Shown here piece by piece: positions 1-64,000 of a DNA stretch of 64,000 nucleotides. Made by a program: the position numbers and the translations under genes. Source of the stretch: an uncultured Chitinophagales bacterium (GTDB lineage: Bacteria; Bacteroidota; Bacteroidia; Chitinophagales; BACL12); the NCBI GenBank assembly GCA_964463165.1, contig CAYXBK010000016.1, positions 13,402 through 77,401 of the forward strand, in the 5' to 3' direction. The notes beneath the pieces are model-generated. The model saw only the letters and a program-made list of their open reading frames with translations. It made no database searches and was not told where the DNA came from. The first letter of the stretch is position 1. Each line of letters starts with the position of its first letter.

Positions 1-217
1 TGCGGGCTTTTTCACATAATTCTCTTGCTTCGGCCAAAGTCACAAAAGGATATACCCCCAGGGATAATGTTTTTTCTTTTGTTTCATATCTGTATTTTAC
101 ACGCCAATATTTTGAGCCATTCGGCATTACCTTGAGGTAAAGGCCTCTGGAATCCGCTATTTTATAGGCTTTTTCCTTCGGTTTTGCACTCTTACACATG
201 CTATCTGTCAGTGACAT
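1..217 (-). CDS. P4-type (DUF4102 N-terminal domain) tyrosine integrase, 5' fragment; the gene continues left of the window
   Basis: Reverse-strand ATG at 215-217. It translates to MSLTDSMCKSAKPKEKAYKIADSRGLYLKVMPNGSKYWRVKYRYETKEKTLSLGVYPFVTLAEARELCEKAR, the typical N-terminal pattern of P4-like integrases. It is absent from the ORF track because the window edge truncates it. Confidence 0.65.
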   Translation of the reverse strand, partial: MSLTDSMCKSAKPKEKAYKIADSRGLYLKVMPNGSKYWRVKYRYETKEKTLSLGVYPFVTLAEARELCEKAR

Positions 218-776
218 TGTGCCCCCGCGATTTTATATGTACCCCCATTTTTTACCCCCAATTCCTGCTAACGACCGTTATATTACGTTATAGAAGATAA
301 TTGAAAATATCAGTTTTATCGTTGTATTTCAAGTGTATAATGTAAGAAAGGTTGATGAAGATTTATGTTAATTAAAGAACAAATGGTGGCCCTGACCGCT
401 ACTGAATTTTAAATCTAACACTCTGCCTTACTTAATATTTTTTTTTCTTCAATATTTTTTGATGCCCCCACTTGTGCCCCAAATATTATTTAAGTAGAAT
501 ATAAAACATTAAATGTCATGATACATTGACGCTCTCTGTAATTCATATATTTAAAAAAGGAATACCAAAGTCTCACAAATTAATGTAGAAATAATCGTTT
601 GAAAAGAAAAAATATAATTTTCTAAAAATGCACGTTTCAAACCTAAAAAATTAAACCTTTCTCATGATTTACAAATGATAAATTTCAAATTTTTATAATT
701 AAATTGAACTTTATAATAAAGAGGTAATACACAAATGTATTTTGAGTAGAGAATTATTTTATTTTTCCAGCGGAGG

Positions 777-2297
777 CTAATCTAGTAATTCCTTTAATTT
801 TTTTTCAACTACAGGGCTTTTCAAGTTTGGATCCAATTCGATTGCTTTTAAATAATGTTCCCTGGAAGTTTGTGCGTCATTCAAATCATAAATAAGTAAT
901 TTCGAATAATTCAGGTGTGCTTGGGCTACATTTGAATTTAATTCCAATCCGATTTTATAATGTTCCTTTGCTTGTAAAAATTGTGAAAAATGTGCCCTTA
1001 GCAAGTTTGCATAGTTTATATGTGCTTCAAAGAAATCCGGCTTTATTCTTAAAGCTTCTTCAAGATGATATTTGGCAAGAAAATACTCTTTTAAACCATT
1101 ACTTAGCAAATTGGCAAAGTTGTAGTGTGTAAGATGGTATTTATCATTTTCCTCCAGAATACTAATGTACTGTGCTCTTGCGCCCTCATAATCTCTATAA
1201 ATGTCTGAGAGTAAAATGGCGTAATTGCTCCGGATATCAATATTTTTGGGGTTAATTTTAAGTGCAGTTTCGAAGTGTATTCTTGCAGCGTCGTAATCTT
1301 TAAATTCATTTTTTAATAAGAGCGCATAGTTACCGTGAATGTCGGGATCTTCTGGATTTATTTTGAGTCCTTCCAAATAGTGAAATTTTGCTTCCTCGTA
1401 ATTTTTAAATACATTCTTTAAAAGCAAAGCATAATTATAATGTGCGTTTGCAAACTTTGGATTAACCTCAAGAGCTTTCTCAAAATGTATTCTTGCATTA
1501 TCAAAGTCTGAGAATTCTTCCTGTAGAAGCAGGCCAAAATTATTTTGTGCTACTGCATAGTCTGGATATGAATTAGTGGTATTTTCATAATAACGCTTGG
1601 CTTTTTTAAATTCTTTATTCTCACTTGCTATATACGCCTTATAAAACATCACATACTTGTTCTTCGGATGAAGTGAAAATAGTTCTTCCAACTGTAAATC
1701 TCTTTCCTCCCTATCATCTATTTTTCTAATTCTAAGAGATTCTGTAAGAATGCCTTTTTCTTCAAAACCTATCAAGCTAAGCACTTCCTTATAATTATTT
1801 TCTCGTAAAGATTCAAAAGATTTAGTATTGAGGTCACTTAAAATGGACAATATCTCTGGGATTTGGTTCCTAATATTTCTCGCATGTGTCAGACCGTGTT
1901 GAAAATCAATAGAAGTGTACTTTATTAGATTGTGCCTGTAATACTCAATCTTTTTGTCCCAAAAATCATAGTAAAGAACTCTTTCATTTATATGATATAT
2001 TTTAGCATTATTTAATATAATAGGCAGAATCCTTTTTTCCAGTTCACGTGTATTAAACAATTCCAGAAGCTCAAAAAGGCAGTTTTCTGACTTGAGAAAA
2101 TCATCGCTGATAATTGTTAGGACATAATCCATTTTTCGGAGATTCAGCATGAACTCTTTAATAGACTGTCGAAACTCACCATCCCTCACATCTCTTTGCA
2201 TTAGCAAACCAATACGTTGAAAGTCTTCATCAATCAGATTCGCAACATCTTTATTTTTCCATGAATAGGAAAGAAATATGGTAGGAGTATCAGCCAT
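777..2297 (-). CDS. TIR domain protein fused to TPR repeats, with no NTPase domain
   Basis: The N-terminal ~140 aa carry TIR hallmarks: IFLSYSWKNKD and DYVLTIISDDFLKSENCLFELLELF, the latter with a candidate catalytic Glu. The C-terminal ~280 aa are 7-8 tandem ~35-aa TPR-like repeats (N-Y-A-x-LL ... A-x-x-H-F/Y-x-x-A-L-x-I/L-N-P). No Walker A motif is seen. Confidence 0.75.
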   Translation of the reverse strand: MADTPTIFLSYSWKNKDVANLIDEDFQRIGLLMQRDVRDGEFRQSIKEFMLNLRKMDYVLTIISDDFLKSENCLFELLELFNTRELEKRILPIILNNAKIYHINERVLYYDFWDKKIEYYRHNLIKYTSIDFQHGLTHARNIRNQIPEILSILSDLNTKSFESLRENNYKEVLSLIGFEEKGILTESLRIRKIDDREERDLQLEELFSLHPKNKYVMFYKAYIASENKEFKKAKRYYENTTNSYPDYAVAQNNFGLLLQEEFSDFDNARIHFEKALEVNPKFANAHYNYALLLKNVFKNYEEAKFHYLEGLKINPEDPDIHGNYALLLKNEFKDYDAARIHFETALKINPKNIDIRSNYAILLSDIYRDYEGARAQYISILEENDKYHLTHYNFANLLSNGLKEYFLAKYHLEEALRIKPDFFEAHINYANLLRAHFSQFLQAKEHYKIGLELNSNVAQAHLNYSKLLIYDLNDAQTSREHYLKAIELDPNLKSPVVEKKLKELLD

Positions 2298-2585
2298 AAA
2301 ATTACACTAATAACAAGCTTTTCATTTAGCCGATAAAATTAATATTCAAGATGTAATTATCAATATTTTCAGTTTCTGAGACAATCAATACTTTGAGCGT
2401 GGAGTAGCAATTCAAATTTGGATGTTCAAATAATGTTAATAACGTGCAATTGGTTGCAGTTCTTTGGCCGCTAATGGAACTCGCCACCTTGCTGTTTTGT
2501 AGTTTTATAACTGACCAATATCCTGATAAATGGATGTACCCACACCAGAAAATTTTGCAAGGTTGTTGGTTTTAAAATCGATTTC

Positions 2586-3803
2586 ATGAAAATACTTATA
2601 AATGATTTTGAAGAGAATAAGGAAGAATATTTAAATATTTTCGAGGATTTTGGATACGAACAAAATGAATTTATTTTTCTGAATTCATTTGATGCATGTC
2701 GAAATTTTATTGAGACATACCTTGAAAAAAATAAACTGCATTTGGATTTGATCATTTCCAATGATTCTAAAGATACCACCTCCGATATTTTAAAGCCAAA
2801 TGAACTCTGCTATTTTAAAAATAATCTGACATCTTCTTTTTCCAAAGGCAACTTTCGTATTAGCTCAATACCTATAATTCTTTATTCAAAAAATGACACA
2901 AAATCACACGAATATTCTGGAGACTTTTATTCAATCGTTCAAAAAAACAGCAGCGGTAACCATAATTATTTTACTAGCGAATGTGAAGGAGCTATAAAGA
3001 ATACCAGGAAACTAATATATGACGATTTGGACACTCTCGAACTAAAAGTGCACAGGTTAATTAATTTCAAGGATACGAATTATTTTAAAAATCACTATTA
3101 CAAGAAGGTATCAAAAAACGCTGATTATTATTTTGCTTATCAAACAAAAATTCTTTCATTGGAATTTATTAGACTCCCGGCCCAACTTCTTTATGATTGG
3201 ATTAATTTAAGCGCAAATTATATTGAAAAAGCAATTGGCCTTTTTGAGAAAATGTATAGGAGCCATATCAAGTACGATAGGAATAATGGTGAGAGAGGCG
3301 TACTCCATGATTTTTTTCGAAGATATAAAATTATCCTACTTCGGGACTCTTATAGCGACTTGGAATACGAACTCAACCTAAAAGAATTTCAATCCATGAA
3401 CAGTCAGGAATGCGATTTCATTTTAAAACAGGAATATCCCAACCATCACCCTACAACCTTTTTTGAAGTGAAGAAAGAGGATGTAAAATTCTACGTAAAG
3501 AAAAATACCAAACGTCCACAACCGAGCGCAGGTTTTTTATCACACCTGATTCAAACAGACGATTATAAAAAATACACTGAAGACCCTCGACACCAAGAAG
3601 AGTTGGATTTCAAACTTGGCTACCACACTCAAAACTTCGACTTTGAATTGCTCGCCGGTAGGTTGGAAGAAAAGGAAGAAATGAAACATTTTTTTCAATC
3701 CCAACTGCTGAGAATGTTTAAAGATATAAAGGTCACAACCTATGAGGAATTGAATGATGTGAATATAAATTATTCAGATAAATTCAATCGTCTTACAGTT
3801 TGA
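2586..3803 (+). CDS. Shedu/DUF4263-like PD-(D/E)xK nuclease with a degenerate receiver-like N-terminal domain
   Basis: The C-terminal half has ERGVLHDFFRRYKIILL, then ECDF-x16-EVK (D...ExK), then HLIQTDDY (QxxxY). The N-terminus (MKILINDFEEN ... LHLDLIISNDS) resembles a REC fold with altered acidic residues. Confidence 0.5.
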   Translation: MKILINDFEENKEEYLNIFEDFGYEQNEFIFLNSFDACRNFIETYLEKNKLHLDLIISNDSKDTTSDILKPNELCYFKNNLTSSFSKGNFRISSIPIILYSKNDTKSHEYSGDFYSIVQKNSSGNHNYFTSECEGAIKNTRKLIYDDLDTLELKVHRLINFKDTNYFKNHYYKKVSKNADYYFAYQTKILSLEFIRLPAQLLYDWINLSANYIEKAIGLFEKMYRSHIKYDRNNGERGVLHDFFRRYKIILLRDSYSDLEYELNLKEFQSMNSQECDFILKQEYPNHHPTTFFEVKKEDVKFYVKKNTKRPQPSAGFLSHLIQTDDYKKYTEDPRHQEELDFKLGYHTQNFDFELLAGRLEEKEEMKHFFQSQLLRMFKDIKVTTYEELNDVNINYSDKFNRLTV

Positions 3804-3867
3804 TGTATCACAGAATAAATAAGCTATAATTCTATATTAAATACCCTGATTAAAACTATTTCTAAGT

Positions 3868-5730
3868 ATGAAGAACGATGGCATTATCGTCGAAAAATTT
3901 AAATCACTTCAGGACGTTTATGGCTTTCTTGAAGAAAATGCATTTCAGCTTGAACGAAGTTGGGATATAACTAATCTGTTGGTAAAATATCGCAACCAAA
4001 CAACTGATGAGGATGAGAAACAAAAAGCTCAATGGGAAGTCGAATTTTTTTGCTTCGAATTTAGAGGCCCTAAAGTATTTTCATTATCCTATTCAACTGG
4101 TAAAGAACCAGGAGAAGTATCTGTTTTTCCTAAATTGGATGATTTTCAGCAAGCAGCTTTTACTTATTTGAAAAAGCGAATTGATGAAACCAAAAACCCA
4201 CTTCTTCTCGCAAGGTATAATCATTTACTTTGGATGGCACCGAAAGGCATCAAACATAAAAACTTCGCTTTAGTTGCTATCAAAAATTATATTAAAACAA
4301 TTCGAATATTTTATGATTTTTTCAAGAAGGATAAAAACAAAGAAAATTTATTTCGTGTTGGGCAAATTTTTGAATTACTAGCGGCACTCTGTAATGAGGT
4401 TAAGTCATACATTTCAGAATTAAAATCAACAGCTCGACGGCTTTTATTTAATGCAAGATATCTAGAATTTTATTCCAAGTTGGGAATTGTGAAAGATATG
4501 CTGGATTATCCCGCCATTTTTAAAAAAGAAGATTTCAAAAATGTTCAAACAATCTTTGAAAAGAGGTTAAAAGTAAGAGGCAAAAAATCTGATGACTTTT
4601 ACCTTATTCATTATGTTTTTCCAGTCGCCATTAAAGTCGCGATCAAGACGGGTGATGATGTGAAAAAATGGCACAATGAGGCAGGTCTGGCACATTTGAG
4701 AATTGCGAAACAGGAAACTGATCCCAAAAGATTTTGGATGGCGCTTGATTCTTATTCTTCTGCTATATATTCTTTTCAACTTGCAAGCAATAGTCGCAAT
4801 AAAAAAGTTGCAGAAAAATTATACACTGATTTAAAACCAAAAGTAACGTTACCTACTCATAGCATTTTTCCTGATGAAGAATGGCAGAAAGCACATGAGG
4901 GTTTCCAAGAACATCTGAAAAAACTCACAACAGAAATATTAAAGAGCCCGCCAGAAGCCGTTTATTATACAATATCTACAGGTTATTTTTTCCCATCATA
5001 CGAAAAAACTTTGAATGCGGCGAAAGGCACGAAATCTGATTTTATGGACTATGTAACGACTGTTTATTTTGATAAAAATAAAAATGTTTCAAGGCCAAAA
5101 AAACTTAAACAGGATATTGATGAAAAAAAACTTTATAATACATATCGTTATCAAATATCAACTAAAGTTGTGCCCTATCTTCATAATTTAATCGTCGGAG
5201 GCATAAGGACTGGTCATCTCACTTTTGAAAATTTTACAAAGTATCTTGCAGAAAATACCTGGCTTGGCAAACCTTCCGATAGAACGGATTTAAGCGGCGA
5301 ACCAGATGGCATGAACTGGATCGCCCTTCTCGCACCAGCCATTTACGAATACTTTGTTCAGATTCAAGCCTGGAGCAGCAGCAAATATTACCATCCAAAT
5401 TTTATTCTTTGCATTGATAGCTTGACTTTAAAGATGGAAGGATTAATCAGGGATTTCTGCGAGCGGTTGAATATCCCGGTGAGTGTCTCAAAACCAAATG
5501 CTATGCATGAAGCATTTATTCCTCAATTATTAAATGCCAAAAGCTTCAAGAAGTATTTCAACGATGACGACCAGCTTTTCTTCAGCTATCTTTTTTCAAG
5601 TGAGTTTGGGCTTAATTTAAGAAATGATATCGCACATAGTTTTTATAATTATGACGATTATCAATCGCATAAAATGCTTTTGCTTTTGGCCGCAGTCTTG
5701 CGAATTGGTAAGTATGATTACTCAAAATAA
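3868..5730 (+). CDS. Large helical protein with a C-terminal HEPN-type R-x4-H motif (DUF4209-like)
   Basis: 620-aa ORF lying 64 nt after the previous gene. The C-terminal GLNLRNDIAHSFYNYDDY matches the RNxxxH HEPN signature in a DUF4209-like setting. Confidence 0.5.
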   Translation: MKNDGIIVEKFKSLQDVYGFLEENAFQLERSWDITNLLVKYRNQTTDEDEKQKAQWEVEFFCFEFRGPKVFSLSYSTGKEPGEVSVFPKLDDFQQAAFTYLKKRIDETKNPLLLARYNHLLWMAPKGIKHKNFALVAIKNYIKTIRIFYDFFKKDKNKENLFRVGQIFELLAALCNEVKSYISELKSTARRLLFNARYLEFYSKLGIVKDMLDYPAIFKKEDFKNVQTIFEKRLKVRGKKSDDFYLIHYVFPVAIKVAIKTGDDVKKWHNEAGLAHLRIAKQETDPKRFWMALDSYSSAIYSFQLASNSRNKKVAEKLYTDLKPKVTLPTHSIFPDEEWQKAHEGFQEHLKKLTTEILKSPPEAVYYTISTGYFFPSYEKTLNAAKGTKSDFMDYVTTVYFDKNKNVSRPKKLKQDIDEKKLYNTYRYQISTKVVPYLHNLIVGGIRTGHLTFENFTKYLAENTWLGKPSDRTDLSGEPDGMNWIALLAPAIYEYFVQIQAWSSSKYYHPNFILCIDSLTLKMEGLIRDFCERLNIPVSVSKPNAMHEAFIPQLLNAKSFKKYFNDDDQLFFSYLFSSEFGLNLRNDIAHSFYNYDDYQSHKMLLLLAAVLRIGKYDYSK

Positions 5731-5763
5731 ATTGTATCTTGTATTTCACAAAACAAACACGAA

Positions 5764-6285
5764 ATGGCAAAGGAAACGCCCATCATTAATATCTTCACCT
5801 ATGGACTTCCATATGAATTGACACATCAGATTTATAATGAATTTCAGGAAAGGATAAGAGAAACATTATATTTATTGAATAATACAAATAAGTATCGCCA
5901 ATTAAAAAGAAATTATAAAACAGTCGAGTTGCTACTGGCACTCTCCATTTTTTACAAACGTGTCATCGCAAATTTGGACGCTGCTGTCAAATTTCATGGA
6001 AATGTCCAACGTCTTAGCAAGGCCAGTACAATTCGGATAGGAAACTATGAATTGACAACGGACGAGAGGAATAAAATTTTGGGATTGCTCATAAACTATA
6101 GGAAATTACTTCAACGGTTTAATATTTCTGAGGCCTTGTGGAATTATTCATTAACAAAAGAATTTCTATCAAAAGTTATTTATCTTAAAGAATTTGGAAA
6201 TGTCAACGATCAGGAAGAAAACAACGATAACAAAACAGAAGGCGGTCAAAAAAACGAAGTGGACGAAGACGAGATCCCCTTTTAA
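5764..6285 (+). CDS. Hypothetical protein with an acidic C-terminal tail
   Basis: 173-aa ORF lying 33 nt after the previous gene, with no recognised motif. Its 3' end overlaps the next ORF, which is in the +1 frame, across an A7 run at 6248-6254. Confidence 0.4.
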   Translation: MAKETPIINIFTYGLPYELTHQIYNEFQERIRETLYLLNNTNKYRQLKRNYKTVELLLALSIFYKRVIANLDAAVKFHGNVQRLSKASTIRIGNYELTTDERNKILGLLINYRKLLQRFNISEALWNYSLTKEFLSKVIYLKEFGNVNDQEENNDNKTEGGQKNEVDEDEIPF

Positions 6286-6364
6286 GGATCAAGCGCTTTT
6301 AAGACGTGAAATACAAAGTTTTTTAAATAAGTTCAAGACGACTGTTTCAAATCAGGCGACAAGA

Positions 6365-7012
6365 ATGAGTGACTATTTTGAAATGAGTTGCTTTAATTAT
6401 ATTGTGAAGTTTTATGAAAGAATTGGGTATGAGATTTCAATTCATAATTTGCAACGTGGAAAATATAGATACAAATGTTCAACTTCAGGCGTTCAAAGTA
6501 ATTTTTCCCACTTTTCTGCATCGATCACAGAGGATGATACGGAGTACGAATTTGAAATCCATCATAATTTAGCAGTTCAATCTTCATACGATGAAGAAAT
6601 TTTCACGACACCAGATATTTCTGTCATCAAAAAAGATACAGTGCAAATAACCATAGGACATTATGAAACAAAAACACGTTTTTCACATGTCCTGCAGCCT
6701 GGCCTCATCACATTTTTTGAAATCAAACAATTTAATCCATTTCCTGAGCTCATATTTAATTTCATAGGTATCGTCAATGAATTGCGCCCCGAAATTATTA
6801 ATAACACATCAGAGGAAATTAAACCAAAACATCTTGCGCCGAGCCTGATGATTTCAGGCAAGCCAAATAAACATACTACTAAGATTAAAAAATCTCTCGA
6901 AAGTCGGTATTGTATCAATCTTATCTATGATGTGTTTCACTCCGGCACCAAAACCTTTTCTAAATCAGGAATTGGCGAACTTCGATTGACAGGAAAAGTG
7001 CCAGTTCCTTAA
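6365..7012 (+). CDS. PD-(D/E)xK nuclease-like protein
   Basis: The ORF track gives 6194-7012; 6365 is the first ATG after the upstream stop. FEFEIHH ... TPD-x16-ETK (PDISVIKKDTVQITIGHYETK) is a canonical E...PD...ExK layout. Confidence 0.4.
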   Translation: MSDYFEMSCFNYIVKFYERIGYEISIHNLQRGKYRYKCSTSGVQSNFSHFSASITEDDTEYEFEIHHNLAVQSSYDEEIFTTPDISVIKKDTVQITIGHYETKTRFSHVLQPGLITFFEIKQFNPFPELIFNFIGIVNELRPEIINNTSEEIKPKHLAPSLMISGKPNKHTTKIKKSLESRYCINLIYDVFHSGTKTFSKSGIGELRLTGKVPVP

Positions 7013-7078
7013 TACCTCCATCACGAATAAAACAGATTTACTATAATTCCCTTAAATTTGGGATAAACTTTTCAGCCA

Positions 7079-7315
7079 ATGAACAATAAAAATGACACTG
7101 TTCTTATCATCATCACGATTATTCTTGTCGGCATGATTATCATGCATTATGTTGACTATCGCATGGGAAAATTTGAAGCAATCGCCCTGAAGCCAACCGT
7201 CCGTTTGAAACCGACAATGAATTTGCTTCGCCCGACAACGATTAATATCGCCAAAGTGGAAGCCACAAACGTCATGATCGGTGATCACAACAATCTTCAA
7301 TCTAAAATTGCGTAA
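7079..7315 (+). CDS. Small single-pass membrane protein
   Basis: 78 aa with one hydrophobic helix (VLIIITIILVGMIIMHYV). Its stop overlaps the next start (TAATG at 7313-7317). Confidence 0.35.
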   Translation: MNNKNDTVLIIITIILVGMIIMHYVDYRMGKFEAIALKPTVRLKPTMNLLRPTTINIAKVEATNVMIGDHNNLQSKIA

Positions 7316-7977
7316 TGTCAAAAATCAACATTAAAAACCTTAATGGAGAGAACATTGTTGTTGGAGACAATAACACAATCAATAACAATTTCACGAGTGA
7401 TCAGGGTCTCGCCAAGGTGCTGACGAGAGATGACTATTACCAAATGATGCTTGAAATCAGAGAACTTGAACGTATCAGTGTGGGCGATTATCTTGAGGAT
7501 AAATTTGAAAAATACAGTAAAAGAAATCCAGATTTCGTTAAAATCTTGTACAAGGACATTAGTAAAGTCTTGGATGGGGTCGATCATGATGGAGATAATG
7601 ATCTTGTCATAGAAAATGGAGATTTTGTAATTGAATACGGCGATCTTAAATTATCTGGCCATCCTACGAATTTGCATTTTGCCGTAATATGGTTGAACAT
7701 CAAATTGATTGAACTTTTTGCCACAAATGGTATTCGGACTTATGATCAAAACATGGAAAATTTTGAAAATGATTTTTTGAAACATAATTACGACACTCAC
7801 GCCTATTCAAAAAAATTAAAAGCCCTAACATTTGAACTCAAAAAAGAGCGAAACTCAAAAGACAATAAAGGATGGGTTTGGAATGATTTAATTGATTACG
7901 TGGAACTCAAACCAAATATTGCAGGAATTGGCATTAACTTCAATGCAATATTGAAGAGGATATCAAATAAAAAATAG
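7315..7977 (+). CDS. Hypothetical protein
   Basis: 220-aa ORF translationally coupled to the previous ORF. Its N-terminal NIVVGDNNTINNNF echoes MIGDHNNLQSK at the end of the previous ORF. The C-terminus is amphipathic (LKPNIAGIGINFNAILKRI). Confidence 0.45.
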   Translation: MSKINIKNLNGENIVVGDNNTINNNFTSDQGLAKVLTRDDYYQMMLEIRELERISVGDYLEDKFEKYSKRNPDFVKILYKDISKVLDGVDHDGDNDLVIENGDFVIEYGDLKLSGHPTNLHFAVIWLNIKLIELFATNGIRTYDQNMENFENDFLKHNYDTHAYSKKLKALTFELKKERNSKDNKGWVWNDLIDYVELKPNIAGIGINFNAILKRISNKK

Positions 7978-8035
7978 TCTTTTCTAAAGTATTTATCAAA
8001 ATTAAGCGCTCATCAGGTTTTTATAGTTCATGATA

Positions 8036-8902
8036 TTATACGATTGCCGTTTTTGCGTGAAAGTAATTTAAGACTTTTGTGTCATTCCAAACAATGGAAT
8101 ACTTTTCACGGAAAAAATCGAATTGCATGACCAGCATTTTAATCGCATAAAGCAAAATCTCTTCAATCTGATCTATCTCTACACTTCTTGATTTAGGGTC
8201 GTTATCAAGATAAAAAGTTAAATTTGAATAGTGAACATGTTGTGTTAAAAATTTGTATACAACATATGCGTGTACATTCGATTTTGTCTTAACATCACTT
8301 CTCATTAATTCAAACACATCTGCTATTTGCGTCAGTCTTTTAAACTTAAAATTGTTCTTATCATCAAAAAACCTGTCGAAAGTTTTAGAAGTTAAGAATT
8401 TTTCTTTCTCCGCATCGTACATATCTTGTTTGGCCATTGATTGGTGTTTCCCATCATAATAAGTGTTATTTATATAAATACTTTGTCGAATGTTTTTAAA
8501 TCTATGGTTATAACCGTCCGCCACAATTTTCACGATTTCTTCTTCCATTTTTTCTTCACGAGCATAAACACTGAAGAGCCGAATAAAATCATCCAACAAA
8601 ACTCTCATTAGAATGAAAACTGAAGTTAAGTGCCTTTCGTTATTATTTTTTAATATTTCAGATACATCCCGTAAAATCGTTCTTTCCCGAACAAGTAATC
8701 CGAAATAAAACTCTTCAACAAATGAAGGCGAGATTTTATGCTGGTTTAATTGCATTACGATATCTTCAGCAACATCACCTATGTCAGTGACCATTTGTGC
8801 TGTTTCGTCTAATGTCATAAATTGAAATTGTGCAGTGAAATAAATTACGAAATCTTGCTGTCTTTGATAAATTCTAAAAATTCTTTCCCGAATTGAGTGC
8901 AC
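8036..8902 (-). CDS. Hypothetical protein; the start may be the internal ATG at 8818
   Basis: 288-aa ORF with no motif recognised. Its 5' end overlaps the upstream ORF by 58 nt unless M29 is the true start. Confidence 0.4.
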   Translation of the reverse strand: MHSIRERIFRIYQRQQDFVIYFTAQFQFMTLDETAQMVTDIGDVAEDIVMQLNQHKISPSFVEEFYFGLLVRERTILRDVSEILKNNNERHLTSVFILMRVLLDDFIRLFSVYAREEKMEEEIVKIVADGYNHRFKNIRQSIYINNTYYDGKHQSMAKQDMYDAEKEKFLTSKTFDRFFDDKNNFKFKRLTQIADVFELMRSDVKTKSNVHAYVVYKFLTQHVHYSNLTFYLDNDPKSRSVEIDQIEEILLYAIKMLVMQFDFFREKYSIVWNDTKVLNYFHAKTAIV

Positions 8903-9543
8903 CTTTCGCTGAATAATCCTTGAGGAGATTGCATTGTATTTGGATTAACACTCCCAATTAATCCTGCCGATATCAAATTGTTCCAGATAACATGAAAAAA
9001 CTCATCATCCTTTTGCAGGTCATGAAATGTGTCCAACACCATGCCCGAAATTGTCATCCTGTTACTAGGTGGTCTTAAATTCCTGCGTTCATACCATTGT
9101 GTTGGATTATTGATAAAGTCTAATATTTTAATATGCCAATCTGTGAGATTATCAAGCTGATTTAAAAATATTTGAGTTTTTGCTTTATCAGGCGCATCAC
9201 CCGTCGCAGTATTTATAATTGCGTTTTGAAAAGCTTTGATTTTTTCAGTTTCGCTTGTCTTCAACGCGTATGATGTCGCCTGAAGAATGACATCAATAAA
9301 TTGCTCATTGTCTTTTAAGGATACAATATTGAGAACTTCTTTACTCTCCAATTCTTTCAACCTAGTGGCAATATCGTTCATCCATTCGGCTCTTCTTTTT
9401 TCCAATGGAGGCGTAATGATCAGGCTGAATAATTCTGAAGCTGCTGACCCAATTACGGGGATAAACCCCAAAGCAACCTTGGCTGCCGTATGAGCAATAT
9501 CGTCCTTCCCTAGTTTATTTATGTCGTCATTCATCAAGACCAA
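8845..9543 (-). CDS. Hypothetical protein with an N-terminal hydrophobic Gly/Ala-rich segment
   Basis: 232-aa ORF. AAKVALGFIPVIGSAASELFSLIITPP is followed by a soluble helical domain. No family recognised. Confidence 0.4.
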   Translation of the reverse strand: MVLMNDDINKLGKDDIAHTAAKVALGFIPVIGSAASELFSLIITPPLEKRRAEWMNDIATRLKELESKEVLNIVSLKDNEQFIDVILQATSYALKTSETEKIKAFQNAIINTATGDAPDKAKTQIFLNQLDNLTDWHIKILDFINNPTQWYERRNLRPPSNRMTISGMVLDTFHDLQKDDEFFHVIWNNLISAGLIGSVNPNTMQSPQGLFSERCTQFGKEFLEFIKDSKIS

Positions 9544-9660
9544 ATTTACCCATTTTCAAGGCTGGAATGCGGCTAAAGTTTTGTCTGCATCTTGCAGAAT
9601 TGCAGAATAGAGATTTGAGTTAAATCCTTGATCTTTTTGAAGAAAAGTTTACTTTCATAA

Positions 9661-9769
9661 ATATCTTTACTTTTTAGGGCTCCATAAGCAAAGTTTTTCG
9701 CTTCATTGAGGTTGAAAAGTAAAGATATTGTGATATCTTTGCTTTAATGGAAGAGAAAAGTAAAGATAA
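9661..9769. promoter_or_regulatory. Array of four 14-nt motifs in alternating orientation around the Fic start codon; operator or alternative-hairpin element
   Basis: The motifs are ATATCTTTACTTTT (9661-9674), AAAAGTAAAGATAT (9715-9728), ATATCTTTGCTTT (9733-9745) and AAAAGTAAAGATAA (9756-9769). The ATG is at 9747. Confidence 0.45.
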
Positions 9770-10931
9770 ATCCGGGCGGCTTGGGTCATATATCACAGCG
9801 AATGTGGCTGGCGAAAGCTATCAAGCGTTCTTGCCTCCACCACTGCCACCAGAGCCCCCGCTTGACCTTATACCCCTTCAAAAGCTTCTTTTAAGGGCTG
9901 GGAGGGCTGTAACACGTTTGGATACTGTATCTGAGATCATTCCCGATATTAATTTGCTGCTGTATTACTACGTCCGTAAAGAGGCTGTGCTTTCCTCGCA
10001 GATTGAAGGAACTCAATCTTCCCTCTCAGATCTATTGTTATATGAAAGCCAAGAAACACCATCGGTTCCCATTGATGATGTCATGGAAGTATCGTCATAT
10101 GTGGCCGCTCTGCAGCACGGGTTGAGCCGCATGAGGGAGGATTTTCCCTTGTCATTGCGTCTCATACGCGAAATGCATGAAATTCTATTGAGACATGGCC
10201 GGGGCAGCAACAAGCAACCGGGTGAATTCAGGCGGTCGCAAAACTGGCTTGGTGGAACTAGACCGGGAAATGCAACTTACGTTCCGCCACCACCTGAAAG
10301 GTTGATGGAGTTCCTTGACCCGTTTGAAAAATATGTGCATGAGGAAAAGCGGCTCTATTCATCCCTCATTGATGCAGGACTTATTCATGTGCAATTCGAA
10401 ACCATTCACCCCTTTCTTGACGGGAATGGTCGGATAGGACGCCTCCTCATTACGATTTATCTGATCATGATGGGTGATCTGAAACAGCCCCTTCTCTATT
10501 TAAGTCTGTTTTTTAAAAATAATCGCCAGGAATATTATAATCGTTTGAGCGCTGTGCGTCAGACAGGAGATTGGGAGGGATGGCTCGAATTTTTTTTAAC
10601 AGGCGTTGCCGAAACAGCAGATCAGGTCGTTGAAACAAGCCAGGAAATTGAACGCCTATTTACATCAGATCTGAAAAGCATTGCAACATTGAAGCGCGCA
10701 GGTATCCGCGCACGTGTCGCACATGATGCGTTACGGCACAAAGCGATTATTTCAGCTATCGATGCGGCCAAGTACATGAATTCAACGGTTCAAACTGCCC
10801 GGGCTGCTCTTATTGATTTAAAGGAGCTAGGTATTGTTAACGACATCGCGGGTAAGGGAAAAGAGAGGCTATATATTTATGCAAAACTGGTGAACATACT
10901 TGAAAAGGGCACAACCCCGATTAATTTTTAA
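9747..10931 (+). CDS. Fic family protein (AMPylase-type), class II with an N-terminal inhibitory helix
   Basis: Fic motif HPFLDGNGRIGR. An upstream SSQIEG matches the (S/T)xxxE(G/N) inhibitory motif. The C-terminal region looks winged-helix-like. Confidence 0.9.
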   Translation: MEEKSKDKSGRLGSYITANVAGESYQAFLPPPLPPEPPLDLIPLQKLLLRAGRAVTRLDTVSEIIPDINLLLYYYVRKEAVLSSQIEGTQSSLSDLLLYESQETPSVPIDDVMEVSSYVAALQHGLSRMREDFPLSLRLIREMHEILLRHGRGSNKQPGEFRRSQNWLGGTRPGNATYVPPPPERLMEFLDPFEKYVHEEKRLYSSLIDAGLIHVQFETIHPFLDGNGRIGRLLITIYLIMMGDLKQPLLYLSLFFKNNRQEYYNRLSAVRQTGDWEGWLEFFLTGVAETADQVVETSQEIERLFTSDLKSIATLKRAGIRARVAHDALRHKAIISAIDAAKYMNSTVQTARAALIDLKELGIVNDIAGKGKERLYIYAKLVNILEKGTTPINF

Positions 10932-11015
10932 AATCTATTAAATGCCTATTGCCTAAATATATTTCCTATTTTCTGAACAGAAAAACTTCATTGAAGTAAG
11001 TTAAAAAATCAGACC

Positions 11016-12731
11016 TTGAAAAAAACAAAAAAGATTTCTCTTACTGATAAATTAGAACTTGATGGATCAATTTCAGATGCAAGGACCATCATTTTAGAAG
11101 GCATTCCGCAAGAAATACTTTTCACGAACTCACAAGAAGAGCTTTGCGCGTATATTCTCAATCAATTCGATTTTCCTGAAAAAATAAATGCAGCGGATAA
11201 TAACTCCCTCATGAAAGGTTGCAGGATCGTTCTTGACCTAATGGCGAAGAATGAAATAGGCGCAGAGGAAAATCCAAACCTGAAAACAGACCTAGATAAG
11301 TTACTCTATTATTTAATGAGTTTTGAAAGTTTGCCGGGACACCAAAAAAGAATTCTTGAAAACCAGGTTAATGATGACTTAAAAAAGGCAAACGAAATGA
11401 TTGATGGATATGAAAGATATTCTTTCATTAAAGAAACACCCAGAAATCATTTTCAGAGAACGATAAAGGATTTCTATCTGAGATGCCTTGAAGAAAAAAC
11501 TAAAATTGAATACCATCTAAAAAACGGAATAAACGAGCGAGCGATTGTGAATGCAAGCATTCATGATTTTTGGAGCATATCTGATTACATTTGGAACGGG
11601 TACAGGGATAGGCCATATAGGCTACCCTTCCCTCATTCACAGAGATATTTTGATCATTCAAGCATTGACAAAGTCCGGCATCGTATAGGGCCAATACCGT
11701 CAAGAATAGGCAAGGAACTAAGGACGCTATACAAAGAAGACAAGGAAAAATTCTATCTGGAGCTTGAAAAATATATAAAGATTGAGGATGTCCTATCCAA
11801 TTTAATAAGTCAGATTAATTTTCTTCCTTTCATATCAGATCAGCGAAAAAAAATATTTAAGGAGCTGGATGAACTATTTAAGTTAAAAAAATTCTTTGGC
11901 TTTTATGCGCTTGCATTCACACAAATCGAAGGTCTGTTTACAGACATGTGTAAGCTTTGTAAGCCTAATCGGAAAAAATTTAATCTTTCACTACCGAACA
12001 AGGTAAATTTAATTAGACCGTTTCACGATAATTCTGAATTAATTTTCGATTACTACCAATATCATCTTCCCAATTTGCGTAACTTTTTTTTGCATATTGG
12101 TGAAAACAGAAATGAAGGTATAAAGGTATTATCCAAGGATATTTTGTACGATCTGGAGGAAGTCGCTTCAGTTTTTTCAACTATGAACCTGGACGCTATA
12201 AAACTTTTGCATTTGAGCAGAAGAAGAGACGATATTGACTTTATGCATATCAATGGCATTTGTGGTTATTTTGAATTACTTGCAAGTGTAAAAGCCAAAA
12301 AACAAATTCATTATTTCGGGAATGAAATTCAAGAATTAAATAAATCATATTTACCAAGTGTAATTTTTAATGTTGTATTTGACCTGGAAGAAAAAATTAT
12401 ATCATTGTTGGATCGAATTGTTACGCCGATTGCCATGCATTCGAAAATGAATGGATTTGAAATTGATCTTAACAATACATCTGCAAAGGAAATCAATGAT
12501 CATTCAGAAGACCTTAAAATTAGCATTAGCGAGCTTATAAATTCCCAACTAAGAGCCGAAATTGAAGAGCTTCTTAATGTCGAGCAGTTTTTCATTAGTT
12601 ATAAAAAACAATTGGATATTAATTATTTGGACATTGAAACAATTAATATAATTGAAACTTTGAAAAAAAATTATTCCAGTATTTTAAAGAAAATAAAATT
12701 ATTAGCCTTTGTTACTGGATTTAAAAAATAA
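11016..12731 (+). CDS. Large hypothetical protein with a possible HEPN-like R-x4-H motif
   Basis: 571-aa ORF beginning at a TTG, so the start is uncertain. HLPNLRNFFLHIGEN fits RNxxxH. Nothing else recognised. Confidence 0.45.
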   Translation: MKKTKKISLTDKLELDGSISDARTIILEGIPQEILFTNSQEELCAYILNQFDFPEKINAADNNSLMKGCRIVLDLMAKNEIGAEENPNLKTDLDKLLYYLMSFESLPGHQKRILENQVNDDLKKANEMIDGYERYSFIKETPRNHFQRTIKDFYLRCLEEKTKIEYHLKNGINERAIVNASIHDFWSISDYIWNGYRDRPYRLPFPHSQRYFDHSSIDKVRHRIGPIPSRIGKELRTLYKEDKEKFYLELEKYIKIEDVLSNLISQINFLPFISDQRKKIFKELDELFKLKKFFGFYALAFTQIEGLFTDMCKLCKPNRKKFNLSLPNKVNLIRPFHDNSELIFDYYQYHLPNLRNFFLHIGENRNEGIKVLSKDILYDLEEVASVFSTMNLDAIKLLHLSRRRDDIDFMHINGICGYFELLASVKAKKQIHYFGNEIQELNKSYLPSVIFNVVFDLEEKIISLLDRIVTPIAMHSKMNGFEIDLNNTSAKEINDHSEDLKISISELINSQLRAEIEELLNVEQFFISYKKQLDINYLDIETINIIETLKKNYSSILKKIKLLAFVTGFKK

Positions 12732-12748
12732 TTGCCGGCTGTAAAATA

Positions 12749-12967
12749 CTATGGCTCTAGTTGCATTTTGCGCAGAATTGCCATTTGAATATTGTGCAAT
12801 GTTCCGATGATCGCAGAACAATCTTTCTGAAGCTGTTGTTTCCGAGCAAGTTTTTTAGAAACTTGATTAAATAAGGAATGCAATTCTGGTTCGCACATAT
12901 TGTCAAGTTCCGATAGTGTGAAATTCATCATAAAATTTTCCTCCGCAAATGCGCCCGTGACCATCAC
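12749..12967 (-). CDS. Small hypothetical ORF
   Basis: Only a 72-aa ORF with no motif. Confidence 0.2.
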   Translation of the reverse strand: MMVTGAFAEENFMMNFTLSELDNMCEPELHSLFNQVSKKLARKQQLQKDCSAIIGTLHNIQMAILRKMQLEP

Positions 12968-13129
12968 AGCCTTTCGGCGTCGGGAAGCATGGAAAGGAAG
13001 GCTGTGTGATAACGGACAGGCAGAGGAAAAATGAGTGACAGTAGTTCAGTCACTGAAAATACGCCTTGCTAATTGAAAAATTTTACTGAGAACAAATTAT
13101 GCATGGGTTGGACCACTGTTTTTGAAATT

Positions 13130-13315
13130 TTATTTTTTATCAATCCGACGAAACAACTTTTTGAGCTTATCTAGCACCAATGCAAAACTGGAAAAAATAG
13201 CCGCAATTCCCACTAAAATTGCTGGATCAATATCATTAATGATAGAGAGAATGATTGTTACTGCGAGCAATAAAAGCACTCCCATTAAAAGCATTAGTTT
13301 GAGAGTTTTTTTCAT
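13130..13315 (-). CDS. Small membrane protein
   Basis: 61 aa, mostly one or two hydrophobic helices (LMLLMGVLLLLAVTIILSII ... ILVGIAAIFSSFALVL). Its start overlaps the upstream stop as ATGA. Confidence 0.3.
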   Translation of the reverse strand: MKKTLKLMLLMGVLLLLAVTIILSIINDIDPAILVGIAAIFSSFALVLDKLKKLFRRIDKK

Positions 13316-13614
13316 GCTATAGCGAGCTTTAAATTAGTATCTGTACATAACGATGATTTCCCGATGGTGGCTTTTATCAAATCTCCTTGTATAGGAGCTA
13401 CATTCATAAACAAGTGTCCTTCGCAGTATACCCAATCGGTTATTTTGTATGCCAAATGGAAGTTCAGCCAGTAATCCTGGTACAAAGTAATCACCGCAAT
13501 AATCCGTATAGATTTCGCGGATATTTCCTTCAAATGTGCCGTTTGCCCGGCTTTTCGGGGTTCTGTATCTGAAGGCATCGAGTTGTAGGATGTGTGGCAG
13601 TAGGCTTCATTCAT
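13312..13614 (-). CDS. Hypothetical protein
   Basis: 100-aa ORF coupled by an ATGA overlap to the 61-aa membrane ORF. Confidence 0.3.
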   Translation of the reverse strand: MNEAYCHTSYNSMPSDTEPRKAGQTAHLKEISAKSIRIIAVITLYQDYWLNFHLAYKITDWVYCEGHLFMNVAPIQGDLIKATIGKSSLCTDTNLKLAIA

Positions 13615-13721
13615 AACAGTTCCAGCGTTTCAAGTGCTGTCTCTATTCTTAAATTACGATTTTTTTCGACGTGTTTTGGATGAATGAAGTATCAGTTTTG
13701 TCATGGGTGCCTCCTTCAGGA

Positions 13722-13901
13722 TTTGCATTTACACCCATTCGTGCATGCTTTAACCCCTGCCATTTGCGCCTGCTTACCGCATCAACAAAATAATCGGTTC
13801 CCCCTGAAGGTCTCCCCCAATTTTTTTTTTGACGCCGCATGCGCTCCCGGCTTGTCGGGGTCATCGCCCGAAAGGGTAATGCAAACAAAGGAAAACGAAC
13901 C
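13722..13901 (+). promoter_or_regulatory. Structured non-coding element, copy A (candidate RNA leader or ssDNA element)
   Basis: Alignable with copies at 21779 and 23576. It shares the helices TTTGCATT/AATGCAAA, CAACAAAATAAT/ATTTTTTTTTTG (10/12), CCCG/CGGG and CCC-GAAA-GGG. It ends at AAAGGAAAACGAACC-ATG. Confidence 0.65.
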
Positions 13902-14099
13902 ATGACAAACCAAACTGAAAAACAACACAAGAAAAAACCTGCGTTTTACATCTACACTCAAGATGCAGGAAAAAGTGAATATGCAGGTGCTGCATTTCGG
14001 CACAAGACCGGCACTGGATTTAATATCCTGATTGGCAAAGACAGTTTTGTCGCTTTTGAACCAAAAGGAAAATCCGCAACAACGGAGGAAAGCGCTTAG
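13902..14099 (+). CDS. Conserved 65-aa protein, copy A
   Basis: MTNQTEKQHKKKPAFYIYTQDAGKSEYAGAAFRHKTGTGFNILIGKDSFVAFEPKGKSATTEESA. It is 44/65 identical to copy C by hand alignment. An AGGA lies upstream of the ATG at 13902. The longer 13839 start would run into the conserved structured element. Confidence 0.65.
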   Translation: MTNQTEKQHKKKPAFYIYTQDAGKSEYAGAAFRHKTGTGFNILIGKDSFVAFEPKGKSATTEESA

Positions 14100-14130
14100 G
14101 CGCTTTCTTTCCATTATAAGGAGAATTATC

Positions 14131-14637
14131 ATGACAAGATTGTATGCACAACCTTACGATATATCTGCAAAAGGCTTTTATTTCGATTCAATCGAAGAAT
14201 ATAACCAAAAGGCATCCAAAAACTTTAATAAAATAGGCTTGCAGGTTGAGGAATACGAAATACAATTTATCTATGGAGAGAATATTGATGCAGAATTGTT
14301 TGAAGCCGCAGGTATTAATCAATCAAATATTGCTGATTTCTTTGACGCTTGCGATAATTGGAGTGATAACGAAAAATATAAAGTGATAATCGCTGTCGGC
14401 GAAGGCCATTATTCATTCGATTTTAAAATGGTTGAACCTGATGATTTTGATCTAGATATTTTTGAGATGGATACCATGCAAGAGCTTGCCGAACATTTCA
14501 CAAGTGAGGGCCTATTCGGTAATATTCCTGAATATTTGAAATACTACATAGACTATGACGCAATTGCGCTCGACCTATGTACTGATTACTTTGAAATTAC
14601 AATTGCAGGAAAACGTTTTATTTATCGTTGTTCCTAA
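14131..14637 (+). CDS. ardA: ArdA-like antirestriction protein (DNA mimic)
   Basis: 168 aa from the ATG at 14131, preceded by AAGGAG. The protein is very acidic. The C-terminal LFGNIPEYLKYYIDYDAIALDLCTDYFEITIAGKRFIY parallels the ArdA C-terminus (..VPxxLxxYIDYxAxGRDL....G.FEI). The size matches ArdA (~166 aa). Confidence 0.7.
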   Translation: MTRLYAQPYDISAKGFYFDSIEEYNQKASKNFNKIGLQVEEYEIQFIYGENIDAELFEAAGINQSNIADFFDACDNWSDNEKYKVIIAVGEGHYSFDFKMVEPDDFDLDIFEMDTMQELAEHFTSEGLFGNIPEYLKYYIDYDAIALDLCTDYFEITIAGKRFIYRCS

Positions 14638-14641
14638 ATGA

Positions 14642-14675
14642 ATATGCCGCCGTTTAAAACGGCGGCATATTTTTC
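14642..14675 (+). terminator. Rho-independent terminator after the ardA-like gene
   Basis: ATATGCCGCCGTTT / AAACGGCGGCATAT stem followed by TTTTT. A second weaker hairpin (GAGCGA...TCGCTC plus T8) lies near 14727-14760. Confidence 0.7.
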
Positions 14676-14949
14676 ATGCATATATCATCATTAAATATTT
14701 TAATGAAACTGCATTCAAAATTTGTGAGAGCGATTCTTTCGAGTCGCTCGCTTTTTTTTGAATTTCATCATACATCTGTGTGAATTTTTTTATCGCATCA
14801 TTTTATCATTCTTATTTGTGTTTAATAAAATCTTTTTTTCCACCACTCTTGTCAGAAATGATGCTAGATTGAAAACATGGGGGGCTTTCATAACGTGCGA
14901 TAACGTCATTGAATGGCTGCTAAGCAAATAGTAATAGGGGAATTTTAAA

Positions 14950-15282
14950 ATGAAAAACAATATCGAAGAATATTTTGAATACAACTACAACACAAACACT
15001 CTTGGTTATATCAATGAACCAGATGAAACTTATGAATGTAAATCAAAATATAAAACGAAACGTGCCAAGGTTGAAAATGAAAACCTTGCTCTCCCCGATG
15101 ACCACGTCAAACTTTTAACGCGAAAAGAAGCTGCCGAATATATCGGCATGTCGCCTGGCACGCTCGCCGTCTGGGCATCGACAAAAAGGTATGATCTGAA
15201 ACCCATCAAGGTCGGAACAAAAGCTGTTCGCTATTTCCGCTCTGAACTCGACAAGTTTCTGTTGTTGAAGAAAAAACCTTAA
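14950..15282 (+). CDS. Excisionase/AlpA-type helix-turn-helix DNA-binding protein
   Basis: LTRKEAAEYIGMSPGTLAVWASTKRYDLKPIKVGTKAVRYFRSELDKFL is the HTH_17/MerR-like excisionase-family pattern. Confidence 0.6.
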   Translation: MKNNIEEYFEYNYNTNTLGYINEPDETYECKSKYKTKRAKVENENLALPDDHVKLLTRKEAAEYIGMSPGTLAVWASTKRYDLKPIKVGTKAVRYFRSELDKFLLLKKKP

Positions 15283-15345
15283 ACACCTGATCTAAATTTT
15301 TAATACGGAAGATAACCAACAACAATTTTGTGGGAAGGAATTGCC

Positions 15346-16254
15346 ATGAACACAGAACAGGCAAATAGCATCGAATTATATCTGATTTTGAATAAACTTG
15401 GGATAAATCCCATACGACAAAATGGGTTTGATTATTGGTACTTATCACCTTTTCGCAATGAAAAGGAAGCGAGCTTCCATCTGAATTTAAAGAAAAACAT
15501 CTGGTATGATTTCGGGGAAGAAAAAGGTGGAACAGTAATTGATTTTGTTCAGGCTTATCTCGAAAAACAAGGTGAAGATCATACCGTTCAGGATGCCCTG
15601 CGGTGGCTTGATAACATGACACCGGCGCAGAGCGATCTTTTAAAATCGATACAGCTTGAATTAAGCGAAGAAGCGTTATCACTCTCACTGAAAGAGAAAG
15701 GTCCAATCGAGCATTTTTCATTGATCAAATATCTGCATGTTCGAGGCATTCCCTTCGGACTTGCAAGAAAATATTTAAAGCAAGTACTGGTGTGTAACCA
15801 CAAGACCGGAAAAAATTTTCATTGCCTTGCTTTCCGTAATGAAGAAGGTGGATATGAACTCCGCAATGAATTTTTTAAAAGCTGTCATCGGGAAAAAACA
15901 ATCTCTTTTTTTCGGGGCGCAAAAGTATTGTCGGGCGAAGTGCATGTCTTTGAAGGCTTCATGGATTTTCTCTCCGTCCTGGCCTTTAAAAATGTTGCAA
16001 GGCTTGATGGAGATGTCATCGTTTTAAATTCCACGAATTGCATTTCACATGCCATCGGTTACATGAATAACTACGGTTACGAAACCATGTATTCATGGAT
16101 GGATAATGATGCAACCGGAGAAAAAGCAACCACCACCCTCACTTGTTTTGCCAGAGGTCAACAAAACCTCACGCACAAGCCGATGAATAAATTGTATGCA
16201 TCTTATAAAGACGTGAATGACTGGCGCATGAAAGCCCTTGGTCTCTCTTTTTAA
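15346..16254 (+). CDS. Toprim-domain DNA primase of the Bacteroidota mobile-element type
   Basis: The N-terminal WYLSPFRNEKEASFHLNLKKNIWYDFGEEKGGTVIDF is a CHC2-like primase fold without the zinc Cys. Toprim Glu (VFEGFMDF) and DxD (WMDNDATGE) are present. The ATG at 15346 follows GGAAGGA. Confidence 0.7.
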   Translation: MNTEQANSIELYLILNKLGINPIRQNGFDYWYLSPFRNEKEASFHLNLKKNIWYDFGEEKGGTVIDFVQAYLEKQGEDHTVQDALRWLDNMTPAQSDLLKSIQLELSEEALSLSLKEKGPIEHFSLIKYLHVRGIPFGLARKYLKQVLVCNHKTGKNFHCLAFRNEEGGYELRNEFFKSCHREKTISFFRGAKVLSGEVHVFEGFMDFLSVLAFKNVARLDGDVIVLNSTNCISHAIGYMNNYGYETMYSWMDNDATGEKATTTLTCFARGQQNLTHKPMNKLYASYKDVNDWRMKALGLSF

Positions 16255-16272
16255 TCGAAAGGAAAAATAAAA

Positions 16273-16746
16273 ATGTCGGATGAAAACACACATGATTTAT
16301 CGGTCATCACTGAAGTGGATCTGATTTATCGCAATAAACAAAAAGCTTCTGACCGTCCTAAGATCAAATCCTCACGAGAGGTTTACGATCTGCTGCGTAA
16401 AACATGGGATGAAAATAAAATTGAATTGCTTGAACAATTTAAAATTGTTTTGCTTGATCGTAATAATTCATGTTTAGGTCTTGCGACGATTTCAAGCGGC
16501 GGAATGTCATCTTGTGTTGTTGATCTTAAAATTGCATTTGCAACGGCACTAAAAGCAAAAGCAACATCGATTATTCTGGCACACAACCACCCTTCGGGCA
16601 ATCTGCAGCAAAGTGCAGCAGATGAAAAATTGACGACGCAATTTGAAAACGCCGGGAAAATACTTGATCTACCTGTACTCGACCATCTGATTATTACTAA
16701 AGACGGCTATACCTCACTTGCTGATATCGGACTGATGAATAGATAA
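16273..16746 (+). CDS. radC: RadC-like JAB/MPN domain protein
   Basis: JAMM motif ILAHNHPSGN plus the downstream S..D pattern. The size and context are typical of mobile-element RadC. Confidence 0.85.
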   Translation: MSDENTHDLSVITEVDLIYRNKQKASDRPKIKSSREVYDLLRKTWDENKIELLEQFKIVLLDRNNSCLGLATISSGGMSSCVVDLKIAFATALKAKATSIILAHNHPSGNLQQSAADEKLTTQFENAGKILDLPVLDHLIITKDGYTSLADIGLMNR

Positions 16747-16774
16747 ATCACTTAGAAACAGAAGGAGAAAATAA

Positions 16775-17695
16775 ATGACAAACCAAATCGATGAAACCGC
16801 GACAATTGATGCACCAGTCACAGAAACAAAAACGGATATCTTTAACAAGATCACACAAAATATTATCGATGATCTTGAAAAGGGAGAACTGACATGGAGA
16901 AAACCATGGAACACGGATCATATGGCGTATGTCGGCCGGCCGCTTCGCTGGAATGATATACCTTATACCGGCATCAATATTCTTGTTCTATGGGCTGCTG
17001 CTGCCGAACTTAAATATAAATCGCCATACTGGATGACCTTTCGTCAAGCCTCCGACCTGAAAGCACATGTCCGCCCAGGTGAAAAGGCAGTGCATGTGGT
17101 TTACACAGACAAGGTGACGAAAGAAATAGAACAAGAAAACGGTGAGAAGGAGGAAAAGGAATTATCGTTCCTTAAAATTTATCCTGTATTCAATGCAGAT
17201 CAAATTGAGGGGTTGCCTCAGCATTATTATAAACCAGTCGAACAGAAAACCCGCAATCCTGATGAACGCATTCTCAATATGGAGGAATTCATCAAACAAA
17301 CGAAGGCGGAAATCGTCACTGGTCCCGATGCAGTATATCGACCGAAAAAAGATGTCATTGAAATCCCGCCTTTTGAAAGTTTTGATGACGGTGTGAGTTA
17401 TTATGCGACGCTCTCGCATGAGATCACCCACTGGACAAAACACAAGAGTCGTTTGAACCGGGATTTCAATCAGAAGCGTGTCGGCGATCAGGGGTATGCG
17501 ATCGAGGAACTTGTCGCGGAACTTGGCGCATGTTTTCTGGGCGCAGAGCTGGGTTTTGAACCCGTCCTGAAAGGTGATCATGCTGCATATATACAATCGT
17601 GGCTGAAGGTGCTTAAAAACGACAAAAAATGTATCTTCCAGGCTGCGTCTCATGCGCAGAAAGCTGTAGATTATTTGGGGAAACTACAGCGATAA
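16775..17695 (+). CDS. ardC: ArdC-like antirestriction protein (ssDNA-binding N-domain plus zincin metalloprotease)
   Basis: N-terminal GELTWRKPW ... IPYTGINILVLW (DUF1738-type) and a C-terminal HEITH (HExxH). A GAAGGAG precedes the ATG. Confidence 0.85.
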   Translation: MTNQIDETATIDAPVTETKTDIFNKITQNIIDDLEKGELTWRKPWNTDHMAYVGRPLRWNDIPYTGINILVLWAAAAELKYKSPYWMTFRQASDLKAHVRPGEKAVHVVYTDKVTKEIEQENGEKEEKELSFLKIYPVFNADQIEGLPQHYYKPVEQKTRNPDERILNMEEFIKQTKAEIVTGPDAVYRPKKDVIEIPPFESFDDGVSYYATLSHEITHWTKHKSRLNRDFNQKRVGDQGYAIEELVAELGACFLGAELGFEPVLKGDHAAYIQSWLKVLKNDKKCIFQAASHAQKAVDYLGKLQR

Positions 17696-17710
17696 TCCTG
17701 CGCTCGACTG

Positions 17711-17752
17711 GTATGCCCGTCAGGCTGTTTCACCTGACGGGCATACTTTTTT
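17711..17752 (+). terminator. Rho-independent terminator after ardC
   Basis: GTATGCCCGTCAGG / CCTGACGGGCATAC 14-bp stem followed by TTTTTT. Confidence 0.8.
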
Positions 17753-18177
17753 GTTAATTGGTACCATTAATGGTGATATTTTGAATTTTTTGTCACCATT
17801 TATAGGATATTTTCATATTAAATTTGGTCGTGTAATGGATTCAGCATAGCCTTGCGATATCACAGCGTAGAAATGTATATTCATTATGTAGAAATCAGGG
17901 TAAAAAAGCCCCGACTTAATAATTAAAATTTTTGTTAAAGTTCGCATAGCTTGGAATTTATGAAAAACTTTTTATCTTCGGTACGCCATTGGATGATACT
18001 TGGCCTAAACAACAAAATTTGGGCCATGTCTAAGTCTAAATATCAATACGTTGAACCCAATTATGCCCCAATGAAACGCGTTCCAACCGGTTATCAATCT
18101 GTTAACCAGATTAGTTTTTTATGCCATTTGAGCAACAATTTAAACTATTATTCGGTTTACCTATTAATATAAACGTC

Positions 18178-18765
18178 ATGATTAGTCAAAACCTTAATAC
18201 CATTCCCGAAGTCGATAGCGACTATAAAGAGTACATTCAATCACTTGCTGAAGGTAAAAAAGAGCCATTCCTAAATAGTGGCCCTGCTCATGCTTCTTAT
18301 GTATTTGCAACTTTATTTTCTAAGGCTCAAAATAATGGTATTATCAAAATTTACAATGGTGGTTTTAGAGGGGAAGTATCGAATGATGATTATTATCAAG
18401 AACAACTTTTCGATTTTTTATCGCGAGGTGGTACTTTGCAAATTTTATGCACTCAACCTTTAAGCAAGAATACTAATTTGTTTGAAGGGTTAAGATTTTA
18501 TGCTTTTCTTAATCCCAAATCTGTTGTTATTAAACAAACCGTTAAAAAAGTACTTGACCCGGTAACAAAAAAAGAAGCTCACTTTATGGTAGCTGATGAT
18601 TTAATGTATAGAATAGAAGAAGATATTATAAATTATACCGCTATATGTAGCTTTAATGATCCTGAAACAAGTATGTCAATATCTAATCTTTTCGATGTCA
18701 TTTTTAAATCCGAGGAAGCAACTCTTGTAGATATGGCTTTACCGAAAAAATTAGAAAAAGTTTAA
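18178..18765 (+). CDS. Hypothetical protein, possibly a degenerate PLD/HKD-like fold
   Basis: The ORF track gives 18121-18765; the ATG at 18178 (MISQNLN) is the more likely start. AHFMVADD ... CSFND faintly resembles an HKD motif lacking the Lys. Confidence 0.4.
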   Translation: MISQNLNTIPEVDSDYKEYIQSLAEGKKEPFLNSGPAHASYVFATLFSKAQNNGIIKIYNGGFRGEVSNDDYYQEQLFDFLSRGGTLQILCTQPLSKNTNLFEGLRFYAFLNPKSVVIKQTVKKVLDPVTKKEAHFMVADDLMYRIEEDIINYTAICSFNDPETSMSISNLFDVIFKSEEATLVDMALPKKLEKV

Positions 18766-18815
18766 TATACGTCTGCCCGAATTATACCATTACCCTTTTT
18801 TTTTAAACCTGACCC

Positions 18816-19886
18816 TTGCACGACTTTACCCATTTTGCTCATCTGATTGAGTTTATCGCCGCATTAAACGGCGCATATATTCTTTCAACAGAATTTGCCA
18901 AAAAAGTTAAAAAATTAACAAATTACGCCGGGTCTAAAGTAATTACAGAGCATAAATTAGTTAATATAAAATGGAAATCAGCACGAGGATTAATGTTTAA
19001 ATTGATTAATGGTGCGACAGAAGATTTGACTAAATTGTGTGAAGAATTTAATGATACTTGCAAGCAAATTAAATTAAGAATAGAGAGCGTTAGAAAAGAA
19101 TATATTGAAAATTCAACGAATTTTGAAGAATTGACCAATTTTAATATCTTTTGCTTTTTTGGCGCTTTTTATTCCGTAATTGTTTTAATCTTGATTGGTG
19201 CTGAATATAAATTTGACCAGGATTTTACTAGAGACTATTTCTTTTTATTTAATATTATAAGTTTTATAATAATTATCATTTTTAAATTTCGAGGATTTAA
19301 AGAGAAATATATTCATGTCCTTTGGCTGATAATTCCTCCGGCATTAATAACTGGTGTTCTAATGCTGTTCAATGTTTGGGAAAAAATTGGAATTTGCAAT
19401 ACAAACTGGTTGTATGTTGGCAACTGCATACTCGCATTAATCATTCCCACATGGCATTTTTTATTTTATATAATTAAATCCAAAAAAAGAATTGAAAAAA
19501 TAGATAACGATTTCCTCTTGGAAGTTCAAAATTGTAGCAGTCAATGCGATACATTTACAATAGCATTGAACAAAGCTCTGAAAGGAGAAAAGACTAAAGG
19601 TCAATCTCCCACTGATCTTGAAGAAAAAAGTGTTCCACTCATTGTCGTTGGTCGAATTTTATACATTGCCGCATCTGAAGAACAATGGAAAGTTTATTGG
19701 GAAAATGAAACACTTGGCACCTATTTTTCTACGAAGATTGATGCAATTAAATACTCAAGAGAAGAGGTTAGTAAACTTCAAGAAGGAAGTGTACTGCAAA
19801 TCAGAATAAATAATTCAGATGGGACTTTTGCGGTCGAATGGACCTACGGCATAGATGACTTTCCACCACTTATTGCAGAACAATAG
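18816..19886 (+). CDS. Multi-pass membrane protein with a soluble C-terminal domain
   Basis: 356-aa ORF with a TTG start, so the start is uncertain. The central ~110 aa hold 4-5 hydrophobic helices. The C-terminal KVYWENETLGTYFSTKIDAIKYSREEV...DGTFAVEW resembles a DUF2188-like module. Confidence 0.45.
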   Translation: MHDFTHFAHLIEFIAALNGAYILSTEFAKKVKKLTNYAGSKVITEHKLVNIKWKSARGLMFKLINGATEDLTKLCEEFNDTCKQIKLRIESVRKEYIENSTNFEELTNFNIFCFFGAFYSVIVLILIGAEYKFDQDFTRDYFFLFNIISFIIIIIFKFRGFKEKYIHVLWLIIPPALITGVLMLFNVWEKIGICNTNWLYVGNCILALIIPTWHFLFYIIKSKKRIEKIDNDFLLEVQNCSSQCDTFTIALNKALKGEKTKGQSPTDLEEKSVPLIVVGRILYIAASEEQWKVYWENETLGTYFSTKIDAIKYSREEVSKLQEGSVLQIRINNSDGTFAVEWTYGIDDFPPLIAEQ

Positions 19887-20114
19887 TGTTCTGAAGTAAG
19901 ATTAAAAGGTATCCGAATTAGTAATTCTTCATACAATCTTGCTGCTAGTTATAAATTAATAAACAACTTCTCAGTCAATTCTGTTTCTATTTATTTATTC
20001 GCCTATCTCAATAGTTATTTCTAACCGATTTATTCACAAATAGCGTTTGTAAGATTACTTTTAAAAGAGTAACTTTATTTGGAATATTTATTTAAAATAT
20101 TTAAATCATGAATT

Positions 20115-21719
20115 ATGAAGCAAATTCTACTCTCCTGCATTATTTGTATGATTGTTTTTTCGTATGAAGCTTTACCACAAGCACCCCCAATCAGATGGGG
20201 AAATGCTATTGGAGGTACCAACTTGGAAAGTTGTGGAAGCATGATTATTACTGCTGATAATCGTTTTATTTTAGTTGGTTCCTCACATTCACAAAATGGA
20301 GAATTATCCGGTGTTACGAGTTATGGGCAGGATGATGTTATCCTTGTCAAAATAAAAAATAATGGAGCACTTCAATGGATAAAAAAATTTGGCGGTAAAA
20401 AAATTGATACTGGTCAAGATATTGTTCAGACTTCCGATGGAAATTTTGTTTTTGTGGGCATCACTTACTCCAATAATTTCGATGTTTCCGGCCTTCACGG
20501 TTTAAATGATGCCTGGCTTGTAAAAGTAAATTCCGCTACCCAAAATATTATGTGGCAAAAGTGCATTGGGGGCAGTGGAGCTGATCAGGGATTATCTCTC
20601 GCATTGACGCCTGACAACGGATTTTTAATTGGCGGATTATCTCTGTCAACCGATGGTGATTTATCTAGTGCAGGCAACCATGGTCAGTCAGATTATTGGG
20701 TCATAAAAACAGATAGTTCAGGAAATATTCAATGGTCTAAATGCTATGGTGGCAGCGAACAGGAAACCTGCAAAAGCGTTTATATTACATCTGATGGTGG
20801 ATATTTGATTTTTGGAGATACACATTCTGCGGATGGTGATGTTATTGGTAAAATTGGCGGCATTGATAACGATGATTTGTTTCTTTTAAAGCTTAATTCA
20901 ATTGGCGATATAGAATGGAGCCGGTGTATCGGTGGAAGTGACAATGATTTTGCAGGTGGCATCATGCAGGATTTAAATGATAATATCCTTTTAACATCCT
21001 ATTCAAGTTCTACCGACAATGAATTTGTTGGCAACCTCGGAGGTGCAACAGGATACGATGCATTTGTAATAAAATTAGATCCAGATGGAAATACAATTTG
21101 GTCGAAACCTTTGGGTGGATATGAAGATGAAATTTGTTTTTCTGAAGCAATTCAAAATTCGGATTCAACTTATATTATTCCTTGTCAATCTGGCTCAAAT
21201 GATGAATTCGTTTCAGGTGCTCATTATGGATGGGATTTCTGGATTGTTGAATTGAGTTTAGATGGCGATATTAATTGGCAATATTGTTATGGAGGTTCTT
21301 TTCAAGAGGGACCTCAAACATGCGCCATGGATTTTGATGGACGCCCAACATTTGCAGGTTATACCCGTTCCTCTGATGGGGATGTCACAGGCTACAAAGG
21401 TAACAATGCATACAATGATATTTGGACGATTCAATTAGATCTAATATCATTAAAAGAAAATGCAAATATTCAACTTAACACCATTACTCCGACAATCTTT
21501 CCAAATCCATTCAATGATCAATTAAAAATTAACTATTACAGTGAAAGTGAAACTCCTGCGAAACTATTTATTTATGATCTCTTTGGAAAATTACTTTACG
21601 CTTCAGAATTGTTAAAAGGTAATTCAAGTATTGATGTTTCTATGTTGTCAAAAGGAATTTATCAGGTAAAAATTTTCGATGATAACAAACAATATATTTT
21701 CAAGATTATTAAATCATGA
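20115..21719 (+). CDS. Secreted beta-propeller-repeat protein with a T9SS C-terminal sorting domain
   Basis: A signal peptide is followed by ~8 repeats of the (W.K.(Y/I)GG...D.G..+..T.DGG+++.G.S.S.DGD) type. The C-terminal ~80 aa (FPNPFNDQLKINY ... GIYQVKIFDDNKQYIFKIIK) are typical of Por/T9SS CTDs. Confidence 0.8.
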   Translation: MKQILLSCIICMIVFSYEALPQAPPIRWGNAIGGTNLESCGSMIITADNRFILVGSSHSQNGELSGVTSYGQDDVILVKIKNNGALQWIKKFGGKKIDTGQDIVQTSDGNFVFVGITYSNNFDVSGLHGLNDAWLVKVNSATQNIMWQKCIGGSGADQGLSLALTPDNGFLIGGLSLSTDGDLSSAGNHGQSDYWVIKTDSSGNIQWSKCYGGSEQETCKSVYITSDGGYLIFGDTHSADGDVIGKIGGIDNDDLFLLKLNSIGDIEWSRCIGGSDNDFAGGIMQDLNDNILLTSYSSSTDNEFVGNLGGATGYDAFVIKLDPDGNTIWSKPLGGYEDEICFSEAIQNSDSTYIIPCQSGSNDEFVSGAHYGWDFWIVELSLDGDINWQYCYGGSFQEGPQTCAMDFDGRPTFAGYTRSSDGDVTGYKGNNAYNDIWTIQLDLISLKENANIQLNTITPTIFPNPFNDQLKINYYSESETPAKLFIYDLFGKLLYASELLKGNSSIDVSMLSKGIYQVKIFDDNKQYIFKIIKS

Positions 21720-21778
21720 TGAACAAAGTAGAGCCCATTATGCTTATCGATTGAAAGTATATCATTGCAACTTCTACA

Positions 21779-21957
21779 TTTGCATTTAAACCCATTCGTG
21801 CAGCCTTTTCTCCCTGCCATCCGTGGATGCTTCCAGCTTCAACAAGAAAATCGGTTCCCCCTGAAGGTTTCCCCCAATTTTCTTGTTGACGCCGCATCCA
21901 CTCCTGGCCGGTCTGGGCATAGCCCGAACGGGTAATGCAAACAAAGGAGAATGAACC
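21779..21957 (+). promoter_or_regulatory. Structured non-coding element, copy B
   Basis: Same architecture as copy A. The 12-bp helix CAACAAGAAAAT (21840-21851) / ATTTTCTTGTTG (21877-21888) is perfect. A CCTGG/CTGGG hairpin is present. The element ends AAAGGAGAATGAACC-ATG. Confidence 0.65.
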
Positions 21958-22155
21958 ATGCTAAACAAAACCGAAAACAACGACAAAGTGGAATTGATGT
22001 ATATTCTTTTCAAATACGAAAAAGGTGTAAAAACATATGCTGGTGCTGTTTTACGCCAAAATATTGGTTCCGGCGTAAGCGTCGTAGTTGGCGATCAGGC
22101 TTATCTGGCTTTCGTGCCTGGCTCTGACATACTTGCTGAATTTGAGCGGGCTTAA
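21958..22155 (+). CDS. Conserved 65-aa protein, copy B (divergent)
   Basis: MLNKTENNDKVELMYILFKYEKGVKTYAGAVLRQNIGSGVSVVVGDQAYLAFVPGSDILAEFERA. It has the same length and keeps the YAGA, R...G.G, G-D and AF.P positions. Confidence 0.6.
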   Translation: MLNKTENNDKVELMYILFKYEKGVKTYAGAVLRQNIGSGVSVVVGDQAYLAFVPGSDILAEFERA

Positions 22156-22202
22156 TAATAAATCGCTAAATTCAACATATAGTGGATAAGTGCGAATACC
22201 CT

Positions 22203-22234
22203 CGCCTCATGAAATTCGATAATTTCATGAGGCG
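22203..22234 (+). terminator. Perfect 14-bp hairpin between small ORF B and its cargo gene (terminator or attenuator candidate)
   Basis: CGCCTCATGAAATT-cgat-AATTTCATGAGGCG followed by AAATTTTG. The U-tract is weak. Confidence 0.4.
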
Positions 22235-22250
22235 AAATTTTGTACTCAAT

Positions 22251-23513
22251 ATGATTAAGGTTGAAACAAATATTAAAAAGAATTTACTCGATGCCTGGAA
22301 AAAGGAATGTTTTTACTTGTCGTCTGAATTTTCGCTGCATAAACAATTTGAGAGGTCTGTTGTCGATTCAGTTTATAAAACTTTTTCAGATTATTTTGGG
22401 ATAAATTATTTTAATATTGAAGGTGGTGAACAAAATATTTCAGCAAAAGAAAATTGGATATTCTATTTGCTTGCTAGTTCAAATCGCCGCGCTTGCATGG
22501 CGGCATTATTTGAAATTACAAACACGCTTCTATACTTACAAACATTGTCCAGATCAATACAGAAGAAATTCAAATCCGTTTTTAATGATCCTCAACAGTT
22601 CAGGGATTTATTTTTTGAATTATATATTTTCCGATTGATGGAATTCAACAAAATATCTCATTTAAAAAAGCCCAAAGAAAATGGACAGGAACTGGATGTC
22701 GTTTGTACAATTAATAATCAGGATTATTTGGGTGAATGTCTGAAAGTCTATGCACCTAATTTGGTTTTGCTGCATAATGAGAAATATTTCATGACATTGC
22801 TCACCTTGAAACTGTCAAGCTTAAGTAAAGGTTTTGGCATGATCGGAATGGTTAAATTCAGCAATCCGAATTCCGAGAATGTTAAAAAAGTTTTTACGTC
22901 CAAACTGGAGAAATTCGTGAAAGGATTTAATGCTCAAAAATTTATCAATATAGGTTATTACGATAAGGATGATGACGGCGAGTTTTCTGTCATAGACTAT
23001 TCGGTGGCAAACAATCTTGAAGCTGAAATGGATTTTTCAAATTACCATGTCATGTTTAAATACATCCCGCCTTTTAGTGTGACCCAAGGTATTTTCAATC
23101 ATTATCGGATTGAACTAAAAGGCGGGCTTGTTATCCCCCAATATAAAATCATCCAGAAATTATTTAGCACTTTAAAAGTAAAAAGCGAACAGCACAAAAA
23201 TTCAGCCCATGCAAACAAAATTTATTTTATCGATAGTGAAGCTATTCCAGATTTTAATCCCGCCATTTTTATGGATGGGTCAGTGTTCCCTGAAGAAGAA
23301 ATTCAGGACTTCATAAATGAGTTTTCTGATAAAGAGATCTTCTGTTTCATTTTGCGGAATTATACTTCACATATCCCTAAAGTTACCATTAAAGTTTTAG
23401 GTAAAAATATTGATGATAAAATCAAACATAGACTGGAAAATTTGAAAACCAATTTTGATTTCACGATTATCAAACCACGCATGAAAAGTAATTTTTTAAT
23501 CCTCCCGAATTAA
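22251..23513 (+). CDS. Hypothetical protein, cargo of module B
   Basis: The ORF track gives 22182-23513 with a GTG start that would run through the hairpin. The ATG at 22251 (MIKVETN) lies just after the hairpin. This gives 420 aa with no confident motif. Confidence 0.5.
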   Translation: MIKVETNIKKNLLDAWKKECFYLSSEFSLHKQFERSVVDSVYKTFSDYFGINYFNIEGGEQNISAKENWIFYLLASSNRRACMAALFEITNTLLYLQTLSRSIQKKFKSVFNDPQQFRDLFFELYIFRLMEFNKISHLKKPKENGQELDVVCTINNQDYLGECLKVYAPNLVLLHNEKYFMTLLTLKLSSLSKGFGMIGMVKFSNPNSENVKKVFTSKLEKFVKGFNAQKFINIGYYDKDDDGEFSVIDYSVANNLEAEMDFSNYHVMFKYIPPFSVTQGIFNHYRIELKGGLVIPQYKIIQKLFSTLKVKSEQHKNSAHANKIYFIDSEAIPDFNPAIFMDGSVFPEEEIQDFINEFSDKEIFCFILRNYTSHIPKVTIKVLGKNIDDKIKHRLENLKTNFDFTIIKPRMKSNFLILPN

Positions 23514-23575
23514 TTGCATGGTATTTATTTGCTCTGATTTTTTCAAACAGTTTGTACGCTTCACCTCCTTTCCCG

Positions 23576-23754
23576 TTTGCATTTGAACCCATTCGTGCAG
23601 CCTTTTACGCCTGCCATCCGCGGCTGCTTCTCGCATCAACAAGAAAATCGGCTCCCCCTTAAGGTTCCCCCCAATTTTCTTGTTGACGCTGCATCCGCTC
23701 CTAGCGGGCTAGGGCATCCCCCGAAAGGGTAATGCAAACAAAGGAGAACAAACC
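23576..23754 (+). promoter_or_regulatory. Structured non-coding element, copy C
   Basis: Same architecture as copies A and B: a perfect 12-bp helix, a CCTAG/CTAGG hairpin and CCC-GAAA-GGG. It ends AAAGGAGAACAAACC-ATG. Confidence 0.65.
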
Positions 23755-23952
23755 ATGACAAACCAAACCGAAAAACATCCTAAACATAAACCTGCGTATC
23801 ACATCTTCATTCAAGAGGCAGGCAAGAGCAAATATGCAGGTGTTGTTTTCCGTCATAAAACCGGCAAAGGGTTTAATATTTTGATCGGTGATAAATGCTA
23901 TTCCGCATTCGAAGCGAAAACCAAATCCGAAACACCGGAGGAGAGTGCTTAG
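23755..23952 (+). CDS. Conserved 65-aa protein, copy C
   Basis: MTNQTEKHPKHKPAYHIFIQEAGKSKYAGVVFRHKTGKGFNILIGDKCYSAFEAKTKSETPEESA. The stop TAG sits in the loop of a hairpin (23941-23960), as in copy A. Confidence 0.65.
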   Translation: MTNQTEKHPKHKPAYHIFIQEAGKSKYAGVVFRHKTGKGFNILIGDKCYSAFEAKTKSETPEESA

Positions 23953-24080
23953 GCGCCCTCTTTCATCTTAACACACAGTTGATAATTTTTGCACAAATGA
24001 TGCAGCGAGCCTCATAAGTTTGTAAATTATATGGTGCGATTACTGAAAAAAAGAAAAATAACACGAACCATGTATAATCT

Positions 24081-24653
24081 ATGTCTGATTTATTAAAAAA
24101 AGACAAGGAGTTTAAAGAAGCGATAGGGGCATTTATTATCGCGTTTTCCGAACTTGAATTCGGGCTGATGTTTCTATGTTCGATGACAGAATTCGACTTC
24201 AGGAAAAAAGATGATTATATAATTAAATATATGACCTTCTCATTTGAGCAAAAAGTAAAGCATCTCACAACATTTATAGATGAACACCTTCATGAACTCA
24301 AACTCATTTGGGATAAACTTAAAAATGAAATGGGAACACTTAATCGTGAACGAAGATTTTTGGCTCATGGCTTTATGCAATATTCTCTCCCAAGAGAAAG
24401 TATTACAACACACATACGAGAAAATGGAAAAGTGACGACAAAAAAACACTCTGTTGAAGAAATCGAAGATTTAACTGACCGCCTGCATCATTTAAATACC
24501 GGTGAACATGGTATCAATGGTGAATTCAACACCCTATTTACAAAGACACGGATTGATAAATGGAATAATCTTGTGAACGACGAAAATAAAATCATTTACA
24601 GGGTTAATAGTAAAATAATATCAAAATGGAAAGGCAAAAACAAGAATGACTAA
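24081..24653 (+). CDS. Hypothetical protein with a possible HEPN-like R-x4-H motif, cargo of module C
   Basis: 190-aa ORF predicted to be helical. LNRERRFLAHGF contains R-x4-H. The N-terminal AFSELEFGL helix is typical of small HEPN-like proteins. Weak inference. Confidence 0.45.
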   Translation: MSDLLKKDKEFKEAIGAFIIAFSELEFGLMFLCSMTEFDFRKKDDYIIKYMTFSFEQKVKHLTTFIDEHLHELKLIWDKLKNEMGTLNRERRFLAHGFMQYSLPRESITTHIRENGKVTTKKHSVEEIEDLTDRLHHLNTGEHGINGEFNTLFTKTRIDKWNNLVNDENKIIYRVNSKIISKWKGKNKND

Positions 24654-24877
24654 ATTCTTCTGTCATTCAAATTATTTATAAGAGTTACATATCGGTCTGC
24701 GAGTTTCCCATGCAGTTTTGGAGGAATGCCAAAAAGAATAGGTTGATCAAGGAGCCATTGAACTTTAGCACCAGCATCCTGCCACATTTTTTGTGCCTCC
24801 GGAGATGCTTCATTGATGATCTCAACAAATTTTTCTTCAAACGATTTTTTTTGTTCTTCTGTTAAATTTGGTTTCAT
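24650..24877 (-). CDS. Small hypothetical protein
   Basis: 75-aa ORF, last gene of the minus-strand block that starts upstream of the relaxase. Confidence 0.35.
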   Translation of the reverse strand: MKPNLTEEQKKSFEEKFVEIINEASPEAQKMWQDAGAKVQWLLDQPILFGIPPKLHGKLADRYVTLINNLNDRRI

Positions 24878-24886
24878 CTTAAATTA

Positions 24887-25855
24887 TTATTTATGTTTAT
24901 CATCAATTTTTTTCTCAGGTTCATGATTTGAACTGTCATCAATAATTGCGACTTTATCCTTTTGAGGCAAATTATTGTCAATCGCGTTTTTTGCCTCCAC
25001 CACTTCAATTAACTTTTTTAAACTTTCATTGATGCTGTCAAATCCTTCCTTCGTATTATCATTCAGGGATTTAATTTCTTTTCGTAAAGATTTAAAGAAC
25101 ATAGGTTTATTGTTTTTTGTGTTTGTTTCCAACGTTTCGTAGAGTTCCAATACTCTTATATTAATATTTACAACATCAGAATATTTTAAAACGAATAATT
25201 GACTATCAATTTTTTTAAATTCATCATGAACGCCAACTGGAAAAATTGCCTTTTGAGCGCCTGATAGCACAATTTTATCAAGAGACCCCTCTTTTGAAGG
25301 ATAAAAAAACTCCACTACACCAGTATAAATATAATATTGAGTATCTACTTTCACCAAACAATCTATTACACAACAATCAATAGAATTATAATTTAAAGAG
25401 CCGAGTTCTTTGAATAAAACAAATTCTCCTTTTAATTCATACCACCAATCATTATTAAATCTAAAAATTTTGGTATTTAGATCCCATTTGTGCTTCCTTA
25501 TTATTTTTCTAACCTTATACCCAATGAAAGCACAGAATGCGATCAAAACAATGTTATAAAGCAATATCGGACCCACAAATGAATTAAGTCTTCCAAATTC
25601 ATCCGCAGCATTTGGCCCAAAAAGTATTTGACCGAGACTTGCGAAATCTATAGCCAACCATGGATTTAATAAATTATTGAGAAACGCAAAAAGAAGTTGA
25701 AAAAAGACACCTGGGATCATACCCAAGACAAAATCATCAAAAGCAGAGCTTCTAGAATACTTTTTTGTTAATGGGCCATAGCTAAACGCAGCCCGAAAAG
25801 CCATTCCAGGAATTAACAATAAAAAAAGTACGATAACGCCTATCGCAATATTCAC
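24887..25855 (-). CDS. Membrane protein: four N-terminal TM helices plus a soluble C-terminal domain
   Basis: 322-aa ORF with hydrophobic helices in the first ~120 aa and a charged, coiled C-terminal tail. Confidence 0.5.
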   Translation of the reverse strand: MNIAIGVIVLFLLLIPGMAFRAAFSYGPLTKKYSRSSAFDDFVLGMIPGVFFQLLFAFLNNLLNPWLAIDFASLGQILFGPNAADEFGRLNSFVGPILLYNIVLIAFCAFIGYKVRKIIRKHKWDLNTKIFRFNNDWWYELKGEFVLFKELGSLNYNSIDCCVIDCLVKVDTQYYIYTGVVEFFYPSKEGSLDKIVLSGAQKAIFPVGVHDEFKKIDSQLFVLKYSDVVNINIRVLELYETLETNTKNNKPMFFKSLRKEIKSLNDNTKEGFDSINESLKKLIEVVEAKNAIDNNLPQKDKVAIIDDSSNHEPEKKIDDKHK

Positions 25856-25885
25856 TCTTAATAAAAAATTATATTAAAAAAGAAA

Positions 25886-26089
25886 CTAACCTGCAGATAC
25901 TTTTTGCTGTGTTTTGGATGGGTTTGTTTTTTTAGTTATTTGCAACATTCCATCATTATCCAGGGTAATTTCAAAATTAGTTTTTTTCTCTTCTTCGGTT
26001 GCCCTAGAAAATTCCACAACAAGTTGAAGCATTTCTTTATTGCCTCGAATTTTAGCCATTCTCTTGCTAAATGTTCCTTCCACTCTCAT
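25886..26089 (-). CDS. Small hypothetical protein
   Basis: 67-aa ORF with no motif. Confidence 0.3.
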   Translation of the reverse strand: MRVEGTFSKRMAKIRGNKEMLQLVVEFSRATEEEKKTNFEITLDNDGMLQITKKTNPSKTQQKVSAG

Positions 26090-26161
26090 GAGTTTTGTCC
26101 TCCAAAAATAGTTTTAATCTACCTAAATTCCAACATATTTTATACTATTCAGGTTTCACTC

Positions 26162-26548
26162 TCAAGGCTTAATCTCAATACTTATTTCAGCCACGACAGG
26201 TTGGGATACTTGATTTGTTGCTAAATACCTCTCATCCTGTTCTCTAACCCGTTTCGGTCCATGGTTTTCAAGGGCTTCGTAGAGGGTTTCCAGAAGGTAG
26301 CCTTTCAGGGTTGCCGTATGTGTGGTAAAAGTCAGGATGATAGTATTTTCTTCGGGCAGAAACTCTACCGATATTAGGTAAGCATAGCTCAAAAACAGCC
26401 GCTTGCCATCTTTTTGGATAAAGCAGATGTTTCGGACATGAGCAGTGGGGCTATGCATAGTGATGCTGCTATCATTATCGCTGTTAATGTCTTCCTTGTT
26501 TTTGCTGGCTTCATCGTATTTCAGCTTCAGCTTATTTTCATCGCTCAT
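26162..26548 (-). CDS. Hypothetical protein downstream of the relaxase
   Basis: 128-aa ORF whose ATG overlaps the relaxase stop by 11 nt. Confidence 0.45.
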   Translation of the reverse strand: MSDENKLKLKYDEASKNKEDINSDNDSSITMHSPTAHVRNICFIQKDGKRLFLSYAYLISVEFLPEENTIILTFTTHTATLKGYLLETLYEALENHGPKRVREQDERYLATNQVSQPVVAEISIEIKP

Positions 26549-29282
26549 AATCGTCTTTGTTTATGGTTTGTTCTTTTTGTTTATTGGGTTTCCGGGTCTT
26601 GCCCTGCTCTTTTAACTGGCCTCTCTGACGCTGTTGCAAGGCTTTCTTGTGCAGGCTGTCCTTATATGTGAGTTCAAGGGCTGATTGCCGGTCGCCAAGC
26701 TCCGATGCATGTTCCAGCAGTTCTTTACGGGCATCTGTATAAATCCGGGCTTGATGTTTGCCCCTTGATACAGATACATAGAATTGCTTTGCATCCGTCG
26801 CCGGAAAGGTCGCAGCAGGCTGCATGATGAAAACACAGTCCACGGTTTTGCCCTGCGAGGCATAGGAAGTGATGCATTGAGCATGGTCAAAATGACCATA
26901 ATCCCGCCTGAGCTCAAACTTGGTTTTTCCGTCCTGGCTGCGAAGGATGAGGTTGCCTTTCTTGTTTGCCCTCACAACGTCCAGAATCTGGCCGTTGCAG
27001 AGCCGCTTGCCTTTCTCGTCAATGCCGTTATGTGTGATCCGCAACCTGTCACCCTTGGAAAGTCCGATTTCAGCTTTTTGAAAGACCTCATACCTTTTGC
27101 TTTGATCTGAGGGTAATAGAGTCATGTTGCCCTCGGTGTTTTTGATATGAACGCCATCCCTGCCGGTTTTTTCAACCAACCAGACGCTGCCCCGTTTGAT
27201 ACCCGCCGCATTCTGGCTGAACTGAATGATCTGACCTTCATGGAAGTTGCTGAAATCCTGTTTCTCCGCTTCGGTTAGGTTCAGGCTCTGGAGCTTTAGA
27301 ACAGTATTTTCCCGCTTGCCAATCAAACCCTTTTTTCTCAATGCCTGTCGGATATCGTGGGTGAGCGAGTCACCCTGCTTATGGGTGGGAGAGATGATTA
27401 GAACAGATTTACTCTCTTTCACGGCCTTGAGATAATCCTTCACGAGTATTTCATTCGGCTTAAGCGGATGAATCTCCTTGATAAATTCCAGATCATCCAG
27501 CTTTTCAAAGGCTGATTTTACATCGCCTTTGGAGAGGTCATAGACGGCTGATTTATATTGCTCGTTCAACTGTCGGTAGATTTTATTGACCTCTGCGGTT
27601 TTGATTCCGCCGATGGTATTAAGTATTCGCAAGGCATCACCCCGAACAACGCTCGCATGTTGTCGTGTATCCCCGCCCAGAATTAATTGGGCGTTTTTGT
27701 CCTTTGCGAGCTGAAGCAGTGCCACCATGTCTTTTGTCCCGAGCAGCCCCGCCTCATCGACCCACAAGACCTGGTTCTTTAAACTTTGTTGCATATCCTT
27801 ATCAATCAGCAGCCGGGCAACCGTATCTGCCTTGTCAAACCCTTCGGATTTCAGGACACCGCGGGAAGCATCCGACGAGGGTGCAACTGTAATGACCTCT
27901 TTGCCAGCTTCATTAAAAAGCCTGACCGCTTCTTTCATCAAAGTTGTCTTGCCGGCACCGGCAGCACCCCGGATAATGGAGACCCGGTTCGTGGATGTGA
28001 GCACGTGTTGGACAGCATCGGCCTGCTGGCCGAAAAGGTTTGTTTCCGGCGCATCTTTGTAAACTGGAATCAGTTTGCCAATGCCTTCACGAGCAAGCGC
28101 AACCATGTGCTTTTCTTCGGCAAGCACTTCCTTGGTTGTGCAAAGCTTTCGGCCATTCTCCATCACATGAATAATGCGCTTATCTTTTTTAAACTGATCT
28201 GTGATCGCATCAACAGATACAGATTTATCACCAAGGCTGAAACGATAGGCCGATTGCAGGATGCGCCGATCCGACATAACAGATGCCCGCTCGAATGAAT
28301 GGAGCAAGGCATGGTCAACACATTGCTGCGCATCCCGTGAAGCGGATTCCTTCACGGGTGCAAAACGCACATCTTTTTCAAATGATCCGGATTTGTCTCC
28401 CTCGCCTTTTGTTTGGATCATTTCAATTTGCCTGCGCCATTCAGCTTTCAGTTCGGCCATGCTTAATCCTTTCTCTTTTTTCCCGCGTGTGCGTGCGCCG
28501 AGTTCATCCAGTTCTTTTTTATCTGTTATGCCGAGTTCCTTCGCAATGCGCCCGATCTCGTCGGTGCGTTTTGCAAAATGCTGTATCAGATGTTTCGGCA
28601 CGCCGGTAATCTCAAAAGCTGTTCTGGTTTTTTCAATGCCGTACCCCAATTCCATTAATTTATCGGCAAGCCGTTTATGAAACCGTGCCTGATAGTAAGG
28701 CATGTCGCGTTTTATATCCCGGAACTGCCCCGCCTTGTATTTTTTCTCAACTCCATCCCACGTCACGTTAAATACAAAACAATGGCAATGCAGATGCGGA
28801 TCGGGCGCATGACCTTCCACCGGGCGGGAGGTCTGGTGTACAAAATCAGCCCAGATCAGTTCGCCGGTTTCACGATCAGCATATATCCCTTTATTTCGTA
28901 CACGAGTTTTTGCATCCTGCTCAATGTCCTGCATGGTGGCTGCGACGCTCTCACTGAAAGCATCAAGCAGGTGGCTGTCGTTAGACAGCGCATGTAAAAT
29001 CGAAATCGATTTGGGGCAATGAAAATTAATATCATAACCAACCGTCCTTTCCTCTTTTGTGCGGGGTGTTAATTTTCCTCCCGTCACCGGATTTTTGTTT
29101 TCGCAGAGCGCGAAAAAAGTTTCTTTCGTTGCAAAGCCTGTTACCCCAAGTCGCTCCGCAATTTTTCCATGCCACCGCCCATTCAATTCCTGGTCGTTGA
29201 TGAAATAATCAGCTTTCAACAGGGCATCCGAAAAATAACTTTTCGCCTGCCCCTCGGAACTGCTTTGCACCATGCGGATCAT
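26538..29282 (-). CDS. MOBF-family (TrwC/TraI-like) relaxase fused to an AAA_30/UvrD-like helicase
   Basis: The N-terminus (AKSYFSDALLKADYF..NGRWHGKIAERLGV ... GYDINFHCPKSISIL) parallels the TrwC relaxase domain. Histidine triad HQTSR...DPHLHCHCFVFN. Walker A GAAGAGKTT and Walker B VLWVDEAG. C-terminal ITSYASQGKTVD. Confidence 0.9.
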   Translation of the reverse strand: MIRMVQSSSEGQAKSYFSDALLKADYFINDQELNGRWHGKIAERLGVTGFATKETFFALCENKNPVTGGKLTPRTKEERTVGYDINFHCPKSISILHALSNDSHLLDAFSESVAATMQDIEQDAKTRVRNKGIYADRETGELIWADFVHQTSRPVEGHAPDPHLHCHCFVFNVTWDGVEKKYKAGQFRDIKRDMPYYQARFHKRLADKLMELGYGIEKTRTAFEITGVPKHLIQHFAKRTDEIGRIAKELGITDKKELDELGARTRGKKEKGLSMAELKAEWRRQIEMIQTKGEGDKSGSFEKDVRFAPVKESASRDAQQCVDHALLHSFERASVMSDRRILQSAYRFSLGDKSVSVDAITDQFKKDKRIIHVMENGRKLCTTKEVLAEEKHMVALAREGIGKLIPVYKDAPETNLFGQQADAVQHVLTSTNRVSIIRGAAGAGKTTLMKEAVRLFNEAGKEVITVAPSSDASRGVLKSEGFDKADTVARLLIDKDMQQSLKNQVLWVDEAGLLGTKDMVALLQLAKDKNAQLILGGDTRQHASVVRGDALRILNTIGGIKTAEVNKIYRQLNEQYKSAVYDLSKGDVKSAFEKLDDLEFIKEIHPLKPNEILVKDYLKAVKESKSVLIISPTHKQGDSLTHDIRQALRKKGLIGKRENTVLKLQSLNLTEAEKQDFSNFHEGQIIQFSQNAAGIKRGSVWLVEKTGRDGVHIKNTEGNMTLLPSDQSKRYEVFQKAEIGLSKGDRLRITHNGIDEKGKRLCNGQILDVVRANKKGNLILRSQDGKTKFELRRDYGHFDHAQCITSYASQGKTVDCVFIMQPAATFPATDAKQFYVSVSRGKHQARIYTDARKELLEHASELGDRQSALELTYKDSLHKKALQQRQRGQLKEQGKTRKPNKQKEQTINKDDYER

Positions 29283-29659
29283 ATTTCCAGATTATAGCAT
29301 AGTTTTGAAAAATCGACTTCGTATTTGTGTTTAACGGATTGCGTATTTGTTTTTAATTCTTCCATTGCATGCATTCATCATCTGAATTTTTTTGCTTTTT
29401 GTTGACGAAAAAATTCACACGTACACGGCGGGCGATACGGTGGTCCATCCCACCGGATCGCTGCAGCCTTTTGGCCGCCGCAACGATCAAATTTTTGCAC
29501 CGCTAAAATTTGATCGTGCTAGCCCTGCGAGACGTCGGTCGTACCCCGACGGATCGCTGAAGCGCAGGGCGCCGTTTTTCCAAAAAGCACTGATAGCAAC
29601 ACGTATATCACCGTTAAACATCAACCCATCAGACATCTTCCCTATGCACAGCATAGGAG
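29283..29659. other. Candidate oriT / regulatory region upstream of the relaxase gene
   Basis: A GC-rich core (29420-29580) sits in an AT-rich context. Direct repeats CGTATTTGTGTTT (29320-29332) and GCGTATTTGTTTTT (29341-29354). A 13-bp inverted repeat ACGATCAAATTTT/AAAATTTGATCGT (29483-29517). Direct repeats C(C/G)ACGGATCGCTG near 29450 and 29548. Small hairpins CGTCGG/CCGACG and CTATGC/GCATAG. Confidence 0.35.
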
Positions 29660-30424
29660 TTATTTTGCGTCCACGATTTCGTCATCTGCTATCACTGCTG
29701 CGATCTTTTTTCGCAAACCTTCATTCGCCGGTTTGTCACCGTAAAATCGGTAGCCTCTTGTCTCTTCCGGACCGAGGTCTTGGACGAAGGATCTTTCCAA
29801 TTCTTCGTTGCTGATAATCTCATCAATTTTGTTCATGATGAAGTGATCCCCAAGACGATATTCTGCCTCATAGCTGTAGCCGTAAATGAAGCTGCAAATG
29901 ACAAGCAGAATTCCAAGCGGCTGACCGATGAGCCAGAGTAAAATTCCTGCCACAAAAAATGGCATTGGTTCGATGAGCGTTTCGGTTTTTCGCAGGTTTA
30001 CTTTACCGTTCGGTTGGGTTCCAAGCTTCTTAAAAAAAGGATGAAAATCTCCGGAATAAATGCTGAATTTTTTGAAGTCAAAAACGTTAGGCGCATGTTT
30101 AATTTCTTTGCCTCTTTCAATGCTGAAATACATGAACGCGAAAAGGTATAAATACCATGTTCCGTAGTTCAAAAAGAACCCGCCCCAGGAGAATGTTTGG
30201 TAGGCTGAATTGATAATCACGTACCATCCCGGGATTAGGAATAGAATAACAAATACCGTGATGGACGACGCAAGCGTAAAATGACGCACACCAAAATTTT
30301 TGCGGATAAATACTTCAATTAATAACCGCGGCCATGAGGCGCAGGCGGAAACCGCAGTATAAAAAAATATTGAAATTAAATTGTGTCTCATGAGGCTTTG
30401 TCGGAGGTAAATCGTTTTTTTCAT
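29660..30424 (-). CDS. Multi-pass membrane protein
   Basis: 254-aa ORF with ~5 hydrophobic helices, lying between the T4CP-like gene and the relaxase. Confidence 0.5.
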   Translation of the reverse strand: MKKTIYLRQSLMRHNLISIFFYTAVSACASWPRLLIEVFIRKNFGVRHFTLASSITVFVILFLIPGWYVIINSAYQTFSWGGFFLNYGTWYLYLFAFMYFSIERGKEIKHAPNVFDFKKFSIYSGDFHPFFKKLGTQPNGKVNLRKTETLIEPMPFFVAGILLWLIGQPLGILLVICSFIYGYSYEAEYRLGDHFIMNKIDEIISNEELERSFVQDLGPEETRGYRFYGDKPANEGLRKKIAAVIADDEIVDAK

Positions 30425-30439
30425 CTTTGGTAATTTGAG

Positions 30440-31930
30440 TTAAGGAATGAATTTTTGATCGAAACGTGTTTTCAGGTAGTTATTGGTTAATGATGTTTCG
30501 CCCTGAAAATGAACATAAGCTTCAACTTTAAAATCGTTTAATCCGCCGCCGGTTTTCAGTTGGGAAAATTCTTCAGGATGAACCTCTTTATCCGGCTTTA
30601 ATGACTTTGATTTTGAGGATGAAAATTGACCGGCAACTGTTGTTGAACTTCCAATGTCAAGCCGGAAATCATCCCCAATTAATTCAGAAGCATAATTGTT
30701 TGTTTCAAGATCGGCATTGGCGTGAAATATCTTTGTCGCCAGGGTGCCGAGAAAACTTTTCACATGATGATCGCCTTTCCTCCCGCCCATATTGGCGTAA
30801 TAGTTCGGTAGGTTCTGGGTGATATAAACCGTCGCCAAACGGCTGCCGCGAGCTGTTGCCTGATATTCGGCATCGTGCTCATGCAGGAAATGCTGGGCTT
30901 CATCCGCCCACAAAAAGATAGGTTTTGTACCGGGTTCAATTTTTCGTTTTTCCATCGCCCGTTGCCAGATGTATTTAAACATGATCTGGCTATCACGGCC
31001 GATTTTATGATGGAGTTTTATTGGCAAATTGATCAGGATGATTTTACCATTCAGGCATTTTTCCGGTGAAAATGTTGATGTCCGGCTGCAGAATAAATCG
31101 TATACAGGATTGCGCAGCAAGCGGAATAAAAAACCGGAAAATGAAAATTCAATAATTGATCTTGTTCTTTCGGCAAGGTTTTGAAAATTGCCATTAAAAA
31201 ATTCATCCACAAACTTGAATATACGCCCGTCATGAACCTCTTTTAAAAATGCCTGCTCGTGGAGTCCGTCTTCCTTTAATTTTTCTAAATACTCGGGTTT
31301 TTGTTTAAATGACCATTCATCAAACTGCTGATTGACATTTTTCGCGGCAAGTTCAAAGGCTTCCCGAAACGCGGTTTTCTTTTGTTCATTATCTTGAACC
31401 ACCCCTGCCTTCGGCAGGGTCTGCACGATATCGTACATCTGCTGCACAGAGATTTTCTGATAGGCGAGCCTGCATAGATCAATCACGTTAAATATGAGCA
31501 TATCGAGCGCCTTTTCCCAAAAGGGATCATCGCCATGGCCGCCTTCTTTTGCTTCACTGGCATTCAGAACGGTTTTTAAAACTTCAACAATGTTTTCAGT
31601 AATAGCTTGTTTGTCTGGGCTTTTTTTGATCTCGTAGTCGAAGAAATTAAAGCAACGTTTTTTACCTGGCTCCACGATAATTAAATCTTTTCTGCGTGAG
31701 GTAATATCGCAGTATTTAATCCAGGTGTCTTTTTCGTCGGGTTTTACTGTCAGGACGAGGCCGCCGAAGCCTGCCTTTAGGTATTTCAAGGCGAGCATAC
31801 GCCCTGAACCTGTTGTTTTACCGGAGCCGATACCGCCGAAGATTTGAACACCTTCCACGGCATTGCGGACTGTCCAATTCATTTTACCAAATTGGATTAG
31901 CGGGGTATCGAGGTAATCGGGATCTGCCAT
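30440..31930 (-). CDS. Type IV coupling protein-like ATPase (TraG/TraD/VirD4 family, FtsK-HerA superfamily)
   Basis: Walker A GGIGSGKTTGSG, Walker B IFLWADEAQHF, and RGSRLATVYITQNL (T4CP-like arginine/Q motif). The ORF track starts at a GTG at 31960; the ATG at 31930 (MADPDYL) is preferred. No N-terminal TM helices. Confidence 0.7.
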   Translation of the reverse strand: MADPDYLDTPLIQFGKMNWTVRNAVEGVQIFGGIGSGKTTGSGRMLALKYLKAGFGGLVLTVKPDEKDTWIKYCDITSRRKDLIIVEPGKKRCFNFFDYEIKKSPDKQAITENIVEVLKTVLNASEAKEGGHGDDPFWEKALDMLIFNVIDLCRLAYQKISVQQMYDIVQTLPKAGVVQDNEQKKTAFREAFELAAKNVNQQFDEWSFKQKPEYLEKLKEDGLHEQAFLKEVHDGRIFKFVDEFFNGNFQNLAERTRSIIEFSFSGFLFRLLRNPVYDLFCSRTSTFSPEKCLNGKIILINLPIKLHHKIGRDSQIMFKYIWQRAMEKRKIEPGTKPIFLWADEAQHFLHEHDAEYQATARGSRLATVYITQNLPNYYANMGGRKGDHHVKSFLGTLATKIFHANADLETNNYASELIGDDFRLDIGSSTTVAGQFSSSKSKSLKPDKEVHPEEFSQLKTGGGLNDFKVEAYVHFQGETSLTNNYLKTRFDQKFIP

Positions 31931-31956
31931 GAAAAAGAAAAGATATTTTACCGTTT

Positions 31957-32763
31957 TCACTCAATCCCTAACTGAGCAAAAGCCAGGTCTTCAGCACTTT
32001 CTTCTGTCTTGATCGCTGATGAATTCTCCATCATTGTTCGTGCAGAGGTTGGAAAACGCAAAGTTTTAGGCTCAAAATCACCTGTGCCCCACCAGATGAA
32101 TCGGTTTTTAATTTTACAAAGCCCCATCATAATATATAATCCCTCTTTTCCCTCCACTTTGTAACCAATACTACTTTCCCTATGAAGATTTACTTTTATG
32201 CTCGCATCCGCAAGATTTATTTTTTCGATTTGTGGACTATCCGTTTCGAAAGAAATTTCCGAATTATTGCTTTTTGAAATTGCTAAAATGGTCAGGCCAC
32301 TTTGTACCAAATCTGTAACAACACAATATTCCTTTTTCCACTTACCATTTTTCAATAATGTTTTTAATATCTCTCCGATTTTTGCCTTGTTACTTATTCG
32401 GGTTGTAGTGCAATCTGCGGCATTGAAGAAAATTGAATCCTTGTTTGCAAATTTTACTTCTAAGGTAGCCTTAGCCACCGGAATGCCTCTTGCATTCAAG
32501 CTTCCCTTACTCAATAAATTAACTTCAACACCGCTTTCAGATTGAAATTCCTTGTGATCCTTCCATTGATCGGCTGTGATTTTAATAACATCGCCAGAAA
32601 ATTCAGGAAAATCGTCTTTTAACTTCCCTATATGGAGAAAAATGTTTCCATCCAGCAGTCCGTAGTCTCCTAATTCCACAGCGGCACCTGGCTCCCAATT
32701 GGCATAAAAAACCTCAAATTGTTTTTTGATTTCATCAGTGTAAAGATTGGCAAGATTGCTCAT
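31957..32763 (-). CDS. Hypothetical beta-rich protein
   Basis: 268-aa ORF immediately upstream of the T4CP-like gene. No motif recognised. Confidence 0.45.
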   Translation of the reverse strand: MSNLANLYTDEIKKQFEVFYANWEPGAAVELGDYGLLDGNIFLHIGKLKDDFPEFSGDVIKITADQWKDHKEFQSESGVEVNLLSKGSLNARGIPVAKATLEVKFANKDSIFFNAADCTTTRISNKAKIGEILKTLLKNGKWKKEYCVVTDLVQSGLTILAISKSNNSEISFETDSPQIEKINLADASIKVNLHRESSIGYKVEGKEGLYIMMGLCKIKNRFIWWGTGDFEPKTLRFPTSARTMMENSSAIKTEESAEDLAFAQLGIE

Positions 32764-32826
32764 ACAGTTAATTTTAATTTTGCCTACTCTTAGTCGGATT
32801 TTCGGCTTATCTCCGTTTAATATTTT

Positions 32827-33090
32827 TTAATGTTCTGGTTCCCTTTCCGTGTCTTTGTCCTTTGCCTTCTCTAATGCCGCTATCTTCTGGTCACGCTTCA
32901 TCCATGGAAGTTGTTCTTTCGATTGCTCCAGAATAAATTGCTTTTGTCCATCTCGGAATCCTTCAAGATTCGGGGTTTGGTTTGCAATCCTGGAAATCGC
33001 AATTGCCAGATCAGGTAAATAACCTGCAATCAAATAACCTTCATTAAAGCCTTTCTGATAAGCAGGGTCAGGAGTATGCGGGGTTCCCAT
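32827..33090 (-). CDS. Small hypothetical protein
   Basis: 87-aa ORF in the same operon-like block. Confidence 0.35.
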   Translation of the reverse strand: MGTPHTPDPAYQKGFNEGYLIAGYLPDLAIAISRIANQTPNLEGFRDGQKQFILEQSKEQLPWMKRDQKIAALEKAKDKDTEREPEH

Positions 33091-33104
33091 TTTTAATCAT
33101 CGAA

Positions 33105-33374
33105 TTAAAAAGTATCATGGGCATGTTGCTCCAAATATTCATCGATCGATGTGCGATCATAAAGGATGATTTTTTTCTGTGGTTGCGAATAACGGATTTT
33201 CCCTTCATCACGTAATTTTTGCAGCGTTGTTCTCGACTTTATATTTAACATTACCATCGCCTGCTCATCATTGATCCATTTTTCCTTGTCACCGCCCTGC
33301 GTCAACCGCAGCCGCTCGACAACTTCTTCAAGCAACGAATAAAATGCGGGCTCCTCAAGGCAGATGACTTCCAA
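33105..33374 (-). CDS. Helix-turn-helix (excisionase-family/HTH_17-like) DNA-binding protein
   Basis: WINDEQAMVMLNIKSRTTLQKLRDEGKIRYSQPQKKIILYDRTSIDEYL. Confidence 0.55.
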   Translation of the reverse strand: MEVICLEEPAFYSLLEEVVERLRLTQGGDKEKWINDEQAMVMLNIKSRTTLQKLRDEGKIRYSQPQKKIILYDRTSIDEYLEQHAHDTF

Positions 33375-33389
33375 GGAATATTGGATATT

Positions 33390-34883
33390 TTAATTTCCTA
33401 AATTGAAACTCACAGCAAAAAACCAACCCCAGTTTGGCGCTTTTATAGACAGGTCCTCATCCGAAAAATCATTCAAAGAGCTGAAGTCAATAACATTGGT
33501 ATATTTGGGTTTCAACTGATCTGTAAAGCCAAATGTTGCTCCACCGCTGACTAAAACCCTTCTTACAATATTATTTGTTGAGGATACGCCGATTGTTCCA
33601 CCCAGCATTAATCTTGATTCTTCCAAATCACCGAAATCGGGATTAACTCCGAAGGATATACCCGGTGTAAGAACCGATGGAATTTTAAATGTCAAATGCG
33701 TGAATGCAACAGGATTAAAATCAAACTTTCGATTTGTTATACTGCTGTCTATTCCGATAACATTATCCGCAGTATCTCTCAGCAAAAAGTAATCAGTGCC
33801 GTTAATACCTCCTCCAAATGTTGTTGCAAATCCAGCGCTAAAATCTATTCTTGTACCACCGTAAGATCTTATTTTAATTGGCTGAATTGCTTTATAAATC
33901 GTACCATTCTTTAGTTTCAATGTATCTCCGATCATAAGAAAGTCACCTGAAAGATTAGGCATTTTATCTCCTTGGATAACAAAACCAGATTCGGTCATGT
34001 TCATGAAATTCATCTGAATTCCAAGTACTTTTCGATTTATTTTATCAAGATTATCACCAGAATAAAGATCCTCGATTTTTTGCATTAACACAGACAATGA
34101 ATCCAAATATGCCACAAGATTGTCATCAGGATTTGTCGGTTTGAGTAATTCATTTATGCGTCTCAGAATTTCAATATCAAATCGAATATTTTGAAGCGAT
34201 TGTTTTAATGCTTCAAGGTGAGTTTCAAAAATTTGATTTATTTCATAGGAATTTTCAATTTTGGAGCCATAGAAATTTATAATATGCGAGTCGAATATAT
34301 CTCTTGAATAAATATCGGGGTTTTTCATCAATAATACCACAATAGAATCAAGCGATAAGAGGCGATTAATTTCAGCCCTTTCTTTATCAGCTAGACTAAG
34401 ATCAAATTGAATAAGTTTTAAGGTGCGATTTTTTTCTTCTGAGAGTTTGTCAATATCTGATTTTGGTATCGGAGCTAGCGACAGTACATTACGAAGCTTA
34501 TTTACGTTTTCGGATATTGTCTCCATTTCTCCATTAACATCGTCGGCATTAATATTATCAGCAGAAGTGGTAGTAGCATTTTGAGAACTTAAACTCATCG
34601 CATCGCTAAAAACATCTTTTCCATCATTGAAATCTGCATTCGTTATTTCAGCGGTCATTTTTGAGTCTAATGCATATGGATTTGCGTGAATTATACTGAA
34701 TGAAATACTGGTGCCTTCTTTACACCATTTCAAATTTGCAATTTCCTCCGAACACGTAATCTCGCCTGTGGCATTATCAAACGTAATCGTTGCATTCTGT
34801 TTCTGGGCTGACGCAATGTTGCAATACAACAACACTGAGAGCAGAGTCGACAAAAAATAATAGAGAGTTAATTTGGGTCTCAT
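33390..34883 (-). CDS. Secreted or outer-membrane protein: signal peptide, coiled middle, beta-rich C-terminus
   Basis: The N-terminal MRPKLTLYYFLSTLLSVLLYCNIASAQ is a signal peptide. The C-terminus ends in alternating aromatic residues (WGWFFAVSFNLGN), typical of beta-barrels. Confidence 0.5.
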   Translation of the reverse strand: MRPKLTLYYFLSTLLSVLLYCNIASAQKQNATITFDNATGEITCSEEIANLKWCKEGTSISFSIIHANPYALDSKMTAEITNADFNDGKDVFSDAMSLSSQNATTTSADNINADDVNGEMETISENVNKLRNVLSLAPIPKSDIDKLSEEKNRTLKLIQFDLSLADKERAEINRLLSLDSIVVLLMKNPDIYSRDIFDSHIINFYGSKIENSYEINQIFETHLEALKQSLQNIRFDIEILRRINELLKPTNPDDNLVAYLDSLSVLMQKIEDLYSGDNLDKINRKVLGIQMNFMNMTESGFVIQGDKMPNLSGDFLMIGDTLKLKNGTIYKAIQPIKIRSYGGTRIDFSAGFATTFGGGINGTDYFLLRDTADNVIGIDSSITNRKFDFNPVAFTHLTFKIPSVLTPGISFGVNPDFGDLEESRLMLGGTIGVSSTNNIVRRVLVSGGATFGFTDQLKPKYTNVIDFSSLNDFSDEDLSIKAPNWGWFFAVSFNLGN

Positions 34884-35082
34884 AATTTAAGTTTTGAGTT
34901 ATTAAATGAGTGAGAATAAATAATGTTCATTCTCTGTCAGACAAAATTCAACAACCAGCCCTAATGAAAATAGGGTGAAATATACATTTGGTGGGGGTGT
35001 TTTCACGGGGGGAAAGATGCGGGCTACAAACAATTGTATGAAGTCTAATTTTACAGCTTTGATAACCTATAAATTTTAAAAT

Positions 35083-35961
35083 ATGAAAGCCTCTCAAATC
35101 AAGGAATTGAAAGAAGTCCTTAAAACCACCAGTACTGCTCAAAAAAAAGTTAAAGAAATTATCGAATTTTTAGTTAACCATTCCAGTGAATACAGTGCAG
35201 AGCAAATCCTGAATATCCTCGGTGGTATCATTCTTCCTTCTGTGCATCGACAAAGAATTGTAGATGAACGTGCCGGCAATTATTATCACAACAACGCTGC
35301 GAAGGATGAAATAACCACTTGGAATAGTTTTGAAGTGAATCTATGGGATCTCGTGAGGTATATTCCGAATGCCGTCAACGGACCAACTGACCCAAACGAT
35401 TATTGGGGAGACCCGAATGATGAGTGGGGATTTCGTATTTATCCCGCATATGATGGTACATCTATTTACCTTCTCGTTGGAATTTCGAAATACAACGATC
35501 CCAATGTTGCCAACGCTGAATATCCCGGCTATTTTCAACTAAAGGGTAATTACTCGGAAGGTTACTTTAATTATGGAGCTGCGGACCGACGAGATGATGT
35601 GGTTGGAGGATTTAAGAATTACTGGAATAACGTGTTATTGACACCTGCAAAATCTCTTCAGAAAGATATACATGCAATCAAATCCCGTTTTTTTTATTTT
35701 TCTGAGGTCATTAGCTTCATATCAACCAACGTGGAAATGACACCCAATGAATTAAAAAAGTGTAAAGTTCAATTTGAGATCGGCTATGTAACAGACGGAA
35801 TGAATGATATTTTGTCGAACGATTATCTTGAACCGGCAAAACCTTATCATGTTGGTTTTGCGGTGGTGTTGTCAATTATTACTCCAGGAGGGAAAAGTAG
35901 CATGTCTCTTGAAGTAGCGAGACCCTGCCCGCCCAGATGCGGAGACCTCTCTTATTTGTAA
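35083..35961 (+). CDS. Hypothetical protein
   Basis: 292-aa ORF with no motif recognised. Confidence 0.4.
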   Translation: MKASQIKELKEVLKTTSTAQKKVKEIIEFLVNHSSEYSAEQILNILGGIILPSVHRQRIVDERAGNYYHNNAAKDEITTWNSFEVNLWDLVRYIPNAVNGPTDPNDYWGDPNDEWGFRIYPAYDGTSIYLLVGISKYNDPNVANAEYPGYFQLKGNYSEGYFNYGAADRRDDVVGGFKNYWNNVLLTPAKSLQKDIHAIKSRFFYFSEVISFISTNVEMTPNELKKCKVQFEIGYVTDGMNDILSNDYLEPAKPYHVGFAVVLSIITPGGKSSMSLEVARPCPPRCGDLSYL

Positions 35962-36062
35962 GAAGCATTTGTGCAACAATAACACATATTAACAGGCATT
36001 AAAGTCACTACGAACTGACATAATATCGGGTTTTCGTATCTTTCTCATACGAAAACTCTATT

Positions 36063-36749
36063 ATGCCTCCCTTCTTGGAAAGAATGCTCAGTTTCCCGGT
36101 TTATGACTTTTTGCTCGTTACTTGTATTCTATTTTTAATTTGCATGAGGAATTTGGACAAGAAAGAAAAAATCGCCGCCATTTATTGCCTTCTTACTTAC
36201 GGAGCGAATGTTCTGTCAGAATATATCCAGTTTATAAACCCTGACAATCCAAACAATCAATGGGTGTTTAACTACATTATGCTGGCTCTACATTCACTTA
36301 GCTTTTTACTTTATTTTGTCGCGAACAAAAATCTTCGTCTAAAGAAGAATATGATCATCGTGTATTTTTTCTATTTGGCTTTTTACATTATCAACTGGAG
36401 GTTTATTCAAGGTTACTATGTTTTCAATACGTTCAGTATCACGATAGGCAATGCCATTGTTGCTGCTTTAGCGTTTATTTACTTACAACAATTTATCAGG
36501 AACGCAGATACAAAACCATCAACTAATTTCGTATTCTGGTTTAGCTCTGCGATATTAATCAGCTCTCTGGTTTCAATACCTATTCAATCAACATTATCCT
36601 GGCTTGCATTTTCTGAAGAAGAAACAGTCGATAAACTTTATACAATAAATGACATCGCTGATTGTATCGCCTATTCACTCATGATTATCGGATTGCTATG
36701 GACTCGAAAATATCGGAAATCACCTTCTTCATCGTATTCTCAAGTTTGA
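36063..36749 (+). CDS. Multi-pass membrane protein, possibly a sensor partner of the adjacent kinase
   Basis: 228-aa ORF with ~6-7 hydrophobic helices. Its 3' end overlaps the kinase ORF in another frame. Confidence 0.5.
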   Translation: MPPFLERMLSFPVYDFLLVTCILFLICMRNLDKKEKIAAIYCLLTYGANVLSEYIQFINPDNPNNQWVFNYIMLALHSLSFLLYFVANKNLRLKKNMIIVYFFYLAFYIINWRFIQGYYVFNTFSITIGNAIVAALAFIYLQQFIRNADTKPSTNFVFWFSSAILISSLVSIPIQSTLSWLAFSEEETVDKLYTINDIADCIAYSLMIIGLLWTRKYRKSPSSSYSQV

Positions 36750-37492
36750 TTCTGCTTGTGCTTGCAGGTCTGGTAATCAACTTGTTGTTAATTAGTCGCA
36801 ATAAACGATTAAAACATCAGAGCCAATTGCTGGAGGTGAAATCAAATTATGAGAAAGAACTCATGAAAACACAAGTGGAAGTGGCTGAAAATACATTGAA
36901 TGACATTGCGCGTGATTTACACGATGATGTGGGTCAAATGCTGACCTTTTCAATTATAAAAATGAATAGCATCAATGTAAAAGATGATAAACATCTTGAA
37001 AATAATCTTATAGAAGTACGTGAAAGTGTTCGTCAATCTTTGCAAACCATTCGTGAATTGTCAAAATCCTTCAGCCAGGATTATTTATCCAATTTCGGAA
37101 TTCACTATTCCCTTCAAAGATTATTTGACCGCCTGAATCGTCAAAAAATCATCTCCGCAAAACTGGATTTTCCCGACACTATCAAATTCAAATTACAATC
37201 GAGCGAATTATTCACATTCAGAATCATTCAGGAATTGGTTACGAATACTGTAAAACATTCAGAAGCACGTGAGGTTTGGTTACAGGTAAGTGAGAACGAA
37301 AACAGTATTATTTTGAAATATCATGATAATGGAATTGGTATTTCTGAGGAAACTTTGGCAAGGATCAGGGATCATGACAGTCTTGGTTTTTCCAACATCC
37401 AAAAGAGGATCATACTGATGAATGGACATTTTGAAATTAAATCAAATTTGCCGACAGGTACAGCCGTTGAAATTAGCATACCGAATGAATAA
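36698..37492 (+). CDS. Sensor histidine kinase (HisKA_3 / NarL-partner type)
   Basis: One TM helix is followed by the H-box DLHDDVGQMLT and HATPase_c motifs (ELVTNTVKHS, YHDNGIGI, GFSNIQKRIILMNG). The ORF track start is 36662; the ATG at 36698 is preferred. Confidence 0.8.
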   Translation: MDSKISEITFFIVFSSLILLVLAGLVINLLLISRNKRLKHQSQLLEVKSNYEKELMKTQVEVAENTLNDIARDLHDDVGQMLTFSIIKMNSINVKDDKHLENNLIEVRESVRQSLQTIRELSKSFSQDYLSNFGIHYSLQRLFDRLNRQKIISAKLDFPDTIKFKLQSSELFTFRIIQELVTNTVKHSEAREVWLQVSENENSIILKYHDNGIGISEETLARIRDHDSLGFSNIQKRIILMNGHFEIKSNLPTGTAVEISIPNE

Positions 37493-37504
37493 ATTAATTG
37501 CCCT

Positions 37505-38176
37505 ATGCCCATAAGGATAGCACTCATCGATGACCATCAACTTGTCCGTGGAGGGTTAAAATTATTGCTTCAATCAATGCCCGAATTTAAAGTTACCATG
37601 GAAGCGGCCAATGGAAAGGAATTTCTTGAAGCGATTTCGCGCGCCAAAACACAACCGGATATCGCCCTGTTAGATGTGGCCATGCCGATCATGGACGGCT
37701 TTGAAACCGCAAGCATTCTTTGTAATCGCTACCCAAAAGTTCGTGTTGTGGCATTATCCGTTCATGATGATACTGAAATTGTGAATAAAATGATTGATTG
37801 TGGCGCCCACGCATATTTATTAAAAGATTCTGCCCCCGATAATGTTCGTGAAACTTTGCTGCAGGTATTTGAAAAAGGTTATTACTATACGCCTCTTGTG
37901 ATTGAAAGCATGATGAAGGAGCGGATGAAAAATACTGAGGTTAAGAATACACAATCCTCATACTTGCTTCAAAGGCAGGACTTGCTGACAGCCCGTGAAA
38001 CAGAATTTATCAGGCAATGCTGTAGTGAAAAAACCTATAAGGAAATCGCGGCGGATATGAATGTCAGCCTTCGCACTGTGGACGGTTACCGAGAATCGGT
38101 ATTTCTCAAATTGGAATTAAAATCAAGGACAGGTATTGTTCTCTTTGCTATTCATCAAAAAATATTTACTATGTGA
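37505..38176 (+). CDS. NarL/FixJ-family response regulator (REC plus LuxR-type HTH)
   Basis: IALIDDHQLVRGGL, LDVAMPIMDG and VVALSVHDD mark the REC domain. The C-terminal LTARETEFIRQCCSEKTYKEIAADMNVSLRTVDGYR is the LuxR HTH. Confidence 0.9.
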   Translation: MPIRIALIDDHQLVRGGLKLLLQSMPEFKVTMEAANGKEFLEAISRAKTQPDIALLDVAMPIMDGFETASILCNRYPKVRVVALSVHDDTEIVNKMIDCGAHAYLLKDSAPDNVRETLLQVFEKGYYYTPLVIESMMKERMKNTEVKNTQSSYLLQRQDLLTARETEFIRQCCSEKTYKEIAADMNVSLRTVDGYRESVFLKLELKSRTGIVLFAIHQKIFTM

Positions 38177-38629
38177 TTAATCGGAAGGTTCATTCTTATC
38201 TATGGCAAAATAACTTTTTCCGTCAATCAGGAAATACATTCTTTCATCATTTTCAATTGATACGCCTATCCCTGAAAACGGCATGGGTTCATATACTTTA
38301 ATAAAGCCTTCCTTATCCGGAGAAAAATTGTCTGTCTTTTTCAAGAGATAGTATTCAGTTTTAATATGTGCATTTTTATCAAACAATCCCGACGCCCTTA
38401 AAATCTGAATTTCCCTTAAAACATCAGGGTGCTTTTCTATCTCATCAAATGAAACTGGATAGGCGACATGTTCTTGGTGTGAACCAGCAAGAAGAACCTG
38501 CAATGAATCCGTATTTTCAATCCTGTATATATGGCCTCCGAAACAGTTCTCTATTTGTCCATGATAATATAAACGCCAATCTTCTTTTACGTCTTTTATG
38601 AGTTCATCTACTTCTTTCTGGTCGTACAT
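38177..38629 (-). CDS. Hypothetical protein
   Basis: 150-aa ORF with no motif. Confidence 0.4.
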   Translation of the reverse strand: MYDQKEVDELIKDVKEDWRLYYHGQIENCFGGHIYRIENTDSLQVLLAGSHQEHVAYPVSFDEIEKHPDVLREIQILRASGLFDKNAHIKTEYYLLKKTDNFSPDKEGFIKVYEPMPFSGIGVSIENDERMYFLIDGKSYFAIDKNEPSD

Positions 38630-38695
38630 TCTGCACCTTTATGTTGTTTAGCATTTTTATATCTTAGCGTAAAACTTAACTAAATCAAACCTCTA

Positions 38696-39187
38696 TTGGA
38701 TAAGCTCGTACAGAATCATATCAAAGACTTAGCTGATGAAGGGTGTAAAACCATTCAAGGACATCGAGATGAAATTCTTAAATTGATGCAACCTCAACTT
38801 ATATTAATTCCGCCATTAGAGAAAGGACAAATCACAAAAAAAATTAATCTACATTGCCAAGAAATAGAAAGTATTCAAAAAGAAAAAGGAAAATTGATTG
38901 AAGCCCTAATGGATAAGGTTCCCGAAATAGAAAAGCTTGCACTTTGGCAATATGTTCGTGAGAAGTTGGATATAGACAAAGGCGAAAAAGGAAAAAACGA
39001 TAGTAAAAATTACAAGCCAAAGCCACTCGAAAAAGGCTTGTCAAATATTATTAATAAGGAAGCTGAAAAGGAAGATTCCAAAGAAAATCAGGCTCCAATA
39101 TATACTCTGACATCAAAGTTTTATAAACAAAGTGATAAACCCAAAGAAAAAGACAAGCAACATGATCAAGAAATTGAGAAGGATTAA
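38696..39187 (+). CDS. Lys/Glu-rich hypothetical protein
   Basis: 163-aa ORF with a TTG start and a low-complexity charged C-terminus. Confidence 0.3.
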   Translation: MDKLVQNHIKDLADEGCKTIQGHRDEILKLMQPQLILIPPLEKGQITKKINLHCQEIESIQKEKGKLIEALMDKVPEIEKLALWQYVREKLDIDKGEKGKNDSKNYKPKPLEKGLSNIINKEAEKEDSKENQAPIYTLTSKFYKQSDKPKEKDKQHDQEIEKD

Positions 39188-39264
39188 ACAAGTATATGAT
39201 AGGATGAAATTCTACTGGCATAAATATTAAATTCGTCGAATTTTGTCTGCAAAAATTGTTTTGG

Positions 39265-39768
39265 TTACGACTTGCAGGCACGTTTGCAGTAGCTGACACA
39301 TGATCTATTGCAATGACTCGACTCCCCATCAAGCATAACTTCACCAAATTCTTTTAAATATATTTTCTGGGTTTCTTCAAACGCAGATTCCAATTGCTTG
39401 CGATCTTCTTCGTTTCTTATTCCGAAATAAGGGAAATGGTGAAAGTATTCTCCGAATGTTTTATTACTGTCTACATGGTAAGCTCTCGTATCGAGAATAT
39501 GCTGATGCCACATCAAGTCCATTATTTTATGGGGTATAATTGTAAATTGAGGATACCTTTTATTGAGATGGAGAAAGCGTTTATATTCTATTTCTGCTAT
39601 CTCGCATAATTCTTCATCCCATCCCTGTCCTTCTTCTGTATCCTGTAATTTTATTTTCACCATTTCGAGATCAATACTAGCTATTTCCGGGATGATCAAT
39701 TTATCATGTATTAAAAAATAAATTCTCTCCTGAGTAATTGCTCGTTCCAATAATGCGTGTTGAATCAT
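39265..39768 (-). CDS. GRDP-like (DUF1399-like) protein with a Cys-rich C-terminus
   Basis: IMDLMWHQHILDTRAYHVDSNKTFGEYFHHFPYFG resembles the glycine-rich-domain-protein-like family signature (D..WH.H.L....Y). The tail is HCNRSCVSYCKRACKS. Confidence 0.4.
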   Translation of the reverse strand: MIQHALLERAITQERIYFLIHDKLIIPEIASIDLEMVKIKLQDTEEGQGWDEELCEIAEIEYKRFLHLNKRYPQFTIIPHKIMDLMWHQHILDTRAYHVDSNKTFGEYFHHFPYFGIRNEEDRKQLESAFEETQKIYLKEFGEVMLDGESSHCNRSCVSYCKRACKS

Positions 39769-39772
39769 TTTT

Positions 39773-40636
39773 TTAAGGTTTAAGGATTAAATTATCTGTT
39801 TTTATTGTACTAACACCCAGTTTTTCAAATATTTTATCGTCTGATACGATAAAGACAGATGAATGGTTGCGCAAATAAAATAGGTGAGCTAGGTCTAAAA
39901 AGTCATTTGTAGATGGTAGCTCTTTTTTGAAATATTTATTCAGGCTGTACCTTGAAAAATAGGTGACATACATATCTGCCAATCCATTATAAGAATTGTA
40001 AAGCTGTTCTAAATCTTGCTCATTCGCTACATATGTTGGAAACAGTAACTGAAGCATTTTCGTTATGGCTAAGATCGTGAATGCGTTGTTAAAAACAGGC
40101 TCGTATTGTAAGAGTTTTTGCAAGGAATCAGATTTAGATAAATCATATGTCTTTCCATCTACTTTCATATAAACTGGTTCGAGTTTTTGTTTACCAAGTG
40201 CCTTAAGCTCAGCAATACCATTCTCTGTTGATTGTATAAAGTTTGTCGCTAAATATTTATCTCGCTCTTCAAAATATCTTAAATTAATTTCTATAGACTC
40301 GCTAGTGCTTTTTAATTCTTCGAATGATGTTGATTTCAAAACTAAATCAACCATGTTTTCGATATGAGGCAGTAGTTCATAGTTGATTTCCAAATCATCA
40401 AAATAGTCAAAACTGTTGAATGCAATTTCCTGTGGAAATTGCCAATCAATAAAAAGTTTAACTTCTTTAATCTTTCTTAATATTGTTTTTCTCTTAGCGT
40501 AATTATCTTCTTTGATGTTTGAAATGAGTTCAAATAAGGCAAATGCTGAAGTAAATGACTTCCTTATAACTTCATCCGTAAATTTACCAATGGAATAAAG
40601 CGCATTTGTTTCTAGATAATATTTGTACATTCCCAA
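39773..40636 (-). CDS. Hypothetical protein, possibly a PIN-like nuclease with a large insertion
   Basis: YYLETNALYS near the N-terminus, FALFELISN, and a C-terminal VFIVSDDKIFEKL loosely follow the PIN acidic-residue layout. Weak. Confidence 0.35.
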   Translation of the reverse strand: MGMYKYYLETNALYSIGKFTDEVIRKSFTSAFALFELISNIKEDNYAKRKTILRKIKEVKLFIDWQFPQEIAFNSFDYFDDLEINYELLPHIENMVDLVLKSTSFEELKSTSESIEINLRYFEERDKYLATNFIQSTENGIAELKALGKQKLEPVYMKVDGKTYDLSKSDSLQKLLQYEPVFNNAFTILAITKMLQLLFPTYVANEQDLEQLYNSYNGLADMYVTYFSRYSLNKYFKKELPSTNDFLDLAHLFYLRNHSSVFIVSDDKIFEKLGVSTIKTDNLILKP

Positions 40637-40642
40637 ATTGGT

Positions 40643-40993
40643 TTATTTAATATTATTTTTAAAATCAAATATATGCGGGTAAGTTAAATGATCATGAAAT
40701 CTTGAATGAAAAAGTTTATCGCTTTGGAAAGCATTCAGATCACTGCCATTAGCAAACAAATTTTTCATGCGGTTAATATCATCGGACTTTGGATGATTTA
40801 ATAATTTCTTTTCAAGTTCCGGGCTTACAGATACAAGGCGTGGTATTGGTCGAACATATTTTTTGTTGATTGTAAGGTAATCCAGGAGCATGTCTGCATA
40901 GTCTGCCCTGATTGGTATTCTTACACCAATGGAAGAAAAGGCTGAATGGATAAGAAGTTTAAGATCATGTTCGAAATCAAATCGAAACCCCAT
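40643..40993 (-). CDS. Hypothetical protein
   Basis: 116-aa ORF, 18 nt downstream of AbiEii and 6 nt upstream of the next gene. Confidence 0.4.
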   Translation of the reverse strand: MGFRFDFEHDLKLLIHSAFSSIGVRIPIRADYADMLLDYLTINKKYVRPIPRLVSVSPELEKKLLNHPKSDDINRMKNLFANGSDLNAFQSDKLFHSRFHDHLTYPHIFDFKNNIK

Positions 40994-41011
40994 ATTGATA
41001 AATAGTTTCTA

Positions 41012-41914
41012 TTACTTATATAATTTCTGTTTCAATACTTCGTATTGTTCCGCATGTTTAGCAGGATTTTTCTCTTTTAATAATTGTAAATTTCGAAGCT
41101 TAAATTGTACAGCCGGGAATGCTTCAAAATTATATATGCTCCAATCAGGTTTTAAGTCTTTTACACTCAGAATAAATTTTTTGTCTTCGTCAGTTAAGTT
41201 TTCATGGATGATTTTTACAAGTTCTTCACGCGTTTTCTCATATTCTTCGTATGTGAAGTCATCTACGCTCATGCCCGTGAAATGATTATCTAATGCTGAT
41301 TTCTGATCATGAAAATTTGGCTGAATTATTTCATTGATCGGTCGGCTGCTTCCCAGAAGAAGAAATATAAAGCCGGTTTTTATTTCATTCGTAATTCCCT
41401 CGAGATTTAATAATAGTTTCACATCAAATAAATCTCTCGGATGCTGACGATCCAAAGCTGCGCATAATTTCCCGCCATATAGTTCTCCCATTGAGACCAC
41501 CGGCATTTCAAGGGAGACTTCAAATTCATTTTGCGCATTCTCACACAATATCATTTGCTTTGGCTTGATGAGAGTTCCTCTCTTCGTTAAATTAACTTCA
41601 AGCTTGATTTCAATACCTTGTGAGACAATAATCAGTTTTCCTTGATCCAGTTTTTCCTGAATTTTCACTCCTTGAATTGTTTTTTCAATATTCTTATTAA
41701 TTCTTTTGAGTGCATCAGATATATTGCTTAAGGATGTTTCTCTATCCTCAATTGGTACATAGGTCAGATCTATATCGACAGACAGTCGTGGCATATTACG
41801 CACAAATAAATTAATTGCTGTACCACCATGCACTGCAAAACAATCTTCCTTTGCCACTTCAGGCAAAACATTAAGCAGTAATTCAACTTGCTTTTTATAT
41901 TTCTGGTCTATCAT
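41012..41914 (-). CDS. abiEii: AbiEii/AbiGii-family nucleotidyltransferase toxin (type IV TA / abortive infection)
   Basis: CFAVHGGTAINLFVRNMPRLSVDIDLTYVP matches the DUF1814/AbiEii N-terminal NTase motif (GGTA...R.S.DiD). 300 aa. Confidence 0.8.
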   Translation of the reverse strand: MIDQKYKKQVELLLNVLPEVAKEDCFAVHGGTAINLFVRNMPRLSVDIDLTYVPIEDRETSLSNISDALKRINKNIEKTIQGVKIQEKLDQGKLIIVSQGIEIKLEVNLTKRGTLIKPKQMILCENAQNEFEVSLEMPVVSMGELYGGKLCAALDRQHPRDLFDVKLLLNLEGITNEIKTGFIFLLLGSSRPINEIIQPNFHDQKSALDNHFTGMSVDDFTYEEYEKTREELVKIIHENLTDEDKKFILSVKDLKPDWSIYNFEAFPAVQFKLRNLQLLKEKNPAKHAEQYEVLKQKLYK

Positions 41915-42677
41915 TTTCTTCCAATTCTTTCGGTACAGTTATCTGGTATTTTTCGACATAAACACCATTCTTTATGATACTGCGTTTTCCTTTTCCTAAG
42001 TCAACTTTTTCCAAGCTAACGGATTTTAGCCAGGAATGATTTGCTTTTTCGGCCAGATAAAGAAAAAGGCGTTTCACCTTTATCGAGGAGCATTCCTCAA
42101 GCAGTAGCTGTACCTTGCCCGGTATTAAATTATTCAACCCAAGCATGTACTGAAAACATTCCATCAAATCTTGTTTTTCCGGTGCAAGATAAAGGCATTC
42201 AAACATGGCACGTGCCGCACCTGATATTTGTATTGAAAAATTACCTAGATCGAATGCTACAAGGCCCGTTTGAGGGGAAAGAAAAGTCGTCGGGTAATAT
42301 TCTATTTTGGCTTTCCAGTCATGATTTTTAAACCATGCCGGTAGCTTCTCACCCTTCTTCCCAAAAAGCGTCACACGGTGGGTTCCTAGTTCGATGTAAT
42401 GCGCCTTCCCAAGCAATGCAAAAGCCGTCCTGCCCCCAGGGTGGATGGTTTGAAGGTTTTGCTTCTGCAAAGCATATACAGCGCCCTCATAGTTGACGTT
42501 GTCGCCGGTACGGATAAACGCCCCCCGGCTTATTGATGTGAGCCAGGAAGACTTTTTATACCATTTCTGAAGGTCTGTACTGTAACCCTGCTCTGCCAGC
42601 CATGAGGATTGAAAAACAATCCCGTAAGGTTGCGAGGTCAAAAGTTGGTTTATTTTTGTTCTGTTTTCGGTAGCCAT
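41895..42677 (-). CDS. abiEi: AbiEi-family antitoxin / transcriptional regulator
   Basis: The N-terminus (INQLLTSQPYGIVFQSSWLAEQGYSTDLQKWYKKSSWLTSISRGAFIRTGD) fits AbiEi_4-type domains. It overlaps the toxin gene by 20 nt. Confidence 0.7.
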   Translation of the reverse strand: MATENRTKINQLLTSQPYGIVFQSSWLAEQGYSTDLQKWYKKSSWLTSISRGAFIRTGDNVNYEGAVYALQKQNLQTIHPGGRTAFALLGKAHYIELGTHRVTLFGKKGEKLPAWFKNHDWKAKIEYYPTTFLSPQTGLVAFDLGNFSIQISGAARAMFECLYLAPEKQDLMECFQYMLGLNNLIPGKVQLLLEECSSIKVKRLFLYLAEKANHSWLKSVSLEKVDLGKGKRSIIKNGVYVEKYQITVPKELEENDRPEI

Positions 42678-42914
42678 ATTACCCTTATAACTATTTTTTT
42701 AAACAAATGCAAGCGCTATGTTTAAAAAGTTTGATATAAAGGTAGTAAAATTACCTGAAATATAGTTTTTTTAAACTCTAATTAAACAAAAGGGGCTATA
42801 ACCGATGAAAAAGAAAATTCGGCCAATAAGACATTGTTGGTTTGATCCCAATTTAGACAACCAAAAGAGGTTATTCGTCAAAATGTTTGACCTATGTTTG
42901 ACCTGGCTGAAAAT

Positions 42915-42940
42915 AAAAAACCTCTGATCTCTCAGAGGCT
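42915..42940 (-). terminator. Terminator hairpin after tRNA-Leu
   Basis: On the reverse strand, CCTCTGA-gaga-TCAGAGG is followed by TTTTTT. Confidence 0.55.
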
Positions 42941-42941
42941 G

Positions 42942-43027
42942 TACCCGGGGCGGGAATCGAACCCGCACGAGCGTTTCGGCTCACAGGATTTTAAGTCCTG
43001 CGTGTCTACCAGTTCCACCACCCGGGC
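42942..43027 (-). tRNA. tRNA-Leu (anticodon UAA), class II with a long variable arm
   Basis: Reverse strand GCCCGGGTGGTGGAACTGGTAGACACGCAGGACTTAAAATCCTGTGAGCCGAAACGCTCGTGCGGGTTCGATTCCCGCCCCGGGTA. It has an acceptor stem, D-arm, anticodon loop CTTAAAA and T-arm GCGGG-TTCGATT-CCCGC. No CCA is encoded. Confidence 0.9.
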
Positions 43028-43060
43028 GCCCTGAAAATGTGGACTAAAAAAGAATGAACA

Positions 43061-43089
43061 AAAAATTTCCCTCTCTGATAGGAGAGGGA
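43061..43089 (-). terminator. Hairpin after tRNA-Gly
   Basis: On the reverse strand, CCCTCTC-ctatca-GAGAGGG is followed by AAATTTTT. Confidence 0.4.
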
Positions 43090-43097
43090 TTGTTTCG

Positions 43098-43170
<73 letters not shown>

Positions 43171-43184
43171 TTATTATTTATTTT

Positions 43185-43256
43185 CTTAGAGATTCGCCCC
43201 GCTGACTCCGATCCGCCGTACGGCGGATTGTGCTCTACCAGCTGAGCTACTCTCGC
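43185..43256 (-). pseudogene. Decayed tRNA-Gly copy (pseudo-tRNA)
   Basis: 43230-43256 is identical to 43144-43170, which is the 5' acceptor strand plus D-arm of tRNA-Gly. The anticodon arm is replaced by the palindrome ATCCGCCG-TA-CGGCGGAT, the T-arm is degenerate and no 3' acceptor strand remains. Confidence 0.55.
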
Positions 43257-43399
43257 GATTCCAATTAAAAACTGCTAATTGGAGTGCAAATATAAAAGGA
43301 AAACCTGTTTGAAGACAAATCTTACTCAATCTTTTTCCTTCCTCTGCCGCCAACTCTTAATTTTGAGGCATTACAATTCCAGAACTCAATACAGTACAA

Positions 43400-45064
43400 A
43401 TGAAAAAGATCATCGAATGTGTTCCCAATTTCAGCGAAGGCCGCGACTTGAACATCATCAAACAAATTACCGATGCAATTGAAACGGTTGAAGGAATTAA
43501 ATTATTGGACGTTGATCCGGGTAAAGCAACAAACCGGACAGTTGTCACTTTTGTCGGTGAACCGGAGGCTGTTGTTGAGGCCGCTTTTCAGGCAATAAAA
43601 AAAGCAGCGGAAATCATCGATATGCGGAAACATAAAGGTGAACATCCGCGGATGGGTGCAACAGACGTATGCCCTTTTATTCCGGTAGCCAATGCCTCTA
43701 TGCAGGATTGTATCGATTGCGCAAAATTATTGGGCCAACGTGTGGGCGAAGAATTACATATTCCTGTGTATTTATATGAAAGTGCGGCAACATCTCCCGA
43801 ACGAAGAAACCTCGCAAATGTGCGTGCGGGTGAATATGAAGGCATTGAACAAAAAATAAAATTACCGGAATGGAAACCGGATTTCGGACCGGTTTCATTT
43901 AATCCGAAAACGGGAAATTGTATTATCGGAGCAAGAGATTTTTTAGTTGCCTTTAATGCGAATTTAAATACAACAAGTGTGCGTCGTGCAAATGCAATTG
44001 CATTTGATGTGCGTGAAAACGGAAGAGTGGATCCTTCCGGTAAACTGGATGAACATGGAGAACCTTTAAGAATTCCGGGCGCTTGTAAAAGTGTAAAAGC
44101 AATCGGCTGGTTTATTGAAGAATATGGAATTGCACAAGTGAGCATGAATTTAACGAATACGAATATTACGCCGGTGCATATTGCATTCGATGCTTGTGTG
44201 ACAAGCGCATACAACAGGGGCATGCGTGTAACCGGCGGTGAACTGGTTGGGTTAATTCCGTTGAAATGCATGCTGGATGCAGGAAAATATTTTCTGGAAA
44301 AACAGGAACGCAGCACCGGAGTAAGTGATGAAGAATTAATTAAGATCGCAATTAAAAGTATGGGACTGGATGAATTAAATCCATTTCATCCGGATGAAAA
44401 AATCATTGAATACAAATTATGGGGAAAAGAAAAATACGGTAAATTAATTTCAATGGACCTGCGCTCATTTGCAAATGAAACGGCAAGTGAGAGCCCCGCT
44501 CCCGGCGGCGGAAGTATTTCCGCTTATGTGGGTGCATTAGGTATCAGCCTCGCAACAATGGTGGCAAATTTATCTTCCCATAAAAAAGGATGGGATGCAC
44601 GCTGGAAAGAATTTTCAGATATAGCAGAAAAAGGCCAGCAATTAAAAGATCAGTTATTGAAAATGGTGGATGAGGATACAAATGCTTTTAATCAGATCAT
44701 GAATGCATTCGGTTTACCCAAAAATTCGGATGCAGAAAAAACAGCAAGAAAAAAAGCGATACAGGATGCAACAATGAATGCAATTGATATTCCGTTTAAG
44801 GTGATGGAATTAAGCCTGGAGAGCATGAATATCATTAAAGCAATGGCGGAAACCGGCAACCCGAATTCTGTAAGTGATGCAGGTGTGGGTGCACTATGCG
44901 CAAGAACTGCAGTGCTCGGCGCATTTTTGAATGTGAAAATAAATGCGGGGGGGTTAAGTGACAAACAATTTGCTTTAGAAAAAATAAATGCCGGGAAATT
45001 AATTGCAGATAAGGCGGAAATTCTGGAAAAAGAAATTCTGCAGATTGTTGAATCGAAAATGTAA
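43400..45064 (+). CDS. ftcD: Glutamate formimidoyltransferase / formimidoyltetrahydrofolate cyclodeaminase
   Basis: The N-terminal IECVPNFSEGRD marks the FTCD_N domain. The C-terminal ESPAPGGGSISAYVGALG marks the cyclodeaminase domain. 554 aa. Confidence 0.9.
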   Translation: MKKIIECVPNFSEGRDLNIIKQITDAIETVEGIKLLDVDPGKATNRTVVTFVGEPEAVVEAAFQAIKKAAEIIDMRKHKGEHPRMGATDVCPFIPVANASMQDCIDCAKLLGQRVGEELHIPVYLYESAATSPERRNLANVRAGEYEGIEQKIKLPEWKPDFGPVSFNPKTGNCIIGARDFLVAFNANLNTTSVRRANAIAFDVRENGRVDPSGKLDEHGEPLRIPGACKSVKAIGWFIEEYGIAQVSMNLTNTNITPVHIAFDACVTSAYNRGMRVTGGELVGLIPLKCMLDAGKYFLEKQERSTGVSDEELIKIAIKSMGLDELNPFHPDEKIIEYKLWGKEKYGKLISMDLRSFANETASESPAPGGGSISAYVGALGISLATMVANLSSHKKGWDARWKEFSDIAEKGQQLKDQLLKMVDEDTNAFNQIMNAFGLPKNSDAEKTARKKAIQDATMNAIDIPFKVMELSLESMNIIKAMAETGNPNSVSDAGVGALCARTAVLGAFLNVKINAGGLSDKQFALEKINAGKLIADKAEILEKEILQIVESKM

Positions 45065-45068
45065 CCGG

Positions 45069-45962
45069 ATGTTTGTATATCCCTATGCTGCTATAACACT
45101 CTTACTGCTTTTTATTTTTTTCTTTTTTCTGCAACGCAACAAAAACTATTTCAGTTTTTACTGGTGTTTGCAATTGATGCATTTCCTGCTCCTGTTCGGT
45201 TTTCTTTGGGTAATGGGCGCCTGGCCCTATATCGGAACATGGTTGCGTTATGTTTTGGCAGCATTTTTCGGATTTTGGCTGATTAAAAATTTCAGAAAAA
45301 GAAAAACCGGCCCACAAAAGAAAACACCTGTATTTCCAACCGTACTTTATTTTTTATTGATATTGATTTTACTTCCCGGTTATAAGGAAATTTATAATTC
45401 AACACATACCGATCAGGAAATTATTGATCTTGCATTTCCTTTGAAAAATGGAAAATTCATTATCGAACAGGGTGGCGACAGCAGGCTTACAAATCTTTCA
45501 CACAGGTATCGCATTCCGGATTCACATGCATTGGATATTATCGGGCTGAATCGTTTTGGTTTTCGCGGTAATAAAATATTTTCAAAAAATGTTGAGGATT
45601 ATTCAATTTACGGCGATACGGTATATAGTCCCTGCGATTGTACCGTACTGGACACCGGTAATGGCATCGAAGATAATATTCCTCCCAAAATGGAAACTGT
45701 GCACCGCGGCGGAAATTATGTCAGGCTGAAAAACGGCGATATCACAATTTTACTTGCGCATCTTCAAATTAATTCAATTAAAGTAAAAAAAGGACAGAAA
45801 TTAAAAGCCGGCACACCGATCGGCCTGGTGGGCAATACGGGTTTTTCCATTGAACCGCATCTGCATATCCAGGCATATAAAAAAGAAATTTACGGAAGAA
45901 ATCAGGTTGCGATGCGTTTTAACAATCGTCCGCTAAAAATTAATGATATTGTAAGTAATTAA
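45069..45962 (+). CDS. M23-family metallopeptidase with N-terminal TM helices
   Basis: GNTGFSIEPHLHIQ and HRGGNYVRL are M23 motifs. The ATG at 45069 is preferred because the 45003 start would overlap ftcD. Confidence 0.8.
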   Translation: MFVYPYAAITLLLLFIFFFFLQRNKNYFSFYWCLQLMHFLLLFGFLWVMGAWPYIGTWLRYVLAAFFGFWLIKNFRKRKTGPQKKTPVFPTVLYFLLILILLPGYKEIYNSTHTDQEIIDLAFPLKNGKFIIEQGGDSRLTNLSHRYRIPDSHALDIIGLNRFGFRGNKIFSKNVEDYSIYGDTVYSPCDCTVLDTGNGIEDNIPPKMETVHRGGNYVRLKNGDITILLAHLQINSIKVKKGQKLKAGTPIGLVGNTGFSIEPHLHIQAYKKEIYGRNQVAMRFNNRPLKINDIVSN

Positions 45963-47083
45963 TTTGCCTTCTTCAATACTGCACCAAACATTGTATCACC
46001 ACCTTCCTGTGCATATGGAAGATAGGTTGCATTTATTAATTCAAGGTTCAGATTTTCCATGAACCATTGAATTTGCTTTTCGTTTTCATCTGCGTAAACA
46101 GAACAGGTAATATAAATTAATTTTCCACCCGGCTTTAATTTTTCAACAGCATTACTTACGATCAAACGTTGCAGCCGAATATAATTTTCAAGCTGTTCCT
46201 TTTTAAAAAAGGAAAGCCATTCCGGTGATCTGCCCCAAGTACCTGAACCGCTGCATGGCACATCGGCAAGAATGCAATCAAATTCAGGCACCCGCTTCAG
46301 TGATTCTTTTTTCGTGAGGTCTGCTAAAAATAAATTGTAATTGCGAATACCGGAGCGATTGAAACGCTCCCGCAAATTATTTAAAATGGATTCACGGTTA
46401 TCGGAAATAAATAATTGTATCTGCGGTTGGACTTCCAGTAATAAAAGCGACTTCCCTCCTGCCCCGGCACAACAATCCCACCACGATTCATTTTTTTGCG
46501 GGTTCAACAATGCAATTGTTTTTTGCGATGCGATATCATGTATCTCGAAATAACCTTTTGTAAATGTTTCAAGCTGATCAAGCGGATAGGATTTACTAAA
46601 TGCAATTGTTCCTTCCTCCACCTGCTCAAATAAATATTGCCGTGATCTTAATTCTGAAAGCACATCATTTTCAAATCCTTTTTTACAACGGATCCAGATT
46701 TTCGGCTGCACAAAATGCGAAATAAAAAAAGCATCCTTATCAATTTCAGTTGAGACATGTTCTGCCAGTGGAAAATAATCTTCAAATAGTACGTTTTGCA
46801 GTTGTTCATCTTTTGCTTTTTTTGCAATCCAGTATGCATAAAAACCATTTCCGAATTCAGTTCCTTTAGCCCCCGCAATGAGCATTGCTTCTGGGAAATC
46901 TGCAGTTCGTTTTCCTTTTAATCTGAAATAGCCGAAAACCAGGGCAGATAAAATTTTACGGTCTTTTGAACCCATGTTTTTATGTTCCCTGAAATAATTT
47001 TTCAAATGCATATGCAATGGCAGCGCATTCGTAAAACTGCTGATCACATCCATTGCATTGCGCATTTGTATATCCTCACGCAT
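45959..47083 (-). CDS. RsmB/NOP2-family SAM-dependent RNA m5C methyltransferase
   Basis: DCCAGAGGKS is the SAM-binding motif. DVPCSGSGTW is motif IV (PC) and YITCSV is motif VI (TC). Confidence 0.8.
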   Translation of the reverse strand: MREDIQMRNAMDVISSFTNALPLHMHLKNYFREHKNMGSKDRKILSALVFGYFRLKGKRTADFPEAMLIAGAKGTEFGNGFYAYWIAKKAKDEQLQNVLFEDYFPLAEHVSTEIDKDAFFISHFVQPKIWIRCKKGFENDVLSELRSRQYLFEQVEEGTIAFSKSYPLDQLETFTKGYFEIHDIASQKTIALLNPQKNESWWDCCAGAGGKSLLLLEVQPQIQLFISDNRESILNNLRERFNRSGIRNYNLFLADLTKKESLKRVPEFDCILADVPCSGSGTWGRSPEWLSFFKKEQLENYIRLQRLIVSNAVEKLKPGGKLIYITCSVYADENEKQIQWFMENLNLELINATYLPYAQEGGDTMFGAVLKKAN

Positions 47084-47154
47084 ATTTGAATCCGATTCCC
47101 GTTTAAAAAGTAAATGAAATTATTTGTGGTCCATGACGCAGGAAAGTAAGATTA

Positions 47155-47394
47155 CTATTTTGCGTCATCGTCATTGATCATAAAAGAAAGTGCGCCGGAA
47201 GGGCATTTATTTACCTGATTGATGATCTGTTCAGAAGTTGCGCCATCCATTTTTATCCATGGCCTTTCCCTGTTGTTAAAAACAGAAGGTAACCCTCTTA
47301 CGCAATTCCCCGAATGCCGGCAAAGTTTAGGTTGCCAGATGACTGTCACCTCACCATTTGTATAAAAATGTTTTTCAATTGCCATAAAGTGCAT
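47155..47394 (-). CDS. Small (4Fe-4S)-binding-type protein
   Basis: CRHSGNC...CPSGAL cysteine pattern in a 79-aa ORF typical of divergent mono-cluster ferredoxin-like domains. Confidence 0.55.
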   Translation of the reverse strand: MHFMAIEKHFYTNGEVTVIWQPKLCRHSGNCVRGLPSVFNNRERPWIKMDGATSEQIINQVNKCPSGALSFMINDDDAK

Positions 47395-47466
47395 TGTTCA
47401 TGAAACCAAAATTAATATATCAAAGTTTAGAAACAAATTATTGTTTTACTTTGCAAAAAAACAGGC

Positions 47467-48273
47467 ATGCAAAAAACAACTGAAGCGGAATCGAAATACA
47501 GGCATCTTGAAAATATGTCCACTTCAGAGATATTGCGCTCCATGAATGCAGAAGATAAAACAGTGCCGCTAGCCATCGAAAAAGCATTGCCCCAAATTGA
47601 AAAGCTCGCGGATGAAATTGCCGACAAATTATTGAGTGGTGGCCGTTTGTTTTATATCGGTGCGGGCACATCCGGCAGGTTGGGAATTGTTGACGCCAGT
47701 GAATGCCCTCCCACTTTCGGGGTAGAGCAGGGATTGGTGGTTGGTATTATTGCCGGTGGCGATTCTGCAATCAGAAAAGCAGTTGAATTTGCTGAAGATA
47801 ATTTAAACGGCGCCTGGATTGATTTACAAAAACATACGATCAGTACAAAAGATATAGTTGTAGGAATTGCCGCATCGGGCACTACTCCATACGTGGTTGG
47901 AGGATTAATGAAATGCAGGGATGAAAAAATTACAACAGGCTGTATTGTATGTAATTATAATTCACCGGTTGCAGCACATTCCGATTTTCCGGTTGAAGTA
48001 CATGTGGGACCCGAATTTGTTACCGGATCAACAAGATTAAAAAGCGGTACGGCACAAAAATTAGTTTTAAATATGTTGTCGACAACAGTCATGATAAAAC
48101 TCGGACGTGTTGAAGACAATAAAATGGTAAACATGCAATTAACCAATAATAAATTAGTTGAACGCGGAACACAAATGGTGATGCATGCCTTGCAAACTGA
48201 TCATGAAACTGCACAAAAATATTTACTTGAAACCGGATCGGTGAAGAAGGCGATCGGGAAATACAGGAAGTGA
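47467..48273 (+). CDS. murQ: N-acetylmuramic acid 6-phosphate etherase
   Basis: SIS domain LFYIGAGTSGRLGIVDASECPPTFG and GSTRLKSGTAQK are the MurQ signature. Confidence 0.9.
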   Translation: MQKTTEAESKYRHLENMSTSEILRSMNAEDKTVPLAIEKALPQIEKLADEIADKLLSGGRLFYIGAGTSGRLGIVDASECPPTFGVEQGLVVGIIAGGDSAIRKAVEFAEDNLNGAWIDLQKHTISTKDIVVGIAASGTTPYVVGGLMKCRDEKITTGCIVCNYNSPVAAHSDFPVEVHVGPEFVTGSTRLKSGTAQKLVLNMLSTTVMIKLGRVEDNKMVNMQLTNNKLVERGTQMVMHALQTDHETAQKYLLETGSVKKAIGKYRK

Positions 48274-48362
48274 AAGGTAAATATTTTTTACTGAAAATAA
48301 AATCTCCAAAAATTTTTTTCTTCTGAAAATACAGAATAATTTTTCAACGTTAGAGATGCTGT

Positions 48363-48938
48363 ATGCAGGAACTAGAACCCTATTATAACTGGCGGGAATA
48401 TTATACATCCGAAGAAGATGAACAAAGTCCTTTTTATGGAAAGGAATACAGTGAATTTGAATTCTCAAATGCGATCTATAATTATTTTATTCATCCGCAA
48501 TGGGATGAGTTCGGTTCGGCAACATTATATCTTAAAGTATTGTTTGCTGATTATGAACAACAGGTGATGATCATCGAACTGATCGGCGAATGGAACGACT
48601 GCCTCTATAATGATATTATGTTTTTAAAAAGAGATGTGATTGATGAGTTTTCCTATCACGGAATAAATAAATTTATTTTGATCGGGGAAAATGTGCTGAA
48701 TTTCCACGGCGGAGATGAAGATTATTATGAAGAATGGTTCGACGAACTGGAAGACGGCTGGATTGCTTTCGTAAATTTTCGTGATCACGTGGAAGATGAA
48801 CTGATCCGGGCACATATCGATAAATACGTTTTATTGGGTGCACCGCTCAATAATCTGAACTGGCGGAAATACAAACCACAGGCACTGGCATTGCTGGTTG
48901 AAAATACTTTTCAAAAAAGACTTGGTGTCGGAAAATAA
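48363..48938 (+). CDS. Hypothetical acidic protein
   Basis: 191-aa ORF with no motif. Confidence 0.45.
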   Translation: MQELEPYYNWREYYTSEEDEQSPFYGKEYSEFEFSNAIYNYFIHPQWDEFGSATLYLKVLFADYEQQVMIIELIGEWNDCLYNDIMFLKRDVIDEFSYHGINKFILIGENVLNFHGGDEDYYEEWFDELEDGWIAFVNFRDHVEDELIRAHIDKYVLLGAPLNNLNWRKYKPQALALLVENTFQKRLGVGK

Positions 48939-49075
48939 ATAGATATCCCTCTTCTGCTTTTACGAGTGAGAGAAGTGTGATGTCTAAAATCTTTTCAAAT
49001 TTTTTTTAAAGTCGGATTCCTTTTCCTTTATTGGTTAAACTAGTTTTACTTTTATACGGTCAACCAAAATCAGCA

Positions 49076-49636
49076 ATGCCTTATATTCCGTTAGAAGAAC
49101 ATCTGCCCGGCATAACCGGCCTCCTCGAATACAGCCCGATTACCGGCGCACCCATCCGCGAACTCACACAGGTATTATTGCGTGGGCCTTCCACGCTTAC
49201 CGAAGGTGAACGTGAATTAATCGCGACGATTGTTTCCTATACAAATCAATGCACATTTTGTATGACTGCCCATACCGCCGCCGCCGATATTCTTTTGGGT
49301 GATCCGGAAATTGCAGAAAAAATAAAACAGGATATTTCATCCGCACCCGTGAGTGAAAAAATGAAAGCATTGTTAACCATTGCATCCATGGTTGCCGAAA
49401 GCGGAAAAAGTGTTACGCAGGAGGCGATTGATCTGGCAAAAGAAAATGGTGCAACTGATCTTGAAATTCACGATACGGTTTTGATTGCCGCTTTATTTTG
49501 TTTGTACAACAGATATGTGGATGGACTAGCAACTGTAACGCCAGCCGATCCTGAATTTTATAAAGGAATGGCAGAGCGGTTAAAAAATAATGGCTACAAC
49601 AGATTGAAACAAGGTTATGATCATTTGAAAAAATAA
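49076..49636 (+). CDS. Carboxymuconolactone decarboxylase (CMD)/peroxidase-related family protein
   Basis: GERELIATIVSYTNQCTFCMTAH and TDLEIHDTVLIAALFCLYNRYVDGL. The ATG at 49076 is preferred over the TTG at 49031. Confidence 0.75.
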   Translation: MPYIPLEEHLPGITGLLEYSPITGAPIRELTQVLLRGPSTLTEGERELIATIVSYTNQCTFCMTAHTAAADILLGDPEIAEKIKQDISSAPVSEKMKALLTIASMVAESGKSVTQEAIDLAKENGATDLEIHDTVLIAALFCLYNRYVDGLATVTPADPEFYKGMAERLKNNGYNRLKQGYDHLKK

Positions 49637-49638
49637 AA

Positions 49639-50883
49639 GTGAGCCGGACAGAAATGCCTAATAAATTCTCAGCAGCTTATTTATATTCCGTTTTTGCAAT
49701 TTGTTTTGCCGGTGGTGTTTTTGGTGGTGTTACATCAACTTTAATGTCGTCTTACCTGCCGGTAGCTGTTAAAGATTTATCAGGTGAATCAACTTCAGAA
49801 AGAAATGATCAGGTAAGTGCGGTAATTAATTCTGTTTATTTATTCGGGATGATGTTCGGTGGAATTATTCTAGGAATTCTCGGAGATAAACACGGCAGAA
49901 AATTATCTGTTCAGCTATCCATTTTATTTCTCGGATTATTTACGGTGCTCACCGCAACTGCTTCCAGTTGGCCCCTTCTTGTTGTGTTCCGTTTTCTCAC
50001 AGGCTTCGGAGTTGGTGGTGTCCTCACCACAACAACGATTTTAATTGATGAAATATGGACTGCTAAAAATAAAGCGGTTGCTTTGGGAATATTATCCATC
50101 ACAATTCCGGTCGGGATATTTTCAGCCGGATTAATTACATATAATATCTTAAACTGGCGCACCGGGTTTTTAATCGGAATTATTCCGGTTCTCCTCGCAA
50201 TAATTTCCCACTGGTTAATTCCGGAATCAGAGAAATGGAAATTAAATAAAGAGTTGAGAAAAACAAATAAAAAAATAAAAGTGAATGTATTTCAGAAAGA
50301 AACCAGGAAAGATTTAGTTATCGGATGCATAATTTACGGATCCATGCTGATTGGTTTATGGGCCGTTTTTTCATGGCTGCCGACATGGGTACAATCATTA
50401 TTAAAAGATTCCGACGGGCAGAAGGAACGAGGCATCAGCATGATGCTGTTTGCAATCGGTGGATTATCAGGCGGATTTATTTCAGGCTGGGTGAGCAATG
50501 CGATCGGTATGAAAAAATCGATGATCATTTGTTTTGCCGCAACTTTTATCTGCAGCTTTATTTTATTCAAATTAAACACAACCATTACCATTTTCAGTTA
50601 TATCGAAATGGCGGTGATCGCTTTATTTTTCGGCATCAGCCAGGGTGTTTTGAATGTGTATATTCCCGAATTATTCCCCGTCAATATCCGCTCCTCGGCA
50701 ACAGGTTTCAGTTTTAATGCAGGCAGAATATTTACGGCTTCTGTTGTATTTTTTGTCGGCTGGCTCGTAAATACCCTGGGAGGTTACGGAAATGCATTAT
50801 TTATTTTTTCCTTTATTTTCCTGATCGGATTGATCACAACATTTTTTGCAAAAGAAAAAAAATTAATTCCACAAACAATTTAA
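49639..50883 (+). CDS. MFS transporter
   Basis: 12 predicted TM helices and the MFS loop motif GILGDKHGRK. GTG start; an alternative ATG lies at 49654. Confidence 0.8.
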   Translation: MSRTEMPNKFSAAYLYSVFAICFAGGVFGGVTSTLMSSYLPVAVKDLSGESTSERNDQVSAVINSVYLFGMMFGGIILGILGDKHGRKLSVQLSILFLGLFTVLTATASSWPLLVVFRFLTGFGVGGVLTTTTILIDEIWTAKNKAVALGILSITIPVGIFSAGLITYNILNWRTGFLIGIIPVLLAIISHWLIPESEKWKLNKELRKTNKKIKVNVFQKETRKDLVIGCIIYGSMLIGLWAVFSWLPTWVQSLLKDSDGQKERGISMMLFAIGGLSGGFISGWVSNAIGMKKSMIICFAATFICSFILFKLNTTITIFSYIEMAVIALFFGISQGVLNVYIPELFPVNIRSSATGFSFNAGRIFTASVVFFVGWLVNTLGGYGNALFIFSFIFLIGLITTFFAKEKKLIPQTI

Positions 50884-50884
50884 T

Positions 50885-51436
50885 ATGGCATATATCAAAT
50901 TAGAAGAAGGTTTATACGGCATCCGCGGCCCGATGGCATTCAGACCCGAAACGGCAAAGCCAATTAATGAACTCGCAGAAATATTATTGCGCAACGATGA
51001 TAATACACTCAGCCGCGGCGACCGCGAATTAATTGCAACCTATGTCTCTTATCTCAACGATTGTTTTTTCTGCCAGAATGCACATGGCGCCCTTGCGCAA
51101 CATTATATGCAATGCGATATGCAGTTTCTCGATCAGATCAAAATGGATTTTAATGCAATGCCCATTACTGATAAAATGAAATCGTTGCTTGCAATTGCCG
51201 GCAGTGTGCAGAAAGGCGGAAAATATGTAACACCCGAACAAATTGAAAAAGCCCGCGGGCTCGGCGCCACAGATAAAGAAATTCACGACACCGTTTTGAT
51301 CGCTGCCATGTTCTGCATGTGCAACCGCTATGTCGACGGATTAAATACACCTGCAAATCCGGATCGCAATTATTATGTCAATCGCGGAAAAATTCGGGCG
51401 GAAGAAGGGTATATTGATTTTGATCTGTATAAGTAG
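50885..51436 (+). CDS. CMD/peroxidase-related family protein, paralogue of 49076-49636
   Basis: GDRELIATYVSYLNDCFFCQNAH and TDKEIHDTVLIAAMFCMCNRYVDGL. Confidence 0.75.
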   Translation: MAYIKLEEGLYGIRGPMAFRPETAKPINELAEILLRNDDNTLSRGDRELIATYVSYLNDCFFCQNAHGALAQHYMQCDMQFLDQIKMDFNAMPITDKMKSLLAIAGSVQKGGKYVTPEQIEKARGLGATDKEIHDTVLIAAMFCMCNRYVDGLNTPANPDRNYYVNRGKIRAEEGYIDFDLYK

Positions 51437-51629
51437 ATAATGGTATTGAGATGCAAGTAGTGAGATCTGCGATATTTTCAGCGGAAATTATTTTCGGTTT
51501 TAATTGTCATTTAATTCTCGCTCCAAAGTAACCTTTGCGTATTCATTCAGATTTTATATAATTAAAAGTGATTTCCGCATAATCATCTGAAATTAAAAAT
51601 ACGGAATTTAGCAGTCAAATCAAATCATC

Positions 51630-52097
51630 ATGCAGGAAACAATTTCAGAACTCGAGCATCTCATCGCAGATTTTTCAAAAAAATTTGAATCAATATCCGA
51701 ATCTCAATTTAAACATAAGGTAAGCCCGGATAAATGGAGCCACCAGGAAGTGCTCGGGCATTTGATTGATTCGGCACATAATAATCTGCGCAGGTTTATT
51801 GTAGGGCAATATCAGCAGAATGATAAAATTGTTTATGATCAGGATTTCTGGAACATGATCAATGATTATAATCAAATACCGAAACAGAATGTGATTGATT
51901 TATGGGCGTTGATGAATAAAAGAATCTGCACCGTCTTAAAAAATATGCCTGCGGATAAATACCAAAATACCATAGATACGGGTAAAGACACCATCTCCCC
52001 GAAAACTTTGATCTGGCTTGCTGAAGATTATGTAAAACATATGAAGCATCATTTTAATCAGATGATTCCGGGCTCATTTGATGTAGAGTATCATTGA
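51630..52097 (+). CDS. DinB-family protein
   Basis: WSHQEVLGHLIDSAHNN ... HMKHH is the DinB_2 histidine-triad layout. Confidence 0.75.
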   Translation: MQETISELEHLIADFSKKFESISESQFKHKVSPDKWSHQEVLGHLIDSAHNNLRRFIVGQYQQNDKIVYDQDFWNMINDYNQIPKQNVIDLWALMNKRICTVLKNMPADKYQNTIDTGKDTISPKTLIWLAEDYVKHMKHHFNQMIPGSFDVEYH

Positions 52098-52192
52098 TTC
52101 GTTAATTAGCATATTAGCAAATTGGCTTTCATCAAAAAAAAATCCCGCAGACTTAAAATAAAATCTGCGGGAAAAAATATGTAATCTTTTAA

Positions 52193-53530
52193 TTATTGTC
52201 CTTCATCATAAGGAATCGGGTATTGCACCCACACGTCATCACCTGCACGATCGATCGGTAAATCTCCAAGCTTATTATAACGACGCATATCAATCCAGCG
52301 GTGTCCTTCTGCAAATAAAGAATATCTCCGCTGTTTTAATATTTCGTTGATCAGTTCATCTTCCGACATACCGCCACCATAAGGTGCAAGTCCTGCTGAT
52401 GCACGAATGATATTTATTGATGCAACTGCACCACCGGCATCACCTGATCTTGCTTTTGCTTCCGCATCAATTAAAATCAATTCCTCATTTCTGATAATAC
52501 AGATCGGCGCATCACTTGTTTGCCAAACCCATACATCATAATCAGAAGTTAAATCATCCTGAAATGCAGGTTCATCACGCAATACTGCTTTTGCCAAACG
52601 CAGATCACCGGCTTCAGCATCAGCTACCCAACTATTATGTGCACACCTTGCATTTCCACCCGGAGATGAATTAAGCGGATAAAAAAGAGGATTTAAAATA
52701 TCACCTGCACCGGAAGAATAAATATTCCATGTTCCAACTGAAAGCGGTCCGGCAAGATCTAAAAATGATTCGCCAAGTGCCGTTAATGTGCCTGCATCAT
52801 CTCCGCGATACAACAACACACGTGCTGCAATTGCACGATTAAACTGGCGGAATGTTGCCGGCGAATCAAAACCTGCAAATCCTGCAGACAAAACAAATCG
52901 GAAAGCATCTCCTGAATTGTCGAGATCTGTTGCTGCTTCATTTAATAATGCAATAATTCCCTGCAATGCATCATCGTATCCGACAAATGGTCCTAAATTA
53001 TCAGGGTCTTCCGTATCTAAACGGATACCGCCTTCATACGTCATATTTAAATTGAGCAGCATCTGATAAGCCTGAATTGTTTTTGCAAAACCCAGGTAAC
53101 CATTTTTTTCTTCATCAGTTAATGCAGCAGTTGTATTTGCAATTGCATGACGCAATATCCATCCGTTTGTTACAACACGATATCTGCTTGCCCAGGGATT
53201 ACTTAAATAAAATGTATTGTTATCGAGTTCGGATTCACCTTTACCAAGTAAATCTGCAGTGAAACGCGGATCGGCACCGGAGAAGCGATAAAAATCACGT
53301 CCGATAATACCGACACCGTCGAGATAAGTATCGAGCGAAGGCCGCATACCTGCTTCCATTCCCGTTACCAGATTATTTAATTCGTCGATTGTTGCATCAG
53401 CTTCAATACCTTCAAGACTTGGATTATTTGGATCTACCAGCTCGTCGATTGTACAGGAATTAAATCCTGTAACCATAATTGTTGCCATTGATGCGGCAAT
53501 TAAATATGGTTTTATGTTGCGTAAGTTCAT
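52193..53530 (-). CDS. susD: SusD/RagB-family nutrient-binding outer-membrane lipoprotein
   Basis: A lipoprotein signal (GFNSC) and the C-terminal RRYSLFAEGHRWIDMRRY, located directly downstream of a SusC-like gene. Confidence 0.85.
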   Translation of the reverse strand: MNLRNIKPYLIAASMATIMVTGFNSCTIDELVDPNNPSLEGIEADATIDELNNLVTGMEAGMRPSLDTYLDGVGIIGRDFYRFSGADPRFTADLLGKGESELDNNTFYLSNPWASRYRVVTNGWILRHAIANTTAALTDEEKNGYLGFAKTIQAYQMLLNLNMTYEGGIRLDTEDPDNLGPFVGYDDALQGIIALLNEAATDLDNSGDAFRFVLSAGFAGFDSPATFRQFNRAIAARVLLYRGDDAGTLTALGESFLDLAGPLSVGTWNIYSSGAGDILNPLFYPLNSSPGGNARCAHNSWVADAEAGDLRLAKAVLRDEPAFQDDLTSDYDVWVWQTSDAPICIIRNEELILIDAEAKARSGDAGGAVASINIIRASAGLAPYGGGMSEDELINEILKQRRYSLFAEGHRWIDMRRYNKLGDLPIDRAGDDVWVQYPIPYDEGQ

Positions 53531-53548
53531 TGTTCGATTTTTTTTGAA

Positions 53549-56500
53549 TTAGAAATTAAGTGTTAAATGGCCATAATAACGTTTCGCAGATGGAAACGGA
53601 TTTACTTCAATACCTGTTGAGATACCGGTTGTTCCGAAATTCGAAACTTCAGGATCATAACTTGCATAATCGAAGAAATTTAAAAGGTTATAACCAGATA
53701 CACCCAGTTTCACTCCTTTCAAAAAATTATTTGTACTGCTTTGTACTTTTTCAGCATTCAATGTATAATACAAACCGATTTCCCTTAAGCGCACATATGA
53801 TGCATCCTGAACAAACGTAGATGCAGTTACGCCAATGGATGTTAATCTGTATAATCCATTTGAATATGGTTCCGGTTGTCCGTATGTATATTCATCGAAA
53901 TCAGGGCTCGTTCCAAAAATATCAGAAAGTAATTGTGTGAGGTTTACGTTGTCTCCGCCTTTTTTCCAATGAATTAAAAAGCTGAGGCTCCAGTTTGCAT
54001 AGCTGAGTTCTTCAGAAAAAGACATTTGGAAATCAGGTTCTGCATCACCGAATACATCAAGTCCTGCTGGTAAATTATCACCGGTTTTATCCAGCTCAAA
54101 TAAATTATCAGGATTTCCGCTTGCATCAACCGGTGCAATTCCAACAAATTGTGTTGCACTTGCTCCTTCCTGAATATAATAAGTACCTAATGTTGTTCCG
54201 AATGAACCGACCGCAAATTCAGGAATATCCAGACGTGTTACTTCAGATCTGTTCATCCAGAAATTAATATGCGAATACCAGTTGAATTTTTCCTTATCGA
54301 TGATTTCTGCACCAAGGCCTAATTCAACACCTTTGTTTTGTAAGTCTGCTGCATTCGTTACCTGCGATGTGAATCCTGAAGATTCAGGTACCTGTGCAAT
54401 CAATAATAAATCTGATACTGTTTTAATATAATATGTTGCTTCAACAGTTAATCTGTCGTTCCAGAAACCGAGATCAGCACCGAATTCCAATTCACTCTGG
54501 CGTTCAGGTGCAACTTCCGGATTTCCTCTTTGTGTATTGATTAAGGATCCTGCAAGGCCACCGATATTTGTTCCGCCGAGTGATGTAAATGCAGAACCGA
54601 ATGGAGCAAAGTTTCCGGATTGTCCGTATGCAACACGCAATTTTGCAAAATCAAAATCCGTCATATTCCAGAAATCAAATTCACTTAATGTTAATGCAAG
54701 AGATGCTTTCGGATAAAAATATAATTTATTCGGATCGCCGTTGTTGGAAGATTTATCTCCGCGAACACCAAGTGTGATATACATCTGATCATTCATATTT
54801 ACTTCTTCCTGAACAAATCCGCCGAGGTCGAGCTGTTTTGCAATAAACTGATATGTGCTTACGGCGCCTGCCTGGTTCACATTTGTTTGCGAACCGATTA
54901 ATTCTGTTGCAGTAATAATGGTTGTATTTCTGTCGAATTGCTCGCGGGTCAAACCGGCTTGTGTGCGGAAGGTTAATCCGTTTGCACCATAAAAAGTATG
55001 CACAAGAAATGCAGACTCATTATTATTGAAATTATATGTTGTGCCCTGAATGGATGCACCATTTGTTCCGTTACCATTTTTTTCAAATTGCAGATCACGC
55101 GGGAAAATTGCAGTGGTGCGCAAATTATAAAAATCAATTCCGCCCTGTAATGTTAATTTCAGAGATTGATTATTTGTTGTGAAGATATCAGCCACGGCTG
55201 ATCCTCCGCCGATATAACGATCCACCGCTTCATTATTTGTAATTAAAGCTGCTGTTTGTAAAAAATTGGATGCACTGTACGGATTATCCGGATAATTACC
55301 GAGTGCATCGGGATGCAATTCGGCCCAGGATGGAGTTGCCACCATTGAAATACTCATGGTGGTTCCTGTATTATCATTATTGAAAAATCCTCTGTCGGCA
55401 CTGGATTTAATATAATTATTGCTGATGTTCAGTGAAATTTTATTATTCACTTTATGATCAATATTTAAACGCAATCCGGTTTTTTCATAACCTGTATTCG
55501 GAACAATTCCTTCTTCAGATTTAAATGAACCACTTGCATAATAGGAAGTTCTGTCGCTTCCGCCTGCAACCGATAATCTTGAATCTGATAAGAGTCCGGT
55601 ATTGCCGAATAATTCATCTTCATAATCATATAATTTTCCGGCGGCTTGTGCTGCTTCAAAATTTGCAACTTCACCGGGACCATAAAATGCTTCAACATTT
55701 TCGCTTGTCCATGGTCGTGTGCCTTGCGGATTAATTATTTGTGTTGCACCAATGGACTGAGAGAAACTGATATTTGCTCCACCACTTGTTTGCTTACCGC
55801 GTTTTGTTGTGATGATAACAACACCACCCGCAGCACGTGAACCATAAATTGCCGCAGCAGATGCACCTTTTAATATTTCTATACTTTCAATATCACCCGG
55901 ATCAATATCCGCGATCCTGTTTGATGGATTATCCTGATCAAATTGTGCCTGGCTTCCACCTGCTGCTGCAGCAGAAACAACGTTTAAGCCGGCAGCAACT
56001 GTTGAATTATCTACATACACTCCATCAATAATAAATAAAGGTTGAGCAGGTGCATTGATGGAAGTGATACCACGCATTCTGATGCCGATACCTCCTCCCG
56101 GTGCACCGGAATTGGATGTGATCTGCGCACCCGGAAATTTTCCATAAAGTGCTCCGTCCAAAGTAGATTGTGTTGTGGTTCCGTTTATTGATTCGGAAGA
56201 AATCGTAGCAACGGAATTTGCAAGGTTTGTTCTTTTCACTGAAGTTGCCAAACCCGATATCACGACTTCATCGAGTGTAGACGTCGATTCTTCAAGTGTT
56301 ACATTTACGGTTCCTGCTGAGCTTACTTCTTTCTCGAGTGATTTGTATCCGAGATATGAATAAATAAGCGTTGCAGATGCACCGGAAATTTGAACGGTGT
56401 AATTTCCATCAATATCTGTTACGGTACCGTTTGCTGTATTTTTTACGATCACTGTAACACCGATCAATGGTTCGCCCTTGGCATCTGTTACTTTTCCAGA

Positions 56501-56584
56501 TACGGTAAATTGCGCCATCATGCTGAAGCTTGTGATGGTGAATGCAATAAGGGCCAATAAGAACTTAGGTAGATAAAATCTCAT
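53549..56584 (-). CDS. susC: SusC/RagA-family TonB-dependent receptor
   Basis: CarboxypepD_reg N-domain (VSGKVTDAKGEPLIGVTVIVK..TDIDGNY), TonB box DEVVISG, plug and barrel, and a terminal F. The ATG at 56584 (MRFYLPKF) is preferred over 56623. Confidence 0.9.
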   Translation of the reverse strand: MRFYLPKFLLALIAFTITSFSMMAQFTVSGKVTDAKGEPLIGVTVIVKNTANGTVTDIDGNYTVQISGASATLIYSYLGYKSLEKEVSSAGTVNVTLEESTSTLDEVVISGLATSVKRTNLANSVATISSESINGTTTQSTLDGALYGKFPGAQITSNSGAPGGGIGIRMRGITSINAPAQPLFIIDGVYVDNSTVAAGLNVVSAAAAGGSQAQFDQDNPSNRIADIDPGDIESIEILKGASAAAIYGSRAAGGVVIITTKRGKQTSGGANISFSQSIGATQIINPQGTRPWTSENVEAFYGPGEVANFEAAQAAGKLYDYEDELFGNTGLLSDSRLSVAGGSDRTSYYASGSFKSEEGIVPNTGYEKTGLRLNIDHKVNNKISLNISNNYIKSSADRGFFNNDNTGTTMSISMVATPSWAELHPDALGNYPDNPYSASNFLQTAALITNNEAVDRYIGGGSAVADIFTTNNQSLKLTLQGGIDFYNLRTTAIFPRDLQFEKNGNGTNGASIQGTTYNFNNNESAFLVHTFYGANGLTFRTQAGLTREQFDRNTTIITATELIGSQTNVNQAGAVSTYQFIAKQLDLGGFVQEEVNMNDQMYITLGVRGDKSSNNGDPNKLYFYPKASLALTLSEFDFWNMTDFDFAKLRVAYGQSGNFAPFGSAFTSLGGTNIGGLAGSLINTQRGNPEVAPERQSELEFGADLGFWNDRLTVEATYYIKTVSDLLLIAQVPESSGFTSQVTNAADLQNKGVELGLGAEIIDKEKFNWYSHINFWMNRSEVTRLDIPEFAVGSFGTTLGTYYIQEGASATQFVGIAPVDASGNPDNLFELDKTGDNLPAGLDVFGDAEPDFQMSFSEELSYANWSLSFLIHWKKGGDNVNLTQLLSDIFGTSPDFDEYTYGQPEPYSNGLYRLTSIGVTASTFVQDASYVRLREIGLYYTLNAEKVQSSTNNFLKGVKLGVSGYNLLNFFDYASYDPEVSNFGTTGISTGIEVNPFPSAKRYYGHLTLNF

Positions 56585-56711
56585 AGGCAGTGGTTTTAGA
56601 CAGCAAGTGTAAATATTATTCATGGAGTATACAATTATTTAGTAAAAAATTTAAACAAATGTCACCATATATATATTGACATGAATCGGGAAGGACTGTA
56701 AGAATCAACCC

Positions 56712-57773
56712 TTAATGAATTCCGGCTTTATCGAGCGCCTGTATATAGAGTTGTCTGTTCCGGTTATGCTCGGCGAGTGTTTTGGCAAAATAATGATAAC
56801 CCGAACCATCGCCTCTGGCGCACATAAATTTATAGTCATGATGTTCATAGTTCAGCACCGCATCAATATATGCGATGGGCGGCATATGGATCGGCCCGGG
56901 AGGCAATCCGTAATTTTTATATGTATTATATGGTGAGTCGATTTCAAGGTCGGTCAAATAAATTCTTTTTTTTGCAAAATCACCTATTGCAAATTTTACC
57001 GTTGGGTCGGCTTCCAGTTTTTCGTTGTCAAGAATCCTGTTCATATAGACACCCGCAATTCGCGGTGCTTCATCGGCTGCTTTTTCATTTTCAGAATACA
57101 CAATGGATGCAAGAATATAAACCTGTTCGGGGGTTAATCCTATTTTCTTTGCCTGCGCTGTTCTTTTCTCCGTCCAAAATGCATCATGCTCTCTTTTCAT
57201 GCGTTGAATAAAATTTTCTGTGGTGCTTGTCCAATATAATTCATATGTGTTTGGAATAAAGAGCGTCATGAAATTATCTTTTGTCAAACCGAGTTTTGCA
57301 AAAACAGTACTCGTATCAAAATATTGCATGAAGTCTGCTGAATCGGGTTCGAGTTGCTCACCGATCCTTGCGGCGAAATCCGTTTTTGTTCTGATATTAT
57401 TGAATGTAACATTCACGGGTATTTGCCTGCCGCTTCCGAATAAATTCACCAGGTCGCGGTTGCTCATTCCATTTGTAACTAAATAATGCCCTGGTTGCAG
57501 ATGTGTATCAAGATGGCGTTTCGCAGCCCACCATAAAAATGCATCTGGATCTTTGAGAAGATTATTTTCCTTTAATTGCTCGAAAAGAGTATTGAGGTCA
57601 TCCTTTGAAGAAATATATACATCGCCTTTTTGCTCGCCGACGGAAACATTTGAAAGCATAATTTTTTTATACATCCCGTAGCCAAGTATTGCAGCGACGG
57701 CAATTACTAATACGATGCACAATAAAATTATTTTGACGATTTTCCTTTTAAAAAACGGGCGGCGCTCAGGCAT
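56712..57773 (-). CDS. mltG: Endolytic murein transglycosylase MltG (YceG-like)
   Basis: One N-terminal TM helix and the YceG motifs (ASIVYSE, YNTYKNYGLPPGPI). The ATG at 57773 is preferred over the longer ORF. Confidence 0.85.
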   Translation of the reverse strand: MPERRPFFKRKIVKIILLCIVLVIAVAAILGYGMYKKIMLSNVSVGEQKGDVYISSKDDLNTLFEQLKENNLLKDPDAFLWWAAKRHLDTHLQPGHYLVTNGMSNRDLVNLFGSGRQIPVNVTFNNIRTKTDFAARIGEQLEPDSADFMQYFDTSTVFAKLGLTKDNFMTLFIPNTYELYWTSTTENFIQRMKREHDAFWTEKRTAQAKKIGLTPEQVYILASIVYSENEKAADEAPRIAGVYMNRILDNEKLEADPTVKFAIGDFAKKRIYLTDLEIDSPYNTYKNYGLPPGPIHMPPIAYIDAVLNYEHHDYKFMCARGDGSGYHYFAKTLAEHNRNRQLYIQALDKAGIH

Positions 57774-57864
57774 ATATTCCCAAAAATAAAGGATAAGTGG
57801 TATAAAATAAAAAAAGCCCCGATTCGGAGCTTTTCCTGCTATCTTACCTACCATTCAAAATTTC

Positions 57865-58245
57865 TTATGCAGCTTTTGCATTTATGACAAGCGTATAATG
57901 CGCTCCTTTTTCCGTACAATTTTTTAATTGTGCGCCTTCCAGTTTTTGGCGGATATAAAATTCAAATAAATTATCCTTTGTTACCACTTGTTCAATATGA
58001 ATTTTATTTTCATCCGTAATGGTAAATGTCACCTGTGCCATACTCGTCAGTTCCATTTCTTTCAACGCAACTTTATCATTCACAAGCCCGGTTACTTCCG
58101 TATATAAATTTTGCGTATCGCCGCAATCAGGAGCTTCGGGTGTGAAAGCAGACAAAGAAATAAATATCGCACCTGAAGCCGACAATGAAAGAATTAATGT
58201 AAGGGCGGTTAAAAGATTTTTCATAATTGTATTTGTATTTTGCAA
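57865..58245 (-). CDS. Small secreted protein, paralogue of 58426-58773
   Basis: A signal peptide, and VTFTITDENKIHIEQVVTKDNLFEFYIRQKLEG aligns with the neighbouring gene. Confidence 0.5.
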   Translation of the reverse strand: MQNTNTIMKNLLTALTLILSLSASGAIFISLSAFTPEAPDCGDTQNLYTEVTGLVNDKVALKEMELTSMAQVTFTITDENKIHIEQVVTKDNLFEFYIRQKLEGAQLKNCTEKGAHYTLVINAKAA

Positions 58246-58425
58246 AATTGCCGGAAATGTTTCCTAAAATGCGATAAGAAAAATTAATCTTATCAGCTGA
58301 TTTGTTAATTCTTGTTTCGGGATTTTAAATTAAACTGCTGTTTGGTTAATGTTTATTAATCTCCGGAAGATTTAAAAAAAGCCCTCTTTGTTTCGAGGGC
58401 TTTTGTTGCAACCGGATGGATGACA

Positions 58426-58773
58426 TTATTCCGGCTGCACAGCGTTCATGATAAACGTAAATGTTTTACCTACTATTGATTCTGTTACTGATAATTTCAT
58501 TCCTTCGAGAGCTTTGCGAATATGATATTCAAGAAGAAAATCATTTGACTGCACTTCACTGATATGCACATATCCTTCTGCGTCAACAGTGAAACTTACA
58601 TCAGCCTGGCCGTTGATTCCAAGTTCGGTTACAACATCATCAGCACATATCTGGCTGCTGACATCATTAATTACCTGTTGGTTTTCAGTTGAAGCAGCTG
58701 CAGATTTAGTTTCAGTGCCTGCATAACTATTCAGGGAGATTGCGATTGCGATTATGGTTAAAAGCGATTTCAT
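58426..58773 (-). CDS. Small secreted protein, paralogue of 57865-58245
   Basis: A signal peptide and VSFTVDAEGYVHISEVQSNDFLLEYHIRKALEG. A hairpin GCCCTC...GAGGGC lies downstream near 58381-58402. Confidence 0.5.
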   Translation of the reverse strand: MKSLLTIIAIAISLNSYAGTETKSAAASTENQQVINDVSSQICADDVVTELGINGQADVSFTVDAEGYVHISEVQSNDFLLEYHIRKALEGMKLSVTESIVGKTFTFIMNAVQPE

Positions 58774-58871
58774 AATAATATTTTTTATTGGTTTAGTTAT
58801 TTATTTTCTTGTGTTACGAACATAAGTCGCAGAGCTCCGCATAAAAGTTACAGGATTGCGAAAATAATTTG

Positions 58872-60119
58872 TTAAGACTTCGTTAAAGCGCCCGCATTGC
58901 GACTGAAATACAGGCCCAGCAAGGAATTGAAGAAAGCATAAAATACAACGCCGCTTTGCGTTTTGAACATCGACTCGGTAAAAATATTGATGAGAAACAA
59001 GAAAAGAAAGATGAAATAGATGGAGTTCTGCTGCCCGATGGCAAACCTGACGGAGTAGATCATCACAAAGAGAAACAGCGCAAAGCCGATCAGGCCTGTT
59101 TCAATGATCGTCTGCAAATACTGGTTATGCGCATTGTAGCGTTCCTCCACTCCTTTTGTGAAATTGTTTGTAGCATACTGATCGACCAGATACTGTTCGG
59201 CATCACCTGAACCAACACCAGTAAATAAATGGTCACCGGAAATTTCCAATCCGCTTTTCCAAATTTCCTCCCGCGAATCGGTGCTGTTTGCATAATCCAC
59301 CTTATTATAGGTAAACAACATCAGAAAACGCTCACGTGTTGTGGGAAGAGAGAGGATCAATAGCAGGCCCGCTGTTAAAATGGCGATCAAAAAACCAATT
59401 GTTTTTATTTTACCATACACCGGAACAAGTGCTAGATATAACAGGATGCACACTAAAATAAAGAGTGATAAAATCGCCATTTTGGATGAAAGCAGAAAAA
59501 TAAAAAATGCCAGAAACAAAATGGTGCTGATATGCAGCAATTTAAATTTGCGGGGAGATTGTTTCCAAACCTGTAATAAATTGAAAAGCAAAAACAGCAA
59601 TGCAAATACTTCGAACATTGCAATATAGGATGGATGGATGAATGTGAATTCTACCAGGTCTGTATAAAAAAAATGATTCACTCCTTCCGTAAAATAATCG
59701 TAGGATGCTTTTGAAAGTGCGGCTATTGCAAATAAAAAACAGGAAATAACAAAGCAGCGGATAATCAGTAGTATTTCTTTTTTTCGCAAATCGATATAAG
59801 CACCTAATATAATTGGGATGAGGGCGATGGATATTTTTACCTGGAGATCTCTTGCAGCGAGTTCTTTATTTGCAGATAACACATAACCGAAGAGTGCAAT
59901 GAGGTACAAAGAAGCAAATACAAATATCGACCGGTTGTTTTTGAGCCGCTGCCATTTCGCCGGAAAATTTCCGGTACATATTGCGATAAGCGCTGCAAGT
60001 GTGAGCAGCGGTGAAGGCAATACTTTATGAAACGGCAATACAAGTGCAACCGCACATAAAAGCCCGATAAATATTTTTTCGGCAAGATTTCTTTTGGTGA
60101 TTGTTTGCTTCGGCTCCAT
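58872..60119 (-). CDS. O-antigen ligase/polymerase-like (Wzy_C) membrane protein
   Basis: ~10 TM helices and YNAHNQYLQTIIETGLIGFALFLF, typical of the Wzy_C domain. Confidence 0.75.
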   Translation of the reverse strand: MEPKQTITKRNLAEKIFIGLLCAVALVLPFHKVLPSPLLTLAALIAICTGNFPAKWQRLKNNRSIFVFASLYLIALFGYVLSANKELAARDLQVKISIALIPIILGAYIDLRKKEILLIIRCFVISCFLFAIAALSKASYDYFTEGVNHFFYTDLVEFTFIHPSYIAMFEVFALLFLLFNLLQVWKQSPRKFKLLHISTILFLAFFIFLLSSKMAILSLFILVCILLYLALVPVYGKIKTIGFLIAILTAGLLLILSLPTTRERFLMLFTYNKVDYANSTDSREEIWKSGLEISGDHLFTGVGSGDAEQYLVDQYATNNFTKGVEERYNAHNQYLQTIIETGLIGFALFLFVMIYSVRFAIGQQNSIYFIFLFLFLINIFTESMFKTQSGVVFYAFFNSLLGLYFSRNAGALTKS

Positions 60120-61540
60120 CAGGTACCCTTAAATTTAAGGATAACGGCGATTGTTTTAAAAATGATCTGCAGATCAAGCAGCAATGAACGGTGTTTGATA
60201 TAATATAAATCGTATTGTAATTTGATTAGCGAATCATCTACATCGGCAGCATAATAATGTTTTACCTGTGCCCATCCGGTTAATCCGGGTTTCACCGTAT
60301 TACGCAAATTAAAGAAAGGTATTTTCTTGCTCAGCTCTTCCACAAAATAAGCACGCTCGGGACGCGGGCCGATCAGGTTCATTTCCCCTTTCAGAATATT
60401 AATAAATTGCGGTAATTCATCCAGCCGGGTTTTACGCAAAAATTTCCCGACGGTAGTAATGCGTTCATCGTCTTTCGTTGCGAATTGCGGTCCGGAATGT
60501 TTTTCTGCATCAACGATCATGGTCCGGAATTTTATAATGCGGAATAATTTTCCGTTTTGCCCGACCCGTTCCTGCGTATAAAAGAGCGGCCCTCTGCTGA
60601 AAAGTAAATTGCTGATCCAGACAAATGGAAGCACAATTAAAAAAAATACTGCAGCCAGCAAACCGCAAAATAAATTCATCACGCGGTTGATAAGCAAATA
60701 AAAATTATCCGTATGCAAAATGCTGTATGGATTTGTCAGATAATAAATTCCCGCTTTATCTTTTACCATGAGTTTACCGGTGAGCTCCTCGTACAATTCT
60801 GTTGCCTGCACAATTATTATCCCGCTCTGCTCGCATGCAACGATCTGCGCATAGAGTTTTCCGGAAAGGTTTTCCTGTTCAGGAATTGCAAGTATGATCT
60901 CATTTACATCCAGCCTCCTTGCAAATTTTGTAAGCCGGTCGCTGTTGCCGAGCACTTTTACTTCATCATAAATTTTATTGTGCTTTTCAACATCCTCATC
61001 GATGTACCCGTAAATTTTATATGCGGTGCGGTGATAGATTGCCTGATCGTGCAATAAGGTACGCACAATTTCTCTTCCTGTATATCCGGCACCAATTACA
61101 AGTGCTTTTTTATTCAGGATCGGATGACTTAAAAAGAGAGCATAACATAAACGCCATATCAAAACAAGAATAACGATCGCAGCAATTAATACAAATGCGG
61201 GGAAGCGGTTCTCGGGTAGTGTGGGACTTAAAAAGGGAATAAACAAATATGTGATACCGGTTAATAATGCCGTGAATGCGGTATTGCGAATTGTGAGATA
61301 AATCCGGTCGACATTTGCGAGTTTATATAAATTAAAAATATAACTGTAAAAAAACCAGAGGGCAACTATTAATAATACCCATAGTATATTTTCAAGGAAT
61401 GTATGGTAATTATTTAATGCGGATGGATGAAAGAATTTCAAATACACAAATAAGGCCGCAAGAATGAGCATTACATCCACCACGATCAGGACATACCGCC
61501 TGAATAAAAACCCGAAATCGTATTTCTTTTTTACTGCCAT
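60119..61540 (-). CDS. Undecaprenyl-phosphate sugar phosphotransferase (WbaP/exopolysaccharide-initiating bacterial sugar transferase)
   Basis: N-terminal TM helices, a central Rossmann-like segment (VIGAGYTGREI) and a C-terminal Bac_transf domain (LDELPQFINILKGEMNLIGPRP, KPGLTGWAQV). The start at 61540 (MAVKKKYDF) is preferred. The longer ORF to 61696 reads through a heptamer repeat. Confidence 0.8.
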   Translation of the reverse strand: MAVKKKYDFGFLFRRYVLIVVDVMLILAALFVYLKFFHPSALNNYHTFLENILWVLLIVALWFFYSYIFNLYKLANVDRIYLTIRNTAFTALLTGITYLFIPFLSPTLPENRFPAFVLIAAIVILVLIWRLCYALFLSHPILNKKALVIGAGYTGREIVRTLLHDQAIYHRTAYKIYGYIDEDVEKHNKIYDEVKVLGNSDRLTKFARRLDVNEIILAIPEQENLSGKLYAQIVACEQSGIIIVQATELYEELTGKLMVKDKAGIYYLTNPYSILHTDNFYLLINRVMNLFCGLLAAVFFLIVLPFVWISNLLFSRGPLFYTQERVGQNGKLFRIIKFRTMIVDAEKHSGPQFATKDDERITTVGKFLRKTRLDELPQFINILKGEMNLIGPRPERAYFVEELSKKIPFFNLRNTVKPGLTGWAQVKHYYAADVDDSLIKLQYDLYYIKHRSLLLDLQIIFKTIAVILKFKGT

Positions 61541-61626
61541 TCTCAAACTCCATCGCAAAAATAAGGGATTGGACTGAGGATGCGTGATGAGGGGTGAGTA
61601 GTGAGTGGTGAGAACTAAAGTTTCAA

Positions 61627-61694
61627 ATACCTGATACCTGATACCTGATACTTGATACCTGATACTTGATACCTGATACCTGATACCTGATACC
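61627..61694. repeat. Heptanucleotide tandem repeat (ATACCTG, 9 full units plus a 5-nt partial unit; two ATACTTG variants)
   Basis: Counted directly from the sequence. It lies in the 221-nt divergent intergenic region between the WbaP-like gene and the DUF2911-like gene. Confidence 0.95.
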
Positions 61695-61761
61695 AAATCC
61701 CATTTACCGGCACCGGCCCACGTTCCTTGATTCTTTCTTAATTTTGCAAAAAAAATATTTT

Positions 61762-62613
61762 ATGAAAAAAATTACGCTATTGGTTATTTCATTCATTACC
61801 GTCTTCACATTACAAAGCACGGCGCAGGATCTGAACTTACCGCAGCCGAGCCCATGGGCACAGGTTTCACAAAAATTCGGGATGGCAAAAGCCACCATTA
61901 CATATTCAAGGCCGGGAGTGAAAGGCAGAAAAATATTCGGCAATGTTGTTCCTTATGGTGAAATATGGCGTACAGGTGCAAATCAATGTGTGCTGCTCCA
62001 GCTGGAAGGAAATGATATTATGATCAACAATGTAAAGATCAATGCCGGTACTTATTCATTATTTACAATTCCGGGTGAAAATGAATGGACCATCATCATC
62101 AATAAAAACACCGAATTATGGGGAACAGGTGGTTATAAACAGGAAGAAGATGTGATGCGATTTACAGTGAAGCCATCTGTAAATACAATGACGGAATCAT
62201 TTACAATTGATTTTGCTAATGTGAAAGATAAAAGCACAACTGTTCAGCTTTATTGGGAAACGACGAAAGTAAGTTTTGATATCACAAATGATTATATCAA
62301 TGAAGGCATGAAACAAATTGAAGAAGCGATTGCTGCAGCAGAAAATACAATGGGTTTATACAATGATGCTGCTGAATATTATCTCGATAATAATCTCGAC
62401 TCAAAACTCGCACTGGAATGGGCTAAAAAATCGGCCGCACAAAAAGAAAAATACTGGAATTTATATACACTGGCCCGTGCATATGCTGCAAATGGAATGA
62501 AGAAAGAAGCAATTGAAACAGCGAATAAATCTCTTACACTTGCAAACGAAGCGAAAAATACCGGATTTGCTCTTACAATTTCCAAAAGCCTGGATGAATG
62601 GAATAAAATGTAA
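61762..62613 (+). CDS. DUF2911-like secreted protein with a C-terminal TPR-like helical domain
   Basis: A signal peptide is followed by PSPWAQVSQKFGMAKATITYSRPGVKGRKIFG..VPYGEIWRTGAN, the DUF2911 pattern. The ATG at 61762 is preferred over the TTG at 61744. Confidence 0.7.
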   Translation: MKKITLLVISFITVFTLQSTAQDLNLPQPSPWAQVSQKFGMAKATITYSRPGVKGRKIFGNVVPYGEIWRTGANQCVLLQLEGNDIMINNVKINAGTYSLFTIPGENEWTIIINKNTELWGTGGYKQEEDVMRFTVKPSVNTMTESFTIDFANVKDKSTTVQLYWETTKVSFDITNDYINEGMKQIEEAIAAAENTMGLYNDAAEYYLDNNLDSKLALEWAKKSAAQKEKYWNLYTLARAYAANGMKKEAIETANKSLTLANEAKNTGFALTISKSLDEWNKM

Positions 62614-62640
62614 AACAGAATTTGTTTTAATGAATGCATA

Positions 62641-62672
62641 AAAAAAAGCTGATCAAATGATCAGCTTTTTTT
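62641..62672. terminator. Bidirectional terminator between convergent genes
   Basis: A7-GCTGATCA-aa-TGATCAGC-T7. Confidence 0.75.
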
Positions 62673-62722
62673 GTATAATTTGAAAGCAAATAAAGATGCA
62701 GCAATTAAAATATTCAGTACTC

Positions 62723-63982
62723 CTAATCCATTAATCCTTTAACATTTTCAGCGGTATTGATAAAACTGAATCCGATTCCCCAGTAAAGCGGTTTTTCAGG
62801 AACATTTAAATTCCAGCCGCAATTCAGAAATACCTGTTCGTTTAATAACCCGACGACAAACCCTGCGCCTACCTCTACATTCTGATCTGTCTCAAAATCG
62901 AGAAATGTGCTGTTCACGCCAAGCGACGGCCTTAAAAATGTGCCGATACCTTTCTTGCCGTATTTACTTCCGTCGTATTGCCAGAGAATGGAAAAACCGG
63001 GTTCAATTTTAAAATGCGATGCGGTTGTATTTGGTAAAAATGATTCGCGGTCGCGATCCACAAACAAAACAGATTCGCTCGCCGTAAAATCCCAGCCCCT
63101 TGCAAGTATTTTATATTGCCCGATCGGAAACCGCTGCGATTTTTCACTTTTGGTGGAAGTTGACCCATACATATGATTTGGTTTGGTCCAGACGAGGTAA
63201 AATCTGATCACATCATTTTCCTGCGCATCAGCGGCGGTGAGAGAAATATGTGCAGTTACAAGGTCGTCGTATAAATAATTTTTGATCTGGGTCTTTAAAT
63301 CATCATCACTATTTTCATCTATTGGAAGTAATTCAATGATATTATATAATTCATGATCATATTCTTTGAGATAAATCGGGATTGAATCATCCTTCGTGTC
63401 TGATGAACTAAACCTTTCATTATAGAAACGCAACCGCAGAAGGCTTTTGTAAACTGACAAAAATGTGTAATGATCAATTTTAATGCTATTGAGGAATACG
63501 TCATAAACTTCTTCTGACGAATCCTTTAATGCTTTGTAATAGCCCATCTTCTCTAAAGCATCTTCTAATGATTGTCGAGCCTCTTTAATTTCCTGTACCC
63601 TGTACTCGGTGATTGTATCTTTAATTGAATTTTTGCCCACAATAATAATATCCCTCATTTCTATTAATTCATCCTGAAATTCCTTAATCGTGTAATTATC
63701 AAAATTATTGATTAATTCATAATATATGCTTTCATTGATATACGGTTTGAGATAAAATTTCAGACTATAAAGTAGGTTCTCAGGATAATAAGAATTCTCA
63801 GAGTTTTTATTCTTTTCAAACGTTTCCCTGAATTTTTTGGTTTCGCTGGAATCCGCAGTCATTTCCTTGTATTGCCGGATAGTCCCGTCTATAAAATCAA
63901 AAAGGTCGTCAAAATCCGTGATGCTATAATAACTATCATACGAATAGTTAAATGAATAATCATTATAAATAAGCTTGTTCAT
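62723..63982 (-). CDS. Hypothetical protein with a beta-rich C-terminus
   Basis: 419-aa ORF with no motif recognised. Confidence 0.45.
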   Translation of the reverse strand: MNKLIYNDYSFNYSYDSYYSITDFDDLFDFIDGTIRQYKEMTADSSETKKFRETFEKNKNSENSYYPENLLYSLKFYLKPYINESIYYELINNFDNYTIKEFQDELIEMRDIIIVGKNSIKDTITEYRVQEIKEARQSLEDALEKMGYYKALKDSSEEVYDVFLNSIKIDHYTFLSVYKSLLRLRFYNERFSSSDTKDDSIPIYLKEYDHELYNIIELLPIDENSDDDLKTQIKNYLYDDLVTAHISLTAADAQENDVIRFYLVWTKPNHMYGSTSTKSEKSQRFPIGQYKILARGWDFTASESVLFVDRDRESFLPNTTASHFKIEPGFSILWQYDGSKYGKKGIGTFLRPSLGVNSTFLDFETDQNVEVGAGFVVGLLNEQVFLNCGWNLNVPEKPLYWGIGFSFINTAENVKGLMD

Positions 63983-64000
63983 GGTATGTTTAAAATTGGT

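Follow-up and report, generated by a model that had tools for sequence, protein, structure and literature searches.

A family of long hairpin elements in front of anti-restriction genes, with a possible role as single-stranded DNA promoters or primers

Single-stranded DNA promoters are known from IncF and IncI1 plasmids as Frpo/ssi (ssp1) and ssp2/ssp3. Those that have been mapped are long GC-rich stem-loops located just upstream of ardA, ardB/klcA, ssb and methylase operons, and the roles documented for Frpo/ssp are early transcription, supply of primer RNA and a roadblock to replication; the roadblock at the ssp2 hairpin of F is independent of transcription. Single-strand origins (sso) are orientation-specific hairpins of ~200 nt that carry conserved loop motifs and function only as folded single-stranded DNA (ssDNA). 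The sso1 of ICEBs1 is such an origin of ~200 bp, found just behind the relaxase gene in the first-transferred DNA. Two structured RNAs, the radC and STAXI motifs, reportedly occur often in a particular class of integrative conjugative elements. The radC motif was reported from Proteobacteria; STAXI, reported from Enterobacteriales, is a pseudoknot unit that occurs as two or more, most often three, tandem repeats, and its discoverers also weighed an ssDNA function.

Here we analyse an element present in three copies (A, B and C) in a stretch of 64,000 nt of uncultured bacterial DNA, referred to below as the window (Table 1). It belongs to a large, apparently undescribed family that stands in front of anti-restriction and 'establishment' genes of conjugative elements in several phyla; no prior description was found.

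Table 1. Features of the window discussed in the text, with their strands
Feature	Position	Strand	Remarks
Copy A, full hairpin	13710..13893	+	anti-RBS CCTCCTT 13710-13716 to ribosome-binding site (RBS) AAAGGAA 13887-13893
Apical core of copy A	13792..13824	+	AATCGGTTCCCCC-TGAA-GGTCTCCCCCAATTTT
Small ORF A, 65 aa	13902..14099	+	member of the small protein family behind elements
ArdA-like gene after small ORF A	14131..14637	+	Pfam ArdA match weak and under the curated threshold
Establishment block	14950..17695	+	co-oriented with the elements; HTH_17 excisionase-type, DnaG-like primase, RadC, ArdC
Copy B, full hairpin	21771..21949	+	anti-RBS CTTCT 21771-21775 to RBS AAAGGAG 21943-21949
Apical core of copy B	21849..21881	+	
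Small ORF B, 65 aa	21958..22155	+	product 29% identical to that of A
443-aa ORF headed by copy B module	22182..23513	+	uncharacterised
Copy C, full hairpin	23565..23746	+	anti-RBS CTCCTTT 23565-23571 to RBS AAAGGAG 23740-23746
Apical core of copy C	23646..23678	+	
Small ORF C, 65 aa	23755..23952	+	product 68% identical to that of A
190-aa ORF headed by copy C module	24081..24653	+	uncharacterised
TrwC-family relaxase-helicase	26538..29282	-	strand opposite the elements, convergent here
Type IV coupling protein	30440..31960	-	same - strand operon as the relaxase

Copies in the window and relatives elsewhere

A first-pass annotation of this DNA had listed three + strand copies that align over their full length. 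Its coordinates were right, and mean column identity in a full-length alignment of the three is 88% over 231 columns. The element is ~185 nt long in the window, and each copy is oriented with its own downstream + strand gene. Repeat analysis of the window returns a single repeat family whose three members are these copies, and a core search allowing up to 2 mismatches found no fourth copy in the window. The copies are dispersed rather than tandem, with spacings of 1.8 and 8 kb. The annotation had also held the element to be at least as conserved as the reading frame behind it, and this agrees with gapped pairwise identities of 81-84% for the element versus 63-75% for the small ORF that follows; the 100 nt upstream of the element and the next gene are at background level (55-62%). 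No reading frame is conserved, as had been claimed: among 120 family members every frame is open in at most 31%, and the core length is not a multiple of 3 in 37/120. The GC content of the element, counted from the sequences, is about 52%, as compared with ~36% in the surrounding DNA. An RBS block close to the ATG was likewise correctly noted, and reads AAAGGA(G/A) 8 nt upstream. Copies B and C start only about 50 nt past the stop of the preceding gene, and the nearest gene upstream of copy A is on the other strand. The ArdA-like gene of the copy A module is called as 168 aa in related contigs, and the radC of the window (16273-16746) has no copy of the element in front of it.

The first-pass annotation had suggested a search for further homologues and an analysis of covariation. 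A scan for the apical core finds the element on >120 metagenome contigs, and a separate scan finds it in 11 genomes labelled Bacteroidota, Verrucomicrobiota, Acidobacteriota and Proteobacteria. Family members always lie directly upstream of a gene, and in every copy the RBS stands 5-9 nt before the start codon, inside the basal helix. The genes headed in this way encode an uncharacterised small protein of ~70 aa (its family follows the element in 57 members), ArdC, ArdA-like proteins, ParB-like proteins (ParB_N), DUF2958 and DUF6573, and orphan methylases are found nearby. Such genes are typical leading-region cargo. The mobile-element context with anti-restriction, radC and primase-type genes that had been pointed out is supported; the element is structured, non-coding and specific to mobile elements. 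The relaxase gene is on the strand opposite the element in 21/21 cases, comprising TrwC-family relaxases (18 loci and the window) and MobA/MobL relaxases (2 loci). In the common layout, the element diverges from the relaxase across a spacer of 150-900 nt.

The hairpin and its favoured folding strand

Covariation across the family supports a single long imperfect hairpin, which runs beyond the 5' limit drawn at first. The fold of the window copies departs far from that of dinucleotide shuffles, with z between -6 and -7 in B and C and between -2 and -4 in A. In an alignment of 64 sequences from the largest subfamily (A4), 52 of the 80 pairs are changed on both sides, paired cells amount to 78% versus 33-48% when partners are slid, and 0/500 shuffles come up to the observed value on any measure; because family members are mutually related, these counts and the mismatch counts below are not independent events. 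The window's own subfamily behaves in the same way. The basal helix of the hairpin is formed by a 5' block, CTCC(TT), and the (AA)GGAG of the RBS. It is conserved, and outside the RBS its flanks covary, both in A4 (helix 2) and in another alignment, A5 (helix 3), where 6/9 pairs are changed on both sides.

The five-helix fold proposed earlier is retained in part. Its helices 1 (TTTGCATT/AATGCAAA) and 2 (12 bp) hold, and the rest does not as written. Helix 3 (GCAGCC/GGCTGC) is 71% paired in a 20-sequence alignment from several phyla, versus 89% for a competing long-range helix on the same bases that has 4/7 pairs changed on both sides. Hairpin 4 consists mainly of G.U pairs; an alternative partner for its TGGC, 96% paired, is a conserved GCCA in the 5' arm. 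Hairpin 5 (CCC-GAAA-GGG) can be drawn but is invariant, and so carries no covariation signal; a model of the element as one rod pairs this segment with the conserved 5' block CCnTTCGTGCA, which is otherwise unexplained.

The apical core of the family is AATCGGYTCCCCC...CCCCCAATTTT, a direct repeat of two GGT(N1-2)CCCCC units. In copy A the core on the - strand is AAAATTGGGGG..GGGGGAACCGATT, closed by a T.G wobble, and in every member the closing pair is T.G on the - strand versus C.A on the + strand. The spacing between half-sites ranges from 4 to >30 nt across the family, and apex insertions, of up to about 27 nt, are self-complementary; thus, the apex is folded and not read as duplex.

The types of mismatch point to selection for folding on the template (-) strand. 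Among isolated stem mismatches in the 120 family members, again related sequences, A.C outnumbers G.T by 96 to 26 (60 versus 12 sequences). With fixed sets of pairs, the numbers are 343 and 200 in one analysis and 96 and 37 for the window's subfamily, and the ratios in the window copies are 7:1, 4:1 and 6:1. An A.C mismatch on the + strand is a wobble on the - strand only. Most other + strand mismatches are pyrimidine.pyrimidine, a type commoner there than purine.purine; on the - strand they turn into the mismatches of highest stability, G.A, G.G and G.T. Over the whole family, then, the wobble argument once made for + strand folding is reversed. Recurrent + strand U.G does occur at several pairs (for example, columns 33/355, 44/342 and 78/316 of A4, in 17 sequences each). 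Composition-matched z-scores with DNA parameters are better on the - strand for copies A and B; those with RNA parameters do not separate the strands for B and C, and thus the raw energy advantage of the - strand is partly mere G-richness. Selection for folding and cytosine deamination in ssDNA would both point to the - strand as the single-stranded one.

Proposed function and rival readings

The reading that we favour, and to which we give about even chances, is that the element is a ssDNA promoter or primer hairpin, functionally like Frpo/ssp, yet forming a new family by sequence, whose G-tract apex is conserved. An ssDNA element had been the fallback of the first-pass annotation, and is the reading that the evidence favours. 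The acting form would be the folded ssDNA of the strand that templates the gene behind, working in cis. This - strand would be the transferred strand, single-stranded in the recipient after conjugation, and the hairpin of ~185-230 nt would snap back on it as it comes in. The stem and the G-tract apex (AAAATTGGGGG..ACC..GGGGGARCCGATT) may be recognised by RNA polymerase or primase. Transcription or priming would then start within the hairpin, and the RNA would enter the small gene and after it the anti-restriction and establishment genes, with early 'zygotic' expression as the outcome. A further role of the RNA may be to prime second-strand synthesis or to set its pace, which has been shown for Frpo/ssp of F and IncI plasmids. 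Conversion to double-stranded DNA would abolish the signal, and a read-through mRNA would hold the full hairpin with its RBS locked in the basal helix, so that the genes would be silent in the established host.

Since the leading genes are opposite the relaxase, the model needs the relaxase-sense strand as the transferred strand, and with a divergent layout the element would enter last, not first. ICEBs1, in which sso1 stands behind a relaxase gene in first-transferred DNA, is a precedent for such an arrangement. Scans for promoters gave little: a sigma-70 scan showed neither enrichment nor any site inside the elements, and the Bacteroidota -33/-7 consensus was found only at the edge of copy B, in hosts whose promoter rules are poorly known. 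Inspection of both arms in the two main subfamilies gave only partial promoter-box matches, which counts against an Frpo/ssp-like signal. In favour of the ssDNA reading, no conventional promoter is common to the three window copies, the Bacteroidota -7 box being present in B only and the gene nearest upstream of A lying on the other strand. We regard it as a tentative extension, rather doubtful at this stage, that the family represents a cross-phylum class of ssDNA expression or priming signals in which the near-invariant G-tract apex, not -35/-10 mimicry, is the recognition element and the RBS lock limits expression to entry. If so, the apex would be recognised by a host enzyme that is conserved universally, or else by a factor that the element itself encodes, and conjugative or mobilisable elements in Bacteroidota, Acidobacteriota, Verrucomicrobiota and Proteobacteria would switch on anti-restriction and establishment genes from the incoming strand.

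A serious rival, although a somewhat improbable one, is the sense mRNA leader preferred in the first-pass annotation. In this case, a + strand RNA hairpin would repress translation by sequestering the RBS in its basal helix, with relief by RNase III-type cleavage or by protein or RNA binding to the C-rich apical loops. The conserved anti-RBS/RBS helix with its covarying flanks fits this reading, as do the recurrent U.G pairs, the GAAA and UUCG-type loops that can be drawn in + strand sub-hairpins and the highly significant + strand fold of B and C (z about -6.8), although a + strand fold is automatic as the complement of a - strand fold. Co-transcription is plausible for B and C, given their short distance from the preceding stop, but the window copies share no upstream promoter. 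Mismatch types, about 3:1 for the - strand, argue against it, as does the universally conserved core position that would be a C.A mismatch in the RNA sense. Furthermore, a hairpin of -50 to -110 kcal/mol at the RBS would in effect stay closed unless it had a dedicated opener.

The strand evidence would serve equally well for an element that acts only in second-strand synthesis, be it as a single-strand origin, as a primosome site or as a roadblock, and has no promoter role. The folded transferred strand would then stall the replisome or draw in RNA polymerase or primase. This reading has precedents in the sso (including that of ICEBs1 just downstream of the relaxase gene) and in the transcription-independent roadblock of F ssp2, and a relaxase-sense T-strand from the divergent layout would have the element at its 3' end, which is where the sso lies with respect to the dso in most rolling-circle plasmids. 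We consider it unlikely: it leaves unexplained why every copy ends exactly at an RBS 5-9 nt before a start codon, with this RBS forming part of the basal helix, and why one element has multiple copies with a gene module behind each.

A cis-encoded antisense RNA of the FinP or Sok kind, in which a structured - strand transcript over the RBS represses translation of establishment genes, would account for both the - strand wobble preference and the RBS overlap, and small ORF C contains, on the - strand, a relaxed -7-like box (23788). However, copies A and B have no conserved - strand promoter, the inspected flanks have no T-run or terminator after the hairpin on that strand, and a rod of about 200 nt with no kissing-loop design is unlike known antisense regulators, making this reading quite improbable. 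Least credible is a duplex-DNA site, acting either as the operator of a regulator that the element encodes or in recombination that shuffles gene modules, which would suit the directly repeated core and the look of the three window modules as duplicated cassettes but not the variable half-site spacing with self-complementary inserts, and would give about 70 further bp of covarying stem no role.

Comparison with known systems

A search of the whole window against Rfam 15 gave no match at gathering score, nor did one with 14 diverse family loci, and 13000-24500 had no match to Rfam models at E<=10. These searches included the radC (RF01754) and STAXI (RF01728) covariance models, to either of which the element had been thought possibly to belong; both are rejected. 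The radC motif is similar as an upstream element tied to radC and other DNA-manipulating genes in mobile DNA. STAXI resembles the new family in lying near single-strand-binding, topoisomerase, anti-restriction and integrase genes, but comprises tandem pseudoknots rather than a single long hairpin in dispersed copies.

Leaders that sequester the RBS (translational attenuators, thermometers) share the pairing of an anti-RBS with the RBS in a conserved helix. Here, in contrast, a stem of about 70 bp is much too stable to open reversibly, and the strand asymmetry is against the RNA sense.

The sso types (ssoA/ssoU/ssoT and ICEBs1 sso1) are comparable in being ~200 nt long and orientation-specific and in having a loop motif that is conserved while the stem varies, and ICEBs1 sso1 adjoins the relaxase and oriT in an integrative element. 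They are not coupled to a start codon, whereas the new family has several copies, each heading a gene. A blastn search (word size 11) of three family members against the 72,556 plasmids of PLSDB, which we take to include IncF and IncI plasmids, gave no match, and thus no sequence similarity to the sso types or to Frpo/ssi/ssp in that collection.

The likeness to Frpo/ssp is one of architecture: a long GC-rich imperfect hairpin directly upstream of a leading-region or establishment operon, in several copies per element, and with folding on the strand that templates the downstream genes, the same strand favoured here. Frpo/ssp are defined by reconstituted -35/-10 boxes, and none is recognisable in the new family. 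Leading genes are co-oriented with the relaxase operon in F and R388, but always opposite in the new family, which is further distinguished from Frpo/ssp by its near-invariant C/G-tract apex, its occurrence in several phyla and the inclusion of the RBS in the basal helix.

The element and its family

The three copies reported by the first-pass annotation lie where it had placed them and align end to end, with a mean column identity of 88%. They are the sole long dispersed repeat family of the window, and a search of the window for the core (the C-tract direct repeat at the hairpin tip), with two mismatches allowed, found no further copy. Gapped identity between copies is 81-84% in the element and 63-75% in the 65-codon ORF after it; the 100 nt upstream and the next gene are at 55-62%, the aligner's background, and the small ORF products of copies A and B share only 29% identity. 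Thus, within each module, conservation is highest in the non-coding part. Its GC content is about 52% (counted from the sequence), against about 36% for host DNA. The view that the element is non-coding also held: in 120 relatives among the matches listed, any one frame is open in at most 31%, and the core length is not a multiple of three in a third, which together rule out coding potential. The original observation was essentially right.

At gathering score, a search of the whole window with Rfam 15 (4227 models) gave no match to the element; the matches, all outside it, are two tRNAs and a DUF805b hairpin. The latter is barely above threshold (36.3 versus a gathering score of 35.6 bits) and lies within a gap of 626 nt on the upstream side of the operon for orf268, the coupling protein and the relaxase; this gap may hold an oriT or regulatory sequences. 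Searching window positions 13000-24500 at E<=10 returned nothing related, and 14 diverse family loci gave tRNAs only. Identity with the radC or STAXI RNA motifs had been raised as an option; neither model nor either anatomy fits, STAXI being defined as tandem pseudoknots from Enterobacteriales and the radC motif being reported from Proteobacteria. A literature search found no description of the element, and as far as we could find the family is undescribed.

The small ORF is very rare (5 clusters in 5.8 billion proteins), and as a route to relatives it was abandoned because these clusters and 6 short contigs were too few for covariation. Metagenome contigs were scanned for exact matches to AATCGGNTCCCCC-N(5-35)-CCCCCAATTTT (23 specified bases), which gave at least 120 stretches of DNA. 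A second scan, of one genome per species with the 3' lower-stem block as the query, gave 13 loci: 11 true members and two chance matches (L016 and L020). The metagenome-assembled genomes concerned are labeled Verrucomicrobiae, Chthoniobacteraceae, Ca. Acidoferrum, Bryobacterales, Agriterribacter, Bacteroidota, Alpha- and other Proteobacteria and, in one case, Patescibacteria; because of the nature of such labels and horizontal transfer, the host assignments are only approximate. The C-tract core is present in 9 of the 11 loci found through the lower stem, and the arms of core-selected loci among the matches listed fall into at least three markedly different families. Invariance of the core in the metagenome set is built into the query, whereas its occurrence on unrelated arms is not. 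The lower-stem and core searches validate each other, and the family is real and widespread.

Two loci, in Bryobacterales (L017) and Verrucomicrobiae (L021), keep the lower stem and the ribosome-binding site (RBS) and have no C-tract apex; the former has a different upper stem and the latter a short hairpin. Thus, the element is modular, and the apex can be lost. Three further loci (L039, L045 and L139), with the 5' arm and core intact and the 3' arm broken by unrelated sequence, are truncated or disrupted elements. Scans of viral contigs with three patterns gave 0, 0 and 7 matches, the core being in none of the 7, and blastn of three different members against 72,556 PLSDB plasmid records found no match.

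Fold and folding strand

For copies A-C, on both strands and with RNA or DNA parameters, the minimum-energy fold is one long imperfect hairpin, or rod, instead of the multi-branch, five-helix fold proposed in the first-pass annotation. The hairpin extends 5' past the limit set there and includes a block (anti-RBS) that pairs with the AAAGGA(G/A) RBS, 8 nt ahead of each ATG. The rod also accounts for the conserved 5' block CCnTTCGTGCA by giving it a pairing partner, GCCCGAAAGGG. At the apex, GGT(N1-2)CCCCC occurs twice as a direct repeat between AAAAT... and ...ATTTT. Insertions of up to about 27 nt are confined to the gap between the two repeats and are self-complementary; thus, the apex is a small variable hairpin on a conserved internal loop, which is C-rich on the + strand and G-rich on the - strand.

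Both models were scored by the same tool on 20 sequences of the window's subfamily, drawn from several phyla. The rod has 76 pairs, with 80.5% paired versus 39-44% in slid controls, and both sides have changed in 22 pairs. The closing helix and the 12-bp helix of the earlier model survive as parts of the rod. Its third helix, GCAGCC/GGCTGC, was rejected: it is 71% paired, against 89% for a competing long-range helix on the same 3' bases, in which four of seven pairs are compensatory. The hairpin said to change in sequence while staying paired is unsupported, with G.U pairs predominating, as is the CCC-GAAA-GGG hairpin, which is invariant in this alignment and hence gives no covariation signal.

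In the largest subfamily (64 sequences), the structure tested was the consensus fold mapped onto the alignment. Of its 80 pairs, 52 have changed in both partners; paired cells amount to 78.2% (33-48% in slid controls), and the covariation score is 0.169 (at most 0.075 in controls). On each of five measures, the observed value was reached by none of 500 shuffles. In the basal anti-RBS/RBS helix, the flanks outside the RBS covary, for example CTCCTTCGTTT/AAACGAAGGAG, GTCTCC/GGAGAC and TTCTCCTT/AAGGAGAA. The mapped fold superseded two other procedures: RNAalifold on the raw MAFFT alignment, which gave only 21-26 pairs because indels shift the arms out of register, and a core-anchored ungapped register, which a common bulge disrupts about 3 pairs out.

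The minimum free energy is lower on the - strand in 120 of 122 members among the matches listed; this raw difference was dropped as support, since z-scores show that part of the gap is G-richness. With RNA parameters, composition-matched z-scores make copies B and C equally exceptional on both strands, and with DNA parameters the - and + strand values are -4.1 versus -1.5 for copy A and -7.3 versus -3.9 for copy B. Mismatches can be compared without an energy model, by aligning the 5' arm to the reverse complement of the 3' arm with all mismatches scored alike; the core was excluded, and a mismatch was counted only if two or more Watson-Crick pairs flanked it on either side. Among the matches listed, isolated mismatches are A.C in 96 cases and G.T in 26 (binomial 1e-10; 60 versus 12 sequences), the sequences being related and the counts therefore not independent events; pyrimidine.pyrimidine mismatches number 129 versus 57 purine.purine. 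On the - strand, these + strand mismatches become G.T, G.A and G.G, the most stable mismatches. A fixed pair set gives A.C 343 versus G.T 200 (44 versus 9 sequences), and in the window's subfamily 96 versus 37 (18 of 20 sequences), with 7:1, 4:1 and 6:1 in the window copies. In every member, the conserved pair that closes the core reads T.G on the - strand and C.A on the + strand.

Strand-symmetric mutation without selection would make the A.C and G.T classes equal. The excess of A.C thus implies that the - strand is under selection to fold or, alternatively, has undergone an excess of C-to-T and A-to-G change. Such an excess marks a strand that is single-stranded for part of the time; the bias from transcription-associated deamination would run the opposite way. 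On both accounts, it is the - strand, from which the downstream genes are templated, that occurs and folds in single-stranded form. Against this bias, U.G recurs on the + strand at a few positions. The first-pass annotation favored an RNA leader on the + strand, a strand choice that the evidence does not favor. The main alternative is such a leader in the sense mRNA with its RBS locked in the fold. We regard it as unlikely: it accounts for the basal helix and the + strand z-scores, but the + strand fold is an automatic by-product of the - strand fold, and the mismatch asymmetry and the C.A pair at the core are left unexplained.

Neighboring genes and transfer

Nearly every complete copy among the matches listed has a start codon within 5-11 nt of the RBS. 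This exact coupling is unexplained if the folded strand is a single-strand origin (sso) or roadblock with no promoter function, a reading that we consider improbable. The window copies head three transcription units of a co-oriented + strand block, which contains a small ORF and an ArdA-like gene; HTH_17, DnaG-like primase, RadC and ArdC genes; and further unknown genes. Strong terminator-like hairpins of the intrinsic type after the ArdA-like and ArdC genes split the block into separate units; across 13.3-24.7 kb, terminator-like sites number 24 versus 8.2 in shuffles (about 3x).

The commonest gene after the element among the matches listed encodes a protein of ~65-80 aa, headed by 57 copies and including the window ORFs. 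Its motifs are PSHIAY..WTRIGSAW..GFNIQL..PLDGRI, to which the window variants KPAFYI..AGAAFRHKTGTGFNILIG are joined through intermediate forms. It belongs to no Pfam family, and the PDB contains no solved relative; one of 25 members has a faint DUF736 match (E=0.035). A second small family (~86 aa; MSKPAHKIRxGxLQVTIWRN..WYSV..DSL..DDLL.MAKLLDLA.TWI), without a match in a Pfam search, comes first after the element in L029, L053, L060, L084, L090, L130, L131, L135 and L143. Other first genes encode ArdC, ArdA-like, ParB_N, DUF2958 and DUF6573 proteins, and orphan methylase, RadC and integrase genes occur near the element in family loci.

In the window, the + strand block faces a convergent operon on the - strand, which encodes a TrwC-family relaxase as well as a coupling protein. 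The element and the TrwC-family relaxase gene are on opposite strands in 18/18 loci as well as in the window, leaving out L079, which has only a weak helicase-domain match, on the same strand. In 13 of the TrwC loci, the element diverges from the relaxase start with a spacer of <1 kb, and in two MobA/MobL-relaxase loci it is likewise on the opposite strand. The leading genes of F and R388 point the same way as the relaxase operon and are not opposed to it. In two loci, a gene for a P4-type tyrosine integrase separates the relaxase gene from the element (L131, confirmed by Pfam; L146, inferred from the N-terminus), indicating an element end or a second insertion inside the usual spacer.

Candidate oriT regions are the 150-900-nt relaxase-element spacers of L036, L136 and L137 and two stretches of the window. 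A nick-site search of 14 relaxase-element spacers found common k-mers at noise level. One candidate motif, GGACA(G/C)TTGGGTGCG, was rejected as evidence because it occurs in just 4-6 loci and the window lacks it. On the relaxase-sense strand it reads GCACCCAA(C/G)TGTCC, follows a small hairpin in the spacers of L099, L143, L096 and L146, and resembles the R388 TrwC nick region.

No T4SS genes were seen at the window's mobile element, and no integrase was recognised within the window. A two-component system (histidine kinase and response regulator) suggests host DNA at 36.6-38.2 kb, and the right end of the mobile element is probably near 33-35 kb. Thus, the element may be mobilisable rather than self-transmissible. 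A T9SS sorting-domain protein and Bacteroidota relatives suggest a Bacteroidota host. Left of the mobile-element block, a stretch with TIR+TPR, DUF4209/DUF7380 and Fic/DOC genes may be a defence or cargo island.

Coordinates of features in the window and in selected family loci
Feature	Location	Position	Strand
TIR+TPR gene	window	777-2297	-
DUF4209/DUF7380 gene	window	3868-5730	+
Fic/DOC gene	window	9747-10931	+
Copy A	window	13710-13893	+
Anti-RBS block of copy A, CCTCCTT	window	13710-13716	
Small ORF after copy A	window	13902-14099	+
Terminator-like hairpin after ArdA-like gene	window	14728-14749	+
DnaG-like primase gene	window	15328-16254	+
Terminator-like hairpin after ArdC gene	window	17710-17747	+
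Copy B	window	21771-21949	+
Anti-RBS block of copy B, CTTCT	window	21771-21775	
Small ORF after copy B	window	21958-22155	+
Copy C	window	23565-23746	+
Anti-RBS block of copy C, CTCCTTT	window	23565-23571	
Small ORF after copy C	window	23755-23952	+
Mobile-element stretch with relaxase and coupling protein	window	24887-34883	-
Candidate oriT stretch	window	32764-33389	
DUF805b RNA match	window	32781-32816	-
Candidate oriT stretch	window	34884-35082	
Two-component system	window	36662-38176	+
Element without C-tract apex	L017	around 2027	
Element without C-tract apex	L021	around 3642	-
P4-type integrase gene	L131	7720-8946	+
P4-type integrase gene	L146	7631-8992	-

Proposed function and comparison with known systems

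Transcription of single-stranded DNA (ssDNA) lets incoming plasmids express anti-defence genes ahead of host attack; to our knowledge, it is known experimentally so far only in IncF/IncI plasmids of enterobacteria. Like the ssDNA promoters of F and IncI1, the element is a long GC-rich hairpin directly before anti-restriction/establishment operons, is present in several copies per mobile element, folds on the template strand and has no conventional promoter common to the window copies. Scans for sigma-70 and Bacteroidota promoters found nothing common to the copies: -35/-10 boxes were not recognised, and a Bacteroidota -7 box is found at copy B only. The upstream neighbor of copy A is on the other strand.

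Given these shared properties, we propose by analogy the same kind of function. The folded - strand would be an ssDNA promoter, allowing establishment genes to be expressed while the DNA is still single-stranded; once the DNA is duplex, the basal helix with the RBS would silence read-through mRNA. A cis-antisense RNA would account for the - strand wobble but comes without a conserved promoter or terminator, and we give it little credence. A duplex-DNA site, for an operator or for recombination, is very improbable: the self-complementary spacing of variable length and the covarying stem of about 70 bp both contradict it.

The ssDNA-promoter model predicts that the relaxase-sense strand is transferred. 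With the window's layout, the mob operon would enter first and the ard block next, pointing back toward oriT, with the incoming strand as template; ICEBs1 offers a precedent, its sso1 being directly behind the relaxase gene, downstream of oriT. With the divergent layout, the element would be at the 3' end of the transferred strand, which matches where the sso lies with respect to the dso in most rolling-circle plasmids, and one primer could copy the whole strand, the same RNA doubling as message. The F/IncI1 ssDNA promoters are active only until the complementary strand is made; they can be a source of primer RNA, and one of them stalls synthesis of the second strand.

In one study, the IncF/IncI ssDNA promoters worked poorly in a distant host, and it was suggested that distant sigma factors do not recognise them. 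If the ssDNA-promoter reading is true, the element shows how broad-host-range establishment could be achieved, with a very conserved recognition motif, different from known ssDNA promoters, across soil and gut phyla, and the transferred strand and its reader become directly testable in non-model conjugative elements. If it is instead an RNA, it would be a large new cis-regulatory class specific to mobile elements. The element would also provide a sequence tag for the establishment/anti-defence regions of uncultured mobile elements, including its most frequent cargo, two families of small proteins that are uncharacterised.

The proposal is weakened by the lack of recognisable -35/-10 boxes, by an orientation opposed to the relaxase operon (unlike the leading genes of F and R388), by a nick-site search that yielded neither a site nor a direction of transfer, and by the near-invariant apex, for which Frpo-type promoters offer no counterpart. 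Although sequence-level tests of membership placed the element with neither ssDNA promoters nor single-strand origins, and although its conserved apex, phyletic breadth and orientation relative to the relaxase set it apart from them, it is in kind closest to these two classes.

Follow-up and report, generated by a model that had tools for sequence, protein, structure and literature searches.

The window, as the whole 64-kb stretch of DNA that was analysed is called here, carries three modules (A, B and C) that share one layout, and the gene for the 420-aa protein P0001 is the cargo of module B. The features at and around this gene are listed below.

21779–21957, plus strand: copy B of a hairpin element of about 180 nt, upstream of the module, recognised by repeat comparison and folding
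21958–22155, plus strand: 65-aa ORF of module B, with some 40% identity to the ORFs of modules A and C; it belongs to the repeated unit, not to the cargo
22202–22235, plus strand: hairpin resembling a terminator (15 bp, short T run), past the 65-aa ORF and ahead of the P0001 gene
22251–23513, plus strand: gene for P0001, supported by ORF translation, by its relatives and by purifying selection against the copy in the related element L014
23576–23754, plus strand: copy C of the hairpin element, 62 nt past the P0001 stop codon; the gene and this downstream element are syntenic with L014
26538–29282, minus strand: TrwC relaxase gene
30440–31960, minus strand: coupling protein gene
42942–43170: two tRNA genes, beyond which the genes are housekeeping genes

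Translation of 22251–23513 on the plus strand gave 420 residues and a stop codon, as the earlier note on this DNA had stated. The reading frame is open back to a GTG at 22182 and contains two further in-frame ATG codons, at 22209 (434 aa) and 22227, and the public database cluster P0002 is the 434-aa form starting at 22209. In the alignment, the relatives of P0001 start 2–13 residues ahead of a conserved NLLxxWKxEC block, which makes 22251 the likeliest start. A word-indexed search returned 22 full-length relatives with 40–68% identity (E≤1e-76), and comparison with P0003, the 68%-identical copy of L014, gave a pN of 0.19 and a pS of 0.79, with synonymous sites saturated. The gene is thus more than a chance ORF and, judged by its sequence against the L014 copy, is under purifying selection. 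The G+C content of the gene was 0.34, lower than the 0.45–0.50 of the relaxase region. The two sequencing runs that contain most of the DNA of the window were activated-sludge metagenomes.

The modules and the surrounding island

The three element copies in the window lie at 13720–13900, 21779–21957 and 23576–23754, with a mean column identity of 91%, and each is directly followed by a 65-aa ORF (13903–14100, 21958–22155 and 23755–23952). The layout of element, 65-aa ORF and cargo described earlier agrees with these coordinates, as does the hairpin of module B, which ends 15 nt short of the P0001 ATG. The element folds as an imperfect hairpin of about 165 nt. With DNA parameters, the strand complementary to the genes was more stable by 5–13 kcal/mol in all seven copies compared and contained more G-T pairs; this is as would be expected if the template strand carried a single-strand promoter or initiation signal. 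Rfam had no family for it. The cargo of module A (14131–14637), previously called ArdA-like, encodes an acidic protein of 168 aa (pI 4.1) that scored 21.4 bits against Pfam ArdA, below the cut-off of 27, and its counterparts in L014 and L026 scored 27.1 and 30.9 bits. The genes behind the seven element copies encode an ArdA-like protein in three cases, P0001 in one, a secreted protein with a T9SS tail in one and unknowns in two. Because the cargo varies in this way, the slot alone does not predict function.

The P0001 gene is located directly behind an element copy and on the same strand as the genes for the ArdA-like protein, RadC and ArdC. Other genes on the island encode an HTH protein, a primase, and TIR-TPR, DUF4209, Fic and AbiEii/AbiEi proteins. 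No type IV secretion genes were identified within the 64 kb, so the island may be conjugative or only mobilisable. The oriT and the nick polarity were not located: a MOBF nic-like motif matched at chance level (15 matches against 14.2 expected), and there was only a 16-nt inverted repeat at 29483–29517. Because of this, and because the modules converge on the relaxase operon, the term "leading region" is presumptive for this part of the island. Samuel et al. 2024 reportedly define a leading-region anti-defence gene as one of the ORFs that come first after oriT and whose template is the T-strand.

Of the 15 records that contain a homologue, L014 alone is a transfer-related element akin to the one in the window. 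Its gene order is element, small ORF, ArdA, HTH, primase, RadC, ArdC and then P0003, with another element copy, a 61-aa ORF and the T9SS-tail protein located 3' of P0003. The backbone proteins of the two elements share 76–97% identity, the nuclease and the T9SS-tail protein only 68%, and these two have changed order. P0003 follows the ArdC terminator, not an element, and the 65-aa ORF, which in the window precedes the ArdA-like gene and a 190-aa cargo as well, is missing before it. The earlier note had read the slot that ArdA occupies in module A as a sign of a comparable establishment or anti-defence function for P0001. The positional part of this reading stands: the gene shares its strand with the ArdA-like, RadC and ArdC genes, and the L014 copy likewise sits beside ArdC. 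The step from slot to function is not supported, since the cargo behind the seven copies is mixed and the L014 homologue lies behind no element.

A rare family with a probable PD-(D/E)xK core

The P0001 gene can be divided into three parts.

22251–22589, plus strand: N-terminal all-helical region, residues 1–113, with near-invariant L13, W16, F54 and L74
22590–22865, plus strand: PD-(D/E)xK nuclease core, residues 114–205, assigned from the AF2 model, conservation, the profile match to 1y88 and the list of fold matches
22866–23510, plus strand: C-terminal alpha/beta half, residues 206–420, assigned from conservation and a separate model

An exhaustive profile search found that the family comprises 164 clusters at 50% identity, 134 of them at E≤1e-10. 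Among the 150 best-scoring family proteins listed, none was longer than 472 residues; longer fused forms were not found, which is weak evidence. Searches of P0001 against Pfam, NCBIfam, PHROGs and PADLOC returned sub-threshold noise only, and 72 family members gave single weak or sub-threshold matches only against PADLOC and Pfam. This agrees with the earlier note, which recognised no family: none of the named families in these four collections covers the protein, and the nearest clusters in the ESM Atlas were unnamed hypothetical proteins. Homologues were found neither in plasmid and phage collections (tblastn) nor in IMG/VR (scan). The family is sporadic: in a sample of 400 further genomes of the phylum, none had a match (E≤1e-10), the genome of the window contains a single copy, a metagenome scan recovered only three loci, and a scan for loci with family sub-alignment A7 recovered none. 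P0001 is a member of a rare, unnamed family of proteins of about 400 residues.

The AlphaFold (AF2) model of P0001 had a pLDDT of 80.6 and a pTM of 0.81. In the core, a helix with E123 is followed by a strand, a strand from D149, a strand with E162-C163-L164-K165, a helix and a last strand (H114–132, E136–139, E150–154, E157–166, H171–189 and E197–203 in the model). This is the alpha-beta-beta-beta-alpha-beta fold of the PD-(D/E)xK superfamily, with fold-search Z scores that reach only the noise ceiling. Across 72 diverse members, E123 was conserved in 71 and D/E149, E162 and C163 in all 72; W16 was also among the most strongly conserved residues. The family consensus at the last motif is E-C-K-K. 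Positions 164–165 read K-K, R-K, K-N, K-Q and others, with lysine at 164 in 41 of the 72 members, at 165 in 54, and at one or the other in 66 of the 72 patterns, mostly at one or both. When residue 165 is not lysine, residue 164 almost always is, and the converse is mostly true as well. P0001 has E-C-L-K (within E-D-E-C-L-K): the canonical ExK position, 164, is leucine and the second lysine is kept, which makes it an ExxK variant.

The segment quoted in the earlier note, ELDVVCTINNQDYLGECLKVY, corresponds to residues 147–167. It had been said to resemble a nuclease core loosely, and the conserved motifs and the match to 1y88 now place the putative PD-(D/E)xK active site in exactly this segment. 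The nuclease call had been withheld on account of the ExxK spacing; this spacing is explained by a family consensus with lysine at either of two adjacent positions, and the family profile matches a solved nuclease-like protein. The profile of the 72 members matched PDB 1y88 (1y88_A, AF1548), a PD-(D/E)xK member of solved structure, at E=3e-5 over profile positions 118–179. In the alignment, 'qeleGv...ECKk' stands opposite 'QEIDVV...ECKF', and the D and E-C-K motifs line up. It was the sole solved protein matched by the profile, and in an independent exhaustive VIA-align fold search it appeared at rank 7 with Z 6.7.

The top VIA-align match was the nuclease domain of the toxin CdiA-CT (Z 8.1, with an rmsd of 3.3 over 123 aligned residues), followed further down by HamA (Z 7.5), McrC (6.8), Card1/Can2/Cdn1, NucC and many type II restriction endonucleases; Hjc and an XisH-like protein were also in the best 50 rows. 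About 35 of the best 50 chains are, judged by their titles, nucleases of the restriction-endonuclease fold, and six rows were central domains of acetyl-CoA carboxylase. All Z scores were 8.1 or less, at or below the level given for models without a true match, so the fold evidence carries weight only in combination with the motif and the profile match. Foldseek with the full model gave no match in PDB or BFVD at E≤0.001. The N-terminal helical region was scarcely covered by the fold-search matches. The C-terminal half contains conserved residues of its own (K311, Q314-H315, R/K323, D328, E330 and R/K369) and reached a pLDDT of 91 when modelled alone; it had no Foldseek match, and its best VIA-align Z was 5.3, with no coherent family. 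Membership in Pfam Mrr_cat (PF04471) was considered and rejected, since P0001 did not match and only one of the 72 members did, at E=0.048.

Taken on sequence and model, P0001 is very probably a PD-(D/E)xK nuclease, which would be catalytically active. Of the 109 columns conserved in 20 other close relatives, 17 were changed in either of the element-borne copies and five in both, and no catalytic residue was changed in P0001 or P0003. The copies on the two transfer-related elements look functional by this comparison.

Relatives and the link to type IIG enzymes

Genomic contexts were compared for 15 records that contain a homologue; the whole family comprises 164 clusters. Four further records (L006–L009) were dropped as probably spurious and are not counted in the 15; their matches had 27–30% identity over 93 residues inside BatD-like proteins. 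In five of the 15 records (L001, L015, L004, L005 and L016), the homologue was translationally coupled to a complete restriction-modification (R-M) enzyme of the Eco57I/MmeI type (type IIG), with the start codon 4–11 nt inside, or 14 nt past, the end of the enzyme gene. The enzyme of L016 is split, and the homologue follows the TaqI_C part. L001 and L015 had the same layout. A PD...EAK nuclease motif of their own is retained at the N-terminus of the partner enzymes. In an alignment of five enzymes, four (L001, L004, L016 and L019) were 74–84% identical to that of L001 in the N-terminal region, and that of L005 had only 21% identity there. In L019, a homologue of a distant clade is located 2.8 kb from the same enzyme family, with a HEPN gene between them.

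The other contexts were mixed. The L003 homologue lies among IrrE-like, multiubiquitin/ThiF and AAA_21/RloB genes, and the neighbours in L017, L020 and L022 are of mobile or defence type. Housekeeping genes flank the homologues of L002, L018, L021 and L023. In L022 and L023, only ORFs of 127 and 185 aa lie beneath the match with an ATG-only ORF finder, and these two copies may be broken. The check proposed in the earlier note, whether homologues sit in leading or anti-defence regions, speaks against its reading: 14 of the 15 records, all except L014, lie outside the establishment regions of conjugative elements and five of them are operon partners of type IIG enzymes.

An enzyme of the partner type was found in 29 of 401 genomes of the phylum (E≤1e-50), and nine of these reached at least 60% identity. 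Compared with the 0 of 400 for the nuclease family, this indicates that the nuclease is an optional add-on and not an obligatory subunit of the type IIG enzyme. With the L001 enzyme as query, no partner-type enzyme was found in the genome of the window, and ORFs of the Eco57I family are present on two of its other contigs. A restriction subunit of a local R-M system was rejected as an identity for P0001, since no methyltransferase lies beside it and its neighbours are the 65-aa ORF and the element copies. Among the 12 of 82 matching papers listed, we saw no report of an accessory nuclease of type IIG enzymes, which does not prove that there is none. Given the repeated operon link, the family is probably tied in function to restriction-type defence, with some room for doubt.

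Possible roles and comparison with known systems

The reading that we favour, tentatively, is that P0001 is defence or competition cargo that would cut foreign DNA. The protein would be a stand-alone DNA endonuclease with a helical N-terminus, a PD-(D/E)xK core of the Mrr/AF1548-like kind and a conserved alpha/beta C-terminal half. Elsewhere, its family would serve as an optional add-on of restriction-type immunity, often co-translated with an Eco57I/MmeI-like type IIG enzyme; the copy in the window would be an orphan, kept under purifying selection within the ArdA/RadC/ArdC region. Its targets may be DNA foreign to both the element and its host, for example that of phages or rival mobile elements. 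In this way, P0001 may be a restriction-associated endonuclease that acts alone, with its gene placed as cargo in an establishment region, rather than an inhibitor of host defences. As the family rides behind R-M genes elsewhere, a defence-type nuclease is the likelier cargo than an ArdA-style inhibitor. Against the cargo reading, an orphan nuclease without a methyltransferase needs other means of sparing its host, and none was identified; the leucine of P0001 at the canonical lysine position, 164, counts against it as well. The position of the gene, on the same strand, behind an element and beside the ArdA-like and ArdC genes, is at least as compatible with a role in establishment or anti-defence as with cargo.

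This position also underlies the foremost alternative, which we consider unlikely: that the element captured the add-on protein that accompanies type IIG enzymes, to be expressed early in the recipient against the defences there. Such a protein could bind or mis-regulate a resident type IIG enzyme, or poison an R-M-linked abortive back-up that is otherwise triggered by ArdA-type inhibitors. The gene does lie on the ArdA/RadC/ArdC strand behind a hairpin element, and the better folding of the template strand in seven of seven copies is as for a single-strand promoter. One study reports that Frpo-type single-strand promoters drive anti-defence genes, which are enriched in leading regions (PMC11541004). 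The terminator-like hairpin, however, stands between the element and the P0001 gene in the window, the L014 gene follows a terminator instead of an element, and the transfer polarity (oriT and T-strand) was not established. The tight coupling to one R-M enzyme family suggests that the two proteins are partners, physically or in function, of which a solo copy could make use, and by the L001 query the host lacks the partner enzyme. Back-up effectors linked to R-M systems and set off by ArdA or Ocr are known, namely PrrC, Ronin and EcoR22I, as described in a preprint (bioRxiv 10.1101/2023.04.06.535777). Capture is opposed by the retention of all catalytic residues with no decoy-like degeneration, by the location of 14 of the 15 related records away from the establishment regions of conjugative elements, and by the absence of homologues from the plasmid, phage and IMG/VR collections. 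A fully specified form of this idea is more doubtful still: a captured type IIG partner, expressed from a single-strand-promoter module near ArdA and ArdC, would act in counter-defence either as a decoy that disables the type IIG enzymes of the recipient or as a dominant-negative form that blocks an ArdA-triggered, R-M-linked suicide response.

Similarly improbable is a toxin or abortive effector that stabilises the element, a latent nuclease that a partner or regulation would restrain and that would kill cells that lose the element or become infected. The CdiA-CT toxin nuclease domain as top fold match (Z 8.1, at the noise ceiling), the abortive-system effector nucleases Card1, Can2, NucC and HamA in the same list and the AbiEii/AbiEi pair on the island are consistent with it, and toxin-antitoxin genes are frequent in leading regions according to the same study (PMC11541004). 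A conserved antitoxin-like partner was, however, lacking, as the 65-aa ORF precedes other cargo too and is missing before the L014 copy, and solitary copies lie beside housekeeping genes in L002, L018 and L021. It is very unlikely that P0001 processes the DNA of the element itself, for example as a structure-specific nuclease whose substrates are the hairpin elements or intermediates of transfer or integration: the PD-(D/E)xK fold does include resolvases and excision factors (Hjc and the XisH-like protein are in the fold list), and two elements share the synteny of the P0001 gene with the element copy that follows it, but most loci of relatives are without the element (by BLAST over L001–L016, it was only in L014 and in L013, which is the DNA of the window itself), five relatives are R-M operon partners, and L025 and L026 have the hairpin element without a P0001-type gene.

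An unannotated gene, whose family is missing from Pfam, NCBIfam, PHROGs and PADLOC, gains a testable identity, and the family combines a clear nuclease active site with a specific and repeated operon link to one type IIG enzyme family. Should this link prove functional, restriction-type immunity would gain a two-gene variant, and the orphan copies would be either defence cargo among establishment genes or a defence component captured for counter-defence. If the capture were true, the R-M-linked members would make up an undescribed immune system of a type IIG enzyme plus a back-up nuclease. The heterogeneous cargo is also a caution that function should not be read from the slot behind a repeated promoter-like element.

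The closest known protein is AF1548 (1y88) of Archaeoglobus fulgidus, which is Mrr-type and restriction-endonuclease-like and shares the D and E-C-K motifs over about 65 aligned residues. AF1548 has 199 residues, whereas P0001 adds a helical N-terminus of about 110 residues and a C-terminal half of about 215 residues without a fold match. HamA of Hachiman and Card1/Can2 are also PD-(D/E)xK defence effectors, with Z 7.5 (8zue), 5.9 (8vxy), 5.7 (6wxw) and 5.6 (7bdv), all within the noise range, and over residues 118–163 P0001 weakly matched the nuclease portion of a CARF-PDDEXK model of PADLOC (E=0.0039). Unlike these effectors, P0001 has no HamB helicase neighbour and no CARF domain. An assignment to Hachiman HamA was rejected, since a neighbouring helicase gene and a HamA (DUF1837) match in PADLOC or Pfam are both lacking and the similarity is one of fold only.

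The R-M-linked back-up effectors, namely PrrC with EcoprrI, RonA in Ronin, and EcoR22I, likewise place a second effector gene at an R-M locus. In the preprint, these are an anticodon nuclease, a 61-aa membrane protein and the R-M enzyme itself, respectively, with type I/III systems (bioRxiv 10.1101/2023.04.06.535777). The P0001 family differs from what is described there in being a PD-(D/E)xK protein found with type IIG enzymes, and we regard the analogy as a possible lead only.

ArdA, as the cargo of module A, shares with P0001 the strand and the layout of element, small ORF and cargo. An ArdA-type DNA mimic was rejected as an identity for P0001, which had no ArdA match and is basic (pI 8.63) at 420 aa. 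ArdA-like proteins are small, acidic DNA mimics, and the neighbouring one has 168 aa and a pI of 4.1, whereas P0001 has 420 aa, a pI of 8.6 and a predicted nuclease active site.

Folding of the hairpin element

The hairpin element, a repeat of about 180 nt, was compared in seven copies from the window and from three related elements: L014, which carries its own copy of the nuclease, and L025 and L026, which lack it.

Copies of the hairpin element
Window: 13720-13900; 21779-21957; 23576-23754
L014: 345-516; 5759-5930
L025: 2853-3024
L026: 2850-3024

Of the two strands, the one complementary to the genes that follow was predicted to fold more stably in all seven copies, by 5-13 kcal/mol with DNA parameters, and this strand also contained more G-T pairs in 7/7. 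Both properties point to a structure formed on the template DNA strand and not in the mRNA.

Cargo behind the hairpin element

Cargo order was compared between window 17696-24653 and L014 4315-8158. The backbone genes of the two elements were 76-97% identical, and the common cargo consisted of the nuclease and a T9SS-tail protein, each about 68% identical. The same cargo genes occurred in a changed order relative to the hairpin element copies, which suggests that cassettes have been shuffled between these copies.

In L026, the copy was followed by one 209-aa ORF (2904-3533) whose C-terminal portion matched ArdA; this ORF looks like a fusion of the small ORF and ArdA. An integrase was encoded upstream of it, and a 423-aa protein that matched DUF7828 weakly was encoded 3' of it.

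Relaxase region and island of the window

The gap of 377 nt that precedes the relaxase gene contained a 16-nt inverted repeat (29483-29517; 94% complementary, 3-nt loop), a candidate for the oriT hairpin. A DUF805b RNA match (32781-32816, minus strand) of 36.3 bits, just over the Rfam gathering score of 35.6, fell in the gap preceding the coupling-protein/relaxase operon. The island also carried the genes listed below, and the two tRNA genes probably mark its right end.

777-2297: TIR-TPR protein
3868-5730: DUF4209/DUF7380 protein
9747-10931: Fic protein
41012-42677: AbiEii/AbiEi pair, adjoining the tRNA genes
42942-43170: two tRNA genes

Neighbors of the nuclease homologues

Four partial tblastn matches (L006-L009) in Planctomycetales and Omnitrophota were regarded as probably spurious. 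They covered nuclease residues 29-121 at 27-30% identity and fell within the C-terminal portion of BatD-like proteins.

The homologue at locus L003 was flanked by an IrrE-like peptidase, a multiubiquitin and ThiF/DUF6791 pair, and an AAA_21 and RloB pair (5812-7474, 8589-9425 and 12086-14085); these surroundings are a dense defence island.

Four other homologue loci encoded type IIG enzymes of one family.

L001: 7156-10002
L004: 114-2861
L016: 3042-5998, split into 740-aa and 239-aa ORFs
L019: 129-3134

This family, present in 29 of the 401 genomes sampled from the phylum, was well conserved (N-termini 74-84% identical) and combined an HSDR_N-like PD..EAK nuclease, an Eco57I methylase and TaqI_C.
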